Source: a phage
NCBI GenBank assembly: GCA_018093385.1
Contig: GCA_018093385.1_4808.1
Direction: 5' to 3' (one strand)
DNA length: 64,000 nt
Shown: positions 1 to 64,000 of the stretch, piece after piece
How positions within the stretch are numbered: the first letter of the stretch is position 1
Layout of the letters: the number at the start of each line of letters is the position of its first letter
Notes under the pieces: model-generated
Database searches by the model: none
The model's input: only the letters and a program-made list of their open reading frames with translations
Told to the model about the DNA's origin: nothing
Made by a program: the position numbers and the translations under genes

Positions 1-83
1 AAAAAAACAATTAACTCCATTTTGAATTAATTTAAATTAATTTTTTTCTACATCCTCATACTTATACTAAACTTATATTTATA

Positions 84-140
84 CGTATCATCCGTAAGAT
101 ATAAGTAAAAACAAAGACTTGCGGCAATACGGATGATACG
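84..140. repeat. 13-bp perfect inverted repeat CGTATCATCCGTA (84-96) / TACGGATGATACG (128-140) with 31-bp spacer, preceded by an AT-rich tract (1-83); copy A of an iteron-like element
   Basis: Read directly; same arms and spacing recur at 16034-16089. Confidence 0.8.
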
Positions 141-315
141 TCACGATACGCTTCAACCAGCCAGCAGCGGCTAAGTCATTGATTTGCATAACAAGCGGCA
201 AAAGGGATGGATTTCTTTTATACGTATCAAACAGTACACCACGCACCACGGTCCGCAATTCTATTTGCACTATGATTTGTGTATGTTTATAGCCATAATG
301 AACATCAATCTGCAC

Positions 316-344
316 TTGAATATAATGTCCATCCATTGTATAAT
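316..344 (+). promoter_or_regulatory. sigma70-like promoter TTGAAT-N17-TATAAT upstream of TerS-like gene
   Basis: Consensus hexamers with 17-bp spacer; first 14-bp repeat sits near predicted +1. Confidence 0.5.
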
Positions 345-364
345 TCACACTATTAATTTGCACT

Positions 365-853
365 ATGGGATTTTGCACTATGAGTCAAGATTATGTAGCG
401 ATGCCTGAAGACTTTGAAGACCCGCGATTCGCAGAGCACAATCAGGCTTTATTCGATGAGTTCATTGACCTTGTTATTCAGGGCCATGACATGCGCGCAG
501 CTTTTGCACTAGTATTTGGAATGGAAGTTGCAACGGATAACTACACTGGCCAGCGAATCCTTTGCGCGCAACGCAATCCATACTACAAAATGCGCTTCAA
601 AAAGCGTATGGAAGAGATGCCACTCAAGGATTTGTGGAGCGTAAAAGGCGCAATTCACAATTTGGTTAAGCTTGTGCGTGATCCAGAAGTCGCGGCGTCA
701 GCCAAGCTTAATGCGATTCGTGAACTGAATATCATCTACGGCATCACGATGATTGACGAAAACGGTAACAGCAAGATGGGCCGTTCTATGGACGATTTCT
801 ACAAGGATTTTGGAGAGGCGGCCAAAGAAGGAGAGCAATTCTCCCGCCACTAG
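365..853 (+). CDS. Terminase small subunit-like DNA-binding protein (putative); start may be ATG 380
   Basis: HTH-like N-region and C-terminal AASAKLNAIRELNIIYGI resembling the conserved TerS segment; embedded in repeat array. Confidence 0.45.
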   Translation: MGFCTMSQDYVAMPEDFEDPRFAEHNQALFDEFIDLVIQGHDMRAAFALVFGMEVATDNYTGQRILCAQRNPYYKMRFKKRMEEMPLKDLWSVKGAIHNLVKLVRDPEVAASAKLNAIRELNIIYGITMIDENGNSKMGRSMDDFYKDFGEAAKEGEQFSRH

Positions 854-967
854 CCAATTTGCACTATGAAACGGCCCTAGAACACATTGCCTCCACTTCT
901 AGGGCCATCGGTAATACGACGGGGAAGGTTGCAACCGTAAACGCGTTAGAAAGTGTATTATTATAAG

Positions 968-1231
968 TCATCTTTTAGTCACCTTACGTAACAATTTACG
1001 ACCTTCAACCGTCCAATCGAACGATTCCACCAGCAGATTCGCACTATAACCTAAGACGATGCGCCCTTTCTCGTTATCGACCCGCCAACAAGTCTCGAAT
1101 AGCATTCGATTTGCACTATTAACTATTGCCGCAACTCGCGTAGGATAAGCGCAATTTGCACTATGGTCGTAAAGGGATAAGGTGCGACCACTTCCGATGG
1201 ACAACGTAGCGATGAGAATGAGCGTGTTCAT
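968..1231 (-). CDS. Hypothetical protein (weak; overlaps repeat array)
   Basis: 87-aa ORF, modest SD. Confidence 0.3.
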   Translation of the reverse strand: MNTLILIATLSIGSGRTLSLYDHSANCAYPTRVAAIVNSANRMLFETCWRVDNEKGRIVLGYSANLLVESFDWTVEGRKLLRKVTKR

Positions 1232-1281
1232 AAGCCACCAATTTGCACTATGAAAAGCGACCCCGAAGGGCCGCCATTCGA

Positions 1282-1908
1282 TTAGATAATCTGGAAGGTG
1301 TAGGACTTGTTGCCGAACTCGAAGTTCAAGCGTCCAGCTTCTTTAAGCTTCATGCGGAAGCGAATATGCTTGCTATCCGGTAAGCCCAGCGCGGCGAACG
1401 CTACGCGGACCGATTTGAACTCTCCTACACCCTCGACCATAACGCCGTTACGGGTGAGACGCTTTTGCGCCACTTCCTTATTATCCCAACTTTTTGCAAT
1501 ACCTTCGCTATTCGAACGGCGATGGGAAGGAGTGCCATTTTGCACTACGCAATTTGCACTATCGTTCAGGCCGCTTTTAACGAAGGCTTCATACTCTTCG
1601 TCGGTCATCGCATCGAGTTCTTCCTGAGTCGGCTCGGCCTTTTTAACGACCGCACGCGCCTTATGCGTTTTTACATCGCTGGACACTTCCTCGCGCGGCT
1701 TCGCGTCGGGAATGGGCGATTCGTTGGACGGCTCATCGAGCGCGTTTAAGGACTCGATTAACGCGATTACGCGAGTCTCGGCGGTCCGGCGGTCCGCAAA
1801 CTTCTTAATCGGTTTTGAGCCGGAATTTGCATTATAGAATGCAACGAGGTCGACGGTCTTAGTTGCGATAACGTCGCCGCTAGTCGAGAAACGATTTAAG
1901 CTAACCAT
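1282..1908 (-). CDS. Hypothetical protein
   Basis: 208-aa ORF with AGGAG SD 6 bp upstream of ATG. Confidence 0.55.
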   Translation of the reverse strand: MVSLNRFSTSGDVIATKTVDLVAFYNANSGSKPIKKFADRRTAETRVIALIESLNALDEPSNESPIPDAKPREEVSSDVKTHKARAVVKKAEPTQEELDAMTDEEYEAFVKSGLNDSANCVVQNGTPSHRRSNSEGIAKSWDNKEVAQKRLTRNGVMVEGVGEFKSVRVAFAALGLPDSKHIRFRMKLKEAGRLNFEFGNKSYTFQII

Positions 1909-1988
1909 AATAAACTCCTATTTGTTAGGGCGCTAGGCGCGAAAGAATTTTATTAAAGCGCCGCGCACGACGCTCTAAAAATCCTCTC

Positions 1989-2273
1989 TTACGCTTCGAC
2001 GAGGGAGAAGGTCTCAAATTCTTCTTCGCCCATAACGAGTAAGATATTACCGATTTCGACCGCTTCGAAGAAATATCCGTTAACGTTTACTTCGAAGGCT
2101 TCGCGGTCCGATTCCGGTAACGCCGCGTAAAGTTTAAAAGCCTCGGCGACCGTTACCCCACCAGCCTCGATAGTTTGGTCTACGTTCGCGGCGTAGACTT
2201 CGGATAAAATTTGTTTTACGCCGTAGTTCTCGACGATAGCGTTACGGATAGAAGAAACGTTAAGAATAGCCAT
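1989..2273 (-). CDS. Small hypothetical protein, paralog family member 1 of 3
   Basis: 94 aa, AGGAG SD; related to 2499-2801 and 2909-3199 products. Confidence 0.55.
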   Translation of the reverse strand: MAILNVSSIRNAIVENYGVKQILSEVYAANVDQTIEAGGVTVAEAFKLYAALPESDREAFEVNVNGYFFEAVEIGNILLVMGEEEFETFSLVEA

Positions 2274-2342
2274 TTTAAACTCCTAGTTCTCGACGGGCGT
2301 TAACGACCTATTCGTTAACTCATCCCGTCCCGATATGAGTAC

Positions 2343-2370
2343 ATTATAATATAGTGTAGAAAAAAGTAAA
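2343..2370 (-). promoter_or_regulatory. Promoter TTTACT-N16-TATAAT driving 1989-2273
   Basis: Shares core aaaagtgctttact...tacact...tataatgt with the promoter at 2813-2841. Confidence 0.5.
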
Positions 2371-2414
2371 GCACTTTTTCGATAAAAATGAGATAAATTA
2401 TTTTATCTTTTTTC

Positions 2415-2442
2415 TTTACTTCTTCATACACTCGCGTATACT
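2415..2442 (+). promoter_or_regulatory. Promoter TTTACT-N16-TATACT driving 2499-2801
   Basis: Same promoter family as 2343-2370 and 2813-2841. Confidence 0.5.
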
Positions 2443-2498
2443 TGTTTATATCGAGACGGGCGATGGCCCTTCCTTCTACTAGCATCGGGAGTTTTATT

Positions 2499-2801
2499 AT
2501 GACCACTTTAATCTCTTCTATCCTTACTTACGACGAAGACCGTTTAACCGTTCGCTCTCTTATCGCCGCCGTTAACGCGGAACTAGAATCCACCATTATT
2601 AAGGTCCGCGCGGTCGCTTTCGTCGGCCTTTCCTTCGACGATATTAAGTACGCCGAACGTAGCGCCATCCGCTTCGCGAAGACCGACGACGAAGCCGTTA
2701 CCCTTATCGAGACGGTTACGCCGCGCGGCGAAGCGTTAATTATCGTCGAGTATATCGACGTAGAAGGCGATAAGGCTTATAAATATTTTATTGCAGAATA
2801 A
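2499..2801 (+). CDS. Small hypothetical protein, paralog family member 2
   Basis: 100 aa from internal ATG with GGGAG SD; ORF track gives a longer 2442 start. Confidence 0.5.
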   Translation: MTTLISSILTYDEDRLTVRSLIAAVNAELESTIIKVRAVAFVGLSFDDIKYAERSAIRFAKTDDEAVTLIETVTPRGEALIIVEYIDVEGDKAYKYFIAE

Positions 2802-2812
2802 CGAAAAAGTGC

Positions 2813-2841
2813 TTTACTTCTTCGTACACTAAGACTATAAT
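2813..2841 (+). promoter_or_regulatory. Promoter TTTACT-N17-TATAAT driving 2909-3199
   Basis: Consensus hexamers; third member of repeated promoter family. Confidence 0.55.
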
Positions 2842-2908
2842 GTTTTATATCGAGAGGGGATGAGGTAGCGAATAGGTCGCTACCCGCCCGACCAACTAGG
2901 AGATTATT

Positions 2909-3199
2909 ATGATTACTTTAGCCGCTATCCGTTCCGCTCGCGTCGAGACTTCCGAAAACTCTAACGTATTTGGCGAAACCTTAGAGAGCGTTTATCTCTC
3001 TAACGTAGACGCAACTATCGAACCTATTTATGAGCCGATCAACTTCCTCGACCTTTACAAGTATCGCGACGAGGACATCGTATCATCCCGCGTAACGATT
3101 AACGGCTTCGTCTATACGATTACCGAAATCGGCGGCGAATATCTCGCTGTACCGCAACTCGGCGGCGAAGTAACTTATTTTAAAATTGTCTCCTTATAA
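2909..3199 (+). CDS. Small hypothetical protein, paralog family member 3
   Basis: 96 aa, AGGAG SD. Confidence 0.55.
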   Translation: MITLAAIRSARVETSENSNVFGETLESVYLSNVDATIEPIYEPINFLDLYKYRDEDIVSSRVTINGFVYTITEIGGEYLAVPQLGGEVTYFKIVSL

Positions 3200-3219
3200 T
3201 ATCCTTCCGTTACTAATAG

Positions 3220-3244
3220 GCCGCGCTTAGTCGCGGCTTTTCTT
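3220..3244 (+). terminator. Rho-independent terminator (GCCGCG-loop-CGCGGC followed by TTTTCTT)
   Basis: GC stem plus T-run directly after stop of 2909-3199. Confidence 0.6.
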
Positions 3245-3895
3245 CGTCCCTATCTCGATGCGCTTCTCCGCGAAAACTCCTTTATCCTTCCCTTCGTCGT
3301 CGCATAATCTTCGTCGAGATGCTCCTTAGTTCGCATAACAGGTATTACGTTAAATGGAGAACATCGCGTAAGTCCTTGTTTTATATAGACACCTATATCG
3401 GACCGTTAAGGCGGGTCGCGTAAGTCGTTGTTTTATAAAGGTGCAAAACTTTCCCTTCGTTCCGAACTAAAACGAGAAATATGCCGACCCTTCGCCCGAA
3501 AATAGTACGCATGCGAAATTACACGCATCTAGAATAATCCCCACCGATATTATACTACACGCAATCATTCGCTTTCGAATCATTATGCTTCATATTATTG
3601 TGTATCGAATCATTCGCTTTCGAATTGTAACGCTGGAAACTGTAACGGCGATTGATTATTGCGTTCGTGTGGTTTTTATGGCATGGGTCTTTTGGTGCGT
3701 TTTGGTACTTGATGAAATTTGCAGTACACTAATCAAAATACGACACATTTGGTCCACTAACTTTTCAAGAAAAAGTCCTGGACAGTACCGTACTATTTTG
3801 TGCCCACAGTAAATTTGCAGTACACTCCTGCGCGGCAGGCAAAAGAAAGGGCCGCCACAGCGACCCACGATTCACGGTTAAATCAGCAACACCCA

Positions 3896-4291
3896 CTATT
3901 CGCTCTTATGGGCATCACCAAAGCCATCCGCAATCTGGCTGATCAATGATTCAATGGACACAGTTTTACCAATTGATCGAGCGGTAATAGCAAGCATATT
4001 ATCAATCAAACCATGATTGGATGCATATGGTCCAGGTTTTGAATCATCTTCAGGACAACCAAAAAGCTGGTCGCGCAAACTTTCGAGAGAACGCTCAATA
4101 TTTTCCAGCTTCTCTTCTAAATCAGATTGGCGACGTAAAACCCATGTTAAGTCTCGGTTGCCGACTTCCAACCCATCAGAATCGCAAGCTGGAACGTCAA
4201 TTTTGATGCTGCCACCAAAGGCCATTCCGCTGCCTTTAGTATATGTGTTGTGAATAGAATCATTCTTATTTGACATATCATTACCTTTCAT
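3896..4291 (-). CDS. Hypothetical protein (start may be second ATG at 4276)
   Basis: 131-aa ORF. Confidence 0.45.
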   Translation of the reverse strand: MKGNDMSNKNDSIHNTYTKGSGMAFGGSIKIDVPACDSDGLEVGNRDLTWVLRRQSDLEEKLENIERSLESLRDQLFGCPEDDSKPGPYASNHGLIDNMLAITARSIGKTVSIESLISQIADGFGDAHKSE

Positions 4292-4349
4292 GAGGGTGAT
4301 TAACTTGAATTATAATAAAGCCGCATGGCGCGGCATTCAAATCGATTTA

Positions 4350-4598
4350 TTAATTGTGACGATTTGATTCATCAATCGATACCAATTGTGCAGGGTCGCC
4401 GGATACCGTTGCGCCGACGATACCCATCTGAGAGAAAAATTCTGAATAGACTTCTTTCCAGTACTTGCGCGCTGCTTCCTGGGCTTGACCTTTGCGCTTG
4501 AAGCTTTTGCCTTGAAAGATGAAACGGTCACTTGTCGCGCGATACTCCACCACGCCTTCCAGCCATTGTAAGAATGCTACTGATTCATTTTGATTCAT
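4350..4598 (-). CDS. Hypothetical protein
   Basis: Internal ATG with GAGGT SD; longer ORF-track version overlaps upstream gene. Confidence 0.4.
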   Translation of the reverse strand: MNQNESVAFLQWLEGVVEYRATSDRFIFQGKSFKRKGQAQEAARKYWKEVYSEFFSQMGIVGATVSGDPAQLVSIDESNRHN

Positions 4599-4605
4599 GT
4601 TAACC

Positions 4606-4998
4606 TCAAAGGTCCAAGAAAAATTTAAGCCAGCTTTCCGCAATCTCGCGGCCAGTAGCCAATCGGTCTGTCTTTTCCATAGGTCTGCACACGCCACAGG
4701 GTAATCCTTTCTGTAGGCGTGTACTATTGCCAATTTTTACCCAAACTTGGCCAGCTTGGTCGACATAAGCTTGGCAACCCATGATTTCGAGTCGTTGTAG
4801 ACACTGGCGAATCGTTTTCAGCTTCTCACCGGACCGGATAGAGCGCGGTCGCGACCGCTGACCGTTTTTATTCACTGTACGCTTGGCGACCGGAATATCA
4901 TTGGTGCGCTGCGGCTTGGGTCGGTAATAAGCCTCTTCGCCAGGAGTCGCACCTGGCGTCAGTTCACGCTTAAGCGCCTTTTCAATGTCTATGATCAT
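4606..4998 (-). CDS. Hypothetical basic protein
   Basis: 130-aa ORF, Arg/Lys-rich N-half. Confidence 0.45.
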   Translation of the reverse strand: MIIDIEKALKRELTPGATPGEEAYYRPKPQRTNDIPVAKRTVNKNGQRSRPRSIRSGEKLKTIRQCLQRLEIMGCQAYVDQAGQVWVKIGNSTRLQKGLPCGVCRPMEKTDRLATGREIAESWLKFFLDL

Positions 4999-5092
4999 AA
5001 TTTATGCCGCAGCAGCATGAATTATTGCGTAAACAATTCCTAACAGGGCGACAACGCAAATCGTGCCCCAAAATGCAAAGCGCCGTGCCTCT

Positions 5093-5299
5093 TTATCCAT
5101 TGTCCACTGCTCCAATATCCGTTAAGAACTCGTGCAAAGCACCTTTCTTGTTGAGTTTTTGCATAGTCTTGATATCATCAAGTGATATACTTTGATCGCT
5201 TTGCTGTTTATCAATGCAAACAAGACTGCCTTTGGCCTTGATGGTCATGCCTTTGGCTTCGATACTTTTTACAAAATCTGACAACACTTTAATTTCCAT
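5093..5299 (-). CDS. Hypothetical protein
   Basis: 68 aa, GGAGAAGG SD. Confidence 0.45.
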   Translation of the reverse strand: MEIKVLSDFVKSIEAKGMTIKAKGSLVCIDKQQSDQSISLDDIKTMQKLNKKGALHEFLTDIGAVDNG

Positions 5300-5579
5300 T
5301 AGAGCCTTCTCCGCTGTTAATGTTGTCCAGAATCAAGGTCGGAATTTCATCTTGAGTCCTGACTTTGTAATGAGAAGGCATCTTGCTTTCTAACAATGCC
5401 TGTTCGGCTTCTCCCTTTGTCTCAAAGAGCGGGATGCACCAATCAACTGCGTTGCCATGTTCATTGCCTGTAACGGCTTTCAAAAAGACAAGGCGTTTGT
5501 CTGCAGGGTCGATGCCGCAAATTAAGTATTTTGGAAGAGCCTTTGCTTTCTGAGCCTTATCAACATCTTCAAATTTCAT
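5289..5579 (-). CDS. Hypothetical protein
   Basis: 96 aa, GAGGTG SD. Confidence 0.5.
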   Translation of the reverse strand: MKFEDVDKAQKAKALPKYLICGIDPADKRLVFLKAVTGNEHGNAVDWCIPLFETKGEAEQALLESKMPSHYKVRTQDEIPTLILDNINSGEGSNGN

Positions 5580-5660
5580 AAATCACCTCACTTGTTAACG
5601 TATAATGAGTATAACTTAATTGCGCATAAAGTAAAGGCGCTTTTCAGCGCCTTGAGTGAA

Positions 5661-7994
5661 TTATTTCGCTGATTTCAGCGCGGCTATCTCTGCCTCTAGT
5701 GATTCAACCTTTTTCATCAACTCCTGCACCACGTGCATCGTGTCAAGAAGCATTGGAGTTGTGTCTAGTTGTTTTTGTTCAACCTCTACGCCTTCGCTCG
5801 GATAGAATTTCACCGTTTTTACATACAACGGGTCAATAATCTCTGCTTGTTGAGCGATGACACCCCTTCTTACCCTTTCCTTTTCATCATTGTTGTAAAT
5901 AAATGTCACATATTCCAACGATGAAAGGTTGCTCCATGCTTTTTCAACCGTTCCTGGCTGTATGTCATGCTTCAAATTCTCATCAGAGATGGCATTCTTT
6001 TGAAGAGTATAAAAGCTATCTGATCCAAGAATTGATACAGAGAAAAACACATCATGAGAGTTAGGCTGTATGTTCATCCTTGTCTGGTACTGCGCATTAT
6101 CATCTCCAACGACGAGCCAAGTGCCCTGCGCAAAACTTCCGTTATTGTTGTGGATCAAACCGTGGTGAAGCGTTGTGGCATAACCTGTATCAACCTGTTG
6201 ACCGCCGCTAAAAAGACTGTTGAAAGCATAGTTTTGACCCATTGACTGTCTCACCGTTGCATAGGTGCCGATTCTTGTTCCAGTCTCACTCCAAGACATT
6301 AAGCTTCCATATCTCGCGGCGAATCTGTCGCTGCTAAGAGTTCCTGCATCATCAAATGCAAGGTCTTTAGTCACCCCTTTTGTTTTATTGTACACAGACA
6401 GTATTGCATAATAAAATCCATCCATGTATGCATCGCATCGCAATCCGGCATCAGCTTCAACAACAGTACCAATTTTGTATTGTGCCCTTACTTGCCCTGA
6501 AGACCCCTTAACCCCAGAGCCTGGTCGAACAGAATCCGCATTGATAACTGACCATTGCGTATTCGCGGCAACAAAGCCACCAGATGCACGAATCACCCAA
6601 ACACCGACAAAGTTGCGCGGCACGATTTCAGCCGCTGATCTTCCGTATACAGGGCTTGATCGAGAAGCGTCAAAGTTTGTTTGTATGAATCTTGAACCAG
6701 AACCTGCTGCTGCTGGAGAGTCCCCAGAAGTGATCGACTGAAAAGCGCCATTAGTCGCCACCTGACTTGGCGCAGAAGCCAACGTGACCATTGTGCGCGG
6801 CGCGGAGTAAGTTATATTTGGTGCACCTGACTCAGAAACGACTCCATTTGATGATGGATTGCCTCCATCACCTCGACCGAACAGGGCCTGAATAGAACCC
6901 GTCTGCACGCCGTTTCGGTCCGGCACACGAAATGTTGTCGTTCCGTTACCTAAAGAGTATTTACCGCGTTTCGCTGGGTCCGCTAACCAATCTGCATCTG
7001 CAATAGGTGAAAGCATTTGCGCATACGCCCAAAGTTCAGGCCAGTCAGCGCGGTTTAACAACTGCCCATCAGCAACGACTTCATACGGTTGAATATAAGC
7101 ACGGCTGTCGCGTAAGTGGAAGTCACCGACGCCATAGTTCATAACGCCGTTCATACTTGGTCCAACGGTGCCTGTGTTTACTAAGTTCTCAACCCAACGC
7201 TTGGTCGCGGCATCATGATCGTTTACTGGGTCACCAGCAAGCGGTGTTGCACCTTGTGGACGAATATTCAACCATGCTTGCGCATTGTCGGCTGACCCTG
7301 TGCCGCCCATAGAAGTCGGAACGATGTTTTGATCAGCGACTGTGCCAAATCCAAAAGCGGACTTCATACCCTGAATGGTAGTTTGGCCTGTGCCGCCGTT
7401 GGCGACTGGGATTATGCTTGACTCGGAATAAATCATGACCCAAGGAGACCACGTGCTATTTTGAGCGTTGAATCTTCTTTGGTAAGTATTGTTAATGGAA
7501 TATGATGTGTATTTTTGAATGCAACTTTCGGTCGATACTCCTGTTTGCAACACCTCTAAGACTCCTGCTTGTTCAACAGGATAGTTCAATCCAAAAGAGG
7601 CGGCGCCATCAGAGTTCTGATAATATTGCCCAAACCAGCTGCCGGTAAGAGCATTAAGATTCATGCCGGAAGGAACAGTGCCAAAATTTCGCAAGGTATT
7701 GGTCAAAGTCGCAGCAGTTGTTCGAATGGAAAGCATGTCACCAGCCGCCCATGCACGCGCTGCAGTTCCTTCCTGCGCACGCTGCACGGTTAGCACGTTT
7801 CCAACTACGGCTGTTACTGTGACGATTTCAAATTGGAGGCCTGTTGCAGCGTCGACGATTGTCGCCACTACACGCTCGTTCGCGGCCAAGGTCGGAAAGC
7901 CCGACCCTGAGCGGATTGTGATTGTGGTGTCTGAAGTCGTCGTTGGCTGGGCAAGCGCGACCTCAAAGTTGTTTTTGAATATTAGCCTTGGCAT
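5661..7994 (-). CDS. Tail fibre/tailspike protein with C-terminal intramolecular chaperone (peptidase S74-like) domain
   Basis: C-terminus LKHDIQP...GVIAQQAEIIDP...coiled-coil tail matches the self-cleaving chaperone module; Gly/Ser/Thr-rich body. Confidence 0.7.
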   Translation of the reverse strand: MPRLIFKNNFEVALAQPTTTSDTTITIRSGSGFPTLAANERVVATIVDAATGLQFEIVTVTAVVGNVLTVQRAQEGTAARAWAAGDMLSIRTTAATLTNTLRNFGTVPSGMNLNALTGSWFGQYYQNSDGAASFGLNYPVEQAGVLEVLQTGVSTESCIQKYTSYSINNTYQRRFNAQNSTWSPWVMIYSESSIIPVANGGTGQTTIQGMKSAFGFGTVADQNIVPTSMGGTGSADNAQAWLNIRPQGATPLAGDPVNDHDAATKRWVENLVNTGTVGPSMNGVMNYGVGDFHLRDSRAYIQPYEVVADGQLLNRADWPELWAYAQMLSPIADADWLADPAKRGKYSLGNGTTTFRVPDRNGVQTGSIQALFGRGDGGNPSSNGVVSESGAPNITYSAPRTMVTLASAPSQVATNGAFQSITSGDSPAAAGSGSRFIQTNFDASRSSPVYGRSAAEIVPRNFVGVWVIRASGGFVAANTQWSVINADSVRPGSGVKGSSGQVRAQYKIGTVVEADAGLRCDAYMDGFYYAILSVYNKTKGVTKDLAFDDAGTLSSDRFAARYGSLMSWSETGTRIGTYATVRQSMGQNYAFNSLFSGGQQVDTGYATTLHHGLIHNNNGSFAQGTWLVVGDDNAQYQTRMNIQPNSHDVFFSVSILGSDSFYTLQKNAISDENLKHDIQPGTVEKAWSNLSSLEYVTFIYNNDEKERVRRGVIAQQAEIIDPLYVKTVKFYPSEGVEVEQKQLDTTPMLLDTMHVVQELMKKVESLEAEIAALKSAK

Positions 7995-8032
7995 TTTACG
8001 GTCCTCGTTTTGTCGACAACCGTATTATAACC

Positions 8033-8374
8033 TTAATTTCTTTTGAGAGGAATATGACGGTGGCTGCCATTATTTGGTTTAATAATGAGCATAAAAACGA
8101 TTAGAAAGATGATGGCTGATATACTTAATTCAATCAGCGCGGCTTGAGATATAGATTGATCTTCATGATACTGCTTTTGCATTTCTGCTTTCTTCTGAGC
8201 GCAAACTTCAGGTGATATGTAATCGCCTTTTGAGTTGCCATAATAAATTTCGCCATTCTCAGAAATAAGCCTGCCGCAAATATCCGTTTCAGCCTGTGCG
8301 CTTGACATCATAATAACAGTTCCGATGATAGCGGCGATAGTCCAGATTAACAGTTGTGATAAAGTGTTGTTCAT
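8033..8374 (-). CDS. Secreted/membrane-anchored small protein
   Basis: Start MNNTLSQLLIWTIAAIIGTVIMMSSAQA with AGAGG SD; C-terminal hydrophobic segment. Confidence 0.5.
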   Translation of the reverse strand: MNNTLSQLLIWTIAAIIGTVIMMSSAQAETDICGRLISENGEIYYGNSKGDYISPEVCAQKKAEMQKQYHEDQSISQAALIELSISAIIFLIVFMLIIKPNNGSHRHIPLKRN

Positions 8375-8570
8375 AATAACCTCTTTAAATTCCCTTCCCA
8401 TTTCGGGAAGGGTGATAATTATTTTACGCGAAAGAATAGGCGCGTGCCACACAGCGAGTCCCAACGGCCCTCACCATCCCATATCGACCCAACACCAGCA
8501 GCGATTGGGCCAGCAGAATTGGCGGAATTGGCCCAGGCAAGACGTTTCAACTTCCAACTGCACCATCGAT

Positions 8571-8804
8571 TCACAGTTCATCTCCAGATTGCAAAATAAG
8601 ACCCGCATAGAGGATTGCCAAAGCCAAAGGTGCACCACCACCAGCCTCTCTATTCTCTTTGATTTGAAGAGTATCCTTAAGGAATTGCAACTGAACGTTG
8701 AATTCATTTTCAATTCCAAGAACTCCAGCCAATTCTTTTACAGAATCTGCATATGCCTTGTCTAGCAATTCTTTTGGTACTGTTAAAGTCAATTCATTTG
8801 CCAT
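8571..8804 (-). CDS. Hypothetical protein
   Basis: Internal ATG with GGAG SD. Confidence 0.4.
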   Translation of the reverse strand: MANELTLTVPKELLDKAYADSVKELAGVLGIENEFNVQLQFLKDTLQIKENREAGGGAPLALAILYAGLILQSGDEL

Positions 8805-9015
8805 TTTCTTTCCACTCCACAAATGTGCTGCCGCTTGTTTCTCTATTTAGCAGGTATCTGCCGCGCATTCCATGAAGGCTGAATTCAACCGTCGATGGAT
8901 TAGATTTTGAAAGCCATATAGGCTGCCCGTCGAATGGACCGCCTACGCATGTATATTTCGCTTTTGGCTCACTCCTTTTGGGCTGTTTTGCCCGCTCTTT
9001 TATTGATAGTCTCAT
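8794..9015 (-). CDS. Hypothetical protein
   Basis: 73 aa, AGGTG SD. Confidence 0.45.
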   Translation of the reverse strand: MRLSIKERAKQPKRSEPKAKYTCVGGPFDGQPIWLSKSNPSTVEFSLHGMRGRYLLNRETSGSTFVEWKENGK

Positions 9016-9230
9016 CAGTCTTCACCTTGAGATTCCAGACAAGTAAGGACAAGCCACGTCATCGGAAGAATCAAAACCAGAGAAATGAGGGACCAGATAG
9101 ACCAGCACAAGATGACAGACTTGAATGTGTGAACGTCGCCAAACGCAGCAGTAAAACAGAATCCCATTACAAATGCAATAGCTGTGGAATGGTTATCTAT
9201 GGCTTTGATGGCACGGTCGATGAGTTTCAT
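9015..9230 (-). CDS. Small two-TM membrane protein (holin-like topology, function unproven)
   Basis: 71 aa, GGAGGT SD, two hydrophobic helices. Confidence 0.5.
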   Translation of the reverse strand: MKLIDRAIKAIDNHSTAIAFVMGFCFTAAFGDVHTFKSVILCWSIWSLISLVLILPMTWLVLTCLESQGED

Positions 9231-9256
9231 ATTACCTCCGGTTTTGAGTTAATATG

Positions 9257-9285
9257 ATTATAACGCAGACTTTCAGAAAGGCAAA
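9257..9285 (-). promoter_or_regulatory. Promoter TTTGCC-N17-TATAAT for the 9230-to-3896 minus-strand gene set
   Basis: Hexamers with 17-bp spacer in divergent intergenic region. Confidence 0.5.
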
Positions 9286-9377
9286 CTTTTTGTGAATTTT
9301 AATCAAAAAAATGGCCAGAAAAAATCTGGCCGAAAGATCACCCTTTATCCACTACTAAGCTGGAATCATAATTTTAC

Positions 9378-9407
9378 TTGATATAGCTTGTACAAGCAAA
9401 CTATAAT
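9378..9407 (+). promoter_or_regulatory. Promoter TTGATA-N18-TATAAT upstream of large terminase
   Basis: Near-consensus hexamers; implies terminase start may be ATG 9441. Confidence 0.45.
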
Positions 9408-10868
9408 ATGAATAAAATATTAACACATAATTGGAAATTCATGTACCAGTTGAATCCTGCTTTAAAAGAAGTCTGGAAGACAAAAGCGCGATACAAAGTG
9501 ATATACGGCGGTCGTGCATCTTCCAAATCGCACGATGCCGCTGGTTTTGCTATTTATTTGGCGGCAAACTTCAAATTAAAATTCCTTTGCGTTCGACAAT
9601 TCCAGAACAAGATTTCTGAATCTGTATATACTCTATTAAAAGACAAAATAGAGATTTCTGATTTTAAAGATGAGTTCAATTTATTAAAGAACTCTATCGA
9701 ACACAAAAGAACTAAATCTGAATTTCTATTTTATGGTATCGCACGTAACGTTGATGAAATCAAATCAACAGAAGGCGTTGATGTTCTTTGGCTGGAAGAA
9801 GCGCACGCGCTTACTGAAGAACAGTGGGACATTATTGAGCCGACAATACGTAAAGAAGGGTCCGAAATATGGATCATCTTTAACCCTGATGAAGAGGCCG
9901 ATTTCGTATATCAAAACTTTGTTATGCGACCGCCGAAGAATGCCATTGTTAAAAAGATAAACTGGCAAGACAATCCATTTTTGTCGCAAACGATGCTGGA
10001 CGTTATTGCAGGCATGTACGAGCGTGACCCGAAAAAGGCAGAGCACGTTTATGGCGGCGTGCCGAAGACTGGCGGCGACAAATCTGTAATCAACCGCGCA
10101 TTCGTTAAGGCCGCGCTTAATCTACACAAGCACCCCACGCTGGGCTGGAGTTTGTCAGGGTCTAACCGTATAGGCTTTGACGTAGCGGACGATGGCGACG
10201 ACCTTAACGCCACTGCATTCGTCACAGGAAACGTATTGCGCGGCATCAAGACGTGGGAAGGCCTGGAAGATGAATTGTTGAAATCGGCAAGCGGAGTTTG
10301 GAAAGATGCGCTTACATTCGGCGCTTCCATAACTTATGACGCCATCGGTGTCGGCGCTTTTGCTGGTTCAAAATTTGATGAACTAAACGAGTATGCAATA
10401 CATGAAAATCCATCATTTCCAAGAATCGAATTTAATGCGTTCAACGCGCAAGGGTCTGTTGATGATCCTGATGACGTTTTTCTTGAATTACCACACGTTG
10501 AAATACTCAATAAAGACCATTTCGCAAACATAAAAGCGCAAAAATGGACTGAAATTGCAGAGAGATTCAGAAAGACATACGAATATGCAACTGGGCAAGC
10601 CGTATATCCGACTGATGAATTGATTTCAATCGACACCGATGGTATACCGGAACTTGGGATTCCAGCTTGGACTACTGAAGAGATTGAGACGTTTCTTTTT
10701 GAGATGTCAGCGCCGCGCAAGGATACATCTGTTCTTGGTAAGTTCAAAGTTGAATCTAAAAAGGACATGGCAAAGCGCGGAGTCAAATCACCTAACAAAG
10801 CGGACGCAGCAATCATGGCATTGATGAAACCAATCGTTGCAGCATCCGGCTTCTTCTCTAACCTTTAA
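9408..10868 (+). CDS. terL: Terminase large subunit
   Basis: Walker A-like YGGRASSKS, Walker B VLWLEEAH, nuclease-type C-half; canonical position before portal. Confidence 0.85.
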   Translation: MNKILTHNWKFMYQLNPALKEVWKTKARYKVIYGGRASSKSHDAAGFAIYLAANFKLKFLCVRQFQNKISESVYTLLKDKIEISDFKDEFNLLKNSIEHKRTKSEFLFYGIARNVDEIKSTEGVDVLWLEEAHALTEEQWDIIEPTIRKEGSEIWIIFNPDEEADFVYQNFVMRPPKNAIVKKINWQDNPFLSQTMLDVIAGMYERDPKKAEHVYGGVPKTGGDKSVINRAFVKAALNLHKHPTLGWSLSGSNRIGFDVADDGDDLNATAFVTGNVLRGIKTWEGLEDELLKSASGVWKDALTFGASITYDAIGVGAFAGSKFDELNEYAIHENPSFPRIEFNAFNAQGSVDDPDDVFLELPHVEILNKDHFANIKAQKWTEIAERFRKTYEYATGQAVYPTDELISIDTDGIPELGIPAWTTEEIETFLFEMSAPRKDTSVLGKFKVESKKDMAKRGVKSPNKADAAIMALMKPIVAASGFFSNL

Positions 10869-10871
10869 CAA

Positions 10872-11111
10872 TTAAAGCATTCCGTGCTGAAGGTCTAGTT
10901 TTCTTGCAGCAAATGACCTGGCACGGAATCGCTTACCCGCTCTTACTGCCTGCCGAATCTTCTTTTGCATACACTTACGGTCAAAATCGTTGCGGTCAAC
11001 GGCTTCGAGCAAATCCCGACGCAAAGCACCTAGTGTCGCCTTTTCGGATACTTCTATGCCCAGCGCGGCTGCAACGTCTTTCAAAACATCGAGTTCGGTT
11101 AATGTTCTCAT
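10872..11111 (-). CDS. Small hypothetical protein, basic C-terminus; second gene of inserted 2-gene unit
   Basis: 79 aa, AGGGG SD, ATGA overlap with upstream gene. Confidence 0.5.
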   Translation of the reverse strand: MRTLTELDVLKDVAAALGIEVSEKATLGALRRDLLEAVDRNDFDRKCMQKKIRQAVRAGKRFRARSFAARKLDLQHGML

Positions 11112-11524
11112 TTGATAATCCCCTTGATGTCTGATTCAGCCATAAAAATGGGAGTGCCGTTTCCAGGAACGATTGAGCGGGTAATTTTGTCAAACAGATC
11201 GCCTTCCTCGACATGAATCTTGTAAAAGAGATTCTTGGAGTTCGAAGGGCACAAACCGATGAATTTGCCGATGCCGCGCACGCATTCATCTTCAAAGTAT
11301 ACCGTTTCACCTTCGAGAGATTCGATGCTCTGGACAGGGTATACTTTACGACCCATAAGCCATTCGTCAAGCGTCGCCTGCAACACGTTTCGCGAATCTA
11401 AAATCCATGGGTCAATTTTCGCATCAGGGTATCGCGCGGCTGTCGCCTTTGCCAATTCTTCATATTCGCAGACGTTGACAACTTCGCCTTCGTGGATAAC
11501 TACAAATACAATTGTTGTGCTCAT
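11108..11524 (-). CDS. Hypothetical protein; first gene of inserted 2-gene unit
   Basis: 138 aa, strong AAAGGAG SD. Confidence 0.55.
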   Translation of the reverse strand: MSTTIVFVVIHEGEVVNVCEYEELAKATAARYPDAKIDPWILDSRNVLQATLDEWLMGRKVYPVQSIESLEGETVYFEDECVRGIGKFIGLCPSNSKNLFYKIHVEEGDLFDKITRSIVPGNGTPIFMAESDIKGIIK

Positions 11525-11552
11525 TTCAATCTCCTTTCATTTGGTTAAATAA

Positions 11553-11580
11553 AATATAACTCAAAATGATACAAAAGCAA
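11553..11580 (-). promoter_or_regulatory. Promoter TTGCTT-N16-TATATT for the inserted unit
   Basis: Read on minus strand in AT-rich intergenic region. Confidence 0.45.
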
Positions 11581-11619
11581 AATATTTTATGAACTATTTA
11601 TGATAACCATACATATCAT

Positions 11620-11648
11620 TTGCTTACAAACACATGAATATTTATAAT
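11620..11648 (+). promoter_or_regulatory. Promoter TTGCTT-N17-TATAAT upstream of portal
   Basis: Hexamers with 17-bp spacer, followed by AGGTGG SD. Confidence 0.5.
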
Positions 11649-11685
11649 ATAGATTGATTCCCTTTCACTGTCAGGTGGCGTTACA

Positions 11686-14061
11686 ATGAAAATTCTTGGC
11701 ATAAAACTCTGGGAGAAGACGCAACCAGAAGCCGAACCAGCGGAGATGCCGCCAGGCGACCCATTGGCACCGTTTGAACGCCTTGAAAGGCGCGGCAGCG
11801 GTCAACGCTGGGAAAAGACTGAAAGCAATCGACCGACCTTTAAAACGGTTGATGACTTCCCTTTATATGAGCCTGATATCAACGGGGACGGCGTTGCAAT
11901 CATCAAAGGTCGCTCAGTAGATTCAGCAACCGTATCCAAAAAAGTTATGGATAATGCCTTAAAGAACATCAGTTCAGAAGGGCAGGTGAATCCATACACA
12001 GTGCCTATTCAGTTGCAAAACTGGTACTTGTCGCAGTCATTCATCGGCTATCAAGCTTGCGCCATCATCGCGCAGCACTGGCTGGTGAACAAGGCTTGTT
12101 CCATGGTAGGTCGCGATGCGGTCCGTAAAGGCTGGGAAGTCAAATCCAGTTCTGAGTCGGAATTGTCAGTACAGGCCAGCGAACGCCTAAAGCAAATTGA
12201 TAAAGAATTTAATATCAAAGAGCACTTAGTTGAAGCCGAACGATTCAAGAATATTTTTGGCATCCGCGTCATCATATTTGATGTGCGCAGTGATGACCCA
12301 GAATATTATAGTAAACCTTTTAACATCGATGGTGTGACAAAAGGGTCTTATAAGGGAATCATTCAGGTTGACCCTTATTGGATGATGCCATTCTTGACGT
12401 CTGAAAACACTGCAGACCCTGCGTCACAGCATTTCTATGATCCAGAATACTGGGTTATCAGCGGACAGCGTTATCATCGCAGCCACCTAATCATCTTGCG
12501 CAACGATGAGCCAGCTGATATTCTCAAGCCGACTTATATCTACGGCGGCATTCCTCTGACTCAGCAGATTTATGAACGTATCTATGCCGCTGAACGTACC
12601 GCTAACGAAGCGCCATTGCTGGCGATGTCTAAGCGTACAACCACGCTGCGGACCGACGTTGACAAGGCGATTGCCAATGAGCGGTCGTTTGCCGAACGTC
12701 TGATGATGTGGATTAAGTACCGCGACAACTATGCGGTAAAAGTGCTTGGTCAGAAAGAAGAGATGGACCAGTTTGACATCAACTTGTCAGACTTCGACAG
12801 CATCATCATGAACCAGTACCAGCTGGTGGCTGCAATCGCAAAAGTGCCGTCGACGAAGCTATTAGGGACGTCACCTAAAGGCTTTAACGCCACTGGTGAG
12901 TTCGAGATGGTCAGCTATCACGAAGAATTGGAAACTTGTCAGCAGCACGATTTGACGAAGATTCTGGACCGTCACTATAAAATCCTTTTGAAATCTGAAG
13001 GTGTTGAAGTCGACGTTAAAGTGGCATGGGAGCCAGTTGGTTCACTTACTGCTACTCAGCTTGCAGAGATTAACGACAAACGAGCGAATACTGGTAAGAC
13101 TCTCATTGATGCTGGCGTCATCTCCCCTGATGAAGAGCGCGACCGCATCAAGGACGACAAAAACAGCGGCTACAACCGTTTGCCAGAAGATACAGCAGAA
13201 GAAACCCCAGGGATGTCTCCAGAGAATATGGCATTGCTTGGCAAGTCTGCTGGTGAAGTTCTGCAAGGTAAAGCCGATATTGAACAGGCCAAAGCTGATG
13301 TCGTCAAGATGGGCGGCCAGTTCTATAGTGAGACTGGTATCATGCCGGAAGGTGCCGCGCGCGGTGAGTTGGCAGAAAACCCTGACAGGGCGCCAGTTGA
13401 GATCAACATGGATGATACCGATGACGAATCAAGCCATCAGGTTGATGTCCTAACGCAACTGAAAGAAGGTCTGGAGGGTATTGCTGACTATTACCTTAAA
13501 GAAGGTCAGGATGTGGATTTTGACCCTCAAAAAGACGCAAGGTCTGTGCAGCCGTCTACCCTTCCAAGCGTAAAAGGCAATGTAGTCAACTTGCGCCACA
13601 ATGTAGGGAAGATGGATGCCTCATCGCTGCCTAAGATGAAGTTGCACGGGATGATTCTTGGTATTGAGAATCCTCGCAACAGCATTCGCAGGGGCAACAG
13701 CCTTGATGGTGAATGGGCAGTTAAGATGCCGCACCATTACGGATTTATCAAAGGCACCAAGGGCGCTGATGGTGATGAAGTCGACTGCTTTGTTGGACCA
13801 AATATGAAGTCGCCTAAAGTATTCATCATTAACCAAAATGATAATTATTCTGGCGAATTTGATGAACACAAGTGTATGCTTGGATTTGATTCAGCAGAAG
13901 AAGCGAAAGAAGCTTATCAAGCATCATTTGGTAACGGTTGGAATGGATTTGACTCAATCCACGAATTGGATGTAAACTCATTCAAGGAGTGGTTGAAGGG
14001 TGATTGCTCTCAAGCATATGGAGCACTCAATAATCCTACTAATTCACCGAAGCAAGGTTGA
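11686..14061 (+). CDS. Portal protein with C-terminal inorganic-pyrophosphatase-like segment
   Basis: 791 aa between terL and Mu-F-like gene; C-terminus has HYGFIKGT...DGDEVDC...AEEAKEAYQASF. Confidence 0.65.
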   Translation: MKILGIKLWEKTQPEAEPAEMPPGDPLAPFERLERRGSGQRWEKTESNRPTFKTVDDFPLYEPDINGDGVAIIKGRSVDSATVSKKVMDNALKNISSEGQVNPYTVPIQLQNWYLSQSFIGYQACAIIAQHWLVNKACSMVGRDAVRKGWEVKSSSESELSVQASERLKQIDKEFNIKEHLVEAERFKNIFGIRVIIFDVRSDDPEYYSKPFNIDGVTKGSYKGIIQVDPYWMMPFLTSENTADPASQHFYDPEYWVISGQRYHRSHLIILRNDEPADILKPTYIYGGIPLTQQIYERIYAAERTANEAPLLAMSKRTTTLRTDVDKAIANERSFAERLMMWIKYRDNYAVKVLGQKEEMDQFDINLSDFDSIIMNQYQLVAAIAKVPSTKLLGTSPKGFNATGEFEMVSYHEELETCQQHDLTKILDRHYKILLKSEGVEVDVKVAWEPVGSLTATQLAEINDKRANTGKTLIDAGVISPDEERDRIKDDKNSGYNRLPEDTAEETPGMSPENMALLGKSAGEVLQGKADIEQAKADVVKMGGQFYSETGIMPEGAARGELAENPDRAPVEINMDDTDDESSHQVDVLTQLKEGLEGIADYYLKEGQDVDFDPQKDARSVQPSTLPSVKGNVVNLRHNVGKMDASSLPKMKLHGMILGIENPRNSIRRGNSLDGEWAVKMPHHYGFIKGTKGADGDEVDCFVGPNMKSPKVFIINQNDNYSGEFDEHKCMLGFDSAEEAKEAYQASFGNGWNGFDSIHELDVNSFKEWLKGDCSQAYGALNNPTNSPKQG

Positions 14062-14062
14062 T

Positions 14063-14914
14063 ATGGCTTTTAAAGCTTCGAAAAAACGTGAACGTCGCTC
14101 GCCCGATAGAATCGGGCGCGGCAGTCCGATAATCCCATCCAACGCTATTGCGATGGCCTATCGTCGTGAGATGAAAGGTCTTTGCTATGCGATGATTGAC
14201 GACTATCAAGCAGGAATTGCTGAGTGGCTTGAAAAGAAGCAGGTTAAAAAGTTCTTTGCGCAAGACTCTGCTGATTCAACTTTTCAGACCTTGATGAAGC
14301 GACTGCAACTGAAATGGGCAAAAGCTTTCGCCCGTGTCGGGTCAAAGATTGCCGCAGATTTCATCAAGTCAGTTGAAAAGGGTGCCACTTCTGCTACATT
14401 TGCAAGTCTTAAATCTGCAGGAATAGAAGCGCCAAAAGCCACATATAATAAATTCGTTGAGAACACTCTTAAAACAAGCGAGACGTTCAACACGACTTTA
14501 GTGACTAAGGTTGGCGAAGATATTCACAACAGGGTGTACGAAGCGGTGATGCTTTCGCTTACTTCGCCAGACCCAGCGCAACAAGGCACGTCCGGCATTC
14601 AGGCGGCATTAAGGAATGTAAAACACTTCTCTGCAAAACGCGTAGACCTTATTGCAAAAGACCAAACAAGCAAACTTTATTGCGTATTAAGTGATGAAAG
14701 GATGCGACAGAATGGCGTTGAGGAATTTGAGTGGGCGCATTCAGGAGCAGGAAAAGAGCCGCGAATATCGCATGAGCACGTCGACGGAATGAGATTTAAA
14801 CTTGATGACAAGCGCCTATGGGAAGTTGGCGGCGAATTGAAGTTCAAAAAGGGTGACATCGGTCCTCCTGGATGGGCGATACACTGCAAGTGCAGAAAAA
14901 TACCAATTATCTGA
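14063..14914 (+). CDS. Head morphogenesis protein (Mu gpF / SPP1 gp7-like)
   Basis: Position after portal; Cys/His-containing C-terminal region. Confidence 0.5.
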   Translation: MAFKASKKRERRSPDRIGRGSPIIPSNAIAMAYRREMKGLCYAMIDDYQAGIAEWLEKKQVKKFFAQDSADSTFQTLMKRLQLKWAKAFARVGSKIAADFIKSVEKGATSATFASLKSAGIEAPKATYNKFVENTLKTSETFNTTLVTKVGEDIHNRVYEAVMLSLTSPDPAQQGTSGIQAALRNVKHFSAKRVDLIAKDQTSKLYCVLSDERMRQNGVEEFEWAHSGAGKEPRISHEHVDGMRFKLDDKRLWEVGGELKFKKGDIGPPGWAIHCKCRKIPII

Positions 14915-14921
14915 GGTCATT

Positions 14922-15842
14922 ATGACGATACCAATCAACACATTCCCTCTATCTGGACAAACTCCAGTCTTGCCTGCGGTGTATGCTAATGGCTTGGCAA
15001 TTGTCTCAGAATTCACTTCTGATAAAAACTTGATTGTTCCACTGAGCCCGCCGCTTGCATCAGGGTATAACTCAGTAGGCCAATTCTTTATGATTGGCAA
15101 TGATGGCGATTCGACCAGCAAGCCTAATCTGACATTGTCTGTACCTAAGATGGACATCACAGACGTTCAAACTGGCTTGACTGCATCAACAATCACCATT
15201 GCTTTTGGAGAAGCGGTGATTATAGGAATGGAGTCTGGAGGGTCCAAGAATGCTGTCGCCGTTAAGGTAGTCAAATCCAGCGACAACCAATACACGTTAC
15301 CAGCTGCGACGGCTTCCGTTCTCGGCGGCGTCAAAATAGGAAGCGGAATAAGCGTCGCAGGTGACGGTACAATTAGCGTCACTCAATACTCATTGCCGAT
15401 TGCGTCAGCATCTACTTTAGGCGGCGTAAAGGTCGGTACAACTCTATCAATTGATGGTTCCGGTGTGCTTAACGCAGCGGAAAGCACCGTCCAGAATGCC
15501 ACGAACAGTGTTAGCAATCCTCCAACCACTTTGGTTAATCTGGCAACCTTAAACCTTCCTGCAGGAAAGTGGCTTGTGACGGCAAGTCAGTTGACTGTCG
15601 CGACAGCAGGAATTCAAGCGAACACCGGAATTACAGCCAAATTGTCAACAAGCGATTCAGATATTACGGATGATGCATTTACGATGTCAGCTGGCATTCG
15701 GGCTGCAGGTCGTTTCGGCGGCAATATTCCAACAAAGATAATTACTCTTGCCGCGCCTGGCGATGTGTATCTAAACTATCAATGCACAGATGCGTTGACA
15801 TCTACCGTTTACGGACAGATCACCGCAATCAAGCTGAACTAA
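14922..15842 (+). CDS. Structural protein with internal tandem Gly-rich repeat
   Basis: GAGGT SD; repeated LGGVK(I/V)G...(D)G(T/S)(I/G)...segments. Confidence 0.5.
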   Translation: MTIPINTFPLSGQTPVLPAVYANGLAIVSEFTSDKNLIVPLSPPLASGYNSVGQFFMIGNDGDSTSKPNLTLSVPKMDITDVQTGLTASTITIAFGEAVIIGMESGGSKNAVAVKVVKSSDNQYTLPAATASVLGGVKIGSGISVAGDGTISVTQYSLPIASASTLGGVKVGTTLSIDGSGVLNAAESTVQNATNSVSNPPTTLVNLATLNLPAGKWLVTASQLTVATAGIQANTGITAKLSTSDSDITDDAFTMSAGIRAAGRFGGNIPTKIITLAAPGDVYLNYQCTDALTSTVYGQITAIKLN

Positions 15843-15852
15843 AGAGGAAGTT

Positions 15853-15990
15853 ATGCAAAAGATTATTCAGTCACGTTATGTTAAAGTGCGAAATATTAAT
15901 TGCAACTCTTTGCTTTCTTGGAAATGGGCTGTTTACGACTCGATGTTAATTGGCGTTTTAGTTGCAGGAGTGCTATTTAATATTCACTGA
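15853..15990 (+). CDS. Small membrane peptide (45 aa, one TM)
   Basis: Strong AAGAGGA SD 6 bp before ATG; below ORF-track length cutoff. Confidence 0.4.
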   Translation: MQKIIQSRYVKVRNINCNSLLSWKWAVYDSMLIGVLVAGVLFNIH

Positions 15991-16020
15991 ATTCATCGGC
16001 AAAGGATTGCCGCGAGTTTT

Positions 16021-16300
16021 ATACGTATAATGACGTATCATCCGTATCAAGTAAGTTGTTGTTTTCAAAAGAATCTTACGGATGATACGGATGATACGCA
16101 TTGCCGCCGTACTATATAGGAATTCAAATAAATTAATTTAAAATTATATATCTAATTTAATTTTATTTTTTTATAAACTCTTATATATGAAAAGTATCCG
16201 TATCATCCGTATCATCCGTAGCACACCAGTGATAGCGCGGCTTATACACCGATACGGATAAAAATACGCCTCATTTTATCCGTATCATCCGTATCACACT
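16021..16300. repeat. Iteron-like element copy B: inverted repeat CGTATCATCCGTA (16034-16046) / TACGGATGATACG (16077-16089), AT-rich core (16100-16190), direct ATCCGTATC repeats (16195-16221, 16278-16295)
   Basis: Read directly; identical arms and spacing to 84-140. Confidence 0.8.
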
Positions 16301-16352
16301 AATAAAGGCGCGGCTATATCGGTCGTTATACATATTCAAACCATAATTATTG

Positions 16353-16382
16353 TTTGCCTAAGTTTTTTTCATTAGATATAAT
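16353..16382 (+). promoter_or_regulatory. Promoter TTTGCC-N18-TATAAT upstream of scaffold/capsid genes
   Basis: Hexamers followed by GAGGGTGG SD. Confidence 0.45.
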
Positions 16383-16411
16383 ACACAATACTTATTTGAG
16401 GGTGGATGCGA

Positions 16412-17824
16412 ATGCAAACGGCACGCGAAATTGACAAAAATGGATTCTTGACGATTATGGGTTGTCCAATTTCGTCATTTGGCATTTTTGATTATTCTGC
16501 TGGTCAAGTTGGTCTTGATGGTGATCCGAATCGCATCGTAAAAGTCTATCGCCCTGAGTCAGCGGTGAAAGACCCCGAAGCGATAGATTCATTCAAAAAT
16601 ATCCCTTTCATCGACAATCACGAAATGCTTTCTGGATTTGAAGGTGATGAGGATAACACAGCACCCGAAGAGTATGGAGTTGATGGCGTTCTGACTGGCA
16701 ATGTTTATTATGACAAGCCATGGATGCGCGGCGACCTTAAAGTGTTTAGCCGTCGTCTGAAGAAGGCCATTGATTCTGGAAAGGTTGACTTGTCTTTGGG
16801 CTATGACTGTGAATTCATCATACAGTCTGGAGAGTTTGACGGGCAGCCGTATGAAGTGGTGCAGACAACTCTTCGCGGCAACCACATTGCTCTCGTGGAC
16901 GTTGGTCGAGTACCAGGTGCACGGGTGCTGGATGGTCGTTGCTTTGACCATCTTTGTTTGACGACTGTAACACCATCCAACGAGGATTTAGACATGCCAA
17001 AACCGTTAAAAGGTAAAGCGCGTGATAATGCTGTTGAACAGCTGAAATCACTGATCCCTGCGCTCGAACAATTTCTGAATGAAGAGAGTACTGAAGCTGC
17101 TCATCAGGACGAAGTTGAAGTGAAAGCAGAAGAGAAGGACTCAACCGAAAATCGTGAAGAAGTAATGGTTGATCCAGAAGTCAAGGCAGAAGCAGAAGAA
17201 ACCCCAGAAGGTGAAGAGAAGTTTGAAGTTGAAACTGAATCTCACGCCAGCGGCGAACTTCCGCAATTGATCAGCCAAATCGAAGCACTTATTGCAAAAC
17301 TGAAAGGTGGCGCGGTAGGTGATGAAGAAGAAGTTGAAGCCGAAGTCAAAGACGAAGAAGTTGAAGTCAAGGCTGAAGATGTATCACCTTGCGACAAAGC
17401 TGAAGATGTGGTTAGCGGCCTGCAAAACAGCAACGTAAAGGGGGCTTCGGTCGAAAAAGATGACAAACCGACAAAAGCGGCGAAAGCGTCGCCAGGTCCA
17501 GCAAAAGGGGAACACTCAATGGCATCTGATTCAGCAGTTGCTGCTTTCTACGCTGATTCTGCTCGTAAGAATAGCCTCTACCAGCGCCTGTCTAAAGTTG
17601 TTGGTGCCTTTGATCATGCAACTATGGACTCCAAGTCCGTAGCGAAATATGGCGCTAAAAAGTTAGGCTTGAAGTGCGTTGATGGTGCTGAGTTTGACGT
17701 GGTGGATAATTATCTGCGCGGCGTTGAGCACGGTCAGAAACAGCGTGTAGTCGCAAAACAAAAGGCCGCTGCGGATTCTGCAGCAACTGACGAAGCATTT
17801 GAAGCTTGGTTGAAAGGGGAATAA
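16412..17824 (+). CDS. Scaffolding/prohead maturation protein (acidic repeat-rich)
   Basis: Glu-rich EVEAEVKDEEVEVKAE repeats; immediately upstream of capsid gene; ORF-track start 16406. Confidence 0.55.
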   Translation: MQTAREIDKNGFLTIMGCPISSFGIFDYSAGQVGLDGDPNRIVKVYRPESAVKDPEAIDSFKNIPFIDNHEMLSGFEGDEDNTAPEEYGVDGVLTGNVYYDKPWMRGDLKVFSRRLKKAIDSGKVDLSLGYDCEFIIQSGEFDGQPYEVVQTTLRGNHIALVDVGRVPGARVLDGRCFDHLCLTTVTPSNEDLDMPKPLKGKARDNAVEQLKSLIPALEQFLNEESTEAAHQDEVEVKAEEKDSTENREEVMVDPEVKAEAEETPEGEEKFEVETESHASGELPQLISQIEALIAKLKGGAVGDEEEVEAEVKDEEVEVKAEDVSPCDKAEDVVSGLQNSNVKGASVEKDDKPTKAAKASPGPAKGEHSMASDSAVAAFYADSARKNSLYQRLSKVVGAFDHATMDSKSVAKYGAKKLGLKCVDGAEFDVVDNYLRGVEHGQKQRVVAKQKAAADSAATDEAFEAWLKGE

Positions 17825-17826
17825 AC

Positions 17827-18444
17827 ATGACTTTCCAAACTAGTGTAGGCCGTCAATATACAACTGGCTTTCCTGGCGACATCGTTCGCGACGGCCCACA
17901 GCGTGGGAAGCCAGGCCGAATCGTTAGCGCCAACGACGGTGCAAACGTAAACGCCATCAGCCGTGTGTTTGGTTTTAAAGCTGACGTATCATTAATGGGT
18001 ACTGGCCAAACCAAAACCTTGGGCGCGCAGGACTTTGAAGTTGAACTGGGCGGCACCAATTACTATGGCATCCTTGGCAACAGCAAGCGTTACGCTCTGT
18101 ATGGCAACTCTACTGGTCCTTTGGGCGCCAGCATGGTTCTGCCTCAATATAGCGAAGGCGAGTTCTACGATATGTGCACGGGCCTCGTAGTTGAAGTATT
18201 CAACCCAAGCACCAGTCCGCAGACGCTGAACTACGGCGACCTGCTCGCTTATGTACCTAAAGGCATTTCCAGCGGTAACAACCCGAACAACTTGCCTATC
18301 GGTGCAATTATCGCCTACACTGGCTCACTGCCAACTGGCATGGTTGCCATTCCAGGCGGTATCGTGATTGACCCGACTGCTATTGCCCTTTCCGGCCCAA
18401 GCGTCCAGTCTTCCACTTATACCATTGTACAATTGACTCGTTAA
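17827..18444 (+). CDS. Head structural protein (Gly-rich; decoration or capsid-associated)
   Basis: Internal ATG with AAGGGG SD. Confidence 0.45.
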   Translation: MTFQTSVGRQYTTGFPGDIVRDGPQRGKPGRIVSANDGANVNAISRVFGFKADVSLMGTGQTKTLGAQDFEVELGGTNYYGILGNSKRYALYGNSTGPLGASMVLPQYSEGEFYDMCTGLVVEVFNPSTSPQTLNYGDLLAYVPKGISSGNNPNNLPIGAIIAYTGSLPTGMVAIPGGIVIDPTAIALSGPSVQSSTYTIVQLTR

Positions 18445-18458
18445 TAGGCAGGTGAATA

Positions 18459-19598
18459 ATGACTCGCATTAGCCAAACACACTCTCGCCTCCCAGCGAGC
18501 AAGGTGCGCCCTTTTGATATGCAATCCGTCACTGACGCGGCTGTTTCCCAGCTTGCTCGTATCGGTATTGTGTTTGATTCCGCGATTGTGCGTGATCAAA
18601 TTGAGCACTTAAACCGTGCAGGCGCTTTTCGCGTAGGTGACGCCGCGTTTACTGCGCCGCAGACTACTCCGTCAATCCCGACCCCGTTGCAATTCCTGCA
18701 GCAATGGCTGCCTGGCTTCGTCAAAATCATGACCGCTGCTCGTAAAATCGACGAGCTGGTTGGTATTGATACCGTTGGTCAGTGGGAAGATGCGGAAATC
18801 GTTCAGGGTATCGTTGAACCAGCTGGCACCGCAGTTGAATATGGTGATTTCACCTCTATTCCTCTGGCAAGCTGGAACGTAAACTTTGAACGTCGTTCTA
18901 TCGTTCGTGGCGAAATGGGCATGGCAGTTGGTATGCTGGAAGAAGGCCGCGCGTCTGCTATGCGTCTGAACTCCGCAGAAACCAAGCGCCAGCAGGCTGC
19001 TGTATCTCTGGAAATCATGCGTAACGCAATCGGCTTCTATGGTTGGTACAACGGGAACAACCGCACATTCGGCTTCCTGAATGATCCAAACCTGCCAGCA
19101 GCGATGACTTCCCACACCACTTCCGGCTGGGCTACTGCGACTTTCCAACAGGTAACTGCAGACATCCGTTTGATGGTTCGTCAAATTCGTGTGAACTCTC
19201 AGGACCAGATTGATCCAGAGAAAGTTGACATGACTCTGGCGCTGCCGACTAACTCTATCGATTGGCTGTCCAACACCACTGACTTCGGTATTTCTGTACG
19301 TGACTGGATCACCCAGACTTATCCGAAGATGAAGATCAAATCTGCACCGGAACTCAACGGCGCACTTGGCAGTGACCCGACTTTCTTGAACGTGGCATAC
19401 CTGTACGCTGATCACATCGATTCCTCAATTGATGGTTCAAGCGATGATGGTTCCGTATTCAGTCAGCTGGTTCAAACCAAGTTCATGACTCTGGGCGTTG
19501 AAAAGCGTGCTAAGAGCTACGTTGAAGACTACGCAAACGCAACAGCAGGCGTTCTGCTCAAGCGTCCGTTCGCAGTCGTCCGTATGACTGGTATTTAA
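18459..19598 (+). CDS. Major capsid protein (putative)
   Basis: 379 aa, AGGTGA SD, follows scaffold, followed by hairpin. Confidence 0.6.
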
Positions 19599-19623
19599 TT
19601 GCTGTGATTACACAGTAAAACAC

Positions 19624-19653
19624 ATGGGGCGTGGTCGAAAGGCTTCGCCCCAT
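19624..19653 (+). terminator. Terminator-like hairpin after capsid gene (ATGGGGCG-loop-CGCCCCAT), no clear T-run
   Basis: 8-bp GC-rich stem. Confidence 0.4.
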
Positions 19654-19713
19654 ATCAATAGACCTCAAGGGCTGTAGGGGCTTATCTGAGGCTTATATAA
19701 ATAGGACTACAAA

Positions 19714-20178
19714 ATGTCAAAATACATCGTTTCAACTATGTCTATGTCAGTTAACTACACTTTCTATACGGAAGTGAAAGAAAACCCGAATGCAAAAGCT
19801 GGTTCAGGCGCTCTTCCAAATATTCGCAAACAGATTCTAATCAAAGGCGGCGCTGGTCTTACTTCAGCAACTTCCGGCTTTGGTGAAATGGCAAAAGGCG
19901 CTGACGGTGCACCTTTGTGGACTCCTGAAGGAATCGTCACCGTTGTAAGCGATGCAGATTTTGAGCATCTGAAAGATCATCACGTGTTTAAGCAGCATCT
20001 TGAAAAAGGTTTGGTGAAAGTCGTAAATCACGACATTGTTGGCAATCACAAAGCCGTCGCCAAAGAAGTTCGCAGCATGTCAGACGACCCGTTTGCGCCT
20101 ATGACGCGCGAAACTGCTGACAAGCGCATCAAGGTAAAATTGAGCGGCGACCAAGAAGATGATTTATTCCGCGTTTAA
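19714..20178 (+). CDS. Hypothetical head/neck structural protein
   Basis: 154 aa in structural block. Confidence 0.45.
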   Translation: MSKYIVSTMSMSVNYTFYTEVKENPNAKAGSGALPNIRKQILIKGGAGLTSATSGFGEMAKGADGAPLWTPEGIVTVVSDADFEHLKDHHVFKQHLEKGLVKVVNHDIVGNHKAVAKEVRSMSDDPFAPMTRETADKRIKVKLSGDQEDDLFRV

Positions 20179-20183
20179 ATAAG

Positions 20184-20648
20184 GTGAATGCCATGTCATT
20201 AGATTACGAAAAGTTCAGAATTAAATTTCCACAGTTTGCTGATCAGGTTAAATTCCCTGACACAACACTTCAAGTATTCTATGACATGGCATGTGAATTT
20301 ATTGAATCACAAGACAGTCCTTGTCGTGTTTTAAATGGCAGTAAATTGGAGCTGGCATTGGAATATATGACGGCTCATCTTTTATGCATAGCCGCAGACC
20401 AACAAGTGTCTGTGTCTTCTGGTGACGGAGTTGAACAAGGCGGCTTCGTGACTGGCGCAACAATTGGTGACATCACAGTGAACAAAGTCGCGCCGCCTGC
20501 GAGTGATGGCTGGGAATACTGGTTATCAAGCACTCCATATGGCATGGCGCTGTGGGCGCTTCTTCAAGCACTGGCCGTTGGCGGCTTGTCATTCGGCGGT
20601 CTTCCAGAGCGTGAAGGATTCCGTAAAATTGGTGGGGTATTCTGGTGA
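20184..20648 (+). CDS. Head-tail connector/adaptor-like protein (putative)
   Basis: Position; AGGTG SD. Confidence 0.4.
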   Translation: MNAMSLDYEKFRIKFPQFADQVKFPDTTLQVFYDMACEFIESQDSPCRVLNGSKLELALEYMTAHLLCIAADQQVSVSSGDGVEQGGFVTGATIGDITVNKVAPPASDGWEYWLSSTPYGMALWALLQALAVGGLSFGGLPEREGFRKIGGVFW

Positions 20649-21031
20649 GGATTCCTGGCGTAAACTTATATCGAGTTGCGACAAAGGTTATCGGTCGCCA
20701 ACCGATTCAATATTACATGTACAAGGGGCGCACCCTTGATAAGATGCGCAACTATGTCACTACATATGAAGAACCAATCACCTTACTTGCTTCGGTGCAG
20801 GCTGTACTTCGAAACCAATACGTTGAGCTTGGTTTAGAGCTTCAAAAGAACTATGTCAAAATCTGGGTGGACAAAGACATTGTTGACCTTGACCGCGACG
20901 CTTCCGGCGACTATTTTGTGTTTGGTGGCAAAACGTACAAGATGGAAGATGAAACGACATGGTTTGACCAAGATGGTTGGACGTCTTGCCTTGCCGTGGA
21001 AGTAAAACAAAGCTTTCCAGTGTCTACTTGA
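20645..21031 (+). CDS. Hypothetical structural protein (GTG start)
   Basis: Overlaps previous stop. Confidence 0.4.
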   Translation: MRIPGVNLYRVATKVIGRQPIQYYMYKGRTLDKMRNYVTTYEEPITLLASVQAVLRNQYVELGLELQKNYVKIWVDKDIVDLDRDASGDYFVFGGKTYKMEDETTWFDQDGWTSCLAVEVKQSFPVST

Positions 21032-21038
21032 GGTGTAT

Positions 21039-21614
21039 ATGACAGATGTCGACCTGATTGACATGCTGGCAACGCGAATTGAAGAAGGTCTGTCGGCGTA
21101 TAGTCGTGCAGACCTTTCTGCTGTTCCGGTCCAGAAAAAATACCAACCGACTCAACAGGGAATTCCGACTGGTGATCAGATTTGGTTTAACCTTTTATTC
21201 TCAGTCCCATTCGGTTGGTCAATGAGAAAGAATGAATTTGTCAATGATGAATCTCAATTCGTTAATGGCAAATTTAAAGATATTGAAGATCAGATATACG
21301 CAACACGTTTTCAAATTAGCGGCTTATTCCCAGAAGTCCCTGGCAATCCAGAAAAGCCTACGGCTAATGACGTTTTGACTTATTTGGCAAGATTCATAAC
21401 CCACAAGGCTAATTTAAGGGATTGGTTTAAAAAGCATCAGGCTTCAGTATATAGAGTCGACATGAACAACAATGAAAAGTTCTATGACGACATGTCGCAG
21501 TTTGAATCATTCCCTTCTTTTGATTTGGTAATCCTTCACAGAAACGCAATTTCAATTGACACGCCTGCTGTTGCAAGAGCTGTTAATAACGATTTAGGCG
21601 ATATTCCGGTGTGA
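21039..21614 (+). CDS. Hypothetical neck/tail completion protein
   Basis: GAGGTG SD; alternative GTG start 21033. Confidence 0.45.
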   Translation: MTDVDLIDMLATRIEEGLSAYSRADLSAVPVQKKYQPTQQGIPTGDQIWFNLLFSVPFGWSMRKNEFVNDESQFVNGKFKDIEDQIYATRFQISGLFPEVPGNPEKPTANDVLTYLARFITHKANLRDWFKKHQASVYRVDMNNNEKFYDDMSQFESFPSFDLVILHRNAISIDTPAVARAVNNDLGDIPV

Positions 21615-21615
21615 T

Positions 21616-22101
21616 ATGACAAAATCAAAAATGATAGAAAAACAGATAAAGGCGCTTCAATCAATGAAGGGTCTTACTGTTGAGGCAGGATGGTTCGACT
21701 CTACCAGATACCCTTCAGAAACTGGTGGAGAAGGTATTCTGGTGTCAGAAGTTGCGCGGCTTAATGAGTTTGGTCACATAGCCGTTTTGAACTTTGGACA
21801 AGGACCAGTCAGGGTAGAAGTTCCACCCAGACCATTCATGAGATACGCCTATGAATTATTCGTTAGTGAGCGCAGTGAAATAGAGAATAAAATTGCTAAA
21901 AAGATTTTTTCCGGTAAAATAGACGCTAGACAGGCATTGGGTCAAATTGGGCTTGCGATGGAAGCAAAGATTGTCGAATCAATTAAAAACGGACCGTGGC
22001 AGCCAAACGCCAGATATACTGTACGTGTGAAGGGATTCGACAAACCTTTGATTCACACCAGCCTCATGTGGCAATCTGTCAGCAGCCAAGTCATTAAATA
22101 A
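21616..22101 (+). CDS. Hypothetical tail completion protein
   Basis: 161 aa, coupled start. Confidence 0.45.
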   Translation: MTKSKMIEKQIKALQSMKGLTVEAGWFDSTRYPSETGGEGILVSEVARLNEFGHIAVLNFGQGPVRVEVPPRPFMRYAYELFVSERSEIENKIAKKIFSGKIDARQALGQIGLAMEAKIVESIKNGPWQPNARYTVRVKGFDKPLIHTSLMWQSVSSQVIK

Positions 22102-22113
22102 GAGGACACCGAC

Positions 22114-23652
22114 GTGATCAGTCAATCTCGTTATATTAAAATTGTATCAGGGGTCGGAGCAGGCGCGGCTGTTGCAGTTCGCAAACTGTCGCTTCGCATC
22201 ATGACTTCCAATACAGTTCTGCCGCCAGGCATTGTAGCAGAATTTTCAACTGCTGATGCCGTTGGATCATATTTTGGTTTTTCTTCCGAAGAATACAAGC
22301 GCGCAGCACTGTATTTTGGATTCATCAGCAAGCAAATCAACTCGCCTGATTCAATCAGCTTTTCTCGCGTTGTATCCACGGCGATTCCTGCAATGGTTAT
22401 CGGCGACACTGAGCCTAAAACGCTTGCTACTTTCCAGGCATTCACTGGCGCTATCTTAAGCATCACTTATGACGGCACAGACTACCTGACTGACGCCATC
22501 AACCTTTCAGCGGCAACAAGTCTTGCCAACGTAGCGGAACTCTTGGAAACGGCAATCAACACCAAGTTTGCAGCAGAAGGTGGCACGTCGGTGCCTGCAC
22601 TTGCTGATGCGGAAGTGTATTGGAATGCCAACACCCAGCAGTTCACTTTGGAAGCCGCTCCGTCGACCGCTGGTGCTGGAAACCTTTCGATTAACGTCAC
22701 AGGTCAACCGACAGACCCATCTCAGGCGCTTGGTTGGACGACTACTGGCACCGTTACGGTTGCTGGACAGGGTGTAGCAAGTCCGGTAGAAGCCATCGCG
22801 GCATCTGTGGAGATTTCCAACAACTTTGGCTCATTCCTTTTCGCTGGAGCAGACCGAACGCTGGAAGAAATCACAGCCGTTGCAGCTTGGACTCACTCGC
22901 AGAACAACATGTACATGTATCTGTTCTCGACTGCATTCGCCAACATCGGCTCATACTATACCGCGTTGAAAGGTTACTCAGGCGTTGGTATGATGATCCG
23001 TGCAACTAACCTCGCGAATGATTACATCGACCAGGCACCTGCTGAAATTCTTGCGGCGACAAACTATAACACTGTAAATGCAACTCAAAACTATATGTAT
23101 TATCAGTTTGAAACGCGAAATGTAACCGTATCGACTGATTCACGCGCAGATACTGCTGATCAAAACCGTGCAAACTATATCGGTGCGACTCAGCAAGCTG
23201 GTCAAACTCTCGCGTTCTTCCAGCGTGGTGTTCTGATGGGCGGGTCTACCGCAGCAGTTGACATGAACACTTATGCCAACGAGATGTGGCTTAAATCTGC
23301 TATCACTTCTCAGCTGTTCAGCATGTTCTTGAATCTTGGTCGCGTGCCTGCAAACGAAGAAGGCAAAGCGACTGTCCAAGCCATGATTCAAGTTGCTGTT
23401 GACAATGCGAAGGTTAACGGCACCATCTCTGTCGGTAAGGCGCTGACGGAAATTCAGAAACAGTACATCACGCAAACCTCCGGTGACAACACTGCTTGGC
23501 GGCAGGTTGAGACTATCGGTTATTGGTTGACTGTCGATTTTGACACTGAAACCACTTCCGATAACCGCACCGAATACTATGCAACATACACGCTAATCTA
23601 CTCTAAAGATGATGCTGTGCGTCGCGTTGAAGGTCGTGACGTTCTTATTTAA
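22114..23652 (+). CDS. Tail sheath-like protein (putative; GTG start)
   Basis: 512 aa, AGAGGA SD, directly upstream of tube-like gene. Confidence 0.45.
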   Translation: MISQSRYIKIVSGVGAGAAVAVRKLSLRIMTSNTVLPPGIVAEFSTADAVGSYFGFSSEEYKRAALYFGFISKQINSPDSISFSRVVSTAIPAMVIGDTEPKTLATFQAFTGAILSITYDGTDYLTDAINLSAATSLANVAELLETAINTKFAAEGGTSVPALADAEVYWNANTQQFTLEAAPSTAGAGNLSINVTGQPTDPSQALGWTTTGTVTVAGQGVASPVEAIAASVEISNNFGSFLFAGADRTLEEITAVAAWTHSQNNMYMYLFSTAFANIGSYYTALKGYSGVGMMIRATNLANDYIDQAPAEILAATNYNTVNATQNYMYYQFETRNVTVSTDSRADTADQNRANYIGATQQAGQTLAFFQRGVLMGGSTAAVDMNTYANEMWLKSAITSQLFSMFLNLGRVPANEEGKATVQAMIQVAVDNAKVNGTISVGKALTEIQKQYITQTSGDNTAWRQVETIGYWLTVDFDTETTSDNRTEYYATYTLIYSKDDAVRRVEGRDVLI

Positions 23653-23699
23653 ATAATTGCCGCCGTAACTGGCGGCCATCTCTCTGAGAGGAATCTGTA

Positions 23700-24167
23700 A
23701 TGATTAACGTTTCCGGTTTTGGCGCTTCGATTCGTTTGGTAGCATCAAACACTTTTCCTAATGGTGTGACACTTTCTGATTTTGCAGATGATGCTGATCC
23801 GATTGACGCGCCGGACCTGCAAATCTCTGAGGCTGCAATGGGCCTTAACGGTGACTTAGTAGTGTGGAACCGTGCAAACCCGCTTGAAGTAGGTGTGAAC
23901 ATCATCCCTACTTCTGAAAGTGATGTCAACTTGGACGTTCTTGCAGCTGCAAACCGCGTAGGCAAGCGCAAGAACTCCGCAAAAGATGTGATCACACTTG
24001 TGCTGACTTATCCTTCTGGAATGGTTATCACGCTAAACAAAGGCACCTTGACAACTGGTTCCGTAATTCCTGGCATCCAGTCTCAAGGTCGTGTGAAAAC
24101 ACGTCAATATCGCTTCAAGTTTGAGAACGTAGTCAAAACTGGCGTGAGCAACCAAGAGATTTTATAA
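23700..24167 (+). CDS. Tail tube-like protein, paralog 1
   Basis: Homologous to 25118-25615 product (MINVSGFGASIRLVA vs MVNISGFGTSIRIVAL; shared LITYPxG). Confidence 0.5.
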   Translation: MINVSGFGASIRLVASNTFPNGVTLSDFADDADPIDAPDLQISEAAMGLNGDLVVWNRANPLEVGVNIIPTSESDVNLDVLAAANRVGKRKNSAKDVITLVLTYPSGMVITLNKGTLTTGSVIPGIQSQGRVKTRQYRFKFENVVKTGVSNQEIL

Positions 24168-24496
24168 TGTATCAAATACCACTTGACAGCGTACCTAACC
24201 AGAATATCAGCTTTAACGTTGACGGTGCATATTGGCAGTTGCACATTTTTGCCGCTATCGAGCACATGTGTGCCGACGTATATCGCAATGGTGAACTTTT
24301 GATTCAAGGGGTGCGCTGTTTTGGTGGTATCCCAATGGTGCCTTATAAGTATCTCATGATTGGGTACGGTAATTTCATTTTCGACAGCGTACCTGATTAT
24401 GAAAGTTTTAACTCTGGCGGCTGTAATCTATATTACATGTCAGAATCTGAGTTGGCTGAATTCCAGGCCACTGCTGAAGCGGAGTTTGCAATTTGA
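24167..24496 (+). CDS. Hypothetical tail protein
   Basis: 109 aa. Confidence 0.4.
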   Translation: MYQIPLDSVPNQNISFNVDGAYWQLHIFAAIEHMCADVYRNGELLIQGVRCFGGIPMVPYKYLMIGYGNFIFDSVPDYESFNSGGCNLYYMSESELAEFQATAEAEFAI

Positions 24497-24849
24497 CAAC
24501 TCTAACCATTGAAGTGAACGAAAATAATGACCTTTTTCTACCTGATGGAAGAAACTTAAATATTCTTTCAGGAGAAAAAGCGATGGTGCAAGTAATCAAG
24601 GCCGCGCATCAGATGCGACTTGGTGAAGACTTGTACGATATAGAAAACGGGGTCGATTATTTGGGGACCGTTTTCAAGTCGCCCGTTGACGAAGACGGTG
24701 CGCGAAAGTCGATTGCAGATGCTATTCTGAAGAAAGCAGACGTTGCCGGAATCGACTCATTGACTGTCACCATCCAAAACGGTATCCTTGGATTCACTGC
24801 AGAAGTGGTGACTATTTATGGCGAACGTATAAAGGTGAGTAATCAATAA
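24493..24849 (+). CDS. Hypothetical tail protein (TTG start)
   Basis: 118 aa. Confidence 0.35.
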   Translation: MTTLTIEVNENNDLFLPDGRNLNILSGEKAMVQVIKAAHQMRLGEDLYDIENGVDYLGTVFKSPVDEDGARKSIADAILKKADVAGIDSLTVTIQNGILGFTAEVVTIYGERIKVSNQ

Positions 24850-25115
24850 TGGCACAAGTAATTCATTTTGCAAATGGCGTCATGAAATTTGGCGAAAAAT
24901 TTGAAGACGCATCAGAGCTGTTTAATAAGAAGGTTGAGCCTGTTACAGAAATCAAAGAGCAGGTCGAAGAAAAGTCCGTTGAACAAAAACTCGATTTTGA
25001 TTCCATGAGCGTTTCAGAATTGAAGTCTTACGCCAAAGAAAATGGCATCGACATCAAGGGTCTTTCTTATAAGGATGAAATTCTTGCTGCAGTTAAATCT
25101 GCATCTGCGGAGTAA
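24849..25115 (+). CDS. Small protein with C-terminal HeH/Rho-N-like motif
   Basis: MSVSELKSYAKENGIDIKGLSYKDEILAAV. Confidence 0.45.
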   Translation: MAQVIHFANGVMKFGEKFEDASELFNKKVEPVTEIKEQVEEKSVEQKLDFDSMSVSELKSYAKENGIDIKGLSYKDEILAAVKSASAE

Positions 25116-25117
25116 AC

Positions 25118-25615
25118 ATGGTCAATATTAGTGGATTTGGCACAAGCATTAGAATTGTCGCTCTTCAATCTTTTCCTGTTGGGCTGAATATCAGTTCTTT
25201 GTCTGATGACCAGGATTCGCTAATTATTGAGGAAGTTGAATCAGTAGGTTATCAACTTACTTATGACGGCGGCATTTGCATATACGACAAAGCCGCCGTC
25301 GTTCGCGTATCCATTGCGGTCATTCCAAACACTGAAGATGACATAAATCTTAAGCTTTTATTATCTGCCCGTAAAGGTGGATTCAAGTGGTTGCCAATTC
25401 AGGATGTGACATCGATGCTCATTACATATCCTGACGGTGGAAGGGTGGCATTCTCTAACGGAACGATAATCAGCGGTCCGCTTGGTGACTCCATAGAGCA
25501 ATCAGGCCGTCGCAAGACAAACCGATACACATTTGTGTTTGCCAGCTACGGTGGCGCACAGAGCACGTCTCAAGTTGCCAAGGGCGTGGTGCAGAGCATA
25601 TTGGGGTCCATTTAA
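25118..25615 (+). CDS. Tail tube-like protein, paralog 2
   Basis: Homologous to 23700-24167 product. Confidence 0.5.
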   Translation: MVNISGFGTSIRIVALQSFPVGLNISSLSDDQDSLIIEEVESVGYQLTYDGGICIYDKAAVVRVSIAVIPNTEDDINLKLLLSARKGGFKWLPIQDVTSMLITYPDGGRVAFSNGTIISGPLGDSIEQSGRRKTNRYTFVFASYGGAQSTSQVAKGVVQSILGSI

Positions 25616-26148
25616 TGGCTATCGATTTACTGTCATATAGTCTATCAAACAGAAGCTTCACGATAAAGAGCTTCAACCTTGGAGAAGTATCCACGCTTGG
25701 ATGGGCCATAGTCAACGTCAAAATAAGACTCCAAGCGAAGATATTCAAAAACCAAAGGGAAGACGGCAGCTATATTGTCGATGGCAGAGTAAAGATGCCG
25801 CGAATACTCACTGTCACCGTGATAGCTCAGACGAAAAGCGCATCAGATGCAATAGCTAAGATGTTGCAAAACAGGTCGACTATATACACAATTAATTCCC
25901 GTGGTTTAATATTCGAACGTATGGTGCTGCAAAATAACAACTTCAGCCAGGACGCTGACAATATAACGTCTCAGCCCATACAATTGGTCTTCCATGAGAT
26001 ATTAACACAGCAGGATGTGTCTATTCAAACAGCGCAGGCAGGCGACTCAACAGTAATAGAGCGCGGCATTGCATACATAAAAGAAACTTCTGCCAGCGTC
26101 ACTGGCGTCGCTACAAAGGTGATGAATGGTATCAAGGGGATGTTCTGA
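25615..26148 (+). CDS. Hypothetical tail protein
   Basis: 177 aa. Confidence 0.4.
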   Translation: MAIDLLSYSLSNRSFTIKSFNLGEVSTLGWAIVNVKIRLQAKIFKNQREDGSYIVDGRVKMPRILTVTVIAQTKSASDAIAKMLQNRSTIYTINSRGLIFERMVLQNNNFSQDADNITSQPIQLVFHEILTQQDVSIQTAQAGDSTVIERGIAYIKETSASVTGVATKVMNGIKGMF

Positions 26149-26708
26149 TGGACTTCGTTTCGATTCTGCTTTCTGGTCAATCTTTGACCATAACGAATGA
26201 GTCAACAGGTCTTCCTGTCTGGACAAGGCTTTCACCTGTTTCTGCAGAAATAACATCCCCAGCAGAAACAACTCAATTCCCTCTTGCTGGTACAGCCATG
26301 CAGGTTGTCGAAGTATCAAGCACGTCATCAGTAAGCAATTTACAGGCTGCAAAGGTTGTAATGCCAGCCCATATGGCGTTAAACGTAATTTGCAATGACC
26401 AGTCTACAATTGAAAATATCATAAATTCATTTGATGATGACGAAGTCACATTTTCAATAACTTCACGAAGCATCATTGCCAGTAAAATGTCGATGTCCGA
26501 CGTTGAAATAACCCAGTCAGAAGAAAACTTGAATGGAGTCTCAATAGTAATAACCTTCGAGCAAACGTCATTTAGCATTCAAGGAAGCTTCGACCCTAAA
26601 CAATCTGCAGACGAATCATCAAATGGTGTTGCTATTAAAGAACCAGTCAGTTTGACTACAACTGTGAGTTCGTTATATAATAAAATAAAATCAACAGTAG
26701 GAATATAA
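26148..26708 (+). CDS. Hypothetical tail protein
   Basis: 186 aa. Confidence 0.4.
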   Translation: MDFVSILLSGQSLTITNESTGLPVWTRLSPVSAEITSPAETTQFPLAGTAMQVVEVSSTSSVSNLQAAKVVMPAHMALNVICNDQSTIENIINSFDDDEVTFSITSRSIIASKMSMSDVEITQSEENLNGVSIVITFEQTSFSIQGSFDPKQSADESSNGVAIKEPVSLTTTVSSLYNKIKSTVGI

Positions 26709-26709
26709 A

Positions 26710-27126
26710 ATGAAGATCACCAACAAACAAACTGGTCGTACAGTAGAAATTAAAATCAGCAAAATGACTGCGATGGAAGGATGGAATATTCAGCGTCGCT
26801 TTGTCGAATTTGCAATGTCGAAAGACCCTGCGTTCCGTTCAGAGTATACGATGGAAGTGTTGAGCTTCGCAAAAGTCGAGCTTGATGTGGGCCAAGAAAT
26901 CCCATTAAGCACTGGTGCACTAATTGACAACCATCTTGGTGACTGGGAAAACCTTAAAGAAGTCTTCGAAGCAGTCCTCATGGAGAACGGTATAAACCCA
27001 GATACTCACGCCGAGCGTGAAGGCTACTGGGAACAAGCTGGCGGCGAAATGGCTGCAGCATTCATCGGCGAATCGATGCGATTAATCGCGCCATTCCTCA
27101 GCGGCGAGACTCCAAACAAGGGGTAA
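26710..27126 (+). CDS. Tail assembly chaperone (putative, by position)
   Basis: 138 aa directly upstream of tape measure gene. Confidence 0.4.
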   Translation: MKITNKQTGRTVEIKISKMTAMEGWNIQRRFVEFAMSKDPAFRSEYTMEVLSFAKVELDVGQEIPLSTGALIDNHLGDWENLKEVFEAVLMENGINPDTHAEREGYWEQAGGEMAAAFIGESMRLIAPFLSGETPNKG

Positions 27127-27129
27127 ACT

Positions 27130-29310
27130 GTGTCTGACTCATTAGAAAAATTTGTGCTTCAATATACGGTGGACTTGAAAGAGTCCATCAATCGTCTTGA
27201 GCAATTGCAAGATAAAGTTGATCAGACAAACAAAAAGGCGAAATCCGCTGGAAAAGATTTCTCTGGAGCATTCAAAGATGTTTTTGGCGAGCTAAAGCCG
27301 CTTACTGGTGAGCTAGGGTCAATTGACGGAATACTTGCGCGGCTGACATATCGTTTTGCCGCGCTTGTTCCTGTGGTAGCAGGATTGGCTGTCGTCGTCA
27401 AATCCATCGTTGATGTTCGAAAAGAATACGAAGCGCAAAGAAAGCTTGGTTTTGAAGCCGGACTGTCTCCAATGGGTGTCGAACAACTACAACGACAGTT
27501 GAATGAAAGTTCAGGTGGCATCCTTGGCGCACAGGGGTCGCGCGATTTAATCAGCAAAGCTTCTAATCTGGCATTCAATGCATACACCAACCCCGATGTG
27601 ATGAACAAGGACAACTTGTTGTTGAACAAGATGGGGACAAGTCCTTTCAACAGTAACGGCGGCATCAAAGACACGAATCAGCTGCTTGATGAAATTGGAA
27701 CAAAGCTGAGAAGTGTTAATGAGCAAACCGCTCGTGCCATTGGTGCTTTGGCAGGATTCACGGCTGATGAAGTCCGCGCCCTTCGTGAGCGCAACCAGTC
27801 TGTGAAAGAAAGCACCCGTATAAGCGACGAAGAAACCGCGAAGCTGCAAAGACAGCAAGCTGCTCTTGAGACTATACGAAATAGTATGGGGCAAATTCAA
27901 GAAGATTGGCGGCGTATTGAGTTGGTAATTGGTGAAAATGTCATGCCTGCATTCTCGACTCTTGTCAGCAAAACTGCTGATACAGTCGAAGGATTCCAGA
28001 TGATGTTTCAGAGAATGTCTGACGGATGGAGCGAATTTGTCGACAACTTCATCGCTGACTTGAAACATCCGTTTGACAAGCAGGCCGCTGTCAACGAACG
28101 TCACGAAAGAGCGGTTGACCGATGGATCACCCAAATGGCTGATGGCGATGTTAAACGCCAAAGGAATCAAGAACAGAACGCTGCTGAACAACGTTCTGCA
28201 CAGGCTCTTTTTACTCGTGATATAAATCTTTTTTCAAGTGCTGTGTCAACCTTTGCTGGCGTGATTGATGAGCGTCAAGCTTGGGCGGCATGGGCAGGTG
28301 AAATCGGGCGCAGCGCAGGGCAATCCGCGATGCCTGGAACACCAGCATTGAATACTGGCGCGACCGTAGGGAATAATCTTGGGTCAGGGAATCCGACAGC
28401 ATATGACTCAATATATGAGGAAGCTTCAAAACGCTATGGCATACCTGTAGCGATGATGAAGGCTGTAACTGAAGTCGAATCTGGATTCAATCCAAATGCT
28501 GTGAGCGGAGCAGGCGCGACTGGTTTGATGCAAATCATGCCTTCTAACTTCAAGGGTCTTGGAATAACAGATGGTAATGATCCTCGACAAAACATTATGG
28601 GCGGCGCTCAACTTTTGAAAGAGTATCTTAACGCCGCCAACGGCGATTGGAATCTTGCGCTGACGATGTATCACGGCGGCTACGACCGAAGCGGCTGGGG
28701 CAAGAACACACGCGCGTATCCTGGAAAGGTGATGGCCGCTCTCGACCGACAATCCAATGGCGAGTATGCCACGGCAGCGCCGCAAGGTGCACCAGTTACT
28801 CCAGTACTTAGCGGTAGCGGAGCGGAAGCGCCAAAGGGCCGTTATGCACCAGTACAAGGTCAATCGCGCCAAACGGTGCAATACAGGCAATTGCAAGAAG
28901 CCATTGCAGGATACCTGAACGTACCAGTTGAGCAGTTGATGCAGGGACAAGTCAACAAAGGTGATATTGACTTTGCTCAAACTTACCTTAAGCTTGGCAC
29001 GCAAAGGGATTATATTAAAAACATGCAACTGGCTTCAACTCCAGGTGTAAGACCGAACATTCAAGCCGAAGCTATGAAAAACGCTCGTCTTGCTGCATTC
29101 CAACTTGAAGCATTTCAGAAATACGGCGGCGACCTTTCCGCGAATAGTCGACCTGGTGGGCGTGATATTACTATGGGTCAGAAAAACGTTGTCATCAACG
29201 TCAACGGCGCTCAAGACCCACGCAGCACGGCATTCGAAACGAAACGAGTGCTTGAACAAGATGATATAAACGACATAAACAACCTTACTGCTACACCTTT
29301 GAAGTGGTGA
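27130..29310 (+). CDS. Tail tape measure protein with lytic transglycosylase (SLT) domain (GTG start)
   Basis: Coiled-coil-rich N-half; SLT motif TEVESGFNPNAVSGAGATGLMQIMPSNF. Confidence 0.75.
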   Translation: MSDSLEKFVLQYTVDLKESINRLEQLQDKVDQTNKKAKSAGKDFSGAFKDVFGELKPLTGELGSIDGILARLTYRFAALVPVVAGLAVVVKSIVDVRKEYEAQRKLGFEAGLSPMGVEQLQRQLNESSGGILGAQGSRDLISKASNLAFNAYTNPDVMNKDNLLLNKMGTSPFNSNGGIKDTNQLLDEIGTKLRSVNEQTARAIGALAGFTADEVRALRERNQSVKESTRISDEETAKLQRQQAALETIRNSMGQIQEDWRRIELVIGENVMPAFSTLVSKTADTVEGFQMMFQRMSDGWSEFVDNFIADLKHPFDKQAAVNERHERAVDRWITQMADGDVKRQRNQEQNAAEQRSAQALFTRDINLFSSAVSTFAGVIDERQAWAAWAGEIGRSAGQSAMPGTPALNTGATVGNNLGSGNPTAYDSIYEEASKRYGIPVAMMKAVTEVESGFNPNAVSGAGATGLMQIMPSNFKGLGITDGNDPRQNIMGGAQLLKEYLNAANGDWNLALTMYHGGYDRSGWGKNTRAYPGKVMAALDRQSNGEYATAAPQGAPVTPVLSGSGAEAPKGRYAPVQGQSRQTVQYRQLQEAIAGYLNVPVEQLMQGQVNKGDIDFAQTYLKLGTQRDYIKNMQLASTPGVRPNIQAEAMKNARLAAFQLEAFQKYGGDLSANSRPGGRDITMGQKNVVINVNGAQDPRSTAFETKRVLEQDDINDINNLTATPLKW

Positions 29311-29314
29311 TAAT

Positions 29315-30187
29315 TTGAAAAAGAGAATCCTTAAAGTCACCTTATCTATGCCGGATGGCACAAGCCAAGTGCTTGATGAAGGATTGATGCTTAGATGCCG
29401 AATCAAAAAGGCAGCACTTTCCGTGCAAAATAAGGCCACAATCGAAGTCGCAGGATTGACAGGGTACTTGAGAGAGTACCTGCTTTCCAACTTCACCGCA
29501 TTCAACAAACGTCTGCGTGATCAAGGCCAATTGGCGGCGAATTATGTCAACGTAACAATTGAAGCTGGATATAGAGAAGGCAACGTTGTTAGTAGCAACT
29601 TAGTCTACAAGGGGCAAGTCACAACGGTCGAGATAACAGCGCCGCCGCCGAACATCGTCATACGCATCACTTGCTACACCAACCAGATAAACAGGACTAA
29701 GTTTATCACTCAAGCTGCACCGTCAAACCCAACATTCAAAGAGTTTGTGGAGTGGTCGGCAAAGCAAATGGATATTGATACTGTTATATGCGATACTTCG
29801 ATTAACAATCAGCGCCTTGTTAACCCAGGCCGCACAACATATGTTGCAGCCGCCTTGCTGCTTGAGATTCAGAACTATCAAAGGAACTCTATTGCGGCAT
29901 ATATCGATGATGATACGCTCATCGTCAAGGATAAAGACAAAATTCTGAATCCAGAACAGATAACGGTGATTGAGGAATTTGTCGGAATACCGATGTGGAA
30001 CGAGTGGGGCGCTGACTTCACTTGCATGTATAACGCGGATTTGAAGCTTGCCCAAGGTGTGAAATTCAAATCAGTCTTAAACCCAAGCTTGAACGACACC
30101 ACATTTGTCATCATGCAACTTGAATATGATTTAGCAAGTCGTGATGATATATTTACGGTGACGGGCGGCGTTGCACCATCGGCCTGA
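29315..30187 (+). CDS. Distal tail/baseplate hub protein (putative; TTG start)
   Basis: Position after tape measure. Confidence 0.35.
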   Translation: MKKRILKVTLSMPDGTSQVLDEGLMLRCRIKKAALSVQNKATIEVAGLTGYLREYLLSNFTAFNKRLRDQGQLAANYVNVTIEAGYREGNVVSSNLVYKGQVTTVEITAPPPNIVIRITCYTNQINRTKFITQAAPSNPTFKEFVEWSAKQMDIDTVICDTSINNQRLVNPGRTTYVAAALLLEIQNYQRNSIAAYIDDDTLIVKDKDKILNPEQITVIEEFVGIPMWNEWGADFTCMYNADLKLAQGVKFKSVLNPSLNDTTFVIMQLEYDLASRDDIFTVTGGVAPSA

Positions 30188-30189
30188 AT

Positions 30190-30711
30190 ATGAGAAAGAA
30201 TAAAGTAATTGAGCTGTTTGGAGTTACTTATGAAATACACCAATTCAGCGCAATAGACGCGTTTGAAATGGTTGATGCGATAAGCATATTAACTCCACTT
30301 GAATTATTAAGTGAATGTCATGTTATTAAATATGACGGAACTAAAGTCAGATTAAACTCTGAGAAGGCCATCAGTGAAGAAGTGAAAAGTGTGCCAAATC
30401 ACTTGCCGCCCAACCTTGTATTGAAAGTTCTAATGGAAGCGGTAAAGAAGCACAATTTTGGATTCCTCAGTGATTGGAAAGGCACTAAGATTCCAAATAG
30501 ATTCTTGGCTGACGTCCCGACCGTAGAGCCTAATTATCTTGAGCCGATGGTTGCAAGCCTAATAAACAATGGTCTTGCTTCGTTAAAAGAATTGGAAGAA
30601 TATTATTCATTGCGTGATGCATTCGCTATGTTTGATGGACTAATAGCAAAATCACTTAATGAAGCCTACTCAAACGAAGCTGCCATTAAAGAATCAAAGT
30701 CAAATCGCTAA
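30190..30711 (+). CDS. Hypothetical tail protein
   Basis: 173 aa. Confidence 0.4.
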   Translation: MRKNKVIELFGVTYEIHQFSAIDAFEMVDAISILTPLELLSECHVIKYDGTKVRLNSEKAISEEVKSVPNHLPPNLVLKVLMEAVKKHNFGFLSDWKGTKIPNRFLADVPTVEPNYLEPMVASLINNGLASLKELEEYYSLRDAFAMFDGLIAKSLNEAYSNEAAIKESKSNR

Positions 30712-30715
30712 AATA

Positions 30716-30744
30716 TTGCTTATAGACTCCTTATAGATTATAAT
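30716..30744 (+). promoter_or_regulatory. Internal promoter TTGCTT-N17-TATAAT before baseplate genes
   Basis: Hexamers followed by AGGAG SD. Confidence 0.4.
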
Positions 30745-30768
30745 TTGTTGATCAGATATAAGGAGTCT

Positions 30769-31497
30769 ATGATGGCAGAGAAGTTAACTCAACTTACAAG
30801 CCCCAACCAAACTGACAAATCAAGTATGTTTGCCGCGCTGCAGGGAATGCTGGACCGTGGCAAGTATACCACTGACGGCATGATTCCTGCACAAGTAATA
30901 TCTTATGACCGCAAACAGAATTTAGCAGTCATAAAGCCTGTTATTCATTTCGTAAGTCTTGATGATAAACCAGTGGAGCGTCAACCTCTGGTGTCAATTC
31001 CTGTATTGGCAATCGGCGGCGGCGGCTTTGTAATCAACTTTCCTTTGAAAGAAGGTGATTTGGGCTGGATATTCGCTGGCGACCGCGAGTTGTCGACATT
31101 CCTTGAAGAATTGAAGCCGACCGCGCCCACCAATGGTCGCGCGAAAACTTTCGCTGATGGACTGTTCATACCGGATGTATTTCGAAAATACACCATAAGC
31201 GGAGAGGATGCAGGCTCAATGGTAATTCAGTCCCTCAGCGGCGCTGTACGAATTGCATTAAGTGATGACTCGATAAACATAACCGCATCAGCTGGGGTAA
31301 ACGTGAAAACACCAATCACCACTATCGACCAACAACTGATAGTGAATGGAAAGGCAACATTCAATGGTGGTATAGAAGGGAAAGAAGGAACGACGGCAAC
31401 GCTTCCGACTGGCACCACAATCGGCGGCACAAATGTATCCACTCACGGGCACATAGGTAACGGACCTGGAAACAGAACTGGGGATATGATAGAATGA
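30769..31497 (+). CDS. Baseplate spike/assembly protein (gpV-like, putative)
   Basis: OB-fold-like N-region; start at ATG after AGGAG (ORF track 30745). Confidence 0.45.
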   Translation: MMAEKLTQLTSPNQTDKSSMFAALQGMLDRGKYTTDGMIPAQVISYDRKQNLAVIKPVIHFVSLDDKPVERQPLVSIPVLAIGGGGFVINFPLKEGDLGWIFAGDRELSTFLEELKPTAPTNGRAKTFADGLFIPDVFRKYTISGEDAGSMVIQSLSGAVRIALSDDSINITASAGVNVKTPITTIDQQLIVNGKATFNGGIEGKEGTTATLPTGTTIGGTNVSTHGHIGNGPGNRTGDMIE

Positions 31498-32765
31498 GTG
31501 CACAATATTCTTACATAGTAAGCACTGGTGTAATAACCATCGACACAGCCGATTTGCTGGCTGACGTTCAAAGTGAATGGATTGAGTCATTAGGGGTCGG
31601 GCTTGACGTTGATGCATCGACACCGCAAGGCACCCTAATCGCGACAGAGACTTTGGCAAGAACTTCAGTCATGAAGAACAACGCCGAGCTGGGAAGTCTC
31701 ATCAACCCTAATTATTCATATGGCGTATACCTTGATGCCATCGCGGCATTGCTTGGTATTGAGCGAACGAAAAACATCAGCACGATGTTGAAAGGAATTA
31801 CCGCAGAAGGAACGCCGCTGTTGGAAATTCCTGCTGGAAGTTTGCTGACGGATTCAAACGGCACATACTGGTATGTTCTTGAAGACGTTCAAATCACTTC
31901 GACTGGCAAGACAAGCAACATGACTCTTGCATCAAAAGATTATGGCTCATTTACTGTTGCCCCTGATGAAGAGTTTACAGTGGTGCAAGGTTATGACGTC
32001 ATCGGATGGTCAAGAACGTATTCAACATCATCAACGACGACTGTGCCAGGGACGCAATACATGGGCGACGGAGCGTTAAAGGCCGCACGCGTTAAGCGTC
32101 TTTACCAGCAGGGCATTGCATCGCTTGGTGCCATTCGCGCTCGCGCCATGTCTGTCGACGGCGTGGAATCTGTGATGGTCGTGGAGAACGACACGGGATT
32201 GCCTGGAACGGTACGCGGCATCACCTTTTCAACGCCTAACGGTGTTTGGGTGTGCGCAAGCGGAACTTTCGATAAGCAAGTTTTTGCTGAGACCATTTTC
32301 AAAGCGAAAATGGGCGGCCAGCCGTGGGACTTTGGTGCTGACAACCAGGGCAATCCAGTCAACTCTCCTGATGGAATAGAAGTTGTCGACGAAGAATCAC
32401 AACTGTCTTATTTTGTGAAGTTCAACACTGCAGTAATATATGACTTGTATGTCGATATTACTGTTTCAAGAGGCACCGCAACCGCCGATGCGGAATCTAT
32501 TATTGCCGCTGTGTTGAATTACGGCAATGGCAATTTTAACGGTGAGCAAGGGTATACAGTAGGTCAATCTCAATCTTCTTTTGAAATTGCTTCAGCAGTG
32601 TCTTGCGAGTATCCAGGCTTGTATATTAAAGATTGCAAAATTGCAGCAGTTAAAAGCGGACAGGCAGCGCCAAATTATCCATCCGATTACGGCAGCGAGT
32701 GGATTGCAAATCCTTGGGATAAGGCGAATACTATGCGCGGCTTCATCAACGTTAAATTTGTGTGA
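31494..32765 (+). CDS. Baseplate J-like protein (putative)
   Basis: 423 aa, position. Confidence 0.45.
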   Translation: MSAQYSYIVSTGVITIDTADLLADVQSEWIESLGVGLDVDASTPQGTLIATETLARTSVMKNNAELGSLINPNYSYGVYLDAIAALLGIERTKNISTMLKGITAEGTPLLEIPAGSLLTDSNGTYWYVLEDVQITSTGKTSNMTLASKDYGSFTVAPDEEFTVVQGYDVIGWSRTYSTSSTTTVPGTQYMGDGALKAARVKRLYQQGIASLGAIRARAMSVDGVESVMVVENDTGLPGTVRGITFSTPNGVWVCASGTFDKQVFAETIFKAKMGGQPWDFGADNQGNPVNSPDGIEVVDEESQLSYFVKFNTAVIYDLYVDITVSRGTATADAESIIAAVLNYGNGNFNGEQGYTVGQSQSSFEIASAVSCEYPGLYIKDCKIAAVKSGQAAPNYPSDYGSEWIANPWDKANTMRGFINVKFV

Positions 32766-32771
32766 GGAACT

Positions 32772-35510
32772 ATGCAAAAGTTTGACACAAACCTGTTGCA
32801 AAACCTTAAGTGGATGCAGAACAATGCACCAAACATTACGTCTTTGGTGCAAAAGAAAAGTGACTGGTATGAAAGATACCAAGATCAGTTTTGGGCTGAC
32901 TGGTACAATAACATTTTTAACATTGACACTTGTGATGCAATGGGCATTTATATTTGGTGCGACATTCTTTGCATACCAAGAGACTTTGTGGACTTAAGCA
33001 ATTATGAGCACAACTGGGCGTTTGGACCGACGCGCGACAACTTTGAAGGTGCGGACAACATCGGCGGCAACTTCTTTGGTGCTGGCGGGAAGGTTGTCAA
33101 GAATATCGAAGAAGCGCGCATACTTCTTAAGCTTCGTTATCTGACGCTTACAAGTGATGGCCGCATCGAAAGTATCAACCGCATGCTTAAGTGGATTTTC
33201 AACCGTGGAGAGGCTTGGGATTACTCTTCATCACGCTACGCATATGTGACCGACAATACTCAAGGCGCGGTGTCTTCGTCTGAATCAACCAATGGCTCAT
33301 TCCTTCTGTACGACTGGCAAGGGTCAACTGAGATTCAGCATGATTATAAGCAGATACTTTTAAGCCATGGCAACAACGCCGGACTGACCATCAGCGGAGT
33401 GTCAGGCACCGTGTCACGGATGGCGCACCCAGATTGGTACTCATGGGGAAATGGTTCCGGCACAGGGCTTGTCGGCGGCGACACCAGACAGTATGGTGGG
33501 CCTGATTACTATGGGCAGTTGTGTGGTGATTACCCAGGCGAGGCCATAGAGAATTTTGCCAACGCAGTAAGGGTCATCAAGACGGCTTCAAGCGGTGAGC
33601 CTGTGTATTCTTTGGCCAATAATCCAAGTGCCAAATCAATTTCGCTTCCTTCGCAGGCTGGCGTCAACGTTTGCTATAGCTTCTACATAAAGGTGCTTTC
33701 TGAAAACGTCGCTTCTGTTTCTGTTACAGAGAATAGTGATGCATCGAGTAATGGAAAGCTGTTTGACCCCGTCACTGGCCAGTTCAACTTGGACCCGTCA
33801 TTGAGCTATTTCATCAAAGGCAAATTCGATGGAGTAAGAAGGGAATCAAACCGTGGTGGCATAAAAGCAATTGGCGGCGATTGGTATCGAATCTGGATTG
33901 TAGAGCAGACGGCAACCGCTGCTTCTGGAGTAAGTACCAGCTTTTCAATAGAGTTGAAGGCGACTGCCGCTGGATCAACTCAAACTCGTGAATTGCCTGA
34001 AGGGTCTGATGCTCTTTTGTTTGGATACTCGATTTGCGTCTGCGACCCTGTTCAGAATCCAAATGGACCTGAGCCTTATTTTTATGGAACGCAAAACCCT
34101 CCTTCTGACGGAACAGCAATCCTGTCTGTAACGGCGGGAACACTCAATAACATCTCCTGTGCAAACGGACCGCTGACGACAAGAAACGGTGTAGTTGGCG
34201 AGTCATTCATGCAACCTGGCTCATCACTTGCATACTCTGGCTCAATCGGCGGCCACCCGTACCCAGGGAACGCCACGCTGATTGCAGAGACTGATGGAAT
34301 CAGACGCTCATGGAACGTTAGCAGGCTGGATGGAGTACCGCCGCCGCCGACCGCCGACTATTACATGGAATACGTCATCGGACCTTATTTCGCCAACAAC
34401 CTGTCTGACAACTTTAAGACGCTAGTTGGTGACAGGAATGAAGGATTCTTGCCAGCAAATGCCGGAATACGCTGGCAGCTTTACCAAGAAGTCGCAGACT
34501 TATCTGATATTGATTTGACTGTCAGCGACATAACAGACACGCGCGTAGGATTTGAAACGGAAGGTGTTGCGTGGATTAACACTGACGGTATCATCAGAGT
34601 TGGCGGCATCAACGAGTGGCCGCTGAACAACTTCAACGGTGTGATACGCCAGCTTGAATCTTTGAAAGGTGTAAACCAGGTCGTCGACGGCGCGCTTGTC
34701 AACGACTATTCAATCTCAAAAGCATCAAGAGATGACTTTGGTCGTGAAATACCACGCGCGGCAATCACTAACTATTGGCGCTACACACAGCCAAATGACG
34801 GTACATCTTTTGGCAATATCATTGAGGATGGCGCAAACACTGTCACAGCGACGCCAATCAGCGGTGTGCCCAACCAGTTCCCATCATTCAAGCTTTCCGC
34901 TACAATAGGGACTGTGCCAACGTCCGGTTATGCACGCGCTGTACTTGCTACTAAATACACTGGCACCCTGACTGGCCCTTTGTCATTTATCGCAATAGTC
35001 AAAAACAACACGGTTAACGGTCAAAAACTTTTTGTAACTGTACCGGATGGGATGGGTGGCTATATCCCTAAATTCTACAACATAGGCGCAGGTGATTTGC
35101 AACGTATCGAAATTGACCTTGCCGCTGAGATTGTTGAAGGCGCTACCTGGGATGGATCAACAGGCGGCATCAGCATCGGTTTGATATCAGGGAAAGACTT
35201 GCCGACCGAAGTTGGTACGACTCTTGAACTTGATATTTTAAGCTTGATGCTTGTGTCTGGTAGTACGATGAATGCGCTTGCAATTTCAACAAGCGAAGAT
35301 TTCGCAAAGAAAACTGCGACTTCTATATACATCAAAAACCCAGGATCACTTGCCACTGGAGTTCAATTGATTGCTTCTAATGGTGATGTTGTAGCAACAG
35401 TAAACTTTCCGAGAAGTGCTGCTGGCGGTTATGTTTCAAGCATGAACATAACTGACTTAACTGGTGATTGGGCATCGACCCTTTTATCAAAAATTAAATA
35501 CATCGTGTAG
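32772..35510 (+). CDS. Large tail/baseplate protein, putative host-specificity component
   Basis: 912 aa, Gly/Ser/Thr/Asn-rich. Confidence 0.5.
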   Translation: MQKFDTNLLQNLKWMQNNAPNITSLVQKKSDWYERYQDQFWADWYNNIFNIDTCDAMGIYIWCDILCIPRDFVDLSNYEHNWAFGPTRDNFEGADNIGGNFFGAGGKVVKNIEEARILLKLRYLTLTSDGRIESINRMLKWIFNRGEAWDYSSSRYAYVTDNTQGAVSSSESTNGSFLLYDWQGSTEIQHDYKQILLSHGNNAGLTISGVSGTVSRMAHPDWYSWGNGSGTGLVGGDTRQYGGPDYYGQLCGDYPGEAIENFANAVRVIKTASSGEPVYSLANNPSAKSISLPSQAGVNVCYSFYIKVLSENVASVSVTENSDASSNGKLFDPVTGQFNLDPSLSYFIKGKFDGVRRESNRGGIKAIGGDWYRIWIVEQTATAASGVSTSFSIELKATAAGSTQTRELPEGSDALLFGYSICVCDPVQNPNGPEPYFYGTQNPPSDGTAILSVTAGTLNNISCANGPLTTRNGVVGESFMQPGSSLAYSGSIGGHPYPGNATLIAETDGIRRSWNVSRLDGVPPPPTADYYMEYVIGPYFANNLSDNFKTLVGDRNEGFLPANAGIRWQLYQEVADLSDIDLTVSDITDTRVGFETEGVAWINTDGIIRVGGINEWPLNNFNGVIRQLESLKGVNQVVDGALVNDYSISKASRDDFGREIPRAAITNYWRYTQPNDGTSFGNIIEDGANTVTATPISGVPNQFPSFKLSATIGTVPTSGYARAVLATKYTGTLTGPLSFIAIVKNNTVNGQKLFVTVPDGMGGYIPKFYNIGAGDLQRIEIDLAAEIVEGATWDGSTGGISIGLISGKDLPTEVGTTLELDILSLMLVSGSTMNALAISTSEDFAKKTATSIYIKNPGSLATGVQLIASNGDVVATVNFPRSAAGGYVSSMNITDLTGDWASTLLSKIKYIV

Positions 35511-35520
35511 AGGAACGGCA

Positions 35521-37308
35521 ATGCCAACACTTATTAACAGACCTTTCGCGCAAAGCGGTGATGTATCCGTGGTGCCGGATGCAAGTCCAAGCGGTTATGT
35601 GAACTTCCAGCGCGGCTACACCCCTGACTATGCACTTGCGCTAGAAGCCGGAAACGTAGCCGCGAAAGCAGTTGAACGTGAGTCGATGAACTGGTTGCTG
35701 AATCTGATCACCGACAACCTTATGTTCATACAGGACCACGGCGCTCAACAGTATTTCTCGTCTGACTTGAAGCCAGATGGATACCCGAAAAATGCCATCG
35801 TTGTCAGCAACTCTGGCACCCCTTCAGCGCCTGAATGGCGCATTTTCCAGAGTGTGGTAGACGGCAACACCAGCGCAGTCCCAGCTAACGGCGAAACGGA
35901 ATCTTGGCAGGAATTGACGCTGCCTAGCGAAGCGAGAAAATATATTCCTATGCCTGCTGGCGGCGATGCGCAAAACCCGTATTTTGTTCGCGGACTGATT
36001 TCAAACTTTGTGGACTTTGATAATATCACGACTTCCACAACTATTGTCATTCAATCTGATGCCGTTGCCGCTCTCTGCTCTAACATCCCGAATGCGGTTG
36101 GTGCGACGAAGGTTGCAGGACGTCTCCAGGTTTGCGCTTGGCAGGTTGATGCGCAGACTTTCGCCCTGCAACAATACACGTCAATGAACGGATATGTTTT
36201 CACCCGCTCTTATACGTCTGGTGCTTGGAGTGCTTGGATTCAAAATGCAACTGTTCAAGACGTGCAAATCGGCACGCCGAATCTTGCATCAGGTAAAGGC
36301 GCACAAGATATAATCCTTACCGTTCCGGCAGGTTATGCATGGCCGCCGTCAGCAGGTAGTCGCCTGACAATTGTCAATGATGTAACGACTACCGGACCTG
36401 TTACCGTGACCATTGGTGCAAACAAAGTTGCAGTCCTTGGATTCGACGGCGGCGAGCTGCCAGCAGGGTCCATCGTCGGCCTTCTTCCTTTTACTATTAT
36501 TTATGACGGCACCGTTTGGCGTCTTCTTCAAGCATTCGGCGCGGCGCAAATCGGTGTCGATGCTAGTGAGCCGCAACAGTTTGTTACAAAGCGCCAACTC
36601 GATGCTTTGGCCGCGAAGTTGATCACTATGGGTGATGTGTTCGAAGTCGGTGAGACTCGATTCTTGACTAATGGCACCAACCCAAATACTAAACTGGGCG
36701 CTTACGGTCAGGTATGGACCAGATTGCCTGATAACATGGTCATCAGGACGTCTGGCACGGCAAGAAACGGTCTTGACACTGGAGGTGCAGACTCTGTTAC
36801 TCTTACTGCCGCCATGCTTCCTCTGCACAATCACAGCGTTAACATAACTACGCGACAAAGTGGTCCATGGTCCAATACCACTGGAGACGCAGGCAACCAT
36901 AACCACACAGGCGATACCAGTCAAAACGGTGCTCACGTGCACGGAATGGATTCGGCAGGCAACCACCACCATGACAGTAGCTGGGGTGAGGCGAATACGA
37001 ATGATGCGCGGTATGGCGTGTATGATGGGACGCACAACAACTTCGGAAGTCGAAAGGGCGGCGACTGGGACAACTATAAATACAACACCTCAACTAACGG
37101 CAACCACGTTCACAATATTCAATCTTCTGGGTCACACACTCATGGGTTGAATATAAATTACGCTGGCAATCACAGCCATGGATATACCCTCCCCGCTCAC
37201 ACTCACGATGTGGTCGGTAACACTGGCGATGCAGGGCAGTCCGTCCCAACGGCTGTTTCAACTCTGCCGCGATATGTCGTCTTGAACGGCTGGTACAGAA
37301 GCGCATAA
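35521..37308 (+). CDS. Tail fibre protein with C-terminal His-x-His repeat region
   Basis: HNHSV, NHNHTGD, HVHG, NHHHD, HVHN, HTHG, NHSHG, HTHD repeats; start after GAGGAA SD. Confidence 0.65.
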   Translation: MPTLINRPFAQSGDVSVVPDASPSGYVNFQRGYTPDYALALEAGNVAAKAVERESMNWLLNLITDNLMFIQDHGAQQYFSSDLKPDGYPKNAIVVSNSGTPSAPEWRIFQSVVDGNTSAVPANGETESWQELTLPSEARKYIPMPAGGDAQNPYFVRGLISNFVDFDNITTSTTIVIQSDAVAALCSNIPNAVGATKVAGRLQVCAWQVDAQTFALQQYTSMNGYVFTRSYTSGAWSAWIQNATVQDVQIGTPNLASGKGAQDIILTVPAGYAWPPSAGSRLTIVNDVTTTGPVTVTIGANKVAVLGFDGGELPAGSIVGLLPFTIIYDGTVWRLLQAFGAAQIGVDASEPQQFVTKRQLDALAAKLITMGDVFEVGETRFLTNGTNPNTKLGAYGQVWTRLPDNMVIRTSGTARNGLDTGGADSVTLTAAMLPLHNHSVNITTRQSGPWSNTTGDAGNHNHTGDTSQNGAHVHGMDSAGNHHHDSSWGEANTNDARYGVYDGTHNNFGSRKGGDWDNYKYNTSTNGNHVHNIQSSGSHTHGLNINYAGNHSHGYTLPAHTHDVVGNTGDAGQSVPTAVSTLPRYVVLNGWYRSA

Positions 37309-37316
37309 GGTGATTT

Positions 37317-37961
37317 ATGATTAATGCAAACGTAATATCTAAAGGGACCGGATGCAGCATGGATGTTGCTGAAAAATGGGTCGACCCCTTCAAGCAGGCT
37401 TGTGAGCACTACGGAATCAAAAGCAAGAATGCCATCGCGGCGCTGCTTGCAAACGTAGGAGTGGAAACAGGCAGTCTGAAGACCTTTGTGGAAAACCTGA
37501 ATTATTCCGCTCAAGGTCTTGCTAATACGTGGCCTAGCCGTTACAGCGCCAGCGGTCGTTTCGGTGGCGCACCAAACTCCTTGGCATTGTCGATTGCCCG
37601 TAAACCAATGGAAATCGCCAATAATACATATGCAAACCGAATGGGAAATGGTTCGGTAGCATCTGGCGACGGTTGGAAGTACCGTGGCCGTGGTGCCATT
37701 CAGCTGACTGGAAAGGACAACTATGCAGAGTATTCAAAGCAATCAGGGTATGACGCATTGAATAACCCTGACATTTTGACTGAGCCGAAATACATTGCTG
37801 ACAGCGCGGCATGGTTCTTCAAGAACAGCGGTTGCATTCCACTTGCCGATGCGGGCGCATTTGATTCGACCGTGAAGCGGATTAACGGGGCCGCGCCAAA
37901 TACGGCTAACCATGGGGATTTGCGACGGAAGCGTTACAAGGGAGCACTAGCAGTTATGTAA
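37317..37961 (+). CDS. Endolysin, glycoside hydrolase family 19-like
   Basis: GWKYRGRGAIQLTGKDNY resembles the GH19 core; AAGGTGA SD. Confidence 0.65.
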   Translation: MINANVISKGTGCSMDVAEKWVDPFKQACEHYGIKSKNAIAALLANVGVETGSLKTFVENLNYSAQGLANTWPSRYSASGRFGGAPNSLALSIARKPMEIANNTYANRMGNGSVASGDGWKYRGRGAIQLTGKDNYAEYSKQSGYDALNNPDILTEPKYIADSAAWFFKNSGCIPLADAGAFDSTVKRINGAAPNTANHGDLRRKRYKGALAVM

Positions 37962-37962
37962 G

Positions 37963-37993
37963 AAAAAGGCCCATATGGGCCTTTGTTTATTTT
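37963..37993. terminator. Bidirectional rho-independent terminator (AAAGGCCC-ATAT-GGGCCTTT, T-run after)
   Basis: Perfect palindrome between convergent genes. Confidence 0.75.
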
Positions 37994-38217
37994 ACGGCTT
38001 CAACCTGGACGGGCGGCGCGGAACTTGTATCAATGTCTGGCAAGTCGAAGTAATACCCCGCCATGCCAATCACGCCAACAATCGCGGCCCGTGCCACCTT
38101 GTTGCTAATTGACTCCCCAATAAGCTTTACCAACAGGGACAAGATTTGAGACGTCAAAGCCTTTTTCAGCCTTTTGTTTTCTTCCAAATCTTTCTGCATA
38201 ACTACCACCCATGTCAA
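37987..38217 (-). CDS. Small hypothetical protein with short hydrophobic segment
   Basis: 76 aa. Confidence 0.4.
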   Translation of the reverse strand: MTWVVVMQKDLEENKRLKKALTSQILSLLVKLIGESISNKVARAAIVGVIGMAGYYFDLPDIDTSSAPPVQVEAVK

Positions 38218-38756
38218 CGCACATCCTGTGTCTTAACATTACCTGAAGCATCTCTTAAGGGCAGTGGATAGTAGGCCATTTGGTAGTCTGATACGCCTTC
38301 AACATGATAAAACACGATTACGTCTTTGCTGTTGATGAGCATGTTAACGACATCTGATTTATCTTCTGGAGTGAGTATGAGTGCGCCGCCTGTCCTGCTG
38401 TCTACTGCAACAGGGTATGTCTTGTCGACAAGGCCGCTGTCCAATGTATTATACCTGACAACGATTTCAGGGGCATCAACTTTTGCAATTGACATTCCGA
38501 ACACAAACGACACGACTTGGCGACCGCGATCATTCATTACGCACATCTTTTCCTTGTCAAACCTTTCCTTTATCACATCGTATTTGTTCCAGCAAAATTC
38601 GAACGATTGACCGTTGTTAAAATATCTCGTTAACACTTTGGCATTACTATTTGGCGGCGTAAACATACTTTCAGCCGCTGCACTTTTGGTGAAGAACAAA
38701 ACTGTCAGCATAGCCATGATGATGATCAAAACGATCTTTAAATTTTTCGATTTCAT
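38214..38756 (-). CDS. Secreted protein (signal peptide)
   Basis: Lys-rich start then hydrophobic core ending AAA; AAAGGTG SD. Confidence 0.5.
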   Translation of the reverse strand: MKSKNLKIVLIIIMAMLTVLFFTKSAAAESMFTPPNSNAKVLTRYFNNGQSFEFCWNKYDVIKERFDKEKMCVMNDRGRQVVSFVFGMSIAKVDAPEIVVRYNTLDSGLVDKTYPVAVDSRTGGALILTPEDKSDVVNMLINSKDVIVFYHVEGVSDYQMAYYPLPLRDASGNVKTQDVR

Positions 38757-38832
38757 TATAATTCACCTTTTGATTACGAATATTAATAGTATAGGCCGAA
38801 GGTTTTGAAAGTAAATAAGGCGAAAGGTAAAT

Positions 38833-38860
38833 AAAAGAAAAGCCGGAGATTTCCGGCTTT
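38833..38860 (-). terminator. Rho-independent terminator after ligase gene (GCCGGA-GATT-TCCGGC, U-run on minus strand)
   Basis: Stem plus A-run on plus strand. Confidence 0.65.
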
Positions 38861-38932
38861 ATGTATACACTGTATGTTAAATTCTATAAAACGACGCGAT
38901 AGATTATCCGCACCAATTATTTATCTAGTGTC

Positions 38933-39910
38933 TTAAAAATACTCCATATCGGTAATATCACGGAAGCATTTATACAAAGCAGAGCGCGGCACATCAACAA
39001 TGCCAAAGTTAAAGAATTTATACGTTAGATATTTATCGCGATAGTTCTCGCGATTCTCCCAAAGCATTTTTCTCTCTGCCATAGGCATTGAACCAGCGGA
39101 TACGCGGAAAGGAATCATCTCACCTTTTTCATCCACATATTTTGGATTGACGACTACGAATGAGCCAAGGTGTCCTTTCGCAACTAAACCTTCAGCCTCT
39201 TTTGAACGCTTGGTGCGACCCAATTCGTCAATGAATGCTTCGTTGTTGTTCTCCATCATCTCAACGAAGTCTATGATCAATCCTTCTTCATCGGTCCACG
39301 GCTTGTCCTTCCACACATCACGTGACTTCGGCGTCGCGCGGCCATGCTTGTATTTGCCCGTCCAAGACTTGCCATACAAGCCTTCATATCCAAGCTGGTC
39401 TGCTTCGATTTGCATCGCCGCGTACTGTTCCATATTTTCGATGTTTCGATATTCGAGAGCGCGAAGGAATGGGCGTCGACCATGGTTGATGAGATGTTGA
39501 TTAACTTCAGCAACTCTAGCTCGATAGTTTGCATAACGCTTTTCAAAAGGCAGATCAGGTTCGCTAAAGTCATCAAACACCCACCATGTAAAGTTAGTGA
39601 TTGCATCAGTGTTCATGCATGCAGTATAGGCCTGTTGCATGACGTTCTTGTCATTTGGATTGCCGTCGATTAGCTCTCCATCAAGTCCGTGAATTAATTC
39701 ACCCAAGAAGAGGAACTCTTTTTTGATTTGAATGTTGCGCAGCGCCATGCCGGACGTGCCCATTGGCAAGTTGTCATACGCCATTGCGCGTATGCCATCG
39801 ACCTTGAATGACAATCCGCAAGGCAGCGGCACGTCTTCGCCGCGCTCGATTATTTGCTTACGCTGGCAACCCTTCATTGGTTTTAATGCTTTGATTTCTC
39901 CTGCCATCAC
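38933..39910 (-). CDS. ATP-dependent DNA ligase
   Basis: Nucleotidyltransferase motif I KVDGIR; AAGGAG SD. Confidence 0.7.
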   Translation of the reverse strand: MMAGEIKALKPMKGCQRKQIIERGEDVPLPCGLSFKVDGIRAMAYDNLPMGTSGMALRNIQIKKEFLFLGELIHGLDGELIDGNPNDKNVMQQAYTACMNTDAITNFTWWVFDDFSEPDLPFEKRYANYRARVAEVNQHLINHGRRPFLRALEYRNIENMEQYAAMQIEADQLGYEGLYGKSWTGKYKHGRATPKSRDVWKDKPWTDEEGLIIDFVEMMENNNEAFIDELGRTKRSKEAEGLVAKGHLGSFVVVNPKYVDEKGEMIPFRVSAGSMPMAERKMLWENRENYRDKYLTYKFFNFGIVDVPRSALYKCFRDITDMEYF

Positions 39911-40500
39911 TCAAACTCCTTATTCATCACTTGTTCCAGCGCATAGGCGTAAGCCTGATCAGTCGATTTGATAAACGTGCCGTTGTACATGACGCCTTTG
40001 CGGTCTTTGATGTCTTCGTAGGCAGCTTGCGCACAGTCGGATAAGCGAAGGCCATAATCATGAGCTACGCCGGAAAGGTAATCGACTGCGGCCATGATGG
40101 TGACGTCAATATCCATGGTTTGATTCTTGGCAATAGCATCACCAAGTCGTCCAAGGGTCTTTGCCAGGCGAAGGATAAATGAATGAGGGTGAGCGCCTTT
40201 ATCAGCGCAACCGCCGCCATTAATGTTTTCGATTTCAGCACCGTTTTGCGCTGCCAGGATGGTCAACACGACAAGGCAATCGCCAATGTCGTCCTTAATT
40301 GCGGCTTGCAAGTCACAGATGGCCTGCTCTGTATATCCAATTTCGGGGTCGAAGAACACAAGGTCATGGAGTTGATCAACGTGGTCGGTCAACTCCCCAA
40401 ACTCGCTGATAAGCTTCGGGTATTGGTCCTTAAGGTCGCAACCTTGGATGATGTTACGGTCAGAAGCCCACTGGCGAATGTTTGCATAAATCTGGTTCAT
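39907..40500 (-). CDS. MazG-like nucleoside triphosphate pyrophosphohydrolase (putative)
   Basis: EFGELTDHV...DIGDCLVVLTILA and RLAKTLGRLGD segments resemble MazG helices. Confidence 0.45.
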   Translation of the reverse strand: MNQIYANIRQWASDRNIIQGCDLKDQYPKLISEFGELTDHVDQLHDLVFFDPEIGYTEQAICDLQAAIKDDIGDCLVVLTILAAQNGAEIENINGGGCADKGAHPHSFILRLAKTLGRLGDAIAKNQTMDIDVTIMAAVDYLSGVAHDYGLRLSDCAQAAYEDIKDRKGVMYNGTFIKSTDQAYAYALEQVMNKEFE

Positions 40501-41015
40501 TTATTTTCCTTTGATGCATTGAATTGATCGATTTTTATTTTAGCCTGATTATAAGTATCAATCAAGCTATTAACTTTCTCTTTTAATCGGCTTGTTTCTG
40601 CGGCGAACTGAACAAGAAATCTGACATCTCCTTCTGATAGTCCACAGTTTCCTTCTGGGATAGAGAGGCGTCCAGTGGTCGCAGAGTCGGGCATACTCCT
40701 GAGTAACTCACGGGAGCAGCTGAGTTGCGCGCGCAGCTTGATATTCCCAGACTTGTAACGAGCAATAGTGTCATCAGCAACCAGTTGCGCTTCCTGGCGA
40801 CCTTTCTCATATGCCGATGCCGATTCAACCTGTAAAGATGCAATTTGCTCTTCGAGTGCATTTATCTTGTCCTTACGCTCATTCAGCGATGTCAGATATT
40901 GGTTATCCTTGGCCAGTGATGCGTTGGTTTGCTGCAGGTCTTCAACGTATGATCCAGCGGCAAACGCGCCAACAAGGGCCAGAATCTTCAGGAGCGGTAC
41001 AATTCTTTCTATCAT
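40497..41015 (-). CDS. Rz: i-spanin (Rz-like)
   Basis: N-terminal TM, coiled-coil body, C-terminal resemblance to lambda Rz. Confidence 0.6.
   Translation of the reverse strand: MIERIVPLLKILALVGAFAAGSYVEDLQQTNASLAKDNQYLTSLNERKDKINALEEQIASLQVESASAYEKGRQEAQLVADDTIARYKSGNIKLRAQLSCSRELLRSMPDSATTGRLSIPEGNCGLSEGDVRFLVQFAAETSRLKEKVNSLIDTYNQAKIKIDQFNASKENK
40583..40861 (-). CDS. Rz1: o-spanin (Rz1-like lipoprotein) embedded in +1 frame inside Rz; start uncertain (40861, 40810 or 40774)
   Basis: Basic n-region, hydrophobic LLMTLLLVTSLGI, lipobox-like ISSC, Pro-containing mature part with second Cys. Confidence 0.5.
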   Translation of the reverse strand: MHSKSKLHLYRLNRHRHMRKVARKRNWLLMTLLLVTSLGISSCARNSAAPVSYSGVCPTLRPLDASLSQKETVDYQKEMSDFLFSSPQKQAD

Positions 41016-41024
41016 GATGCACCA

Positions 41025-41056
41025 GATAAATAAAAGGCCGCCAATCGGCAGCCTTG
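41025..41056 (-). terminator. Rho-independent terminator (imperfect GC stem plus U-run on minus strand)
   Basis: AAGGCTGCC-loop-GGCGGCCTT then TTTATTTAT on minus strand. Confidence 0.5.
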
Positions 41057-41072
41057 TTGATTTGATTGTCGA

Positions 41073-41933
41073 TTAAAACTCTTCTGCGTCGGCAGGAGTT
41101 TCATTGACAGGACCAGCGGCACCGCTTGCTTCTTCCTGCTTGCTGCGGTCGATGTTAACGTTGCCGCCCACTACGTCATTGTGGAATGCCTTGGCGACTT
41201 CGTACAGACCTTTGTCCTGCACCAGACCTTCCAGCTCAAACTTCAGAACGGACCAGGTGTTGCCGTCTTTGGACTGGGATGCAGTACCCATGCGAACGAT
41301 GTTCATAAAGGTCGGCGGCGTTTTCAAACCTTGCGGAGTTTGAACTTTCTTCTGCTGCAGCGCGGTCATCAGCATACGAGACGGCTTGATCATCGAAGAA
41401 GTCAAAGACAGCATGGCGCTGCCAAATTCACCCGTTTCTTCGTTCAACAGAATCACGAAGTGGTTACGTGTATCTGCATAGTAAGGAGATTTCTTCTCGT
41501 GCACTTTGCCGTTTTCGTCCGGCACAAATACCTTACCGTTGATCTCAACAGCGCGGCCTGCCGCGACTTCTGCATCAACGTGCTCTTTGGTGAATTCACC
41601 TTTAAAGCCTTTGTCGTCGGACTCGCGACCGCCCCAAAGAATGAAGGTACGTTTGAATGCGCAAGGGATGATCTGCACGCCTTTCTTACCGTCATACAAC
41701 TCACCAGTAACGGTGTTGTAAAGCATGCCAGCTTTTGCGCCAGGAACGTGTTTTGGATCATCTTCGTCGACCATAGGAGACATCTTCTGCAGTACGACGA
41801 TAAAAGGAATGGCATATGCATCGGCATCGGCACCTTCAAAACCAGCGCCAAAATCGGTCATGTCGACAAAATCAGCCATAGCGGACATCTGGGTGTTTTT
41901 CACTGCAACTTCGGTAGTTTCTTTCTTAGACAT
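41073..41933 (-). CDS. Putative ssDNA-binding/recombination protein with acidic C-terminal tail
   Basis: C-terminus ETPADAEEF (acidic, terminal Phe, as in SSB and T7 gp2.5 tails); replication-module context. Confidence 0.35.
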   Translation of the reverse strand: MSKKETTEVAVKNTQMSAMADFVDMTDFGAGFEGADADAYAIPFIVVLQKMSPMVDEDDPKHVPGAKAGMLYNTVTGELYDGKKGVQIIPCAFKRTFILWGGRESDDKGFKGEFTKEHVDAEVAAGRAVEINGKVFVPDENGKVHEKKSPYYADTRNHFVILLNEETGEFGSAMLSLTSSMIKPSRMLMTALQQKKVQTPQGLKTPPTFMNIVRMGTASQSKDGNTWSVLKFELEGLVQDKGLYEVAKAFHNDVVGGNVNIDRSKQEEASGAAGPVNETPADAEEF

Positions 41934-41992
41934 TTGATATTTTCCTATAGTATCAAGTTTCGTGGCAACCTGATTTCAAGATAAAGGTTAAA

Positions 41993-42550
41993 TTACTTTT
42001 TGCTTTTAGGCAAGGTTATTTTAGCTTCTTTGTATTCAAAAACGCTAATATCTTCACTAACTGGATTGCCTGCTTCCAGCTGTTCTTTTACAAATGACTT
42101 CAGTGTAGCAGAATGAACGCCTTGTTTCAATGTGGCTTCAACACCATCTTCACGCAGCGCGGCAACAATCTCTTGCGCCTGTTCGATTTCTTCGCGACCG
42201 AACTCAGCCGTGACGCTGGACTTGATCAGGCCGCCGTAACCGTTGTTGACAAGCCAATCGAAAACTTTTAATTCGTTTTCTTTCTTGATCGAAGCATTCA
42301 CCTTGGACTCGACCTTGATTTTGGTCTTGTCCTCAAGCTTGATCTCAGACACGCCAAGCTCATCCATAACGCCAGGAAGCAGAACAGTTTTGATTTCACT
42401 GATTCGCTGCTTTTGCATATCAGCTTCATCTTCAAGCTCTGTCAAAGCTTCTTGGCGTTCTGCCAGTTCAGATACTAAGCGCGCAAGGCGCTCTTGAATG
42501 CTCTCAGGAGCGACCTGCGGCAAATCATCTTCCCAATTAATATTGCTCAT
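41993..42550 (-). CDS. Hypothetical coiled-coil protein
   Basis: 185 aa, GAAGG SD. Confidence 0.45.
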   Translation of the reverse strand: MSNINWEDDLPQVAPESIQERLARLVSELAERQEALTELEDEADMQKQRISEIKTVLLPGVMDELGVSEIKLEDKTKIKVESKVNASIKKENELKVFDWLVNNGYGGLIKSSVTAEFGREEIEQAQEIVAALREDGVEATLKQGVHSATLKSFVKEQLEAGNPVSEDISVFEYKEAKITLPKSKK

Positions 42551-42810
42551 ATTTTACCTTCTTGCATTAGCCCTTCAACACGGGTCATTTGATAACGTTC
42601 AGGTTTCCAAGCCGCCAAAGCCTTCTCAGCGCCTTTCAAGGTTTTATATGCCTTGATGCCAGGCATAATAACGGTATTCACCCCAGCACCGTTGCCATAA
42701 TCAAACTCTTTAACAACGCGGAACATCCCGTCAATTTCTTTGACCAAAAGACGTTTGAAAGCGATTGCGCCAGTAGCTTCATTTTTGTAACGTTCAAGGA
42801 TGCGTACCAT
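42547..42810 (-). CDS. Hypothetical protein
   Basis: 87 aa, GAGGA SD. Confidence 0.45.
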   Translation of the reverse strand: MVRILERYKNEATGAIAFKRLLVKEIDGMFRVVKEFDYGNGAGVNTVIMPGIKAYKTLKGAEKALAAWKPERYQMTRVEGLMQEGKI

Positions 42811-42842
42811 TTTGTATTCCTCTGTTTCGTTTCGATGAAGTA

Positions 42843-42871
42843 ATTATGACTCATCTTCCGTGACAAGTCAA
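42843..42871 (-). promoter_or_regulatory. Promoter TTGACT-N17-CATAAT; shares about 30 bp with the promoter at 49676-49704
   Basis: ttcgtttcgatga(a/g)gtaa(t/a)tat(g/a)actcatc present at both sites. Confidence 0.45.
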
Positions 42872-42884
42872 ATTATTTTTGATA

Positions 42885-44408
42885 TTAATTCATCTTTTTG
42901 CCGTCGAGGATGTGATCAGCAAGCATAGATTTCATGCTCAGTGAACGCTGAATTTCTTCGTCGATGGTATCAACACCAATAAAATCAACATACAGCACGC
43001 TTGATTTGGTGCCGATGCGGTGATTTCGGTCTTCGGATTGTTTGCGCAACTCGTTGTCATAGTTGCAAGAATAATAGATTGCCAAGTCGGCGGCGGTAAG
43101 CGTGATTCCGATGCCTGCCGCTGCAGCGTGACAAACCAAGACTTGCGTTCCACCGTTCTCGACTGTGTTTTTCTGGAAGTCATCAATCAAGAACTCGCGC
43201 TGCTCTTTTGATGTTTCACCGTTGTACACACCAGTGACCACGCCTTCAGACTCAAGCCAATCCTTAATCTGGTTCATCTCTTCCTTAAAGATGGCCCACA
43301 CAATGAATTTGCGCTCTGGGTCGTCTTCCAGCACCCCTTCCACATAGTCCTTAAAGGCCGTGAATCGTGGGTTGTCTTCCATGTAGACCATCTCATCATA
43401 CACCTTAACAAAGCCTGATGTCACCTGCTTCATCTTAGTGCGAGATGCGATCATCTCAAACTTAACGTTTTCTTCTTCGCCTTTGTACTCCATCAGATAG
43501 TTGTACTCATTCTTGAGTTCATCGTAAACATCGCGTTGTTTAGGCGACAACTCGAAGTCAATAAACTTGTACACCTTCTCTGGAAGGTCCGGCAAGTATT
43601 CCGCTTTTGTCGCACGAAAATAGTGCGGTTCCATCAGCCGGATAAGCTTGTCAAGGTTCTTGTACATCGGTCGGCCAAACTGGTCTTTGCGCGGCACTTG
43701 CGGAATCCCATAGCCATTGCCGCCGATTTTCTTGAGAATGGCCTGCATCTCTGGGTCGTGCGCTTCAAGTAGCACTGTGAATTCAGAGTTGAATGCACGG
43801 AACGATTTGGTGCCAAGCAAGCCAGCTTCAAGGAAGTGGTATTGCATGTAAATATCAGCAGGCGAGCGTGGCAGCGGCGTACCAGAAAGGATTCGACGGG
43901 CCTTTGCCAGCCGTCCCAATTCCACAACCTTGATGGAGCGTTTGGCTGTGTTATTTTTGATACGCGTCGATTCATCAATGATCATCAAACAGCGGTATTT
44001 CTTCAAGACCGACTCAATGTGTTGATAACCGACTGGTGTGTTGACGGTGTCAATGTTGAATGAGAAGATGCGCGCAGGCACTTCGCCTTCAGGGTAGTGA
44101 TCAGCAAACATCTTCTCCCAAAGCGCCTTGCCCTTTTTAGTCTTCATCTTGTCATTGCCGCGCCAGTAATGACCAATCCATTTAATGGAAAGGTGCTCTG
44201 GTGCTTCACGACGAATCCAGTTTGAGTGTACACCGTTAGGAGCGATTACAACCATGGCATCAAACGCGCCAGCAGTGAAATGCTTTTCAAACTCTGCCAA
44301 AGCAGTCCAGGTTTTGCCAAGACCCTGTTCCATGAAATAGGCAAAGTATTTTCTGCGGCCTGCTTTATCAAGCGCCAATAATTGGTGGCGCATTCCTTGT
44401 GTTTTCAT
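42885..44408 (-). CDS. SNF2-family helicase
   Basis: GLGKT Walker A, DEST Walker B-like, helicase C-region. Confidence 0.8.
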   Translation of the reverse strand: MKTQGMRHQLLALDKAGRRKYFAYFMEQGLGKTWTALAEFEKHFTAGAFDAMVVIAPNGVHSNWIRREAPEHLSIKWIGHYWRGNDKMKTKKGKALWEKMFADHYPEGEVPARIFSFNIDTVNTPVGYQHIESVLKKYRCLMIIDESTRIKNNTAKRSIKVVELGRLAKARRILSGTPLPRSPADIYMQYHFLEAGLLGTKSFRAFNSEFTVLLEAHDPEMQAILKKIGGNGYGIPQVPRKDQFGRPMYKNLDKLIRLMEPHYFRATKAEYLPDLPEKVYKFIDFELSPKQRDVYDELKNEYNYLMEYKGEEENVKFEMIASRTKMKQVTSGFVKVYDEMVYMEDNPRFTAFKDYVEGVLEDDPERKFIVWAIFKEEMNQIKDWLESEGVVTGVYNGETSKEQREFLIDDFQKNTVENGGTQVLVCHAAAAGIGITLTAADLAIYYSCNYDNELRKQSEDRNHRIGTKSSVLYVDFIGVDTIDEEIQRSLSMKSMLADHILDGKKMN

Positions 44409-44827
44409 TACAATTCCTCTAAATACTTGATGATGTGATGAATAGTTCCCTTCACGATTATCTCACGTTGAACGTCTGCAGTATTATAACGCTTTAATTC
44501 AATAGAAGGGTGGACTAAATAAAACATCTTCTCAGAATCAACCTTAAGCAGAACAAATGATGGGTATTTCCAATCATTCCACGAAGAAAGAAAGCTGCAT
44601 TGGCCTTTCTCAAATGCATTTCTGAAAGGTGCAGTGGTGGCCCTTGCAGGCCACGATTCAAAGAACTTCATTTCAAGCCAAAAGCCGCGCCCTTTCCGGT
44701 TGGTGCCGATTACGTCCGGCACGCCATCGCCCGTCATTGACTCGATTCGTTGAAGCTTCAATACCGATTCTGAATGCTTCTTCAAAGGCACGAATATGTA
44801 TTTCTGCTCACGGTTATTTGTTGCCAT
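44408..44827 (-). CDS. VRR-NUC domain nuclease
   Basis: GVPD...LEMK PD-(D/E)xK-type motif; adjacent to SNF2 helicase. Confidence 0.6.
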   Translation of the reverse strand: MATNNREQKYIFVPLKKHSESVLKLQRIESMTGDGVPDVIGTNRKGRGFWLEMKFFESWPARATTAPFRNAFEKGQCSFLSSWNDWKYPSFVLLKVDSEKMFYLVHPSIELKRYNTADVQREIIVKGTIHHIIKYLEEL

Positions 44828-47711
44828 CTGGATACACCTGTTTGATCACGTCAACGATGAACATATCAATGCCTTCAAGCTTGCGACCTTTCATCAGGAA
44901 GAATGCGCCGTTCCCGACGTTTTCAGCGATGTACTTCCCGTACTTCTGGAACTTCTCTGGACGAATCCTGAAGCGCATTGGCGAGTCGGTCGAGTCGTCT
45001 TTGCACATAAGGTCGATGAACTGAGTCTCAAGCTTGTTCCCGTACTGGTCAAACTCTGCGTAGCGGCCATCAGCTTGAAGACCCTTTTTAAGCTTGCCGT
45101 GCTTTGTATAGATGCCGCGCTCAAGTCGTTTACGGATGCGTGTTGCTTCGTTCTCGTCCGCAAGCACTTTCTTTGTCAACTTGCCGATTACTATTGCGCG
45201 CTCGTCATCACCGACTTCCTTCATCTGGCGTATTGAAGCGCCGGACGTCACACCAATCAGATACGGGTCATTATACGCCCAGCCGAACTTTGTGTGCATC
45301 TCTGTAAGGTCGCCGTATTTTACTTCAGCATTGGCCAATGCGTCCTTTTGCTTCTGCGTTAAGGTTCCGGCTTCACGCGCTTCGATATACTTCATCGCTT
45401 TCACCATGCCGTACCCTTTCGCATTCATGATGCCGCCGATTAGCTTTCCGTTCGCGATGGTCCAGTTCATTGAAGAGTGATCAGGGTCGATTGGCACATA
45501 ATCCACACCTTCCTTCGCAAGTTCACGTAATATCGCAATCGTCTGGTCTTCGTCCTTAGCAGCGCGTAAGCAGGCTGCGGCAAATTCCAACGGGTAGTGT
45601 CGCTTAAGCCACAAGGTCCAGTAGGTCACGACCGCGTATGACACGGAGTGTGACTTGTTAAAGCCCCATGACCCGAACGTGGCCATCGCTTGCCAAAGCT
45701 TTCTTGCATCCGCTTCCGGTACGCCGTTATTGATTGCGCCTGCAACAAAGTCCTCGCCAAGCTTGTTAAAGTATTCTTCACCCTTACGGCCTGACATCGC
45801 CTTACGCACAGCTGACGTTTTCGCCCAGTCAAATGAACCAATCTCTTTAACCACGGCCATGATTTGCTCTTGGTAAAGAAACACGCCGTAAGTCTCTTTC
45901 AAGTACGGCTCAAGCTGCGGCACGTCGTACTCAATCGGCGCACGTCCTGCCGCGCGTTCAATGTATTTCTGGGCCATACCGGATGACAACGGGCCAGGTC
46001 GACCCAAAGCTGTCAGGTTGTCGATTTTGTTAAAGTTGTCGACGTGCACAAAGTTTGTTACTGAGCGTACAGCATCACCTTCAAACTGGAAGATGCCTGA
46101 CATCTTGTTTTCGTTAAGAATGTCAAGGACGCTTTGATCATCAAGTTTGATTCCGTAGAGCGTTTCAGCATCAATAACGCCTGTATCAGAAATAATGCCG
46201 AGAGTACGAAGGCCCAGCGCATCAAGCTTCAAAAGGTTGAGGTATTCACTGTCAGGCTTATCGATTTGCGCAATCCCTTCTGCAGTTACAGTACAGTAAT
46301 CAGAGATTGGGTCATTACACACAATGATGCCCGCTGCGTGAACACCTGTGTGAGACGGGTGAATCTCAAGGTCACCCATGCAACGCGCGGCGTCAGGATA
46401 TTTCGCCACGAACTCTTGGCCCGTGGTCGTTGTTGCAAAGGTATCCTCCAGGCCGTGACCATAACGGGCGTCACCGGATGAGTATTCAAGCAATGCGTTT
46501 TTAATGTTGGCCGTTTCGTGGTATCCAATGTTGAACTTCTTACCAACCTGCGCCATTACTGAGTTGGCCTTAAGAGTGTTGATGTTGCCAAGCTTCGCAA
46601 CGTTCATTTCGCCGTATTTCTCTTTAAGATAATCAAACACCATATAGCGTTTGGTATCTTCAAAGTCGATGTCGATGTCAGGAAGGTCGGCGCGGCTTAC
46701 GTCGATGAATCGGGCAAACAGCAGCTTATACGGGATTGGGTCCACTTCCGTGATGCCGAGGCAATAGCAAACAAGTGAACCGGCCGATGAGCCGCGAGCA
46801 GGACCGACGAGCATTTTTGTTTTTGCGAATCGTACAAGGTCCGCTACTACCAGAAAGTATGAGTCGAAATCTTTCAGCTGAATCTGGTGAATTTCTTCGT
46901 TGAAGCGGTCCTCGTATTCCTGAGTCCATTCTTTGATGTGACCTGCTTTTAGACGGTACTCCATGCCCTCGCGAGCAAGCTTTACCATGTCACCAGCAAG
47001 TTGAATAATCGGTGCCTTACGCAATTTCAGGTCAAGTCCGACTATGCCGTTTGCTATGTCAACAGCATTGGCCGTTGCCTGATTGAGCTCGTCTTCAGTC
47101 AAGATGCCTTTAAGCTGTTTGCGCAAGTCTTCCGAGTCAACGATGCAGTGCGGCTTGACCGTGTCGCGCACTTCCCAAGCATAAGCGAAGTCAACGTGCT
47201 CAGGAGAAGGCATGTGATTGTATCCGGTTAAAACCAGCGGCCTTCCGTTGCTGCGGTGAGCCAACACCTGGCGCTTAGCCAAAAGGAACGACGATGGGTT
47301 GACGTCTATATAGTCGTAGTCCTCTGGCCGCAGCAGCTCCACGGCACCGCCACAGAATTTAACGACGCCATCAAGCGCACCGAACTCTGCACGGGTAAGC
47401 CCACCGCGCTGCGTTGAAAGTGTTGTAGCGTTGTAAAAAGATTTTAAGTCAAGGGCCAATATCCAAGCCTTCGGTTTGAATCCCTTTTTAGGGTCCGCAT
47501 CAGGGTCGATGATTGGAATCTCCATTCCAAACATAGGCTTAATATCATTTTTCTGGCATTCCTTTTCCCAGCGAACGTGACCCCATGTGTTGTTATCAAC
47601 TAATGCCGCGACTTCGCAGCCCAACTCTTTGAGCCGTGCTATAATTTCAGGATGCCGTCCATAAACTTCTTTGAACGTGTAACCGCTGCGAACTCTCAAT
47701 TGTGGAAACAT
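44814..47711 (-). CDS. dnaE: DNA polymerase III alpha subunit-like replicative polymerase (DnaE-like, PHP domain)
   Basis: 965 aa; PHP-like N-terminus, DIDIDFED segment, polymerase core. Confidence 0.75.
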   Translation of the reverse strand: MFPQLRVRSGYTFKEVYGRHPEIIARLKELGCEVAALVDNNTWGHVRWEKECQKNDIKPMFGMEIPIIDPDADPKKGFKPKAWILALDLKSFYNATTLSTQRGGLTRAEFGALDGVVKFCGGAVELLRPEDYDYIDVNPSSFLLAKRQVLAHRSNGRPLVLTGYNHMPSPEHVDFAYAWEVRDTVKPHCIVDSEDLRKQLKGILTEDELNQATANAVDIANGIVGLDLKLRKAPIIQLAGDMVKLAREGMEYRLKAGHIKEWTQEYEDRFNEEIHQIQLKDFDSYFLVVADLVRFAKTKMLVGPARGSSAGSLVCYCLGITEVDPIPYKLLFARFIDVSRADLPDIDIDFEDTKRYMVFDYLKEKYGEMNVAKLGNINTLKANSVMAQVGKKFNIGYHETANIKNALLEYSSGDARYGHGLEDTFATTTTGQEFVAKYPDAARCMGDLEIHPSHTGVHAAGIIVCNDPISDYCTVTAEGIAQIDKPDSEYLNLLKLDALGLRTLGIISDTGVIDAETLYGIKLDDQSVLDILNENKMSGIFQFEGDAVRSVTNFVHVDNFNKIDNLTALGRPGPLSSGMAQKYIERAAGRAPIEYDVPQLEPYLKETYGVFLYQEQIMAVVKEIGSFDWAKTSAVRKAMSGRKGEEYFNKLGEDFVAGAINNGVPEADARKLWQAMATFGSWGFNKSHSVSYAVVTYWTLWLKRHYPLEFAAACLRAAKDEDQTIAILRELAKEGVDYVPIDPDHSSMNWTIANGKLIGGIMNAKGYGMVKAMKYIEAREAGTLTQKQKDALANAEVKYGDLTEMHTKFGWAYNDPYLIGVTSGASIRQMKEVGDDERAIVIGKLTKKVLADENEATRIRKRLERGIYTKHGKLKKGLQADGRYAEFDQYGNKLETQFIDLMCKDDSTDSPMRFRIRPEKFQKYGKYIAENVGNGAFFLMKGRKLEGIDMFIVDVIKQVYPDGNK

Positions 47712-48253
47712 TATTTACTCCAGATGTCATATACGCCAATTTGTTGGCAGACTTTGTGCAGTAATATTACGTCGTCTAATGCACGGTGCTTCTGTTCATA
47801 TTTTCCGAAATATAATTCATACAGCTCTTGAAGCTTAACTCTTCGGCCAAAAATAGGCAAGGTTTGCTCAACTGTACATATGTTTATTTCTGGAAAATTA
47901 ACATCATCAAGCGTAAGTCCTTCGCGCTGTAGTGCATAATCAAGAATGTTTTTATCGAACGCATGGTTGTGCGCGATAGTTGCATCAGTCTTCTTGAAGA
48001 TTTCTTTTAGCTGCGGGACGAAATTGATGAACGGTGGATTGCACTCAAGGTCTTCATTTGTTAATCCGGTAATCTTTGTGATGATTTCTTCGATCACGAT
48101 TTCAGGATTAATTATGAATTCAAACGTTTCAAGAATCTCTTTGCCGTCTGTCAGCAAGCCTGCAAATTCAATAGGGCGCGGCTGCATTCCAAGCGGCGCT
48201 TTCGGGTGCACGGTTAATCCGGTTGTTTCGAAGTCATAAGGGAGAAATAACAC
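47711..48253 (-). CDS. DnaQ-like 3'-5' proofreading exonuclease (GTG start)
   Basis: Exo motifs YDFETTGL, HNHAFD, HRALDD; AGGAGG SD. Confidence 0.75.
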   Translation of the reverse strand: MLFLPYDFETTGLTVHPKAPLGMQPRPIEFAGLLTDGKEILETFEFIINPEIVIEEIITKITGLTNEDLECNPPFINFVPQLKEIFKKTDATIAHNHAFDKNILDYALQREGLTLDDVNFPEINICTVEQTLPIFGRRVKLQELYELYFGKYEQKHRALDDVILLHKVCQQIGVYDIWSK

Positions 48254-48263
48254 ATTGGCCTCC

Positions 48264-48292
48264 TACAAAAAGGCCGCCCATTAGGACGGCCA
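48264..48292 (-). terminator. Rho-independent terminator between the enzyme island and the exonuclease gene
   Basis: GGCCGTCC-loop-GGGCGGCC followed by TTTTTG on minus strand. Confidence 0.55.
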
Positions 48293-48307
48293 CAGATTCA
48301 CGATTCG

Positions 48308-48859
48308 TTATACAGTGTACGGAGTACCGTCTTGATTTAAGCGCACGATAAACTTCAAATCAACGCCGATGATTTCACGCGTATCAAAGATCACATAGTT
48401 GTAACGACGTTGACCAGCAATGTTCGGGTTGGTATGAGAGTCAGTTACAACTTCCTGTGCAACCTGAATACCTTCTTCGCTAAAGAACTTACGCCATTCA
48501 GCAAGTTCAGCGGCAGTCACGTGCATACCAAGGTGGCTGACCTGATTGTCATGCGCATCGATATATTCGATGTTTTCGTTAATCCAGTTGCAGCCCATTG
48601 TGTAGTCAAGGATTTCAAGCTCAAGAGGCTTACCAGCGCCGCCATCAGTACCGTTGCCAGCCTGATAGTTGAAGCGCAAGTCAGCTTCATTGGTGCAATC
48701 GTCGCGACGACCTTTAAAGTCATCAGCTTCAAATACGCGACCAGTAGCAACAACATGATCATGGAACCATTCTGTCAGGCCGATTTTAGCCAAGAAATCC
48801 TGTGCGCGCTGAGCATCTGGAATTGACAGGGCGATTTGTTCAATTTTAAAATGTGGCAT
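48308..48859 (-). CDS. VOC-fold (glyoxalase/dioxygenase-like) protein, putative
   Basis: Two beta-alpha-beta-like modules; weak motif-level call. Confidence 0.35.
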   Translation of the reverse strand: MPHFKIEQIALSIPDAQRAQDFLAKIGLTEWFHDHVVATGRVFEADDFKGRRDDCTNEADLRFNYQAGNGTDGGAGKPLELEILDYTMGCNWINENIEYIDAHDNQVSHLGMHVTAAELAEWRKFFSEEGIQVAQEVVTDSHTNPNIAGQRRYNYVIFDTREIIGVDLKFIVRLNQDGTPYTV

Positions 48860-48955
48860 TTTGTTTCCTTAATTAAATATTATTGATTAATTACTGTGTT
48901 GTCTTCGTCCTGTTTCTTTTCAGGAGCGGGTGTGACAACTTCAAATGTTCGTGAT

Positions 48956-49639
48956 TTATTTACCAAATGGAATATCAGTACCAGACATAAAGCGCCATGC
49001 GCCTGTAATTAAGATATGGCGAATGAAGTCAGCAATTACTTGCGGCTCAGTCTCCAATCCATTCATCAATGCCTTTTTCTGGTATTCAGCGGCGTATTCA
49101 GGAGTCCAGCCGCGAGTCGCGCAAACTGCATCTTCAATCTGTTTAGACATGCCAGTGCCGCGCAACTTGTTAGGACTAATAGAGAATACCGTGATGCCGT
49201 ACTTAGGCGTAAGTTCGTGAGCCATCTGCTTGCTGATCATAAGCGCAGCGGCCTTGGATGCATTATAACACAAGCTGGACGTCATAGGAATATGCGCAGC
49301 GTTGGAAACGATGTTGATCACAAAGCCTTTGTTGTCGATAAGACTTTTCAGCGCAGCCTGAGTCGTGTTAACGAAAGAGAATGCGTTGGTGTGCATAACG
49401 CGGTTAAACTCTTCATAGTTTACATCTTCAAACCAATTGTTAGAGTTGACACCAGCACAGTTGATCAAGCCTTCAACATCATATGGGCTTAAAATTTCTT
49501 TCATCTGTTTAGCATCGCGGACGTCATATCCGTATGCTGAATCGATGCCAAGCACGTTATGACCGTAAGCGCCAAGGGTGTCAAAAATAGATTTACCAAG
49601 ACCGGAATTGGAACCTGTTACAACAATTACTTTTTTCAT
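48956..49639 (-). CDS. Short-chain dehydrogenase/reductase (classical SDR)
   Basis: TGSNSGLG, NCAG, YNASK motifs. Confidence 0.7.
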   Translation of the reverse strand: MKKVIVVTGSNSGLGKSIFDTLGAYGHNVLGIDSAYGYDVRDAKQMKEILSPYDVEGLINCAGVNSNNWFEDVNYEEFNRVMHTNAFSFVNTTQAALKSLIDNKGFVINIVSNAAHIPMTSSLCYNASKAAALMISKQMAHELTPKYGITVFSISPNKLRGTGMSKQIEDAVCATRGWTPEYAAEYQKKALMNGLETEPQVIADFIRHILITGAWRFMSGTDIPFGK

Positions 49640-49660
49640 TTATTTATCCTTTTTGGACTT

Positions 49661-49704
49661 CGTTTCGATGAGGTAAATATAACTCATCGAAACGCACAAG
49701 TAAA
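49661..49704 (-). promoter_or_regulatory. Promoter TTTACT-N17-TATATT with 12-bp perfect inverted repeat (49661-49672 / 49683-49694) centred on the -10
   Basis: Read directly on minus strand upstream of SDR gene. Confidence 0.5.
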
Positions 49705-50580
49705 CTATTTATTGAAATTAATATTATGGGTGTTTACAAGACGTTCACACATGGCGCTATAAACACCATCGTCGTGTATTGAGTCTTCGTGCTTCAGGCC
49801 GCTGATTGCGAAGCGTGTAAGCTTGACAATCTTAAGCTCGAACAGATGCCACATGTGGTAGTCTTCCGGTGTTTTCAGCGTCACGCCATTAGGGAACAGT
49901 ACCTGCATAACCTGACCTACCATCACAGCGTTATCGCCATAGACAGCGTTGCGCTCACGGAAGGTCGCGGCCATCGCATCAAGAATATCGGCGGCGGTTG
50001 CTGGGCCTTGTGGTTCAACTTCAACAACTTTAGTCTCTTCTTTCCCTGTTGCGCTTGGATCAACTGCTAATTGCTGCACCATTTCACCTGCCTTGCAAAG
50101 ATTAAATGTAAAAGCGATTTTATTTTGAGCAACGGAATTATAATACAAGGCTTCATCTTGCATCGCCGCGAGTACGTCTTGTCGGTCGTCGAATACATTA
50201 ATGATTCGATAATCGCCGTGCCGCAAAGCGTGCGATAGCCATCCAGATTTCATAATAGTTGATGGACGTTTGTCGCCAGAGTCTCTCATCTTGATTGTAA
50301 ATTCATCAAAAGGGAAAACATTGTCCAGACGTTCAAAAGTCACTTGTCTGTATTTTTCTGGCCTTGCAGTCCAATATTCAACCGCCTCACCGCGAAGAGA
50401 TGCCGACTCTACTGCTGATGCAATGTGAGGATAGAACTGATCATAACCAATACCGCTGTGATAGTCATCATAGTCTGACAACGGACCTGCCACCTTGATG
50501 CGGTCTAAGCGCCAACGGTCATCAAACAGCGTTCCGTCAAGGTCGAATACGTTTAAGATTTCGCTGTTTTTAATGCTCAT
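49705..50580 (-). CDS. HAD-superfamily phosphatase-like protein with uncharacterised C-terminal domain
   Basis: HAD motif I DLDGTL near N-terminus. Confidence 0.5.
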   Translation of the reverse strand: MSIKNSEILNVFDLDGTLFDDRWRLDRIKVAGPLSDYDDYHSGIGYDQFYPHIASAVESASLRGEAVEYWTARPEKYRQVTFERLDNVFPFDEFTIKMRDSGDKRPSTIMKSGWLSHALRHGDYRIINVFDDRQDVLAAMQDEALYYNSVAQNKIAFTFNLCKAGEMVQQLAVDPSATGKEETKVVEVEPQGPATAADILDAMAATFRERNAVYGDNAVMVGQVMQVLFPNGVTLKTPEDYHMWHLFELKIVKLTRFAISGLKHEDSIHDDGVYSAMCERLVNTHNINFNK

Positions 50581-51380
50581 CCTTTTGATACTCCATCTTT
50601 AGCAACTGGATTGTTGGTGATTGGCATTGCACTCCAAAACTGGATGCGCAACTCTTCTTGCTGTGCCGTGGTATCCATCCAATCACGATACCAAGGGCAA
50701 TGGGCTTTGCCATGACGAGGAAACGCGCACTTACCCATACCGATGCACTGGGGCTGTAGTAAAGGATTGGCCCACGGGTGCACCTTAAGGACTTCCGCAA
50801 CCATTGCACGGAATACTTCTTGATACTCGCCTTGAGTACGCGTGCACAAGCGGTTAGAGGCCATTTGTTGCAGAGTGCGCAAGTTGAACTTTGCCATGAT
50901 ATGCGTTTGCATATTAGAAGGCAACACGGCACGTGCATCTTGAATCTCTGCGCCAGCCGCGCGAAGTTCTTGGTATAGGGCGTCAATGGTTGCCATTGCA
51001 TCATCCCATTTCTCTGCCAGTTCAGCAGCCTTCTCGTCATGACGAGTCCATCCCTTTGGATCATCCTCTGGGTAAGTAAATTTGGCAGGACGAATCGCAT
51101 CAAATGCTGACGACTCCTGAGCGCGGCTTGTGCGTTCTTGATATGCACCTGTGCGTGTGCGCACCATCTGATGAGTCATATTCTTTGATACATCAGTGAT
51201 GTCAAAGATATAGTCCACAAAGTCAAAAGGCGACTTGATTGTATCAAGCATGTAGCGCCAGTGCTCTTGCTTCTCTGATTCTGTCATCTCAGAGACTGGC
51301 TTACCAGTCATGCGCGTGTTCTTTGTTTCCAGCAAAAGGTCAAGTGCATCTTGGGTGTATCGAATTAATTCAACTTTCAT
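50577..51380 (-). CDS. thyX: Flavin-dependent thymidylate synthase (ThyX-like)
   Basis: VRTRTGAYQERTSR resembles the ThyX RHR...S...R signature. Confidence 0.55.
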   Translation of the reverse strand: MKVELIRYTQDALDLLLETKNTRMTGKPVSEMTESEKQEHWRYMLDTIKSPFDFVDYIFDITDVSKNMTHQMVRTRTGAYQERTSRAQESSAFDAIRPAKFTYPEDDPKGWTRHDEKAAELAEKWDDAMATIDALYQELRAAGAEIQDARAVLPSNMQTHIMAKFNLRTLQQMASNRLCTRTQGEYQEVFRAMVAEVLKVHPWANPLLQPQCIGMGKCAFPRHGKAHCPWYRDWMDTTAQQEELRIQFWSAMPITNNPVAKDGVSKG

Positions 51381-51393
51381 TTTAATTATCCTA

Positions 51394-51840
51394 TTAACGG
51401 TAATTCACTAGTTGCTGATCACCAGAGAAGGTGCAATGATAAACGAATTGTGCGTTATAAAGCAACTGAAAACTTTTCTTTGGTTCATTATTAGAACTCA
51501 TTGATGTAAAGATTTCTGCACCAGAACGGTTTTCACCAATCAGGTTAATAAAGCCGCCAGTTGAACGAGGCTGAACGAAAGTGAAACGCTGCATCCACGG
51601 AGTCCGGTTGGCACCTTTTCCGGTGAATCCCTGAATCTGAATATTCAGACCTTCTTGCTCGTTCACACCGATGTAAGTGGTAATTGTTGCGCCAGTCGTC
51701 GCTGCGGTCTTGCCGTCCATCGCTTCGCAATCGTAAACAGCGATTGAATCGGAAGTACGGACAGCGGCTTCAGTCGCTTCCATATACATGGTTCCGAGAA
51801 TAGCAGTCGCGGCAAGCGCGATTCCAGTGATGCGTTTCAT
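51394..51840 (-). CDS. Secreted protein of unknown function
   Basis: Signal peptide MKRITGIALAATAILGTMYMEATEAA; AGAGGAAA SD. Confidence 0.5.
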   Translation of the reverse strand: MKRITGIALAATAILGTMYMEATEAAVRTSDSIAVYDCEAMDGKTAATTGATITTYIGVNEQEGLNIQIQGFTGKGANRTPWMQRFTFVQPRSTGGFINLIGENRSGAEIFTSMSSNNEPKKSFQLLYNAQFVYHCTFSGDQQLVNYR

Positions 51841-51858
51841 TTTCGTTTCCTCTATGAG

Positions 51859-51905
51859 TTCTGCTTCAATGATTAAAGTATACGCCCATTGAAGCAGAAA
51901 GCAAA
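51859..51905 (-). promoter_or_regulatory. Promoter TTTGCT-N17-TATACT with 13-bp perfect inverted repeat (51859-51871 / 51887-51899) flanking the -10
   Basis: Read directly; same architecture as 49661-49704. Confidence 0.5.
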
Positions 51906-52901
51906 TTATTTATTAGCAATATAAGCAAATTTTTGATAGTTATTTGCTTTGATGAGTTTTTCAACTTCAGCAAGGTCATGAGCGACGTCATCAAGCAAAA
52001 TGTTTCGCCAAGTAGCGAATCGACCGACACTAAATACGTTCAAATCCATAGTCAACTGGAGCAGTAAGGCGTGGCGCAAGTCTTTCGGAATGTCGACAAT
52101 TTTGCCATACTTCTGGTCAACCTTTTCAACTTCTTCCAAAGAGATGTCATTCCATGAAAGACCAAAAGCGGTAAGAACTTCATCCACTTCTGCACGCAGC
52201 TTCATGTCGCGATAACGGGTAATGCCGCCAGCGGCTTCAACTGCTGCCGCGCTGACGCTTACCAATGGAATTGTTTCAATGATCAGCGTGTCACCAGTGA
52301 TTGATGCGCGGTAAGTCCTTACAGAATAGTCAGGGAAGTAAATTGTTTGATAAAGTTCACACTTGCGCTTAATCTTAAAACGATAAACGCGAATATTTGC
52401 CTTATCAAACGAGAAGTCGAGCTTTTGATCAATACCAGCAAGCTTCATCATGACTGGCAGCGGCGATGTGTTGATGATTGGCGTCTCGCTATAGCCGCAA
52501 AGCGTGTCGACCGGAGTATTAAAGAATATACGGTCACCCAGTTTATCGACAAGTTGATCATAAAAGTCATCCGGCGCTATGTAGCGCGTAGCAGTTTGAA
52601 GCTTCATGATTGAGCGGCTGCCAAACTGGTTGGTGACTTTCATAGAGTACATATTGGCAAGGTTAATCGGGCAGTGGCCGTGATAGTAGTTGCCACGAAA
52701 ATACACAGCCTTATCGACTGTCACGGCCTTAAAGGGGATTCCGGTAATACGGCTTACTTCTTCGCCGCGAAATCGTAGCAGCGCCTTGTGCTGCGCGACG
52801 CGTTCGCCTGCTTCGTACACAATAGAGTTCGGAAAGTGACAAGCCGTGATAAGTCCTGCCAGTCCGCCGCCGATAATCATTACAGGTTGTTTCATGTTCA
52901 T
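51906..52901 (-). CDS. FAD/NAD(P)-binding oxidoreductase (UDP-galactopyranose mutase / amine-oxidase-like fold, putative)
   Basis: N-terminal Rossmann IIGGGLAGL; C-terminal GRFATWRNILLDDV resembles the family tail. Confidence 0.5.
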   Translation of the reverse strand: MNMKQPVMIIGGGLAGLITACHFPNSIVYEAGERVAQHKALLRFRGEEVSRITGIPFKAVTVDKAVYFRGNYYHGHCPINLANMYSMKVTNQFGSRSIMKLQTATRYIAPDDFYDQLVDKLGDRIFFNTPVDTLCGYSETPIINTSPLPVMMKLAGIDQKLDFSFDKANIRVYRFKIKRKCELYQTIYFPDYSVRTYRASITGDTLIIETIPLVSVSAAAVEAAGGITRYRDMKLRAEVDEVLTAFGLSWNDISLEEVEKVDQKYGKIVDIPKDLRHALLLQLTMDLNVFSVGRFATWRNILLDDVAHDLAEVEKLIKANNYQKFAYIANK

Positions 52902-52978
52902 TTGTCCTTTGTGGGTGATATGATAAGTATAATAGCTAAATTATCTTACAGCAACAAGTCATTTTATTTAGTACAGAC

Positions 52979-53006
52979 GAAAAAAGACCCACAACTAGTG
53001 TGGGTC
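52979..53006 (-). terminator. Rho-independent terminator (GACCCACA-loop-TGTGGGTC, U6 on minus strand)
   Basis: Perfect 8-bp stem and AAAAAA on plus strand. Confidence 0.7.
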
Positions 53007-53034
53007 AATTACCGCTACATAACCGTCCTAGAGG

Positions 53035-53877
53035 TTATTCTGCTTGATCGTCGTGCTCTTCGGCATCTGCTTCGGATTCAACATCGATGAACTCGATGTG
53101 GCCCATCTCTTCCAGTTTGCTCAGGTAAGAGCGAACTGAAGCGCCAAACAGCTGATCTTTAACTTTTTCACCCAGCTCGTCGATAGACTGCGGCTGACCG
53201 ATTTCACCTTCTTTGATCGCAGCCAGTACGCGACCACGGGTGGAATGTTCTTGCGGCTGGCTCAGGCCGTTTCCGGTGTAAACAAAGTGAGTTGCTTTAG
53301 CGCGACGCTGACCATTAGCTTTCTTGGCGGCTTTACGCTCTGCAATCGCTTTGCGACGCTCTTCAGCTTCTTTCTTACGCTGTTCTTTCTGTTGTTCTGC
53401 AGCTTCTTTCGCCGCGATCTTAGCAGCTTCACGCTCTGCCTTGCGTTTCGCTTTCGCTTCTTCTTTAGCCTTTTCTTTTTCGGCTTTCGCTTCTGCACGG
53501 GCCTGATCACGTTCAGCCTTTTTCGCCGCAGCTTGTTCAGCTTTCAGGCGCTTGGCTTCTTCTTTCGCCTTTGCCTTTTCAATTTCTTTAGCGGCTTTAG
53601 CGGCTTCACGCTCTGCCTTCTTAGCAGCAGCCTTTTCAGCACGCTCTGCAGCCTTCTTAGCGGCTTCTTCAGCACGCTTCTGAGCCTTCTCGTCAGCAGC
53701 CTGCTTGCGTTTCAGCGCAGCTTCTTCACGCTTGGCTTGTTTTTCCTGCTCACGCTTCTGGCGTTTTTCTTCGGCTTCTTTCTTTTTAGCCAGGCGTTTT
53801 TCTTCAGCCACGCGACGACGTTCTGCTGCGGCTGCTTGTTTTTCTTCTTTAGATAATACTTTGATTGCTTCGGCCAT
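53035..53877 (-). CDS. Lys/Ala/Glu-rich low-complexity protein with globular C-terminal domain
   Basis: About 190 aa of KAE repeats then about 85 aa of normal composition; ATG 53877 has AAGGA SD (ORF track 53883 is GTG). Confidence 0.5.
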   Translation of the reverse strand: MAEAIKVLSKEEKQAAAAERRRVAEEKRLAKKKEAEEKRQKREQEKQAKREEAALKRKQAADEKAQKRAEEAAKKAAERAEKAAAKKAEREAAKAAKEIEKAKAKEEAKRLKAEQAAAKKAERDQARAEAKAEKEKAKEEAKAKRKAEREAAKIAAKEAAEQQKEQRKKEAEERRKAIAERKAAKKANGQRRAKATHFVYTGNGLSQPQEHSTRGRVLAAIKEGEIGQPQSIDELGEKVKDQLFGASVRSYLSKLEEMGHIEFIDVESEADAEEHDDQAE

Positions 53878-54036
53878 ATTCACAGTCCTTAAATAAATTA
53901 GTTTATTTTATATTCCCCGTTTGGGATAACTTAATTATGCCTTCAGTCGCCGCCAGTAGCAACTAAAAACTATGGCGGCAATGCCACTTTAATTAAACTG
54001 ATTTTCAGTTTTATTTTTCGTAAATTTACGTCAACA

Positions 54037-55221
54037 TTAACGCGCTTTCAAATCACGGTACACGGTCAGATTCTTCTTAGCACGGGTGATAGCGGTGTAC
54101 ATCATCTTGGAGTACGGAACGCCGCGCAAGATTTCTTCCAGCACGCACACATTGTCCCACTCGCTGCCTTGCGATTTGTGCACCGTGATGACATAGCCAT
54201 AATCCATCCCGCCAACAGCGCGTTGGGCCTCTTTGCGCACTTCCTGATCAGTAGAGAAGGAAAGAGGATTAATCTTAACCTTTATATCTTTGCCATCGGT
54301 AAGCGAGCGCAAATTGACATACATGATTTCATTGGACTCGTCTTCGTCCCTTTCAAAGTCCGGCACTGGCTCATAGCTAATAACAATCCCTTGCTCGCCA
54401 TTACAGAATCCTGGCCCGTGCTGGTTGAAGGTGCAAATAACTTTCTCGCCGATTCCTGGCATTGGCGTTATACGTCCGCTCACTTGCCGTAATAATGAAT
54501 TCCATTTATCTTTGGTGCTATTATAGGAGCAAATAATTTGATCATCTTCGCCCATGAATTTCTTCAATGCAGTAACGCGCGGCGATTCTGCCAATACTTT
54601 GACGTCATCGTATTCACGCGGAGGAAGGCGGTTGCCTTGGCGCACGAAGAAGGAGGCGCGGATTATATTGGACTCTTTCCCTTGCCGCATGATTTCTGTT
54701 AACAGTACGTCAACGGCTTCTTCGGTAAAGTAGGCGGCGGCTTTTACCGGAGGGACTTGTCCAATGTCGCCTAATGCCAGCACAGGGATGCGGTGATCAA
54801 GAAGGCGCTCTGTGTCCCACTCGCCAACCATCGACGCTTCATCGAGTACAACAAGGTGCGGCCTTTCGTCCAGTTTTGACTTTCTCGAAAAGATTGGCTC
54901 ATTGTCGTCATTTACGCCGCGCACGTTATAGATGAACTGGTGAAGGGTCTTAGCGCCACGACAGCCTTTTTGCTTTAATCGGCTTGCAGCCTTTCCGGTC
55001 GGCGCAATATAGATAGCGCCGTACTCACCGACACAGCGGCGCACAATCTCGCGAGCAATAGAGGTTTTACCAGTCCCTGCATAGCCAGCGATGAAAAACA
55101 CGCGCTTCGTCGTTTTACCGTCCTGCAATCGCTTGTACCATGCAACGGCTTTCTCGATGGCGTCGATTTGTTGCGCGTTAAACTGAATCACTGGCTCATC
55201 ATTAAATTCTGGAATGTTCAT
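54037..55221 (-). CDS. SF1B helicase (Dda/RecD-like)
   Basis: Walker A GYAGTGKT, Walker B VVLDEASM, GDIGQVPP, TVHKSQGSEWD. Confidence 0.8.
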   Translation of the reverse strand: MNIPEFNDEPVIQFNAQQIDAIEKAVAWYKRLQDGKTTKRVFFIAGYAGTGKTSIAREIVRRCVGEYGAIYIAPTGKAASRLKQKGCRGAKTLHQFIYNVRGVNDDNEPIFSRKSKLDERPHLVVLDEASMVGEWDTERLLDHRIPVLALGDIGQVPPVKAAAYFTEEAVDVLLTEIMRQGKESNIIRASFFVRQGNRLPPREYDDVKVLAESPRVTALKKFMGEDDQIICSYNSTKDKWNSLLRQVSGRITPMPGIGEKVICTFNQHGPGFCNGEQGIVISYEPVPDFERDEDESNEIMYVNLRSLTDGKDIKVKINPLSFSTDQEVRKEAQRAVGGMDYGYVITVHKSQGSEWDNVCVLEEILRGVPYSKMMYTAITRAKKNLTVYRDLKAR

Positions 55222-55547
55222 TATAACTCCACTACGCTTTCAAGGTCCAGATATACTGGAATAAAATGGCAATCTTCTTTTCGTTCAAACATCTCACCAT
55301 CAACATGGCTGAAGAAAACAGTTGTGTTTGGTATCTTCCATCCTTTCTCGTCGCGCACTAAGTACGCCATGGATTCAACAGGGATGTACAGCGATACCGG
55401 ATTTGCGGCAAAAATAAATTTGATTCTGTCTGGTTGACCCAGGAATCGCATGATTGTCAGGCTTGAATTCAATCTTGTATTAAGGAAGGACTCAACGATT
55501 CCGACGTGTGTTGCACGTTCGCGTTGCTTCGTCTCTTTTTCGTTCAT
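55221..55547 (-). CDS. Hypothetical protein
   Basis: 108 aa, ATGA-coupled to helicase. Confidence 0.45.
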   Translation of the reverse strand: MNEKETKQRERATHVGIVESFLNTRLNSSLTIMRFLGQPDRIKFIFAANPVSLYIPVESMAYLVRDEKGWKIPNTTVFFSHVDGEMFERKEDCHFIPVYLDLESVVEL

Positions 55548-55585
55548 TTCAGGCGACCTTTGTTAGTGCGGAAATATTTTCTGAT

Positions 55586-55614
55586 AGTATAATTGCAGAT
55601 ATAGTATAAAGCAA
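55586..55614 (-). promoter_or_regulatory. Promoter TTGCTT-N17-TATACT
   Basis: Divergent intergenic region. Confidence 0.45.
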
Positions 55615-55650
55615 AGTAAATCGAAATTGTGAACTAAATGGTAAATATTG

Positions 55651-55678
55651 TTGACTTTGTATCACTCAATATTATACT
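55651..55678 (+). promoter_or_regulatory. Promoter TTGACT-N16-TATACT upstream of primase-polymerase gene
   Basis: Hexamers followed by AAGGAAAG SD. Confidence 0.5.
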
Positions 55679-55707
55679 GCAGGTATTGATCACCGAAGGA
55701 AAGAAAG

Positions 55708-56790
55708 ATGGCTAGTTTAAGAGAAGAAGCAAAAATAATTGAAGAGTTTTTAACAGAACTCCAAAGAGGCATCCCAGAAGATGAGCGCGTCATGACGGTG
55801 TTTGCTCCTGAAGCAACGGTGCAGACTGATGAGCGCGGCAAGAAGATCAACAGCAGCTTCTGGCCTAAGCCTTGGAAGTTGGGCAAGCCGCTCATGCAGC
55901 ACCAAAACGGCTATGCGTGCATCAGTTCAATGCGTAAGGCTCCCAACCCAAAGACGGGTGAGATGCGATACTGGCGTACAGAGTCAGCCTTTGGTCACGG
56001 CATGGCGATGATGGTCGACGACATCGGTCACGGTAAAGGGTCCAAAGGCGATTTAGATTTGGAATTCTTTTTTGAGCGACTGAAGCCGACTGTCATCGTC
56101 GAGACTTCACCGAACAATCACCAGCTTTGGTACTTCTTTAAAGAACCGATTGACCATCTTATTCAGTTCAAAGCGTTCCTTGGGTCTTTCGTTAACATGG
56201 TACTCAAGAAGGGCGGCGACAACACGATTAAAGACGTAACGCGCGTGGGTCGTGTTCCTGGGTGCATCAACAACAAGCGTGTGACTCACGACGGCCCCTA
56301 TAAATATGTCGATGAGAACGGCGACCCGTTCCGCTGCCGACTTGTCCATGCAGACTACTCATTGCGCTACACCATCGAAGACATTTGTCAGGCATTTGGC
56401 TTTCACGTCGTCATGCCGCAAAAGCGTGAAATTCAAATTGACGTTGATGAATACAAATACGACGCTGTTTGGTATAAGATAGCCCAGCAAATCCTTGCGC
56501 GCAATAAGATGGGCGAGGGGTCTGATGGCGATGTTGTTGAAAACATGTCGGGCAAGTGCCGCATCATCTGTCCTTGGGGTGAAGAGCATACCAACGGCGA
56601 CCCGTATGGCGCTTACTTTCGCGGCCCTATCCCTGGTGCAGAACATGAGTTTGTGTTCGGTTGCGCTCACGACTGTCACCGGAAAGGGGAAGGCAAGAAA
56701 GGTTGGACTGCTTTTGTTGAAGCAATCGTCATGCCTTATATTGAGAATCAACTTGACATGATAAATCGTCGTGCAGGTGGCATAAAATAG
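55708..56790 (+). CDS. Primase-polymerase (archaeo-eukaryotic primase-like) with Cys/His-rich C-terminal region
   Basis: Motifs MVDDIG, SPNNHQLWYFF, RVPGCINNK; C-terminal CPWGEEH...CAHDCH. Confidence 0.6.
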   Translation: MASLREEAKIIEEFLTELQRGIPEDERVMTVFAPEATVQTDERGKKINSSFWPKPWKLGKPLMQHQNGYACISSMRKAPNPKTGEMRYWRTESAFGHGMAMMVDDIGHGKGSKGDLDLEFFFERLKPTVIVETSPNNHQLWYFFKEPIDHLIQFKAFLGSFVNMVLKKGGDNTIKDVTRVGRVPGCINNKRVTHDGPYKYVDENGDPFRCRLVHADYSLRYTIEDICQAFGFHVVMPQKREIQIDVDEYKYDAVWYKIAQQILARNKMGEGSDGDVVENMSGKCRIICPWGEEHTNGDPYGAYFRGPIPGAEHEFVFGCAHDCHRKGEGKKGWTAFVEAIVMPYIENQLDMINRRAGGIK

Positions 56791-56848
56791 TTTGCTTTTA
56801 TTTTCATAGCAACTATAATCATTTTATGAACTGAAGCAGAGGTGATTC

Positions 56849-56995
56849 ATGCAAAGCGAAGAATTGAACATCGAGGTTGAATGTCTGTTAAAGTCGTTAG
56901 AACCTAAACCAGCAGAGCTTCCGACCCTTCAAGGCGTCATGGCTCACCATCAAGCGGCTGCGGCCAAACACTACTCTGAATTTGTTAAGGAATAA
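56849..56995 (+). CDS. Small hypothetical protein (48 aa)
   Basis: GAGGTG SD; below ORF-track cutoff. Confidence 0.35.
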   Translation: MQSEELNIEVECLLKSLEPKPAELPTLQGVMAHHQAAAAKHYSEFVKE

Positions 56996-56998
56996 AAG

Positions 56999-57289
56999 AT
57001 GAACGAACCAAAAATGATGACCGTTGAAGAAGCGCAAAAGCTTCGTGTTGAAAACGAGCTTAAGCTTGTCAACCAGATTCTCCCCTTGTTTGCAGGATAC
57101 GCAGTGGAGGAAGTTGTTGGTGCAATCCTTAACGTATCCACGCATGTAGCTATGAATCTTCAGGCCGAGCGATTCAACACGCTGCTGACTATTAAAGACC
57201 TTACAGTCAGTGCAACGTTCACAGTTGAGCCAGTCAATTTTGACGAAGCTTCAGCCGCGATTCAACAGCAAAGAGATCAAGAGGTGTAG
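56999..57289 (+). CDS. Hypothetical protein
   Basis: 96 aa, AAGGA SD. Confidence 0.5.
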   Translation: MNEPKMMTVEEAQKLRVENELKLVNQILPLFAGYAVEEVVGAILNVSTHVAMNLQAERFNTLLTIKDLTVSATFTVEPVNFDEASAAIQQQRDQEV

Positions 57290-57290
57290 C

Positions 57291-57554
57291 ATGGGTGCTT
57301 TCCGTAACGAGTTCATCTGGAACGTTACCAGCAATCTCTCGACTTGTCCTAACTGTGCGAGCGATGTTATCAAGGTGCGGCAGCATCGCAACGCGGAGGA
57401 AGGTGCCTGGGAAGATGGCGACCTTGTAGAGTGCCAGTGCTGCTCTCATGAAGGTGTTGTGGAACTTCACGCTGGCGAAGGTTGTCCACCAGCAGAACGT
57501 ACAGCACGCGTTGAATGGGATGCAACAGACTCCATTGGTGATCCTCAACAGTAA
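57291..57554 (+). CDS. Small zinc-ribbon protein
   Basis: CPNC ... CQCC pairs; AGAGGTG SD. Confidence 0.45.
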   Translation: MGAFRNEFIWNVTSNLSTCPNCASDVIKVRQHRNAEEGAWEDGDLVECQCCSHEGVVELHAGEGCPPAERTARVEWDATDSIGDPQQ

Positions 57555-57673
57555 ATTTAGGTATAGATACTTATGAAAGCCGTAAAGAAATACACATTAA
57601 TCATTTCCCTTGTCATCATCCTGGGGCTATTATATGTATTGGATATGGCATATTATTTGGCAGGGGTGAGTGG

Positions 57674-57964
57674 ATGAATATTGTAATTCTTTATGGTGAA
57701 AATATCAGCGATGACGACATCGAAGTTGCCGTTGATGTTTACGGTATCGATGAGGTGAAACGTGTTGAAGAAATTAGTGGCGCAAATCTCAATGAGATTG
57801 TCAAAGAGGCTGGCTGTCCTTCGGAAGAGATTCTGGTGGTTACTAACGATGACCTGTCTTCTATGGATCATTTGCGCCGCATCTTCACCGATTGCCAATA
57901 CCTTCATGCTGTTCAATCAGTAAACAAATTGAGAAAGGCATACGCCAACCAATTTCCTTGCTGA
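57674..57964 (+). CDS. Hypothetical protein
   Basis: 96 aa. Confidence 0.45.
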   Translation: MNIVILYGENISDDDIEVAVDVYGIDEVKRVEEISGANLNEIVKEAGCPSEEILVVTNDDLSSMDHLRRIFTDCQYLHAVQSVNKLRKAYANQFPC

Positions 57965-58015
57965 TAGTTCACCAGTTATATTGCTTTAAATTGAGTTTTA
58001 CTATATTAATATACA

Positions 58016-58040
58016 ACGCCAGATTTCTGGCGTTTATTTA
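58016..58040 (+). terminator. Rho-independent terminator (ACGCCAG-ATTT-CTGGCGT, T-rich tail)
   Basis: 7-bp stem plus TTTATTT. Confidence 0.6.
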
Positions 58041-58100
58041 CCGCACCCTGAAAGGATATATCCATGCAACAATATAACAAAGCCGTATCAGGAGGATTAA

Positions 58101-59771
58101 ATGTCAATTAATAATGACAATCTTCCAGAGGATACAGGTGATGAATTTGGTGCAATCTTTGACGAAATTCAAGATGCAGGCGTTTCGGAAGAAATGCAGG
58201 CAGCAGAGCAGCAAGGCACCAGAGCTAAAATCAGCCTTCAACATAAAGCTGTTGAAAAAGATTCAGAGCGCATGGAATGCTACGGTGAAGAAGACTTGGT
58301 TGAAAGAGCACGCTTGCTCGCCTCACTTCAGGTAATCAAGTTCCCTCACTACAAGCCTACCAAAGATGACTTCGTTCTACAGGCAGACCGGACGAGTGAC
58401 ATGAACCGTTATGCGGTGTTCGACGCGTTGTTTGATAAGGGAAGTGGCGTCGTTCCATTCCCTCACAAAGATACTTTTCGTGGGCGCTTAGTCGACCATC
58501 GCGGCGAAACATTCACCGACCGTACTTTGGAAGTCACAGAGATAGTTGCCGCTGTCGACGCAGCAGGATTGTCCAACCCAAACTCACGTCAGGTCGCTCA
58601 ATCCTATAAGGAATGGGCCATGCGTTATCAGCGCGACGACCTGATGGACTTCTTCTACAAGAAGCTGCCTGAATGGGACGGTACTGCGCGCATCGAGAAA
58701 TACCTTATCGAGCTATTCCGACCGTTCGATACAGAGTTAAACCGACAAATCGGTGTGTATTTTTGGCTATCGCTCTACAACCGCCTGACCAACCCTGGCT
58801 GTCAAGCGCCAATCTCCATCGCGCTCATCGGCGGCCAGAATGCAGGGAAGAGTTATTTTAGCAAGCTGCTTTGCGAAGCTATTATGAACGACCGCCACGC
58901 AACACCGATTCCGTTGAACTTAGCCGCGCAAAACTTCAACCCGTTCTTGCGAGCTATTACGGGTCGCTCAATTATCGCGAACGTTGGCGAGATGACAGGC
59001 TTTAAAAAGGCCGACATCGAAAACATGAAAGCATTCCTGACTAAGACGGAAGATGACCTGGACTTCAAATTTGAAGATACGCAGGTTAAACCACGCCAGT
59101 GGATTGCTATCATGGACGGCAACGAATACGCAGGCATGCAGCGTGATGACACGGGCAACCGTCGTGTGTACCCTATCTTTGTTGGCCAACTCGCCGACAA
59201 GGACGGGCAACCGAACTGGTCGAAAGATTTCCAAGCTGACCTTTCCACTTTGAAAGAAGACGTTTGGCAGTTGATGGCTGAGTGCGCTGCATGGATGGAG
59301 AAGCACGGCGAAGCAGGTTACAATGCATTTGTTGGTGAAACATCTCGCATGCTTACTGAGTTTAGTAAGAACGAAATGGAACGTGCGCGCGGCGTTATTC
59401 GTGATGAGATGGTGGACAACGACCTTGTTGAAGTCGTCATCACCGCGCCTTATGACCGACATCACAGCGGACGCTGGCACATCACCAGTGGTGCTATTGC
59501 TATGGGATTCAGAGCGAAGTGTGGCAAGTCGCCTTTCTCTCGTACCCTTGCGCCGCACATGTCGAAGCTTGGTTTTGAGCCTGCAACCTATCGCAACCAG
59601 CGCGGGTACTTTACGCCGCTGATTAAGAATGAAGCAGGAGAATACATTTCTGATTTGATGACCATCTTAGCGTATCTTATCCGCGATGAGTCTGACCCTG
59701 AAGATATTGAATTCTTGAAGAAGGTTATTGAGCGTAAACGTTCTTTGGGAAGAGATAAGGATGAATTCTGA
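58101..59771 (+). CDS. VirE-like P-loop NTPase (primase-associated helicase-like)
   Basis: Walker A LIGGQNAGKS; GGAGG SD; follows primase-polymerase gene. Confidence 0.55.
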   Translation: MSINNDNLPEDTGDEFGAIFDEIQDAGVSEEMQAAEQQGTRAKISLQHKAVEKDSERMECYGEEDLVERARLLASLQVIKFPHYKPTKDDFVLQADRTSDMNRYAVFDALFDKGSGVVPFPHKDTFRGRLVDHRGETFTDRTLEVTEIVAAVDAAGLSNPNSRQVAQSYKEWAMRYQRDDLMDFFYKKLPEWDGTARIEKYLIELFRPFDTELNRQIGVYFWLSLYNRLTNPGCQAPISIALIGGQNAGKSYFSKLLCEAIMNDRHATPIPLNLAAQNFNPFLRAITGRSIIANVGEMTGFKKADIENMKAFLTKTEDDLDFKFEDTQVKPRQWIAIMDGNEYAGMQRDDTGNRRVYPIFVGQLADKDGQPNWSKDFQADLSTLKEDVWQLMAECAAWMEKHGEAGYNAFVGETSRMLTEFSKNEMERARGVIRDEMVDNDLVEVVITAPYDRHHSGRWHITSGAIAMGFRAKCGKSPFSRTLAPHMSKLGFEPATYRNQRGYFTPLIKNEAGEYISDLMTILAYLIRDESDPEDIEFLKKVIERKRSLGRDKDEF

Positions 59772-60418
59772 TGAATAAAGCAATCAACATCGCTAAATTC
59801 TTTCAACATCTTGGTGAACTGAACAAAGAAAGTGACGTTCACGGCGAAGAAATGAACCGAATGATCTCAACCGTGTTGCGCGGCTTTGGTTATGATAAGG
59901 ACTCAATCACTTGCAAGCGCACAAAGCTTGTCGATGAGTCTTATCTTTACTACGTAGAGCTGCGCATTGGGAAAGATGTGATGATCATTGACCCTAAACT
60001 GGAAGGGGCGCACTGTTTTGGCGCTCACCCTCGTGCGAGTGAATTCAAGGGTCGCGGTCGCAACCGAATCCAGAAGCTTGATGATGCAGGCGACTTGAAC
60101 ATTGCAATGTTCCTCAAAGAGTTCCTTGCTCTTCCAAAGGTTGCATCATCCACGGGCCGCGATGACCCTTGCAAGATTGGCTTCAGAACTAAAGATTTGC
60201 GCAATGCGCTACGCAAGAAGGGATTTGTGCCTTCTTATGACAACGTCGCCGCGCTGATGGCTTCAATGGAGGAAGCTGAAGCGATGGACAAGGTGCGCGG
60301 CTATTTCCTGAATACAGGCTTCACCATGTATGAATGGCACACGAAGGGATTGACTGTCGCCGACTTCATCTATTCATTAGAGCAGAAGTATGTACGCAAT
60401 ATGCAGGCCACAGGATAA
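59771..60418 (+). CDS. Hypothetical protein
   Basis: 215 aa, overlapping start. Confidence 0.5.
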   Translation: MNKAINIAKFFQHLGELNKESDVHGEEMNRMISTVLRGFGYDKDSITCKRTKLVDESYLYYVELRIGKDVMIIDPKLEGAHCFGAHPRASEFKGRGRNRIQKLDDAGDLNIAMFLKEFLALPKVASSTGRDDPCKIGFRTKDLRNALRKKGFVPSYDNVAALMASMEEAEAMDKVRGYFLNTGFTMYEWHTKGLTVADFIYSLEQKYVRNMQATG

Positions 60419-60457
60419 TCATCATCAAAATATTTGCTTTTCTGACGAGGTGATATT

Positions 60458-60682
60458 ATGATTAATTTAGACAGGATTGAGTTAGCACTTAGTACCTTAA
60501 TCAAATATTACCAGTTTGCTTTTAAGGCTAGTTTGTTCGGCTTGTTCAATCCTCATCAAGCAGCAAAGGCGCGAAGCAATGCTAACCGCCTGCGCTGTAC
60601 TGGTATAGTTATCCACGACCGGATATTGACAGAGGGTAGATTCAGCCATGAATACACAAGGGAGAATAACAAAGCAACGTAG
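60458..60682 (+). CDS. Hypothetical protein
   Basis: 74 aa, GAGGTG SD. Confidence 0.45.
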   Translation: MINLDRIELALSTLIKYYQFAFKASLFGLFNPHQAAKARSNANRLRCTGIVIHDRILTEGRFSHEYTRENNKAT

Positions 60683-60857
60683 GGCTTTACAAGTCCTCAT
60701 CCACTACCTGTCACGCCTTTATCCAACGGCGCACGAGCAGAATCCATCAACGGGTCACCTGTTTAAGCGCCGTAACCTTTCATTGAAGACATTCGCTTTA
60801 ATCCAATACGACCGCTACCTGGACGGGCGCTACTGCGGCCCGAAGGACTCGCTATGA
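60648..60857 (+). CDS. Hypothetical basic protein (weak)
   Basis: 69 aa, overlaps upstream gene by 35 nt. Confidence 0.3.
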   Translation: MNTQGRITKQRRALQVLIHYLSRLYPTAHEQNPSTGHLFKRRNLSLKTFALIQYDRYLDGRYCGPKDSL

Positions 60858-61132
60858 TTACTACATACAAAGTGTTCTTTGTCAAGTGCACATCATCTAT
60901 TGATGACCAATTTACTGCTGGTAAAAACTATTGCGTGATTTCCAATCCAAATATCGATATAATCTTGAACGATTATGACATCTATGAACCTATGCCAGCG
61001 ACTGCGTTTGAGGTCGTCGGTCATGTGCGACTCAAGACCAATGTCGAAAATATGCACGACCCGTTGTTTAAGAAGCACATTAAGAATGCCATGCAAGACT
61101 TCTGCGCGGCAATGTTTAAATATTATAAGTGA
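60854..61132 (+). CDS. Hypothetical protein
   Basis: 92 aa, AAGGA SD. Confidence 0.45.
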   Translation: MITTYKVFFVKCTSSIDDQFTAGKNYCVISNPNIDIILNDYDIYEPMPATAFEVVGHVRLKTNVENMHDPLFKKHIKNAMQDFCAAMFKYYK

Positions 61133-61140
61133 GTTGAAGA

Positions 61141-61361
61141 TGAGCAAGAAAACCCTTAAGGCTGGCGACCGTATCCGTTGGGTGTCAGGACAGCACATGC
61201 GTGCGGGCACCATCCTTGAGCTGGATGAATACCTTACCGATTCTCGCGGTCGCAATCATTACCGTGTAAGAATCGATACAGTAAAAGAAGATGACAAGTC
61301 AATGGTTGGTGAAGTGGTCATCGTTACTCCACGTCAAATTAAGGCGGCTTGTGAAGCATGA
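61141..61361 (+). CDS. Hypothetical protein
   Basis: Internal ATG of ORF 60975-61361. Confidence 0.4.
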
Positions 61362-61513
61362 ATAAATATCAATTTAGCGATAATAAAATCAGTAAGGCGG
61401 ATGCAATCAAGCAGCTTCGTCGCGTACTTGAAGCCAGCGGCCATACGAAAGAGCGTGCACGCGTCCTAGCCAAAGAACATTATAAACGTTTTGTGTCACA
61501 AATCAGAGGTTAA
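61358..61513 (+). CDS. Small hypothetical protein (51 aa)
   Basis: ATGA-coupled; below ORF-track cutoff. Confidence 0.35.
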   Translation: MNKYQFSDNKISKADAIKQLRRVLEASGHTKERARVLAKEHYKRFVSQIRG

Positions 61514-61515
61514 TT

Positions 61516-62010
61516 ATGATCATCCATCGCCCTTTAATGTTAAAGAAAGAAGAAGCTAAAGAAATTTTACACGCATTGAGACGTGCAGAAGCAGATGTTA
61601 AACTTCGCGTAAAGGTAAGAGGCTTCATTATGAAGCAGTTCGAAAGTGATGATGTTGACTATGCCATTGATGAATTGCTGAAGCGCAACGTCAAGGGTGC
61701 AACAAGACCTATTTACCATCAATCTCGTTGCGTACAAGCTCCTATCAAGACTTATGTTGATAAAAAGCCGCGCCTTAAGCCTGTTCCGGCTGATAAAATA
61801 GAAGTCGGTGATGTTATCGTCTGCGTCTATTACGGCAGTCAGATTTTCAATGCTGTTGTAGTAAGACGATACAGTATAAACGGCTGCCAATACATGGAAG
61901 TGACAAACGCAAAGAAAGAACCTGGCAGCTTGAACGTGGCTTACGCATTAAGGGAATTCAACAGTCCTTCTTGCACTCTTTATAAGGTACTCGACCATGG
62001 CTCATGTTAA
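61516..62010 (+). CDS. Hypothetical protein
   Basis: 164 aa. Confidence 0.5.
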   Translation: MIIHRPLMLKKEEAKEILHALRRAEADVKLRVKVRGFIMKQFESDDVDYAIDELLKRNVKGATRPIYHQSRCVQAPIKTYVDKKPRLKPVPADKIEVGDVIVCVYYGSQIFNAVVVRRYSINGCQYMEVTNAKKEPGSLNVAYALREFNSPSCTLYKVLDHGSC

Positions 62011-62344
62011 AGACGAAGTGTTGTTTGGCGCAGAGATTAAGAAACGTGTCAGAGAAATGGCAGGAGAAGAAAGAGTGAAGTCGCTGCGAAAAGGTTTTGA
62101 TCACATCAACGGCGTATCCGGCACGAAGGAGATGGGCGTGTTGGTAAAAGACATTCGCATTGGCGATGTCATGGTCATCGACCGACAAGCGCGCGTCGTT
62201 ATCCAGGTACAACCGAACGATGATGAAGGATGTGTCCTATTGAAGCTGAAGAAACTTTCATCCAGCCCAGCGAAAGCCGTGATCAAGAAGGTATGGCCCG
62301 AAGGATTACGCAAACTCATCCGTCGACCCGTGGAGAATGTATGA
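61997..62344 (+). CDS. Hypothetical protein
   Basis: 115 aa. Confidence 0.45.
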   Translation: MAHVKDEVLFGAEIKKRVREMAGEERVKSLRKGFDHINGVSGTKEMGVLVKDIRIGDVMVIDRQARVVIQVQPNDDEGCVLLKLKKLSSSPAKAVIKKVWPEGLRKLIRRPVENV

Positions 62345-62580
62345 TGGAAGATTATATCAACGCTATGTATATGGCATTCTATGTCGTGCAACTTCCGAAT
62401 GGCGCGGTATTCTATGGCGAGTATACCTTTGACGTTCAATATGACGTTTCAGAGCGTACAGTGTTAACAAGGGAGTTGATTTCTGACCTTAAGGACGACA
62501 TCAAACGCGTCGCGCGGCAGCAGTTCAATTTGGATGACACCGTCATCGTTCGAATTACCGGAATAACAGAGGTGCAGTGA
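62341..62580 (+). CDS. Hypothetical protein
   Basis: ATGA-coupled internal start of ORF 62230-62580. Confidence 0.4.
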   Translation: MMEDYINAMYMAFYVVQLPNGAVFYGEYTFDVQYDVSERTVLTRELISDLKDDIKRVARQQFNLDDTVIVRITGITEVQ

Positions 62581-62909
62581 TGACCCGTGATCAGATACTC
62601 GCCGCGCATGAGCGTGGATTAATAAAAGAAGTGTGGAAGAAGGCCAATGCTTTTGCTGATTCTTATTACTTCTTAAAGAAGTGCATAAAAGAAAATGCAA
62701 GAATGGGCAACACAGTATTGACTTTTAATCTTCTGTCTTATGGCGAAAAGCTTAATGCAATATATGCTTGTCGACTAGCCAGCATGAAGTTCGATAGAGG
62801 AAATTACGGAGAGTTGACCATCTATCGATTCTCTCACCGGACGGGTGATACAAAGATAACAAGGACGCGTGACCAGATAGAGATTGACCTACTCCACTAT
62901 GTAAAATGA
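62577..62909 (+). CDS. Hypothetical protein
   Basis: 110 aa, ATGA-coupled. Confidence 0.45.
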   Translation: MMTRDQILAAHERGLIKEVWKKANAFADSYYFLKKCIKENARMGNTVLTFNLLSYGEKLNAIYACRLASMKFDRGNYGELTIYRFSHRTGDTKITRTRDQIEIDLLHYVK

Positions 62910-62994
62910 ATATCAAAAAGGTGAGCTAAATGCTTGCCTTTTCTTTTATCAATACTTATACTCTTTTCATCAAGACTAACAAGTGAGGTGAATT

Positions 62995-63312
62995 ATGATT
63001 TACTTAGGAATGGACGAGGGTGCTTACAAAGACCTTTCAAGGGTGCCAAACGTTAAGTTGGACACAGCTGTACACATCAAGCCTTGGCCAATCGCCCACC
63101 CAGACGTTGTTGTCCCAGTCGCTCCTGGCACGCGTTACGTGGCCATTGATGACGACGGAGTCATTCACTGTTATTCGGAAAAACCAAAGTATATAGAGCA
63201 ATATCACGGTTGGTTTTTGGACGAGCGTGCAATGGCGCGTTACTGCGGCGAAGTCGGTCTGGAAGGCTGGAGCTTCGAGGCTAGTGAATCGTGTGTCGAG
63301 GTGCAATTATGA
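62995..63312 (+). CDS. Hypothetical protein
   Basis: 105 aa, GAGGTG SD. Confidence 0.5.
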   Translation: MIYLGMDEGAYKDLSRVPNVKLDTAVHIKPWPIAHPDVVVPVAPGTRYVAIDDDGVIHCYSEKPKYIEQYHGWFLDERAMARYCGEVGLEGWSFEASESCVEVQL

Positions 63313-63527
63313 ACGCCGCGCTGGGTAAGTTGCCATTCAATAAGCGTAATGAGTTGCGCATGGTATCGCGCTTTCAACAAACGCATTTATCACTAATCAA
63401 GATTGCAAACAAGGCATACTCTCTAAATTGTCCTGAAGAAGAATGGAAAGAATTGAATGAGCGTCGTAAACAATTACAACATGCTGCATTCAAGCTGCAG
63501 CAATATGCTATGGAGTATGCAAAATGA
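63309..63527 (+). CDS. Hypothetical protein
   Basis: Internal ATG with GAGGTG SD. Confidence 0.4.
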   Translation: MNAALGKLPFNKRNELRMVSRFQQTHLSLIKIANKAYSLNCPEEEWKELNERRKQLQHAAFKLQQYAMEYAK

Positions 63528-63808
63528 AGATGCAAAGATGTCCCCATTGCTTGTCCACGATGCGGCTTACTGCTGAAGAATATTTACATCACGTTAACGT
63601 TTGTGATGCTAATCCTGAAAACTCGACACGTTACTATTATCATTATCATGCGGAAGCAGAAGACGGCTCAGGCGCAACAGGCATCGTCACTACGAAAGAA
63701 ATGGTGATCACAAAAAAGGCGTATGAAAGCCTGCTGGATACAATCAAGGAAGTGTCTGGCAAAGAAATAGTCTGCATTAAATCTTTATCTTTCTTGCACG
63801 AGGTGTGA
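63524..63808 (+). CDS. Small Cys/His zinc-binding-like protein, paralog 1
   Basis: N-terminus MKMQRCPHC...HHVNVCDANPENS. Confidence 0.45.
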   Translation: MKMQRCPHCLSTMRLTAEEYLHHVNVCDANPENSTRYYYHYHAEAEDGSGATGIVTTKEMVITKKAYESLLDTIKEVSGKEIVCIKSLSFLHEV

Positions 63809-63809
63809 A

Positions 63810-64000
63810 ATGAGAATGAAGCGTTGCCCTTACTGCCACGATGTGATGCACCTTCCACACGAAGAGTTTGTGCAGCACATGACTAACTGTGATAAGAATC
63901 CTAATAGCGAAAGCCAACTTGAAGAAAGAATGTTCTTGGTGTCATTCAAAGCTTCTGCTTATGAAGTGCAACGTTCTTACGGCGCACCAAGTACGATTTA
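63810..64000 (+). CDS. Small Cys/His zinc-binding-like protein, paralog 2 (3' partial at window edge)
   Basis: N-terminus MRMKRCPYC...QHMTNCDKNPNSE parallels previous gene; GAGGTG SD. Confidence 0.4.
   Translation, partial: MRMKRCPYCHDVMHLPHEEFVQHMTNCDKNPNSESQLEERMFLVSFKASAYEVQRSYGAPSTI

What the first reader, a model, noticed from the sequence alone, without database searches (positions are those of the whole stretch)
51394..51840. Secreted 148-aa protein encoded between ThyX and the FAD oxidoreductase
A signal-peptide protein of unknown fold is co-transcribed with cytoplasmic nucleotide enzymes. Two further signal-peptide proteins occur at 8033-8374 and 38214-38756. A secreted product in this context is unexpected and could be a host-interaction or exclusion factor.
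Basis: inference. Interest (0 to 1): 0.45.

Follow-up and report, generated by a model that had tools for sequence, protein, structure and literature searches.

The report
Small exported beta-barrel protein of Wifcevirus phages
The gene is real and encodes a small protein that an E. coli phage almost certainly exports to the periplasm, the space between the two bacterial membranes, where it folds into a disulfide-stapled beta-barrel; it may block rival phages, but its function is untested and the case is only moderately unusual.

Summary
The window is a Wifcevirus, an E. coli myovirus 97% identical to phage Bas101. The ORF at 51394-51840 (- strand, 148 aa) is a real gene. It has a strong ribosome-binding site and dN/dS of 0.07. 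It is present in all 29 sequenced Wifcevirus genomes, always annotated as hypothetical.

It matches no Pfam, PHROG, NCBIfam, PADLOC or PDB sequence family. Exhaustive searches found only three divergent relatives (28-36% identity), all in uncultured sister phages and all in the same position.

All four lineages keep a Sec-type signal peptide (MKR, hydrophobic core, small residues at -3/-1). One lineage carries a different, shorter signal peptide on a nearly identical mature domain, which argues for a cleaved export signal rather than a membrane anchor. The two cysteines are invariant.

The gene sits in a variable accessory slot behind a conserved promoter-like element. It evolves far faster than its neighbours, and virion mass spectrometry did not detect it.

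Best reading: an early periplasmic binding or inhibitor protein, possibly a Spackle-like superinfection-exclusion factor. That function is not shown.

The parts
51394..51840 (-). Complete CDS of the 148-aa precursor, stop codon included. It is the orthologue of vBEco4M7_81, CPT_Mansfield_071 and Bas101_0050.
   Evidence: dN/dS 0.067
51766..51840 (-). Predicted Sec/SPase I signal peptide, residues 1-25 (MKRITGIALAATAILGTMYMEATEA), with predicted cleavage TEA|AV.
   Evidence: Translation; hydropathy. The cleavage column aligns with VGA|A, VGA|G and ATA|G in the homologues. P0004 carries a different 18-aa signal peptide on a closely similar mature domain.
51397..51765 (-). Mature domain, residues 26-148 (13.6 kDa, pI 6.8), predicted to be an eight-stranded up-and-down beta-barrel with one short helix.
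51727..51729 (-). Codon of Cys38, invariant, on strand beta-1.
   Evidence: The strand registers 28-40 and 132-147 place C38 opposite C136 (inference).
51433..51435 (-). Codon of Cys136, invariant, on strand beta-8. It is the predicted disulfide partner of Cys38.
51848..51852 (-). Shine-Dalgarno sequence GAGGA, 8 nt upstream of the ATG.
   Evidence: the homologues have GAGGTG at the equivalent place
51877..51904 (-). Conserved promoter-like element TTGCTT-N16-TATACT directly upstream of the gene.
   Evidence: 2 matches in the window against 0.05 expected. Both hexamers are invariant across four lineages. The match is too weak for the generic sigma-70 scan.
51859..51899 (-). A 14-bp inverted repeat (hairpin) spanning the -10 element, with no T-run after it. 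Its role is unknown.
   Evidence: -19.1 kcal/mol, z = -3.9. Hairpins also occur at the same place in L010 and L011, in a different register.
52986..53006 (-). Intrinsic-terminator-like site upstream of the FAD-oxidoreductase gene. It marks the upstream boundary of the transcription block.
   Evidence: terminators are annotated at the equivalent place in Mansfield and WFH
48272..48291 (-). Intrinsic-terminator-like site after the glyoxalase-like gene. It marks the downstream boundary of the block that contains the target.

Best explanation
The gene encodes a precursor that the host Sec system exports. Signal peptidase I cleaves it after Ala25. The result is a soluble periplasmic protein of about 13.6 kDa that folds into a small eight-stranded up-and-down beta-barrel, closed by a Cys38-Cys136 disulfide between the first and last strands.

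It is a lineage-specific accessory gene of Wifcevirus and three uncultured sister lineages. It sits in a variable slot at the head of the ThyX transcription unit, behind its own conserved promoter-like element. It has no functional link to the nucleotide enzymes beyond shared, probably early or middle, timing.

The most likely mechanism is inferred, not shown. The protein would act in the periplasm as a binding or inhibitor protein that protects the infected cell's envelope. That would make it a functional analogue of T4 Spackle and of the bacterial MliC/PliC beta-barrel inhibitors. One candidate target is the SLT-domain lytic transglycosylase carried by the tails of superinfecting phages of the same kind.

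Confidence by step:
- real gene: about 0.98
- exported with a cleaved signal peptide: about 0.8
- soluble eight-stranded barrel: about 0.7
- superinfection-exclusion or muralytic-enzyme-inhibitor role: about 0.25-0.3
For: **Real gene.** It is conserved in 29 of 29 genomes, with dN/dS 0.067 and a strong ribosome-binding site.

**Export.**
- The n/h/c regions and the -3/-1 rule hold in all four lineages.
- P0004 has a different, shorter signal peptide (MKRLILAVAMLSSFAATA|GEY) on a mature domain closely similar to that of P0003. Its 12-residue h-region is too short for a membrane span.
- The 19-residue hydropathy is below the membrane-helix threshold.
- The two invariant cysteines lie in register across strands 28-40 and 132-147.

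**Fold.**
- Two AlphaFold runs give the same topology, and pLDDT rises to 75 (pTM 0.71) for the mature domain.
- The hydrophobic face of each strand holds most of the conserved aromatic and Cys residues. The polar faces are charged and vary between lineages.

**Accessory status and fast evolution.**
- The slot is empty or filled with unrelated ORFs in Pluto, WR01 and SN.
- The protein is 32% identical to its L010 homologue, against 69-89% for six of the seven neighbouring genes compared; the HAD phosphatase is the exception at 47%.
- No homologue was found in one genome for each of 185,579 bacterial and archaeal species.

**Not in the virion.** It is absent from mass spectrometry of vB_Eco4M-7 (100% identical protein) and ECML-117, although those data do include non-structural proteins.

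**A plausible target exists.** A 726-aa SLT-domain protein at 27130-29310 is detected in virions.

**Precedent.** T4 Spackle is an early, signal-peptide-cleaved periplasmic protein with one disulfide. It inhibits the tail lysozyme gp5. Bacterial lysozyme inhibitors are beta-rich proteins (PMC7677548).
Against: - No signal-peptide predictor could be run, and cleavage is unverified.
- The alignment behind the structure model holds only four lineages, so pLDDT is moderate.
- There is no hit to Pfam MliC (PF09864) or any other family.
- The MliC/PliC loop motifs, as I recall them, are not conserved. Only an 'SGA' tripeptide occurs in the Wifcevirus protein, and the serine is missing in the other lineages.
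- No interaction, expression-timing or phenotype data exist for this gene. The BASEL study reports nothing on superinfection exclusion for Wifcevirus.
- Strong purifying selection within the genus shows constraint. It does not point to any particular function.
Confidence: 0.3

Rival explanations
1. Periplasmic ligand-binding (calycin-like) barrel. The protein binds a small hydrophobic or envelope-derived molecule, such as a polyisoprenoid-linked O-antigen or peptidoglycan precursor, a lipid or a cofactor. It thereby remodels the envelope or receptor display rather than inhibiting an enzyme.
Against: The mature domain (101-123 aa) is smaller than typical lipocalins or YceI. No lipocalin or avidin family hit was found by sequence. 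Remodelling of existing surface glycan is hard to achieve in a short lytic cycle (inference).
Confidence: 0.2
2. Regulator of the phage's own lysis. The periplasmic protein restrains the phage's own muralytic enzymes or holin until the right time, in the manner of an antiholin or immunity protein.
For: The protein has a periplasmic location and a fold shared with peptidoglycan-hydrolase inhibitors and T6SS immunity proteins. The phage encodes a GH19 endolysin and an SLT protein.
Against: The gene lies 13 kb from the endolysin, in the replication and nucleotide block, not in a lysis cassette. Related genera with homologous replication and nucleotide-metabolism genes lack it. In T4, the early protein Spackle does not act on the late endolysin.
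Confidence: 0.1
3. Signal-anchored membrane protein. The N-terminal hydrophobic segment is not cleaved and tethers the barrel to the outer face of the inner membrane.
For: The Wifcevirus h-region is fairly long at 17 residues. T at -3 together with E at -2 is a less canonical cleavage site than in the homologues.
Against: Hydropathy is below the membrane-helix threshold. The homologues have canonical VGA|A, VGA|G and ATA|G sites. P0004 has only a 12-residue h-region.
Confidence: 0.1
4. Miniature outer-membrane beta-barrel, like the lambda Lom / OmpX / Ail family, inserted by the BAM complex.
Against: Three strands (97-103, 109-114, 123-128) are only 6-7 residues long, with about three hydrophobic positions on one face, which is too short to span the outer membrane. 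The protein ends in R, TK or RK, not in a terminal aromatic residue. The buried-face cysteine pair and the 101-123-aa mature size are atypical for such barrels.
Confidence: 0.05
5. Cytoplasmic partner of the nucleotide enzymes, or a Cap15-like cyclic-nucleotide sponge. On this reading the hydrophobic N-terminus is not an export signal.
Against: The positive-inside rule and the signal-peptide features place the barrel outside the cytoplasm. The cysteine pair is invariant. The slot is variable in related genera that keep the enzymes. There is no PADLOC or Pfam hit, and identity to Cap15 is only 10%.
Confidence: 0.03

Closest known systems
Bacteriophage T4 Spackle (gp61.3)
   Same: Both are small proteins of a virulent E. 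coli myovirus, encoded among replication genes. Spackle is made early, exported with a cleaved signal peptide, and is a soluble periplasmic protein with a single disulfide. It acts by binding the tail-borne peptidoglycan hydrolase of superinfecting phages (PMC7677548). The first group of properties is predicted for the protein here.
   Different: Spackle is a 75-aa alpha-helical bundle, whereas this protein is a predicted 123-aa beta-barrel. There is no sequence similarity and no PHROG hit. The Wifcevirus tail enzyme is an SLT (GH23) transglycosylase rather than a T4-type lysozyme. The function here is untested.
Bacterial MliC/PliC lysozyme inhibitors (Pfam PF09864) and related small periplasmic inhibitors (PhiA, Neisseria ACP, T6SS immunity protein BtaiB)
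   Different: There is no Pfam hit in any of the four lineages, and identity is 4-9%. The family's inhibitory loop motifs, as I recall them, are not conserved here. Other barrels (Cap15, designed barrels) score higher, so the resemblance is at fold level only.
Cap15 cyclic-dinucleotide receptor beta-barrel (CBASS effector, PDB 7n34)
   Different: Cap15 is a bacterial defence effector with a transmembrane region, and its barrel senses a cytoplasmic nucleotide signal (my own knowledge). Here the topology signals and the disulfide place the barrel in the periplasm. Identity is 10%, and there is no PADLOC hit.
Phage T5 Llp and the Cor-type lipoproteins (receptor-blocking exclusion proteins)
   Same: These are early, exported, small, disulfide-containing proteins of virulent phages that protect the infected cell or the progeny. 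The T5 Llp paper was found.
   Different: They are lipoproteins anchored in the outer membrane and bind the protein receptor FhuA. This protein has no lipobox, and Wifceviruses use O-antigen as receptor.

Membership tests
Sec-dependent, signal peptidase I-cleaved secretory proteins | Positively charged n-region followed by a hydrophobic h-region of roughly 7-17 residues | tested here: met
   The window protein has MKR plus 17 residues, with 15-residue mean hydropathy 1.82. The same layout occurs in P0002 and P0003, and P0004 has a 12-residue h-region.
Sec-dependent, signal peptidase I-cleaved secretory proteins | Small neutral residues at -3 and -1 of the cleavage site | tested here: met
   The sites TEA|A, VGA|A, VGA|G and ATA|G fall in the same alignment column, and A at -1 is invariant.
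Sec-dependent, signal peptidase I-cleaved secretory proteins | Not a lipoprotein (no lipobox Cys) and not a Tat substrate (no twin arginine) | tested here: met
   The first cysteine is residue 38, preceded by VYD, and there is no RR in the n-region.
Sec-dependent, signal peptidase I-cleaved secretory proteins | Demonstrated cleavage and periplasmic localisation | not testable with these tools
   This needs SignalP or DeepTMHMM, PhoA fusions, cell fractionation and N-terminal sequencing.
MliC/PliC lysozyme inhibitor family (PF09864) | Eight-stranded antiparallel beta-barrel of about 80-110 residues in the periplasm | tested here: met
MliC/PliC lysozyme inhibitor family (PF09864) | Match to the family's sequence profile | tested here: not met
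   No Pfam hit at E <= 0.1 for the window protein or at E <= 1 for P0002 and P0003. P0004 was not scanned against Pfam.
MliC/PliC lysozyme inhibitor family (PF09864) | Conserved inhibitory loop motifs (SxSGAxY and YxxxTKG, recalled from memory) | tested here: not met
   Only 'RSGAEI' occurs, in Wifcevirus. The serine is deleted in the other three lineages, and there is no TKG motif. The motif definition rests on my own knowledge.
MliC/PliC lysozyme inhibitor family (PF09864) | Inhibition of a lysozyme or transglycosylase | not testable with these tools
   This needs a biochemical assay with the purified mature protein.
T4 Spackle-type superinfection exclusion proteins | Sequence or fold homology to Spackle (alpha-helical bundle) | tested here: not met
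   There is no PHROG hit, and the predicted fold is all-beta. Spackle's fold is described in PMC7677548.
T4 Spackle-type superinfection exclusion proteins | Early, exported, disulfide-bonded periplasmic protein | tested here: inconclusive
   Export and the disulfide are predicted. Early timing is inferred only from position in the replication and nucleotide block and from a promoter-like element.
T4 Spackle-type superinfection exclusion proteins | Blocks secondary infection | not testable with these tools
   This needs plating and DNA-entry assays on cells that express the gene.
Eight-stranded outer-membrane proteins (OmpX/Ail/Lom, OmpA N-domain) | Membrane-spanning strands of at least about 9-10 residues with continuous lipid-facing hydrophobic stripes | tested here: not met
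   Strands 97-103, 109-114 and 123-128 have 6-7 residues, with only three positions on the hydrophobic face.
Eight-stranded outer-membrane proteins (OmpX/Ail/Lom, OmpA N-domain) | C-terminal beta-signal ending in an aromatic residue | tested here: not met
   The C-termini are ...LVNYR...LVNWTK and ...LVSYRK.
Cap15-type cyclic-nucleotide receptor | Sequence-family membership and a cytoplasmic barrel attached to transmembrane helices | tested here: not met
   There is no PADLOC hit, and identity is 10%. The basic N-terminus and the cysteine pair place the barrel in the periplasm (inference).
Virion structural proteins | Detected in purified particles, or a fold match to a structural protein | tested here: not met
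   The protein is not among the 33 and 28 proteins found by mass spectrometry in vB_Eco4M-7 and ECML-117 (PMC7048862; locus tags mapped). BFVD and PDB gave no structural-protein match.

The most novel reading that the evidence does not exclude
The protein founds a new family of phage-encoded periplasmic beta-barrel inhibitors. These would neutralise the tail-borne SLT lytic transglycosylase, or another envelope-penetration component, of incoming phages. Mechanistically that is a Spackle-like superinfection exclusion system, but built on an MliC/PliC-like scaffold and aimed at a GH23 enzyme. Its rapid divergence between sister genera would reflect an arms race between related phages.
Probability: 0.2. 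Interest if true: 0.55.

Novelty: new variant of a known kind. Interest (0 to 1): 0.33.

Why it matters
Wifceviruses are candidate biocontrol phages against E. coli O157 and only recently became tractable in K-12 (Bas98-101), and most of their genes have no assigned function. This work pins one conserved orphan gene down to an exported, disulfide-stapled periplasmic barrel that evolves faster than its neighbours. That gives a concrete and cheap experiment: express the gene and test for exclusion and for transglycosylase inhibition. If the protein is an exclusion factor or an inhibitor of peptidoglycan-cleaving enzymes, it would add a second, structurally unrelated solution to the problem solved by T4 Spackle. 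It would also matter for designing phage cocktails, because related phages might exclude one another. If the protein only binds a ligand, it is an ordinary accessory gene.

Tried and rejected
**Sequence-family searches, all negative for the target**
- Pfam, PHROGs, NCBIfam and PADLOC gave nothing. Its homologues were also negative where scanned (Pfam for P0002/P0003; PHROGs).
- PDB sequence and profile searches gave nothing significant.
- tblastn against 50,697 phage records found only the 29 Wifceviruses, even at E <= 10.

**Searches for more homologues**
- IMG/VR returned only Wifcevirus contigs.
- JGI metagenomes returned one Wifcevirus fragment.
- One genome for each of 185,579 bacterial and archaeal species returned nothing. 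A host or prophage origin was therefore not supported.

**Structure searches**
- The AlphaFold-database libraries were unavailable, so only PDB and BFVD were searched.
- BFVD gave only the protein's own orthologue plus weak lipocalin hits.

**Readings considered and rejected**
- Functional coupling to ThyX and the FAD-oxidoreductase: rejected because the slot is variable in Pluto, WR01 and SN, which keep both enzymes.
- Lipoprotein, Tat substrate and internal-start (M18/M20) readings: rejected from the sequence and the alignment.
- The intergenic hairpin as a known RNA family: no Rfam hit.

**Other**

Full report
**Identity of the window.** The 2.5 kb around the finding is 91-97% identical to 29 GenBank phages of the genus Wifcevirus. 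These are E. coli and Shigella myoviruses of 66-72 kb, and the closest is VerenaGrendelmeier_Bas101. According to the BASEL study they are distant relatives of Pseudomonas Pbunavirus. [quoted passage not shown]

- ORF 51394..51840 (- strand) encodes 148 aa starting MKRITGIALAATAILGTMYMEATEAAVRTSD. GAGGA lies 8 nt upstream of the ATG.
- It lies between a 331-aa protein with an N-terminal dinucleotide-binding motif (phrog_4828, annotated in phage Mansfield as UDP-galactopyranose-mutase-like) and ThyX (PF02511).
- It is annotated as 'hypothetical protein' in every annotated record.
- tblastn finds it in all 29 Wifcevirus genomes at 94.6-100% identity and nowhere else among 50,697 phage records, even at E <= 10.
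- Across ten genomes the mean dN/dS is 0.067, against 0.028 for the neighbouring oxidoreductase. The ten variable positions carry mostly conservative changes. It is a real gene under purifying selection.

**Family size.**
- There is no hit in Pfam, PHROGs, NCBIfam, PADLOC or PDB sequences.
- An exhaustive HMMER scan of 1.84 billion cluster representatives gave one relative beyond the protein's own cluster: P0002, 129 aa, E = 3.6e-5.
- Profile searches added P0003 (133 aa) and P0004 (126 aa).
- All three come from assembled sequencing runs, on phage contigs of 12.7-72.5 kb with the same gene order. That order is primase, helicase, a Lys/Ala/Glu-rich protein, the FAD-oxidoreductase, the small protein, ThyX, a HAD/PNKP-type phosphatase, a short-chain dehydrogenase, a glyoxalase-like protein, an exonuclease and Pol III alpha.
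- These contigs are sister lineages of Wifcevirus, at 72-77% nucleotide identity over the ThyX-polymerase block.
- No relative was found in IMG/VR beyond Wifcevirus, in JGI metagenomes beyond one Wifcevirus fragment, or in one genome for each of 185,579 bacterial and archaeal species.

**Export signal.** All four lineages start with MKR, followed by an Ala/Ile/Leu/Val/Gly-rich stretch and then a short polar stretch ending in small residues at -3 and -1. In one alignment column the sites read TEA|A, VGA|A, VGA|G and ATA|G.
- The window protein's best 19-residue hydropathy is 1.38, below the usual threshold for a membrane helix.
- There is no lipobox cysteine and no twin arginine.
- The most telling observation concerns P0004. 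Its mature part is closely similar to that of P0003, but its N-terminus is a different and shorter sequence: MKRLILAVAMLSSFAATA, with a 12-residue hydrophobic core.
- Replacement of the sequence with retention of the physico-chemical pattern is what a cleaved signal peptide tolerates. Twelve residues cannot span a membrane.
- I could not run SignalP, so cleavage after Ala25 is a prediction.

**Fold.**
- AlphaFold2 on the full-length four-row alignment gave pLDDT 65 with a disordered N-terminus.
- On the mature domain with five rows it gave pLDDT 75 and pTM 0.71, with the same topology. That topology is eight antiparallel strands in simple up-and-down order, plus a short helix in an insertion that the three shorter homologues lack.
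- The only two cysteines, C38 and C136, are invariant. They sit on the first and last strands (28-40 and 132-147). In an antiparallel register where 28 pairs with 146, residue 38 pairs with 136. A disulfide would therefore staple the barrel seam. This is an inference from the strand limits, because the model coordinates could not be inspected.
- BFVD returned only the Mansfield orthologue and weak lipocalin hits, with no phage structural protein.

**Soluble or membrane barrel?** A strand-by-strand analysis shows one hydrophobic face per strand. That face holds most of the invariant aromatic and Cys residues: Y36, C38, W82, F86, L100, Y128, C136 and L144. The other faces are charged and vary between lineages. 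Three strands have only 6-7 residues. The C-termini end in R, TK or RK rather than an aromatic residue. This fits a soluble barrel with a small hydrophobic core, not an outer-membrane protein.

**Genomic context.**
- The gene is 13 nt upstream of ThyX, and ThyX overlaps the phosphatase gene by 4 nt. Terminator-like hairpins followed by T-runs lie only upstream of the oxidoreductase (52986-53006) and after the glyoxalase-like gene (48272-48291). The small protein is therefore transcribed with the nucleotide enzymes.
- The 65-nt spacer in front of it is unusually conserved. It is identical in three Wifceviruses whose coding regions differ at dS of about 0.3. It retains TTGCTT-N16-TATACT plus TAAT.A..GAAGCAGA in all four lineages.
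- The promoter-like pattern occurs twice in the window, against 0.05 expected. The second copy lies upstream of the helicase operon.
- A 14-bp hairpin spans the -10 element (z = -3.9). It has no Rfam match.
- In the wider family the same junction is empty in Luteibacter phage Pluto, holds an unrelated 86-aa ORF without a signal peptide in Serratia phage WR01, and holds five small ORFs in Pseudomonas phage SN. All three phages keep the flanking enzymes.
- The small protein is also the fastest-evolving gene of the block. It is 32% identical to its L010 homologue, against 69-89% for six of the seven neighbouring genes compared (the HAD phosphatase is 47%). It is undetectable by tblastn in L011 and L023, where ThyX is 84-87% identical.
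- I conclude that it is an accessory gene in a swap-prone slot, not a partner of the enzymes.

**Not a virion component.** Mass spectrometry of purified vB_Eco4M-7, whose protein vBEco4M7_81 is 100% identical, and of ECML-117 listed 33 and 28 proteins. These included non-structural ones from this very block (the 'TolA' protein, the glyoxalase-like protein and the reductase) but not this protein (PMC7048862; mapping). This is weak negative evidence, because a small exported protein could be lost during purification.

**Mechanism.**
- Shown, or strongly predicted: an exported, soluble, disulfide-stapled periplasmic barrel that is specific to one phage lineage, diverges fast between genera and is constrained within a genus.
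- Inferred: it binds something in the cell envelope.
- The closest functional precedent is T4 Spackle. It is an early gene product encoded among replication genes, with a cleaved export signal and one disulfide. It inhibits the tail lysozyme of superinfecting phage. The same paper notes that bacterial lysozyme inhibitors are beta-rich proteins that insert a loop into the active site (PMC7677548).
- Wifcevirus particles carry a 726-aa SLT-domain protein (window 27130-29310; detected in virions). It is a plausible target.
- I therefore rank 'periplasmic inhibitor acting in superinfection exclusion' first, at about 0.25-0.3.
- Next come a ligand-binding calycin-like role (0.2), control of the phage's own lysis (0.1) and an uncleaved signal anchor (0.1). 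An outer-membrane barrel (0.05) and a cytoplasmic role (0.03) are unlikely.
- Nothing here tests the function itself.

**Comparison and verdict.**
- The protein is not a member of any described family. It fails the sequence tests for MliC/PliC, Spackle, Cap15 and OmpX-type proteins, and shares only the generic barrel fold with three of them.
- In kind it belongs with the small exported accessory proteins of virulent phages. So it is a new, very narrow family within a known category.
- The exclusion idea is reasonable but unproven.
- Interest is modest, at about 0.33. It would rise to about 0.55 if the protein proved to be a beta-barrel inhibitor of tail-borne transglycosylases.

Noticed in passing
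window 51841-51905 (- strand); also 55586-55614 (-); L010:1675-1748, L011:9021-9098, L023:9920-10000: The spacer in front of the gene is far more conserved than the coding sequence around it. TTGCTT-N16-TATACT plus TAAT.A..GAAGCAGA is invariant in four lineages. The spacer is 100% identical in three Wifceviruses, and a 14-bp hairpin without a T-run spans the -10 element. The promoter-like pattern recurs upstream of the helicase operon. This may be a phage-specific promoter or operator, or an RNA processing site. There is no Rfam match.
   Followed up: partly
window 48308-52901 (- strand): A block of five enzyme genes is conserved from Wifcevirus to Myosmarvirus, Luteibacter phage Pluto and, in part, Pbunavirus: the FAD-oxidoreductase (phrog_4828, described as UDP-galactopyranose-mutase-like or polyamine-oxidase-like in some records), ThyX, a HAD/PNKP-type phosphatase, a short-chain dehydrogenase and a glyoxalase/VOC-like protein. 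The BASEL study reports that Wifceviruses resist most restriction systems without any known genome protection. This block is a candidate nucleotide or DNA modification pathway.
   Followed up: partly
window 53035-53883 (-) and 48308-48859 (-): The Lys/Ala/Glu-rich 282-aa protein (annotated 'TolA' in some records) and the glyoxalase-like protein were both detected with high scores by mass spectrometry of purified vB_Eco4M-7 (PMC7048862). They are encoded in the replication block. They might be packaged or ejected proteins, or abundant contaminants.
   Followed up: no
window 8033-8374 (-): This is a 113-aa ORF directly downstream of the 777-aa tail fibre gene (5661-7994). It has a hydrophobic N-terminus ending in AQA|E but no basic n-region, two cysteines and a C-terminal membrane helix. 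It is conserved in all 29 Wifceviruses. Its position next to a receptor-binding protein recalls the receptor-blocking exclusion genes of other phages.
   Followed up: partly
window 37987-38756 (-): A 180-aa protein has a strongly hydrophobic signal-peptide-like N-terminus (MKSKNLK, 15 hydrophobic residues, then AAA|E). It overlaps by 4 nt a 76-aa protein with a hydrophobic C-terminal segment (phrog_5165), and both converge on the GH19 endolysin gene (37317-37961). The 180-aa protein has a 38%-identical homologue in Pantoea phage Kyle. These may be lysis or envelope proteins.
   Followed up: partly
window 49705-50580 (-): The HAD/PNKP-type phosphatase is the second most divergent gene of the block, at 36-47% identity to the sister lineages against 64-87% for ThyX and the dehydrogenase. 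Its length varies widely between genera (291 aa here, about 450-475 aa in WR01 and Pluto).
   Followed up: no

Follow-up and report, generated by a model that had tools for sequence, protein, structure and literature searches.

A putative sigma-70-type promoter nested in a perfect inverted repeat in a Wifcevirus phage, with a hairpin that may act as RNA

It is proposed that a 65-nt intergenic gap of a Wifcevirus phage is a composite cassette, in which an internal host sigma-70 promoter is nested in a hairpin acting at the level of RNA, a reading that we hold with moderate confidence. The gap lies at 51859 of the window, the whole 64,000-nt stretch of phage DNA analysed here, and the promoter would drive a unit of three minus-strand genes, p148, ThyX and a HAD/PNKP phosphatase (Table 1), from an A at 51870. 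Transcripts that start in the cassette would differ from read-through RNA by the hairpin, and the same is proposed for two further promoters of the window, giving three internal promoters of this kind.

Over 4 kb around the site the window is 92-96% identical to 29 Wifcevirus records from Escherichia and Shigella phages. These records are myoviruses of 66-72 kb, the closest to the window being VerenaGrendelmeier_Bas101 and vB_EcoM_WFC, and the gene annotation of the window used here is a projection of that of Bas101. Wifcevirus is a distant relative of Pbunavirus of Pseudomonas, and a very fast infection cycle has been reported for this phage (BASEL paper, PMC11990801). The site is part of a minus-strand cluster for replication and nucleotide metabolism and fills the whole of the gap between the 331-aa gene and p148; no homologue of p148 outside the genus was found in the phage collection or in IMG/VR. 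Our search for work on Wifcevirus transcription found no paper or transcript data, and the vB_Eco4M-7 paper merely names prediction tools; Wifcevirus phages are candidates for therapy and biocontrol.

Table 1. Genes and sequence features around the 51859 site and its two sister sites (window coordinates)
Feature	Position	Strand	Description
Upstream gene	51906-52901	-	331 aa; GxGxxG N-terminus; homologue of 14-1 gp66 (42% identity)
Downstream gene, p148	51394-51840	-	148 aa; genus-only; without Pfam match
ThyX	50577-51380	-	Second gene in unit p148 - ThyX - HAD/PNKP phosphatase
HAD/PNKP phosphatase	49705-50580	-	Third gene in the same unit
51859 site, -35 TTTGCT	51900-51905	-	Directly after TAA stop of upstream gene; aligns with TTTACT of P028
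51859 site, 5' arm	51887-51899	-	TTCTGCTTCAATG on the minus strand; occupies -35/-10 spacer
51859 site, loop	51872-51886	-	GGCGTATACTTTAAT, 15 nt; holds -10 TATACT (51882-51877) and GGGCGTA motif common with 14-1 P028
51859 site, 3' arm	51859-51871	-	CATTGAAGCAGAA; putative initial transcribed sequence; predicted start A 51870, second base of the arm
51859 site, leader	51841-51858	-	CTCATAGAGGAAACGAAA, 18 nt; Shine-Dalgarno GAGG 51852-51849 outside the hairpin; ATG at 51840
49661 site	49661-49704	-	TTTACT 49704-49699, N17, -10 TATATT 49681-49676; second 65-nt gap, upstream of FabG-like gene
49661 site, 5' arm	49694-49683	-	CGTTTCGATGAG, 12 bp; 10-nt loop
49661 site, 3' arm	49672-49661	-	CTCATCGAAACG, 12 bp
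30722 site	30716-30774	+	TTGCTT-N17-TATAAT (30739-30744)
30722 site, 5' arm	30722-30735	+	14 bp
30722 site, 3' arm	30757-30770	+	14 bp; AAGGAG plus A and T of ATG (30772-30774), baseplate-spike gene

A putative promoter interleaved with an inverted repeat

On the plus strand, TTCTGCTTCAATG (51859-51871), attaaagtatacgcc (51872-51886) and CATTGAAGCAGAA (51887-51899) form an inverted repeat whose 13-bp arms match perfectly across a 15-nt spacer; read along the minus strand, the gap is composed of TTTGCT, TTCTGCTTCAATG, GGCG-TATACT-TTAAT, CATTGAAGCAGAA, CTCATAGAGGAAACGAAA and ATG. The perfect dyad around TATACT and the TTTGCT-N17-TATACT element on the minus strand, both of which a first-pass annotation of the window had pointed out, are thereby confirmed from the sequence. 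The same annotation had placed the promoter between the arms, which holds for the -10 element but not for the -35 element; the latter lies 5' of the dyad, and the spacer between the two is filled by the 5' arm. TTGCTT at 51899-51904, with a 16-nt spacer, is an alternative reading of the -35 element. Upstream of it the A/T-rich AATAAATAA falls within the last codons of the 331-aa gene. The stem starts 6 nt past the stop codon of that gene and ends 6 nt before GAGG and 18 nt before the ATG of p148; 5 of its 13 pairs are G-C, and the computed fold has an energy of -19.1 kcal/mol (z = -3.9).

The strongest evidence for a promoter comes from Pseudomonas phage 14-1, a Pbunavirus whose transcription start sites have been mapped by ONT-cappable-seq (Putzeys et al. 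2024, PMC10914365, Table S3). Among them is P028, a sigma-70-type promoter on the minus strand of 14-1 with its start at 49234 (PMC10914365). P028 is directly downstream of gp66 and upstream of the ThyX-containing unit and is thus syntenic with the 51859 site, with which it aligns without gaps from -35 to +8 (26 of 44 columns identical). In it TTTACT stands opposite TTTGCT and TAATAT opposite TATACT, and TGGGCGTA and the TCA whose last base is +1 are also covered. The start of the window promoter was placed by this ungapped alignment to the mapped P028 start (the A of CTCA|TCG), which puts it 7 nt downstream of the -10 hexamer. The hexamers are not peculiar to this gap: TTTGCTT or TTTACTT followed by N16/17 and TATAMT recurs in the intergenic gaps of the window, oriented with the downstream gene, and the -35 motif CTTTACTT is common to these gaps and to many of the mapped 14-1 promoters. 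Five promoters of the window and P028 align without gaps over about 50 nt. TTTGCT matches TTGACA at three of six positions, and the site is absent from a consensus promoter scan. Comparison with mapped homologues thus makes TTTGCT-N17-TATACT a well-supported candidate promoter, and it suggests a transferable model for Wifcevirus promoters, TTT(A/G)CTT-N16/17-TATAMT with transcription beginning at the A of TCA, that is anchored on mapped 14-1 starts. P028 itself has no hairpin, indicating that the hairpin is not needed for promoter function.

A reading of TTTGCTT as a T4 MotA box was rejected; the motif lies at -35 with a spacer of 16-17 nt, not at -30, and it has a counterpart, TTTACTT, in the mapped sigma-70-type promoters of 14-1.

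Sister sites and the frequency of dyads

The architecture had been reported to recur at 49661-49704 with different arms, and this stands: TTTACT-N17-TATATT is combined there with 12-bp arms and a 10-nt loop, the predicted start being A 49669. In a count over the 64 kb of perfect dyads with arms of 12 bp or more and loops of 3-30 nt, five were observed, whereas 40 dinucleotide-preserving shuffles gave 0.125 on average (sd 0.33, maximum 1), an excess of about 40-fold. The question raised earlier, whether dyads of this length are simply frequent in such DNA, can thus be answered from the shuffled sequence: they are not a chance feature. All five are intergenic. Two of them, 16034 and 16251, belong to a 9-mer iteron cluster and, being part of that array, were set aside. 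Each of the remaining three (30722, 49661 and 51859) has a -10-like hexamer between its arms and, 17 nt upstream of it, a hexamer resembling a -35 element, so that the genome-wide search for further 12-13-bp dyads over -10 elements, which had been called for, added one site, 30722. When the 20 nt upstream of the -10 element were compared with the 24 nt downstream at 17 promoter-like sites, the longest complement across the -10 was 12-13 nt at the three dyad sites and 3-6 nt, the chance level, at the other 14. Three complete relatives have an identical set of dyads of at least 12 bp, the sole extras being two 11-bp dyads.

The 30722 site offers a model for what such a hairpin could do. Its syntenic counterpart in 14-1 is P018, a promoter with a mapped start at 28318 that is active in E. 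coli as well as in P. aeruginosa (PMC10914365). The P018 start falls within a hairpin loop, the 3' arm of this hairpin spanning the Shine-Dalgarno sequence to the ATG of gp42, and the same logic, in different sequences, is seen in Serratia phage KKP 3709 and Burkholderia phage BcepF1. The computed cost of opening the ribosome-binding site at 30722 is 15.6 kcal/mol on read-through RNA and 1.4 kcal/mol on the promoter's own RNA. In this model the hairpin would bury the Shine-Dalgarno sequence and ATG on read-through RNA, and both 30722 and P018 fit in full the layout described for T4 gene e and I-TevI.

RNA hairpin or DNA element

The arms at the three sites are unrelated (TTCTGCTTCAATG, CGTTTCGATGAG and ATAGACTCCTTATA), and their centres are 28, 22 and 35 bp apart. 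The exception is a heptamer, TTCRATG/CATYGAA, common to 51859 and 49661; outside it the arms are wholly different and yet perfectly complementary. We attribute the shared heptamer to a common initial-transcribed motif, since it is also found in 14-1 P028 and in the dyad-less promoter of the 42811-42884 gap (w42811), with its mirror in the 5' arm following from complementarity. The 3' arm at 49661 equals the initial transcribed sequence of these same two promoters; TCATCGAAACG is likewise found in both, and TGAAGCAGA recurs in the 56791 leader. Judged from these matches, the 3' arms are conserved, presumably initially transcribed motifs, and the 5' arms are spacer sequences that appear to have been turned into their perfect complements.

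Hairpins at the junction syntenic with 51859 in other phages occur in another register. In Serratia phage KKP 3709 an 8-bp G+C stem in the spacer overlaps the -10 of TTGACG-N17-CATAAT; an IMG/VR relative with 50% protein identity has a 16-bp stem with G.U pairs and the -35 element in its 3' arm; in another lineage there is a G+C hairpin but no promoter; and in Pbunavirus no hairpin was found at this junction. At the syntenic junctions of relatives, G.U pairs make the hairpins more stable on the sense strand than on the opposite strand, by 2-6 kcal/mol (-26.0 vs -19.5, -16.5 vs -12.8, -23.1 vs -18.2 and -10.1 vs -7.8 kcal/mol). All 39 bp of the three Wifcevirus stems are Watson-Crick pairs with no G.U among them, a composition that would suit a role at the DNA level just as well. 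A metagenome scan with the p331 alignment gave four loci and nothing new, and a search of Rfam returned no match on either strand, at E values up to 1 in 47000-56000. As P028 is without a hairpin, the dyad found here is confined to Wifcevirus and some other lineages.

From the unrelated arms, the shifted register, the G.U pairs with their sense-strand stability, the paralogous cassettes with complementary arms and the 30722 arm that coincides with a Shine-Dalgarno sequence and ATG, we infer that the hairpin acts as RNA and not as protein-binding or cruciform DNA. The first-pass annotation had suggested that two operators might serve different regulators, or that the dyad might be a structural element of the DNA, and neither suggestion is supported. 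As an operator, the dyad would let a dimeric phage or host regulator bind the arms and occlude the -10, different arms serving different regulators. The symmetry is indeed perfect, purely Watson-Crick and centred on the -10, the site is strongly conserved, 51859 and 49661 both have TTCRATG...CATYGAA with centre distances of 22 and 21 bp, and a 69-aa protein of ECML-117, and of that phage only, carries the annotation "transcriptional regulator". This reading is nevertheless improbable: up to three regulators would be needed for arms with such different spacings, the shared heptamer recurs where there is no dyad, the arms otherwise differ fully and are still complementary, and the hairpins of relatives have shifted from the -10 to the spacer or the -35 and contain G.U pairs. 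The same half-site and spacing were not found at the promoters that such a regulator would control, and nothing observed points to site-specific repressors at these sites, which removes a false lead.

The structural alternative, in which a cruciform extruded under negative supercoiling would put the -10 in a single-stranded loop and make the promoter a topology switch, appears slightly more improbable still. Perfect 12-14 bp Watson-Crick stems with A/T-rich spacers would suit it, the spacer would roughly equal the region melted in the open complex, and there is a precedent in an engineered E. coli promoter that Horwitz and Loeb reportedly placed under the control of cruciform extrusion in 1988. 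Loops of 10, 15 and 21 nt, which are those of the three sites, are however unfavourable for extrusion; the structures of relatives depend on G.U pairs, are less stable on the opposite strand and sit in varying registers with respect to the promoter; and at 30722 the 3' arm, a Shine-Dalgarno sequence plus ATG, is a feature of RNA.

Natural variation is sparse. The 65-nt gap at 51859 is identical in 26 of the 29 Wifcevirus records, and in four complete genomes all 65 positions are invariant, compared with 75% of the flanking third-codon positions; this is to be read against intergenic DNA that is generally constrained in the genus (94% invariant vs 72% of third-codon positions). Most of the few variants are in the loop and leader, such as the one in TH35, which changes two loop bases, both outside the -10 hexamer. 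Four arm variants occur at the three sites, two G.U-compatible and two disruptive, too few for an analysis of covariation. The former are C-to-T (C-to-U) changes at 49661, in Bas99 and Bas101, that keep G.U pairs in the minus-strand RNA; the latter are one at 51859, in an unverified record, and one at 30722, in vB_Eco4M-7. The arm change in ECP_WGS_SA1 does not keep G.U. No indel polymorphism was found at the cassette sites among the 29 genomes.

Fate of the read-through RNA and comparison with known systems

With the 5' arm inside the promoter spacer and the predicted start inside the 3' arm, the promoter's own transcripts would lack the 5' arm and could not fold the hairpin, while RNA arriving from the upstream gene would carry both arms and form the 13-bp stem. 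The layout thus supports a hairpin that is predicted to be present on read-through RNA only. Such RNA has a parallel in 14-1, where reads from P034 run through the P028 junction (PMC10914365). At both 65-nt gaps the coordinates would place the stem between the footprints of the terminating and the initiating ribosome. By exclusion of other roles we suggest, with low certainty, that the hairpin is a boundary on the polycistronic RNA, as a decay barrier, a processing point or a weak attenuator, through which the upstream and downstream messages would be handled apart. The 65-nt cassettes would then be compact units of promoter, insulator and ribosome-binding site, of value for annotation, transcript mapping and engineering.

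The roles weighed against this boundary are translational control, termination and a dedicated switch. A block of p148 translation on read-through RNA, as in T4 gene e and I-TevI, which would leave the cassette's own promoter as the sole source of p148, would agree with the computed difference at the sister site 30722 and with the common geometry of a promoter in a hairpin. At 51859, however, the stem stops short of both the Shine-Dalgarno sequence and the ATG, and opening the former is computed to cost 2.25 kcal/mol on the promoter's own RNA vs 2.45 on read-through RNA; the cost of opening -15..-4 and -18..+12 is equal in both RNAs and differs only if -25..-19 must also be single-stranded. 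At 51859 and 49661 alike, the computed accessibility of the Shine-Dalgarno sequence is not changed by the hairpin (the 49661 run used a start at 49680, 11 nt upstream of the predicted one, and its RNA still lacked the 5' arm, so the conclusion is unaffected). Among the readings considered here this one seems the least probable. A terminator or attenuator of the upstream gene that overlaps the next promoter, in the style of the PeSL elements discussed below, is better placed, though still unlikely. It would halt the greater part of read-through and make the downstream unit reliant on its own promoter. One PeSL stem-loop cut lacZ expression as much as rrnB T1 did (PMC2839356), several gaps of the window, among them 5580-5660, 52902-53034 and 38757-38932, have a terminator hairpin abutting a promoter, and the hairpin at 51859 starts just beyond a stop codon. 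As an intrinsic terminator, however, it has a 15-nt loop, an A/U-rich stem base and no U tract, the stem being followed by ACUCAUAGAGG; it is absent from a terminator scan that lists canonical ones 1 kb away and includes the nearby sites 53006-52986 and 48291-48272, and no 3' end was mapped in 14-1 at the comparable P018 hairpin (PMC10914365). A dedicated switch that senses transcript origin outside translation and termination, through a phage or host RNA-binding or RNA-cleaving factor that would give read-through and promoter-started copies of the same genes separate fates, or a cruciform coupling the three promoters to template supercoiling during the fast infection cycle, is less likely than termination and marginally likelier than an operator. 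Two further candidates were rejected: a terminator of antisense (plus-strand) transcription, as the U-rich run begins 6-10 nt past the stem and the scan does not list it, and an RNase III site, as a 13-bp stem is short for the enzyme.

Returning to the composite cassette, its closest known counterparts are the PeSLs of T4-like phages (RB49/phi1, PST and nt-1), in which an intergenic sigma-70 promoter with an upstream A/T stretch, a stem-loop between -35 and -10 or over the -10, and the next gene's ribosome-binding site are combined (Arbiol et al. 2010, PMC2839356; Comeau et al. 2014, PMC4122927). The 51859 site has each of these features: a candidate sigma-70-type promoter with an upstream A/T stretch, a stem-loop around the -10, and a Shine-Dalgarno sequence and ATG at the 3' end. 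In T4-like phages, PeSLs are found several times over beside accessory genes (PMC2839356); the alignable copies in Wifcevirus genomes may in a similar way bound small gene modules, the dyad cassettes lying at the genus-specific p148 and the FabG "moron". The differences are that the Wifcevirus lineage is unrelated to T4-like phages, being related to Pbunavirus, that a stem accompanies 3 of 17 promoters, and that the Wifcevirus stems are A/U-rich and perfect over 12-14 bp, with loops of 10-21 nt and without terminator features, whereas those of PeSLs are polyG/polyC. On its sequence features the 51859 element is best filed with the PeSL class. That class, known until now from T4-like phages, would thereby gain a putative member in a myovirus lineage not related to them.

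T4 gene e (lysozyme) and I-TevI provide the second comparison. Their late promoter is in the DNA of the 5' strand or loop of an inhibitory hairpin, and RNA started upstream folds while promoter-started RNA is without the 5' strand (PMC3014915). The predicted own transcript at 51859 also lacks the 5' strand of the hairpin. Unlike in T4, the 3' arm at 51859 and 49661 spares the Shine-Dalgarno sequence and start codon, with unchanged accessibility, and the promoter is of the host sigma-70 type and not of the T4 late TATAAATA type. P028 of 14-1, as a syntenic and homologous promoter, differs in having no hairpin.

The last comparison is with phage T7, for which Dunn and Studier in 1983 reportedly described promoters adjoining RNase III hairpins (phi1.3/R1.3, phi6.5/R6.5 and phi13/R13 among others). 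The stems in T7 are bulged, about 20 bp long and cut by RNase III beside promoters for the phage RNA polymerase, whereas the stem here has 13 bp; what the two have in common is an internal promoter and an intercistronic RNA hairpin within a few tens of nt, so that new transcripts and processed read-through RNA resemble each other in their 5' regions.

Promoters enclosed by hairpins, and shared leader motifs

The baseplate-spike gene is preceded by a hairpin that buries both its Shine-Dalgarno sequence and its ATG, and the -10 of a TTGCTT-N17-TATAAT promoter lies within the hairpin loop. The same logic is found, in different sequences, in three other genera (Table); in Pseudomonas phage 14-1 the start site of P018, a promoter mapped by ONT-cappable-seq, falls within the hairpin loop. 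In the window the 5' arm begins 10 nt past the upstream stop codon, so read-through RNA may also allow translational coupling. In positions 38000-62000 of the Serratia phage KKP 3709 record (OR067833.1), several frames match for homologues of the window's polymerase-cluster genes and the DNA polymerase annotation is split in pieces; the record probably contains many frameshift errors, and its intergenic sequences need to be treated with care.

Two initial-transcribed or leader motifs are shared among different promoters, one of them also across genera. TCATCGAAACG occurs at the dyad promoter at 49661 (49661-49672), in the 42811-42884 gap (42823-42835) and at the mapped 14-1 promoter P028, while TGAAGCAGA occurs at the promoter at 51859 (51859-51868) and in the 56791-56848 gap (56834-56842). 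Promoter duplication, or else a leader element, may explain such recurrence.

Compact promoter regions

Several gaps of the window have a terminator hairpin that lies immediately beside a promoter or overlaps it. One of them is 5580-5660, where the T tract of GGCGCTGAAAAGCGCC-TTTACTTT also serves as the -35. Such close packing of terminators and promoters seems typical of this genome in general. The early region carries three copies of a cassette of about 85 nt, two of them divergently arranged, each consisting of GTGCTTTACTT-N-TATAAT followed by ATATCGAGAGGGGATGAG and a 5'-leader stem-loop (GGTAGCGAATAGGTCGCTACC). The -35 motif of these cassettes also occurs in mapped 14-1 promoters.

Features discussed in this section (window positions unless stated otherwise)
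Feature	Position	Strand	Remark
Early-region cassette	2301-2384	-	
Early-region cassette	2407-2460	+	
Early-region cassette	2799-2882	+	
Unannotated stretch	3200-3895		696 nt; without annotation in the close relative Bas101
Terminator hairpin and promoter	4277-4336		
Terminator hairpin and promoter	5580-5660		
Non-coding gap	15991-16405		415 nt; between structural genes
Dyad	25265-25300		9 bp, 18-nt loop; GACGGCGGC atttgcatatacgacaaa GCCGCCGTC; in tail-gene coding region
Baseplate-spike hairpin and promoter	30712-30774		14-bp stem
Counterpart	14-1, L023 631-690		
Counterpart	KKP 3709, L022 625-690		
Counterpart	Burkholderia phage BcepF1, L024 660-712		
Terminator hairpin and promoter	38757-38932		
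Terminator hairpin and promoter	52902-53034		
Terminator hairpin and promoter	62910-62994		

Repeat arrays and a further dyad

The gap at 15991-16405 contains an array of 9-nt iterons, ATCCGTATC / TACGGATGA, in both orientations, which give rise to two 13-bp dyads, at 16034 and 16251. The iterons lie on both sides of a core of very high A/T content (about 16120-16190). The whole gap resembles a replication origin or some other protein-binding array. A partial copy of 46 nt is matched at Bas101 59104-59149, within a portion of that genome that does not map onto the window.

Four direct-repeat families lie inside 3200-3895, for example TCGCGTAAGTC(C/G)TTGTTTTATA(T/A)AG and AAATTTGCAGTACACT, each present twice. 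At the corresponding position a 69-aa ORF is annotated in ECML-117 and Ro157lw, labelled 'transcriptional regulator' in the former. Since the first roughly 3.5 kb of the Ro157lw record is repeated at its end, this stretch lies within or close to the terminal repeat.

The dyad at 25265-25300 is extended to 11 bp in Bas101, compared with 9 bp in the window.

Follow-up and report, generated by a model that had tools for sequence, protein, structure and literature searches.

A predicted two-gene primase-helicase pair in a Wifcevirus genome, and candidate iteron origins in the same phage

RSF1010 RepB' works with the RepA helicase and a separate initiator, RepC. RepA-family helicases are RecA-type (Kazlauskas et al., PMC5862659). 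In SaPI1, pri and rep are separate genes and the Rep1 protein co-purified with its primase; in SaPI5 the two are fused (PMC9371898). Rep1 is initiator and helicase in one, and its C-terminal winged helix binds iterons next to its own gene (PMC9371898). AEP primases and VirE-type helicases are known to fuse and separate as modules, and these rearrangements have been catalogued (PMC4889955, PMC5862659). For the Pbunavirus Banzai, a 2025 paper annotates the orthologues of both genes described below as DNA primase, and describes the helicase orthologue as homologous to the self-loading helicases of SaPIs and as the likely replication initiator (PMC12390725).

Here we analyzed a stretch of 64,000 nucleotides (the window; Table 1) from the genome of a Wifcevirus, an E. 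coli phage, with 98% identity to phages TH32, vB_Eco4M-7 and WFC. According to an earlier study cited in PMC11990801, Wifcevirus progeny are released only 3-5 min after adsorption. The first-pass annotation of the window had read a primase-polymerase-type gene and a VirE-like gene as separate, and both ORFs lie on the plus strand exactly where it placed them, with matches to PF16793 and PF05272. Across Wifcevirus records, both proteins are 99-100% identical to those of the window and the DNA is 93-98% identical; the Pbunavirus orthologues share 64% (primase) and 44% (helicase) protein identity with them. Separate genes for a primase and a ring helicase are thus real, yet they are already annotated (the RefSeq name of both is "DNA primase", and both are also in PHROGs), and theirs is the normal arrangement throughout the PB1-like group. 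We see no substantive difference between the window pair and its Wifcevirus and Pbunavirus orthologues. Because both genes are annotated, fusion and fission are catalogued, and the Pbunavirus orthologues have been read alike, the two-gene split as such is already known and adds little. As a clean natural split form of a primase-helicase known elsewhere as a fusion, it could be of practical use in dissecting the interaction of the modules.

Table 1. Features of the window, with position, strand and supporting evidence or description.
Feature	Position	Strand	Evidence or description
Candidate origin A, right half	1-230		AT-rich tract 1-50, then iteron-like 9-mers at 81-98, 126-150 and 219-229
Candidate origin B, iterons and AT-rich core	16024-16300		~11 copies of the 9-mer ATCCGTATC in opposed arrays
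SNF2-like helicase	42885-44408	-	
DnaE-like polymerase, 965 aa	44814-47711	-	DNA_pol3_alpha E 3e-63; DNA_pol3_finger E 1e-37; RefSeq annotation
DnaQ-like 3'-5' exonuclease, 180 aa	47711-48253	-	RNase_T E 1e-21; RefSeq annotation
Dda-like SF1B helicase	54037-55221	-	AAA_30, UvrD_C_2; phrog_325 E 4e-99
Sigma-70-like promoter match	55651-55678	+	TTGACT-16-TATACT; 30 nt upstream of primase ATG, divergent intergenic region
Predicted AEP-type DNA primase, 360 aa	55708-56790	+	Orthologues WFC gp074, Bas100_0056, Banzai PBanzai_075
Predicted zinc-binding module of primase, residues 283-325	56554-56682	+	C288-x5-H294-x24-C319-x-H321-x2-(C/H)324
Small ORF, 48 aa	56849-56995	+	No family
Small ORF, 96 aa	56999-57289	+	No family
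Small ORF, 87 aa	57291-57554	+	Cys4 zinc-ribbon-like CPNC...CQCC (CxxC...CxCC)
Small ORF, 34 aa	57573-57677	+	Hydrophobic; stop overlaps next ATG; annotated in WFC and Bas100
Small ORF, 96 aa	57674-57964	+	Acidic; no family
Terminator-like hairpin	58015-58039	+	AACGCCAG-ATTT-CTGGCGTT then TATTT; read by eye; putative terminator in WFC record
Predicted VapE/VirE-family SF3 helicase, 556 aa	58101-59771	+	Orthologues WFC gp080, Bas100_0063, Banzai PBanzai_077

For both proteins, the domain annotation proposed as a check gave profile matches that agree with the predicted fold. The 360-aa protein matches Pfam RepB_primase (PF16793) with 126.9 bits (cutoff 24.3; E 1.1e-36) over residues 40-237 (nt 55825-56418), covering profile positions 4-181 of 186, and phrog_4861 'DNA primase' with E 7e-198. 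The 556-aa protein matches VapE-like_dom (PF05272) with 100.1 bits (cutoff 25; E 1.6e-28) over residues 189-407, and phrog_4630 with E 4e-254. These profile scores are far beyond chance. NCBIfam holds no model for the primase, the helicase or the small ORFs between them.

Direct sequence matches of the primase to solved structures were marginal and confined to RSF1010 RepB' (E 0.4 for the sequence alone, 0.02 for a profile), so that a fold search was needed. Profile and predicted fold both point to an AEP catalytic domain (approximately residues 1-237), followed by a helix (250-265), a Cys/His module predicted to bind zinc and a C-terminal helix (333-356). D104/D105, S134-P135-x-N137-x-Q139, D171/D176 and R179/R182, all invariant in 28 homologues, supply AEP motifs I (DxD), II (sxH or its Gln variant), III (acidic) and IV (Arg). 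D104/D105 correspond in alignment to the two consecutive Asp residues of the RepB' VDDL motif; we infer the residues of motifs III and IV from their order and conservation. Homology and predicted fold thus identify the protein as an AEP-fold primase of the PrimPol-PV1/RepB_primase kind, with primer synthesis predicted. Its Cys/His-rich C-terminus, picked out in the first pass, is conserved in the 28 homologues: none of them varies at C288, H294, C319 or H321, and residue 324 is either C or H in all. The UL52/PrimPol-type zinc finger after an AEP domain has the pattern C-x(4-6)-H...C-x4-C; that of the module is C-x5-H...C-x-H-x2-(C/H). Four orthologous fragments of the module gave no Pfam match at E up to 10.

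If the primase acted like RSF1010 RepB', it would prime only at one or two ssi-type hairpins at the origin, mostly in leading-strand mode and with no fork-coupled lagging-strand priming. We consider this quite unlikely. The helix-bundle C-terminal domain needed in RepB' is replaced by the zinc module in the phage protein, the primase gene is accompanied by an SF3 helicase gene in 43 of 51 loci, relatives encode the two as a single protein, and no ssi-like hairpin was identified. Moreover, a 68-kb genome encoding a ligase and a protein annotated as polynucleotide kinase/phosphorylase fits discontinuous synthesis.

The surroundings of the pair had been described as a large self-contained replisome. 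The DnaE-like polymerase, the DnaQ-like exonuclease and the two helicases (SNF2-like and Dda-like) that this description named are indeed in the window, but no clamp, clamp loader or SSB was recognized with Pfam and PHROGs among the unassigned ORFs of the replication module, so that 'self-contained' is supported only in part. The DnaE-like and DnaQ-like pair (44814-48253) is presumed to use the primers. Because it is present, polymerase activity of the AEP should not be needed, and we take 'primase-polymerase' as a fold label for the 360-aa protein. That the AEP is a true primase-polymerase and copies large portions of the genome, as happens in phages NrS-1 and S-2L, strikes us as extremely improbable, since the phage has a full DnaE-like polymerase and, next to it, a DnaQ-like proofreader, a pair conserved across the phage group. 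The Dda-like gene is transcribed divergently from the primase gene. The promoter match between them scores 10/12, as a consensus match of a type that, like terminator matches, is not above shuffled controls in a scan of 55200-60600.

The helicase begins with a disordered N-terminus (residues 1-28) and an N-terminal domain (29-188), followed by the ATPase (189-383), a long helix (384-427), a winged-helix-like domain (431-510; nt 59391-59630) and a variable tail ending in Phe556. Its ATPase has the elements of the SF3 AAA+ fold, namely Walker A (G244-x4-GKS251), Walker B (E297), motif C (N341) and an arginine finger (R354/R355). In the monomer model, residues 436-504 follow the order H-E-H-H-E-E expected for a winged helix. 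By sequence, the protein matches PDB 7pds ('similar to D. nodosus vapE') with E 4e-11. Homology and predicted fold together identify it as a VapE-family SF3 helicase with a three-tier layout like that of SaPI1 Rep1, predicted to form hexamers and to unwind DNA. The C-terminal domain is the least conserved folded part (24%, versus 58% for the ATPase), which fits a role in lineage-specific DNA recognition. The VapE-like protein might instead be only an origin-binding initiator or primase loader, with the fork unwound by the Dda-like SF1B helicase, the SNF2-like translocase or host DnaB. The phage does encode these two further helicase-like ATPases, and the VirE/VapE family was long uncharacterized (PMC4889955); we nonetheless judge this reading unlikely.

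Among the 51 related phage loci, the primase gene lies upstream of the helicase gene on the same strand in 43; the two are fused in none, and the split is kept in all 43 loci with both genes seen. Fused forms appear elsewhere, as anticipated in the first pass. A search of 1.84 billion representatives with a profile places close relatives of the full-length 360-aa protein at the N-terminus of 850-1050-aa proteins. One of these, P0241 (946 aa), joins RepB_primase to VapE-like_dom, with 37% identity between its C-terminal part and the window helicase; other primase relatives are fused to DUF5906, DUF927, AAA_25 or DUF3987 ATPases. Such orthologous fusions agree with Kazlauskas et al. 2016 and 2018 (PMC4889955, PMC5862659). 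By a rough count, some two in three of the 150 highest-ranked representatives are standalone proteins of 300-400 aa. The split is therefore not unusual, and in the PB1-like phage group it is universal.

Small genes do lie between primase and helicase, although there are five well-supported ORFs rather than the four first counted, and one public record annotates a sixth (39 aa). None has a functional family match in Pfam, PHROGs or NCBIfam. The zinc-ribbon label given to one of them reflects the cysteine pattern of the 87-aa ORF, whose Pfam zinc-ribbon matches stay below threshold (E 0.03-0.09); the same ORF matches phrog_4446, of unknown function, with E 3e-10. The terminator-like hairpin, which the consensus scan missed, separates the block of primase and small genes from the helicase gene. 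We also considered the 48-aa ORF as a conserved small primase partner. Its translation, compared by eye with those of the same-position ORFs of Pbunavirus LS1 and Serratia MTx, has no visible similarity to them, and this candidate was therefore rejected. The spacer itself ranges from 11 bp to >5 kb across relatives: the two genes are 11 bp apart in FoX7, Pbunavirus has one unrelated 61-aa membrane-like ORF, and MTx carries >5 kb of other genes. The small ORFs, and the zinc-ribbon protein in particular, could in principle be subunits of a primase-helicase complex, being co-oriented with the primase and partly overlapping, one with a Cys4 motif. Their absence or unrelatedness in these sister genera, together with the lack of any functional family match, makes this very improbable. 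We regard them as genus-specific accessory insertions outside the conserved module.

Taken together, we think it probable that the pair is a two-gene primosome of a PB1-like lytic myophage, operating by the following steps, each proposed by analogy. A helicase hexamer would load itself at the origin through the C-terminal winged-helix-like domain and unwind 3'->5' on the leading-strand template. The primase would dock on the helicase and make short primers, its zinc module holding the template or the initiating nucleotide, and the phage DnaE-like polymerase with its DnaQ-like proofreader would extend them. The invariant C-terminal Phe of the helicase probably serves to dock a partner protein, and the origins are probably two iteron-plus-AT-rich elements elsewhere in the window.

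These two elements look like replication origins by analogy, in that iteron arrays flank an AT-rich region. Candidate origin B lies upstream of the head-protease gene, in a 563-nt noncoding gap that is the longest ORF-free gap of the window, and holds the window's most AT-rich 70-mer. In its arrays, copies of the 9-mer lie at 16075-16101 on the minus strand and at 16196-16222 and 16278-16295 on the plus strand, on either side of 76 nt with 91% A+T (16120-16195). All seven exact copies in the window fall within this element, against a uniform expectation of 0.49 per window. The element is kept in 29 of 29 Wifcevirus records; in Bas101 it is shorter by exactly one 9-nt unit. Because the whole core is nearly invariant, substitutions in six Wifcevirus copies do not discriminate iterons from spacers, and the Bas101 deletion is the one informative event. 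Candidate origin A holds the second most AT-rich 70-mer. In WFC it occupies 68459-68899, with the left half (~230 nt) just before the terminal-repeat boundary, so that the cluster straddles the boundary.

Around the helicase gene itself (55400-60700), a search for iterons or inverted repeats returned only short two-copy repeats at chance level. One single one-mismatch iteron, AGCCGTATC (58081-58089), lies just before the helicase ribosome-binding site and is not significant, because chance alone would give ~9.6 such matches across the window. The window lacks the SaPI-like layout with an iteron origin right after the helicase gene, because a coding gene directly follows and overlaps the helicase stop codon. 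Several relatives carry lineage-specific iteron arrays in that place: six copies of a CGTTATT/AATAACG core in FoX7, an array of CCAAATTAC in LS1 and, in IMG/VR locus L049, 11 copies of AAGGTTAC that all lie <=310 nt from the helicase stop codon and flank an AT-rich tract; L056, L030 and other relatives have iterons there as well. The strongest 8-mer repeat of a locus (at least four copies) falls within ~800 nt after the helicase stop in ~11 of 36 loci, a statistic biased by noncoding gaps being richer in repeats than coding DNA and by the phylogenetic relatedness of the loci.

The link between helicase and iterons draws on analogy and on gene neighborhood in relatives, and the repeats could instead serve packaging or a different DNA-binding protein. 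GC-skew analysis in Pbunavirus instead placed putative origins inside the replication module (PMC12390725). The literature that we searched contained no report of iterons or iteron-type origins in PB1-like phages, and the candidate origins may be new as an observation. We tentatively suggest, as a possibility we rate somewhat below its negation, that PB1-like phages start replication at iteron origins that their own VapE-family SF3 helicase recognizes through its winged-helix-like domain, a case of SaPI-like self-loading in a lytic phage with a large genome. Two such origins would exist in Wifcevirus, and the split AEP-zinc primase, possibly also the DnaE-like polymerase, would be recruited via the helicase N-terminal domain and the invariant C-terminal Phe. 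If real, the candidate origins offer a testable replication map for Wifcevirus and for Pbunavirus therapy phages, and as a by-product they are more useful than the split itself.

Among described systems, the PrimQH/All3500-type AEP-helicase fusions of mobile elements, including cyanophage S-2L PrimPol (PDB 6zp9; Kazlauskas et al. 2018, PMC5862659), are one polypeptide, whereas the window encodes two. The poxvirus D5/E5 and ASFV C962R primase-helicases are likewise fused, belong to eukaryotic viruses, and have a D5N collar without the VapE signature. In RSF1010 RepB' (PDB 3h20, 3h25), the C-terminal domain is a helix bundle (PriCT-1) and zinc is absent (PMC4434180, PMC5862659); the phage primase departs from the narrow-sense RepB' family, its C-terminal part being a helix, a beta-rich Cys/His module and a long helix in place of the bundle. 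Compared with the SaPI systems, sequence identity between SaPI Rep and the phage helicase is only 19%, and the iterons lie next to the rep gene in SaPI1 but away from the helicase gene in the window. A SaPI is also a satellite island, whereas the window comes from a lytic phage of 68 kb that encodes a DnaE/DnaQ pair of its own. In gene organization, SaPI1 Pri and Rep1 are split like the phage pair, and SaPI5 PriRep5 is the fused counterpart (PMC9371898; PDB 7pds, 7ola).

Domain annotation of both proteins, named beforehand as the check, bore out the first-pass annotation's proposal that the primase-polymerase and the VirE-like ATPase are encoded by separate genes: each of two ORFs matches the corresponding Pfam family above its cutoff (see the table). 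Homologues of the primase, of ~355-400 aa, occur across PB1-like phages, in Pbunavirus (64% identity) and in phages of Pantoea, Serratia, Erwinia, Burkholderia, Xanthomonas and Luteibacter; 365 phage records match it in total. In an alignment of 28 diverse members, D104-D105, T133-S134-P135-x-N137-x-Q139, D171, D176, R179 and R182 are invariant; the two adjacent Asp residues of the VDDL motif are the counterparts of D104-D105 in RSF1010 RepB'. Within the PrimPol-PV1 supergroup, a motif II with Gln where His is usual, together with the motif IV Arg, marks RepB'-like and PolpTN2-like enzymes (Kazlauskas et al., PMC5862659). The profile match, the invariant residues and the Gln motif II signature thus place the 360-aa protein among the AEPs, in the Pfam family RepB_primase, but outside the narrow architecture of RSF1010 RepB'.

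Replication features of the window, with profile matches
Feature	Coordinates	Strand	Length	Matches and remarks
Primase ORF	55708-56790	+	360 aa	Pfam RepB_primase (E 1.1e-36; 126.9 bits, cutoff 24.3; residues 40-237); phrog_4861 (E 7e-198)
Hairpin with short T-tail	58015-58039			Between the small-ORF block and the helicase gene; terminator annotation in WFC
Helicase ORF	58101-59771	+	556 aa	Pfam VapE-like_dom (E 1.6e-28; residues 189-407), DUF5906 weakly; phrog_4630 (E 4e-254)
DnaE-like polymerase		-	965 aa	DNA_pol3_alpha (E 3e-63)
DnaQ-like exonuclease		-
SNF2-like ATPase		-
Dda-like helicase		-
Ligase; polynucleotide kinase/phosphorylase-annotated protein		-

Homologues of the helicase (~515-690 aa) come from the same phages as those of the primase. 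Residues conserved without exception include the P-loop G244-x4-GKS251, E297, N341 and both arginines of GNRR (R354/R355). Among the folded parts, conservation is lowest in the C-terminal domain (mean identity 24%, versus 58% for the ATPase), and residues 436-504 of the predicted structure follow the order H-E-H-H-E-E, which is winged-helix-like. The predicted model also has the three tiers of SaPI1 Rep1 (PDB 7pds), an SF3 hexameric helicase that is also a replication initiator and whose C-terminal winged helix binds iterons flanking an AT-rich region immediately downstream of rep (Qiao et al., PMC9371898).

The helicase tail (residues 511-556, nt 59631-59768) is unconserved and of low model confidence, yet it ends in Phe in 28 of 28 homologues, usually preceded by Gly, Asp, Glu, Ser or Ala. 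A C-terminal Phe is also found on T7 gp4, T7 gp2.5 and E. coli SSB, whose tails bind partner proteins; by analogy, the terminal Phe of the helicase offers a lead to a possible docking tail of this kind. At the helicase stop codon, the ATG of a 215-aa ORF (59771-60418) overlaps it (ATGA), which suggests translational coupling. This ORF has no match in Pfam or PHROG, and the annotations of Pbunavirus LS1 and Xanthomonas phage FoX7 show no equivalent gene there.

The 4.2-kb region that holds both genes is 97-98% identical in DNA to the E. coli myophages TH32, vB_Eco4M-7 and vB_EcoM_WFC and to the BASEL phages Bas98-101, all of the genus Wifcevirus, and 29 phage records match it over its full length (window coordinates equal those of WFC plus ~46). 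Both large ORFs already carry the label "DNA primase" in RefSeq NC_048195 (gp074, gp080) and in Bas100 (Bas100_0056, 0063); the BASEL paper on Wifcevirus does not mention the primase. For the Pbunavirus Banzai, a 2025 study described a DnaE-like polymerase, an epsilon-like exonuclease, a primase, a ligase and three helicase-like proteins, named the VapE-type protein a homologue of the SaPI self-loading helicases and the leading initiator candidate, and inferred origins from GC skew only, which pointed to a site within the DnaE gene (PMC12390725). Given these annotations and that interpretation, the split of primase and helicase is already known at both levels. We found no biochemical characterisation of this phage group in the literature searched.

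The two genes are separated by ORFs of 48, 96, 87, 34 and 96 aa, with a sixth of 39 aa annotated in one record, so that the small intervening genes claimed in the first-pass annotation are there but do not number four. The 87-aa ORF has the CxxC...CxCC pattern behind the claim of a zinc-ribbon gene, but its zinc-ribbon profile matches are all sub-threshold. Spacer size and content vary widely among relatives: 11 bp in FoX7, one unrelated 61-aa ORF in LS1, ~1.3 kb in Wifcevirus, 3.5 kb in one IMG/VR locus (L040) and >5 kb in Serratia MTx. This variation indicates that the spacer is an insertion hotspot, whose genes differ by lineage and do not belong to the machine.

The primase lies upstream on the same strand in 43 of the 51 IMG/VR loci with a helicase orthologue, and the two are fused in none of the 51. 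A primase profile search of 1.84 billion representatives gave 1031 matches with E of 0.001 or less. Some of the top-scoring proteins are 850-1050 aa long and match the whole profile with their N-terminal 350-370 residues, including the C-terminal zinc module of the primase; such fusions among near relatives agree with the earlier remark that these modules are often joined elsewhere. One of them, P0241 (946 aa), combines RepB_primase with VapE-like_dom and, in its C-terminal portion, shares 37% identity with residues 26-439 of the window's helicase; in other fused relatives the ATPase is DUF5906, DUF927, AAA_25 or DUF3987. The fused relatives share the modular pattern of PrimQH and All3500 AEPs, in which the AEP is followed by a PriCT or Zn-binding domain, a VirE-type or other ATPase and a winged helix (PMC5862659, PMC4889955). 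An approximate count puts standalone proteins at about two thirds of the 150 best representatives; the split form is ordinary. SaPI1 likewise has pri and rep as separate genes, with Rep1 co-purified with its primase, and SaPI5 has them fused (PMC9371898). The first interpretation is essentially right; the split is ancestral, common and already known in a phage group with many members, and is therefore of low interest in itself.

The DnaE-like polymerase, the DnaQ-like exonuclease and two more helicase-like genes (SNF2-like and Dda-like) are present as first described, and lie with the ligase and kinase/phosphorylase genes on the strand opposite to primase and helicase. The "self-contained replisome" built on them stands in part: profile searches of the replication module (window 38000-53000) recognised no sliding clamp, clamp loader or SSB. 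The host may supply processivity factors, or unassigned ORFs may encode them. The DnaE-like polymerase is short. Beside the Dda-like helicase, in a conserved position, lies the gene of a 282-aa protein (53035-53883, minus strand). This protein is for the most part a low-complexity helix rich in Lys, Ala and Glu, and its C-terminal end is folded and acidic. Its profile match is phrog_4765 (unknown function), and in ECML-117 it bears the name 'TolA'. Most likely, a Rep1-like self-loading SF3 helicase would work with a separately encoded AEP-zinc primase, which would feed the phage DnaE/DnaQ polymerase. Homology and predicted fold identify these proteins, whose activities and mutual contacts we infer.

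Since the analogy with Rep1 predicts iterons, we searched the window for them and found none around the helicase gene (55400-60700). Of all short-repeat clusters in the window, the strongest is at 16024-16300. It contains all seven exact copies of the 9-mer ATCCGTATC in the 64 kb (uniform expectation 0.49), or ~11 with degenerate copies. Three minus-strand copies (16075-16101) oppose three plus-strand copies (16196-16222) across a 76-nt tract of 91% A+T, which contains the window's most AT-rich 70-mer and sits upstream of the head-protease gene in a 563-nt gap, the longest in the window without an ORF. The element is kept in 29 of 29 Wifcevirus records; in Bas101 (L093) exactly one 9-nt unit of the left array (window 16075-16083) is missing, a copy-number change by one. 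We infer that 16024-16300 is a candidate replication origin.

A second, weaker and more degenerate cluster of the same 9-mer, arranged around an AT-rich tract, occupies 1-230; it contains the window's second most AT-rich 70-mer and continues upstream in WFC (L010 2760-3200, WFC 68459-68899). Because the 3.8-kb direct terminal repeat of WFC begins inside the AT-rich centre of this cluster, it could serve as another origin or take part in forming the genome ends; a packaging role for an element at the terminal-repeat boundary is conceivable. Near the same end, the 10-mer TTTGCACTAT (consensus aaTTTGCACTATg) occurs in eight exact and four one-mismatch copies at 264-1835, all on the plus strand, within 1.6 kb of the left end; the rest of the 64 kb has none (0.12 exact copies expected under uniformity). 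The array runs through genes of both strands.

Relatives have this design too, built from other repeats. The syntenic gap upstream of the protease gene holds a different repeat in LS1, where CCAAATTAC clusters there and also in the gap that directly follows the helicase gene (L006 32400-32800). In FoX7 (L009 3570-3890), the first sequence after the helicase gene is an AT-rich tract with six CGTTATT/AATAACG cores around it. Among 36 non-redundant IMG/VR loci of roughly 11 kb each, ~11 have their strongest 8-mer repeat (at least four copies) within ~800 nt after the helicase stop; in one, L049 (6434-6750), 11 copies of AAGGTTAC all fall within 310 nt, as opposed arrays around an AT-rich tract. 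Lineage-specific iteron arrays with an AT-rich centre directly downstream of the VapE-type helicase gene recur in several PB1-like lineages (also L056, L030, L037, L036 and L045), and we found no report of them in the papers searched. By analogy, these repeats lend circumstantial support to the helicase as an iteron-binding initiator, circumstantial because repeats abound in noncoding gaps in general and the loci share ancestry. The layout in these lineages is that of the SaPIs, whose iterons lie downstream of rep, whereas the Wifcevirus elements do not adjoin the helicase gene.

Follow-up and report, generated by a model that had tools for sequence, protein, structure and literature searches.

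Small zinc proteins that act on host machinery are familiar from phages and bacteria. Ogr of phage P2 and Delta of phage P4 activate RNA polymerase, YacG of Escherichia coli inhibits gyrase, and Com of phage Mu is a zinc-finger protein that binds mRNA and activates its translation. Ogr/Delta, Com, and YacG all use four cysteine ligands, arranged in zinc-ribbon or treble-clef-like motifs. The Ros/MucR proteins carry a single C2H2 finger with basic flanks within a larger globular DNA-binding fold, and single-finger DNA binders such as these need their basic extensions. Among eukaryotes and animal viruses, the finger classes of the nairovirus Gn tail, GTSF1, and ZNF512 bind RNA or DNA, or are presumed to do so, and the UBZ4 finger of the Rad18/WRNIP1 type, with the pattern C-x2-C-x11-H-x3-C, binds ubiquitin. 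Here we describe two adjacent genes, A and B, that lie at the end of a 64,000-nucleotide stretch of phage DNA (the window) and whose products are a genus-restricted pair of ORFans with a recognizable C2HC finger.

Over its final 1.1 kb the window matches Escherichia virus TH35 at 99.8% identity and other members of Wifcevirus at 82 to 94%; the genus comprises E. coli and Shigella myoviruses whose genomes measure about 68 kb. TH35 (locus L001) served as the reference for sequence past window position 64000, and genomic context was taken from the annotated relatives WFC, WFH, Bas98 to Bas101, FEC19, ECML-117, Ro157lw, kaset, and Mansfield. Gene A occupies positions 63524..63808 on the + strand and encodes 94 amino acids (MKMQRCPHC...NVCDANPENS), laid out as a C2HC zinc finger (residues 1 to 36) followed by a small strand-strand-helix-strand domain (residues 37 to 94). 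Gene B begins after a spacing of 1 nt, on the same strand, and occupies 63810..64000 before running beyond the window (MRMKRCPYC...TNCDKNPNSE), so that 63 of its 127 codons are visible. The original prediction gave the correct coordinates and opening sequences for both reading frames, and its view that B is cut by the window edge was borne out, the last complete codon being the 63rd. The extension past 64000 that it called for was run through TH35 and yielded the complete B protein of 127 amino acids, in which the 63 residues visible in the window are identical. In public records A and B appear as hypothetical proteins and nothing more, and some of the annotations are wrong. In Bas98 (PQ850608, L007 2501-3170) no CDS is annotated for the intact A; in its place are an ORF of 35 amino acids and a B whose upstream extension brings it to 156 amino acids; in FEC19 (MH816966, L005 2501-2884) B is annotated from Met13, which drops the CPYC knuckle, and A is annotated from 12 codons late; and in both ECML-117 and Ro157lw B is annotated from Met3.

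The N-terminal modules of A and B present the same predicted zinc ligands, C6-x2-C9-x13-H23-x3-C27, spanning 63539..63604 in A and 63825..63890 in B (both + strand), and in both proteins C27 is followed by D/E-x-N-P. Residues C6, P7, C9, H23, C27, and P31 were invariant in a comparison of nine A orthologues with 31 B clusters and with a more distant protein, P0033, that is described below; C6, C9, H23, and C27 were the only Cys/His positions to be invariant across A, B, and P0033. Every B sequence in the 31 clusters that covers the ligand positions keeps them; C27 was invariant, and C6, C9, and H23 were each present in at least 90%, a shortfall that matches the two N-terminally truncated entries. 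The remaining histidines of the module (H8, H10, H14, H17, and H22) are variable, unlike the ligand H23. Each protein has four cysteines in all, three in the finger and one in the C-terminal part, the last of which is not conserved between the two. In A and B taken together, M13 and E18 were at least 90% conserved, L15 was invariant, and position 20 was always aromatic (F or Y) when the alignment was read by eye. The ligands and hydrophobic core of the finger are fixed and its surface positions vary, with the variation clustering before and inside the helix at positions 14, 16-17, 21-22, and 24-26.

An AlphaFold model of the B finger, built on a 31-sequence alignment, has strands at residues 4-5 and 12-13 and a helix at residues 17-26 (pLDDT 74 to 83). 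The model places the cysteine pair in a beta-hairpin, H23 within the helix, and C27 at the helix end. The corresponding part of A, for which a two-sequence alignment was available, was modeled with low confidence (pLDDT 32 to 46). Judged by the order of its ligands and by the predicted hairpin, helix, and core, the module looks like a classical-type beta-beta-alpha C2HC finger, as a structural class, and we infer that both A and B bind zinc. The description of the two products as "zinc-binding-like" in the original prediction is well supported by the invariance of C6, C9, H23, and C27 and by their placement in the predicted hairpin-plus-helix; the remote family matches were likewise all to C2HC/CHHC-type families or to DUF7501, every one of them below threshold.

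The most consistent of these remote matches was DUF7501 (PF24333), which consists of small haloarchaeal proteins such as Haloferax volcanii HVO_1252. The profile was matched by 13 of 15 A/B family members over residues 3 to 28. The best score (24.8 bits, E value of 2.5e-5) came from a P0028-type B, a divergent lineage discussed below; window B scored 17.3 bits and A gave no match, and the gathering threshold of 27 bits was not reached. Only the finger aligns, over profile positions 10 to 35 of 58. We found no functional literature on DUF7501; HVO_1252 itself appears as a down-regulated gene (PMC12091111).

The best scores against other Pfam families were 18.2 bits for ZNF512_C2HC (PF21276, E value of 0.002), 17.4 bits for zf-Di19 (PF05605, E value of 0.005), 13.9 bits for Nairovirus_Gn (PF20726), and 11.5 bits for zf-C2HC_2 (PF13913), all of them below the gathering thresholds of 26.5 to 27.5 bits for these families. 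Sequence searches of the PDB with A, a B profile, and a finger profile returned nothing significant. The sub-threshold matches there included the Gn-tail finger of CCHFV (2l7x, E value of 0.031), GTSF1 (6x46, E value of 0.15), and ZNF512 (2ctd, E value of 0.57), and in all three the ligands line up with those of the finger; matches to RNase H2B and to carbonic-anhydrase-like entries were discarded as spurious. The nairovirus Gn (2l7x) and ZNF512 (2ctd) fingers resemble those of A and B in the Cys-x2-Cys...His-x3-Cys order, in the CP[YxH]C knuckle, and in having their ligands in register, and their hairpin-plus-helix topology is also the one predicted for B. However, these matches are non-significant (E values of 0.002 to 0.6, and 13 to 18 bits against approximately 27), and the spacer is 13 residues long in A and B compared with 11 in the 2l7x alignment. 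Moreover, the nairovirus Gn and ZNF512 fingers occur as pairs or arrays in large eukaryotic or animal-virus proteins, whereas A and B each have a single finger that opens a phage protein of 94 to 127 amino acids. Since no curated threshold was reached, A and B are not filed here under DUF7501, ZNF512_C2HC, zf-Di19, or nairovirus Gn.

The small prokaryotic zinc proteins offer a different kind of likeness. Ogr/Delta, Com, and YacG share with A and B a length of 60 to 130 amino acids, stabilization by zinc, and a position among regulatory or early genes (the last two predicted in the case of A and B). Their motifs are of the Cys4 type, and for this reason they are analogies of kind only. Searches of Pfam, PHROGs, and NCBIfam gave no profile match of A or B to the Ogr/Delta, Com, YacG, or TraR/DksA-type families, and membership in the C4 groups of Ogr/Delta, Com, and TraR/DksA was rejected because the third ligand in A and B is a histidine. 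Ros/MucR is similar in that one classical-like finger is found in a small prokaryotic protein, but the finger of A and B is of the C2HC type, both proteins have a neutral to acidic character, and neither has a Pfam match to the Ros/MucR family. Membership in UBZ4 was rejected as well: the spacer of A and B is 13 residues long (only P0033 has 11), and there was no match to a Pfam UBZ family. E. coli is without ubiquitin, and the defining function of UBZ4 therefore cannot apply.

Beyond the genus, very little resembles these proteins. When A and B were used for word-seeded searching of 5.8 billion proteins, only Wifcevirus-like contigs were retrieved, and a mixed A+B profile, run exhaustively with HMMER against 1.84 billion cluster representatives, retrieved three proteins, namely the A representative, the B representative, and P0033, the last with a marginal E value of 3.5e-4. 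P0033 is a lysine-rich protein of 161 amino acids with the finger CPYC-x11-H-x3-C-SENP. It is encoded at L009 1288-1773 on an AT-rich, 3-kb metagenome contig of small ORFs (ERZ23498500 scaffold_92341), two genes upstream of an ORF that, by eye, is possibly ATP-grasp-like. We set P0033 aside as an informative relative, as it has only the finger in common with A and B and its neighbors on the 3-kb contig are uninformative. A protein search with a 44-column finger profile gave six candidates, none of them scoring, and a scan of IMG/VR with the finger profile gave four Wifcevirus contigs only. The best PHROG profiles against A and B had non-significant E values of 0.045 to 0.09, NCBIfam gave a single spurious match (E value of 0.07), and PADLOC gave none. 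Domain searches found no helix-turn-helix or other nucleic-acid-binding domain in A or B. A paper on synthetic vB_Eco4M-7 contained nothing on either protein.

Within the genome, A and B are clearly each other's closest relatives. Both open with M-[KR]-M-x-R-C-P-x-C...H-x3-C-D-x-N-P, and BLASTP of A against full-length B gave 15 identities in 36 positions (E value of 4e-11), confined to residues 1 to 36. A profile-profile comparison with hhalign gave an E value of 4.2e-12 over residues 1 to 35. The window and 6 kb of TH35 together gave 1,402 ORFs in six frames, among which A matched only B and B only A (E value of about 1e-7), and neither a motif scan nor phmmer and hmmsearch searches revealed a third paralogue in that sequence. 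Past the finger, local alignment of the C-terminal parts gave a score of 24, compared with a mean of 21.7 for shuffled sequences (p = 0.26), and hhalign of the C-terminal profiles was likewise not significant (P = 0.13). Inspection by eye suggests a likeness between IKEVSGKEIVCIKSLS and IKREYNRDITEVKVLS, which are also aligned by MAFFT; C-terminal homology by sequence was nonetheless rejected, given the non-significant shuffle and hhalign results. The original prediction had regarded A and B as a duplicated small protein and had named, as the outcome that would tell against this, a similarity limited to a few N-terminal residues. The observed similarity exceeds that, for the two proteins have a complete 36-residue zinc-finger module in common, yet it does not extend through the whole proteins. 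The idea of a duplicated protein is thus upheld only in part, because similarity at the sequence level does not reach past residue 36. In the 108 nt that A and B have in common, 54% of positions are identical, and only 39% at third codon positions, which argues that the duplication is old and that there has been no recent homogenization.

The predicted structures carry the comparison further. The AlphaFold model of A is independent of that of B and was built on a two-sequence alignment. Past the finger it has a strand at residues 37-45, a second strand at 50-57, a helix at 64-78, and a third strand at 82-91 (pLDDT 62 to 84). The B model past the finger has a strand at residues 39-50, a disordered loop at 51-73, a strand at 76-83, a helix at 90-107, and a strand at 111-122, of which the rest of the loop (to residue 73) and the later strand, helix, and strand lie past the window edge. 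The two models agree in the order of their elements and in their strand-helix-strand spacings, and their chief difference in length is the loop between the first and second strands, which is long in B and contains indels. These models may be read as showing a small, two-layer alpha/beta fold that is common to the C-terminal parts of A and B. The matching strand-strand-helix-strand order makes duplication of the whole gene likely, although not proven, and it is from topology alone that we infer kinship of the two C-terminal parts. In a Foldseek search against BFVD the only matches besides the Ro157lw orthologue were small uncharacterized phage proteins.

Two stretches of these C-terminal parts stand out. 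The B loop (residues 51-73; 63960-64000 and, beyond the window, L001 7061-7130) is predicted to be disordered, with pLDDT below 50, and contains indels of 3 and 2 amino acids. Its dN/dS of 0.27 is the highest in the two genes, and it is the most lineage-specific stretch of B. In A, residues 36-42 (63629-63649) read RYYYHYH, a Tyr/His-rich sequence in the first C-terminal strand that is invariant in all nine A orthologues and that might form a second metal or ligand site.

A and B are the third and fourth genes of a five-gene unit, encoding products of 105, 72, 94, 127, and 86 amino acids, which belongs to a + strand arm that consists of small hypothetical genes and is downstream of a primase-like P-loop ATPase. 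Gene 1 (62995..63312, + strand, 105 amino acids) matches phrog_1972, a family of unknown function, with an E value of 1.5e-17; this was the only match in a PHROG search of the neighboring genes, with none for gene 2 (63309..63527, + strand, 72 amino acids), whose annotated equivalent is WFC_00093. The genes meet at ATGA at 63309, at ATGA at 63524, at TGAaATG at 63806-63812, and, in TH35, at GTGA between B and gene 5. Adjoining genes overlap at stop and start or leave a gap of 1 nt, which implies that the five products are tightly coupled in translation. Shine-Dalgarno sequences are present at both genes, GGAG lying 8 nt 5' of the A ATG and GAGGTG lying 5' of the B ATG.

The upstream edge of the five-gene unit is marked by a terminator-like hairpin, AAAAGGTGAGCTAAATGCTTGCCTTTT, at 62916..62942 (+ strand), which is annotated as a terminator in WFC and WFH, and the same 27-mer occurs again just past the fifth gene, outside the window (TH35 L001 ~7556-7582). 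A sigma-70-like promoter candidate, TTGCCT-17 nt-TATACT, identified by match to the consensus only, is located at 62934..62962 on the + strand (L001 6035-6063), where it overlaps the 3' arm of the upstream hairpin, and it is conserved across the genus. The downstream hairpin copy is followed by TTGCCT-16 nt-TATACT. The combination of hairpin, TTGCCT/TATACT element, and a TCATCAAG motif is found on both sides of the unit (62916-62975; L001 7550-7632). In 11 of 12 aligned Wifceviruses the upstream hairpin/promoter copy is near-invariant, CWP003 being the one that differs, and the 500 nt 5' of gene A, at approximately 84% identity between TH35 and Bas99, are far less conserved than this copy. The repeat looks like a terminator-promoter module that could double as a recombination site for cassette swaps. 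The conserved sigma-70-like promoter candidate and the bracketing of the unit by terminators suggest transcription by host RNA polymerase, probably early, and the placement of A and B in an early-gene block, as originally proposed, is plausible. Approximately 3.8 kb past the window, the same arm in TH35 also carries a 178-amino-acid ORF (L001 10689-11225) with C29 followed by C54-x2-C57, possibly metal binding, which was unrelated to A and B by phmmer.

The two genes differ in their distribution. The phage collection contains 29 Wifcevirus records; B occurs in every one of them and is a core gene. A was present in 13 of the 29, or in 9 of 25 by our own count once RefSeq/GenBank duplicates were removed, and is an accessory gene. 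In genomes without A, gene 2 is joined straight to B, and the difference is exactly 286 bp; the sequence AAATGA stands at the start of A and at the start of B. The B protein of Bas99 is 100% identical to that of TH35, yet Bas99 has no A, which indicates recent and repeated gain or loss of A as a unit.

Selection on both genes was estimated by the pairwise Nei-Gojobori method from nine A and thirteen B sequences. The dN/dS of A was 0.06 overall, 0.16 in the finger, and 0.03 in the C-terminal domain, and that of B was 0.15 overall, 0.07 in the finger, 0.27 in the loop region, and 0.11 from residue 76 to the end. These low values argue that A and B are both protein-coding genes under purifying selection, and the values for the finger give no sign of diversifying selection or of an arms race. 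One B lineage departs from the rest in its finger. P0028 is a B-family cluster from a 68,986-bp contig with the finger MRTKRCPYCLKTMQLSVESFMDHVASCDKSPDFSDQ. By our own count this finger is approximately 50% identical to other B fingers, and the C-terminal part of P0028-type B is largely conserved, so that the finger may evolve or be exchanged semi-independently; the P0028 sequence suggests a mosaic or fast-diverging module.

The abrupt end of the sequence similarity at residue 36 admits a reading other than duplication, in which the C-terminal domains of A and B are unrelated and the copying or exchange, through recombination or gene conversion, was confined to the 36-residue finger. The P0028-type B, with a divergent finger on a largely common C-terminal part, is the kind of protein that such exchange would produce. 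Against this stand the independent models, which arrive at the same strand-strand-helix-strand order with matching spacing, and the exact start-to-start tandem register of the two genes, with AAATGA at both starts; third codon positions, moreover, are saturated, hence no recent conversion. We regard an exchange of the finger alone as somewhat unlikely, though a serious contender.

The joint explanation that we favor, if tentatively, is that A and B are old tandem paralogues, two-domain zinc-finger proteins that bind a host macromolecule and are made from an early, coupled operon. Under this explanation the pair would be old and diverged and confined to Wifcevirus, each protein consisting of a 30-residue N-terminal beta-beta-alpha finger (ligands C6, C9, H23, and C27; core M13, L15, and F/Y20) and an alpha/beta domain. 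The five-gene operon between the two hairpins would be translationally coupled and read by host RNA polymerase, probably early. The zinc-stabilized finger would provide a recognition surface, its exposed positions differing between A, B, and the B lineages, and the conserved C-terminal domain would provide a second, the two domains together binding and modulating the host macromolecule. B would serve a genus-wide function, with A as an optional, shortened second copy, whose gain or loss as one exact, gene-sized piece would come about by recombination between the homologous 5' ends. The reality of the genes, the homology of the finger module, the conservation of its ligands, the distribution, and the operon layout are shown directly; whole-gene duplication, expression timing, and the class of target are matters of deduction. 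A role in binding a host factor is plausible. The suggestion in the original prediction that such proteins are candidate inhibitors of host factors is speculative, its natural functional analogues being the Ogr/Delta, Com, and YacG proteins introduced above.

As to what the target may be, A has a pI of 6.0 and a net charge of -3, B has a pI of 6.95 and a net charge of about 0, and both fingers are neutral to slightly acidic. Given this neutral to acidic character and the absence of basic flanks, a protein target appears likelier than a nucleic acid. The competing view is that A and B bind phage or host DNA or RNA and act as transcriptional or translational regulators of infection. The nearest solved or curated fingers (2l7x, 6x46, and 2ctd/PF21276, all sub-threshold) belong to nucleic-acid-binding classes, which favors this view, and so does the variation of the finger, which is concentrated just ahead of the helix and inside it (positions 14, 16-17, 21-22, and 24-26), where classical fingers contact bases. 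The net charges and the fingers without basic flanks, of the kind that Ros/MucR-like binders require, argue the other way, as does the failure of domain searches to find a helix-turn-helix or similar domain, and we consider nucleic acid binding unlikely. That the Cys/His pattern is fortuitous, or that the ORFs are not functional genes, is barely credible, for although no curated family threshold was reached and public annotation is hypothetical only, both genes are under strong purifying selection, the ligands are kept in all A orthologues and in all B sequences covering them while other histidines vary, the genes have Shine-Dalgarno sites and coupled start and stop codons, and B is found in every genome of the genus.

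Wifceviruses, which are poorly understood, are reported to replicate unusually fast, with a very short latent period, and to resist most tested defense systems without a known protection mechanism (PMC11990801). Bas98, which has A, and Bas99 to Bas101, which do not, are all reported to be insensitive to the tested defense systems, with EcoP1_I as their common exception, and no phenotype separating A-bearing from A-less BASEL phages is given (PMC11990801). A more far-reaching proposal, which we think improbable, is that this is the first coliphage case of a C2HC finger in the style of eukaryotes and animal viruses serving as a swappable recognition module, with A traded among co-infecting Wifceviruses and tuning the binding of a variable host target. 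If that were true, the target would be, for example, a defense protein or a component of the transcription or translation machinery, and the finding might bear on the broad defense resistance reported for the genus or on the very brief latent period reported for it (PMC11990801).

Phages commonly carry small zinc-finger ORFans, whose presence implies no function, and what is gained here is a modest improvement in annotation and a testable lead rather than a discovery. The presence or absence of A in the tractable BASEL phages, Bas98 as against Bas99 to Bas101, offers a natural comparison, and mutants of the ligands C6, C9, H23, and C27 suggest themselves. For Wifcevirus, in which the small-ORF arm is almost wholly unannotated and B is strictly conserved within that arm, recognition of the C2HC finger provides the first structural handle on A and B.
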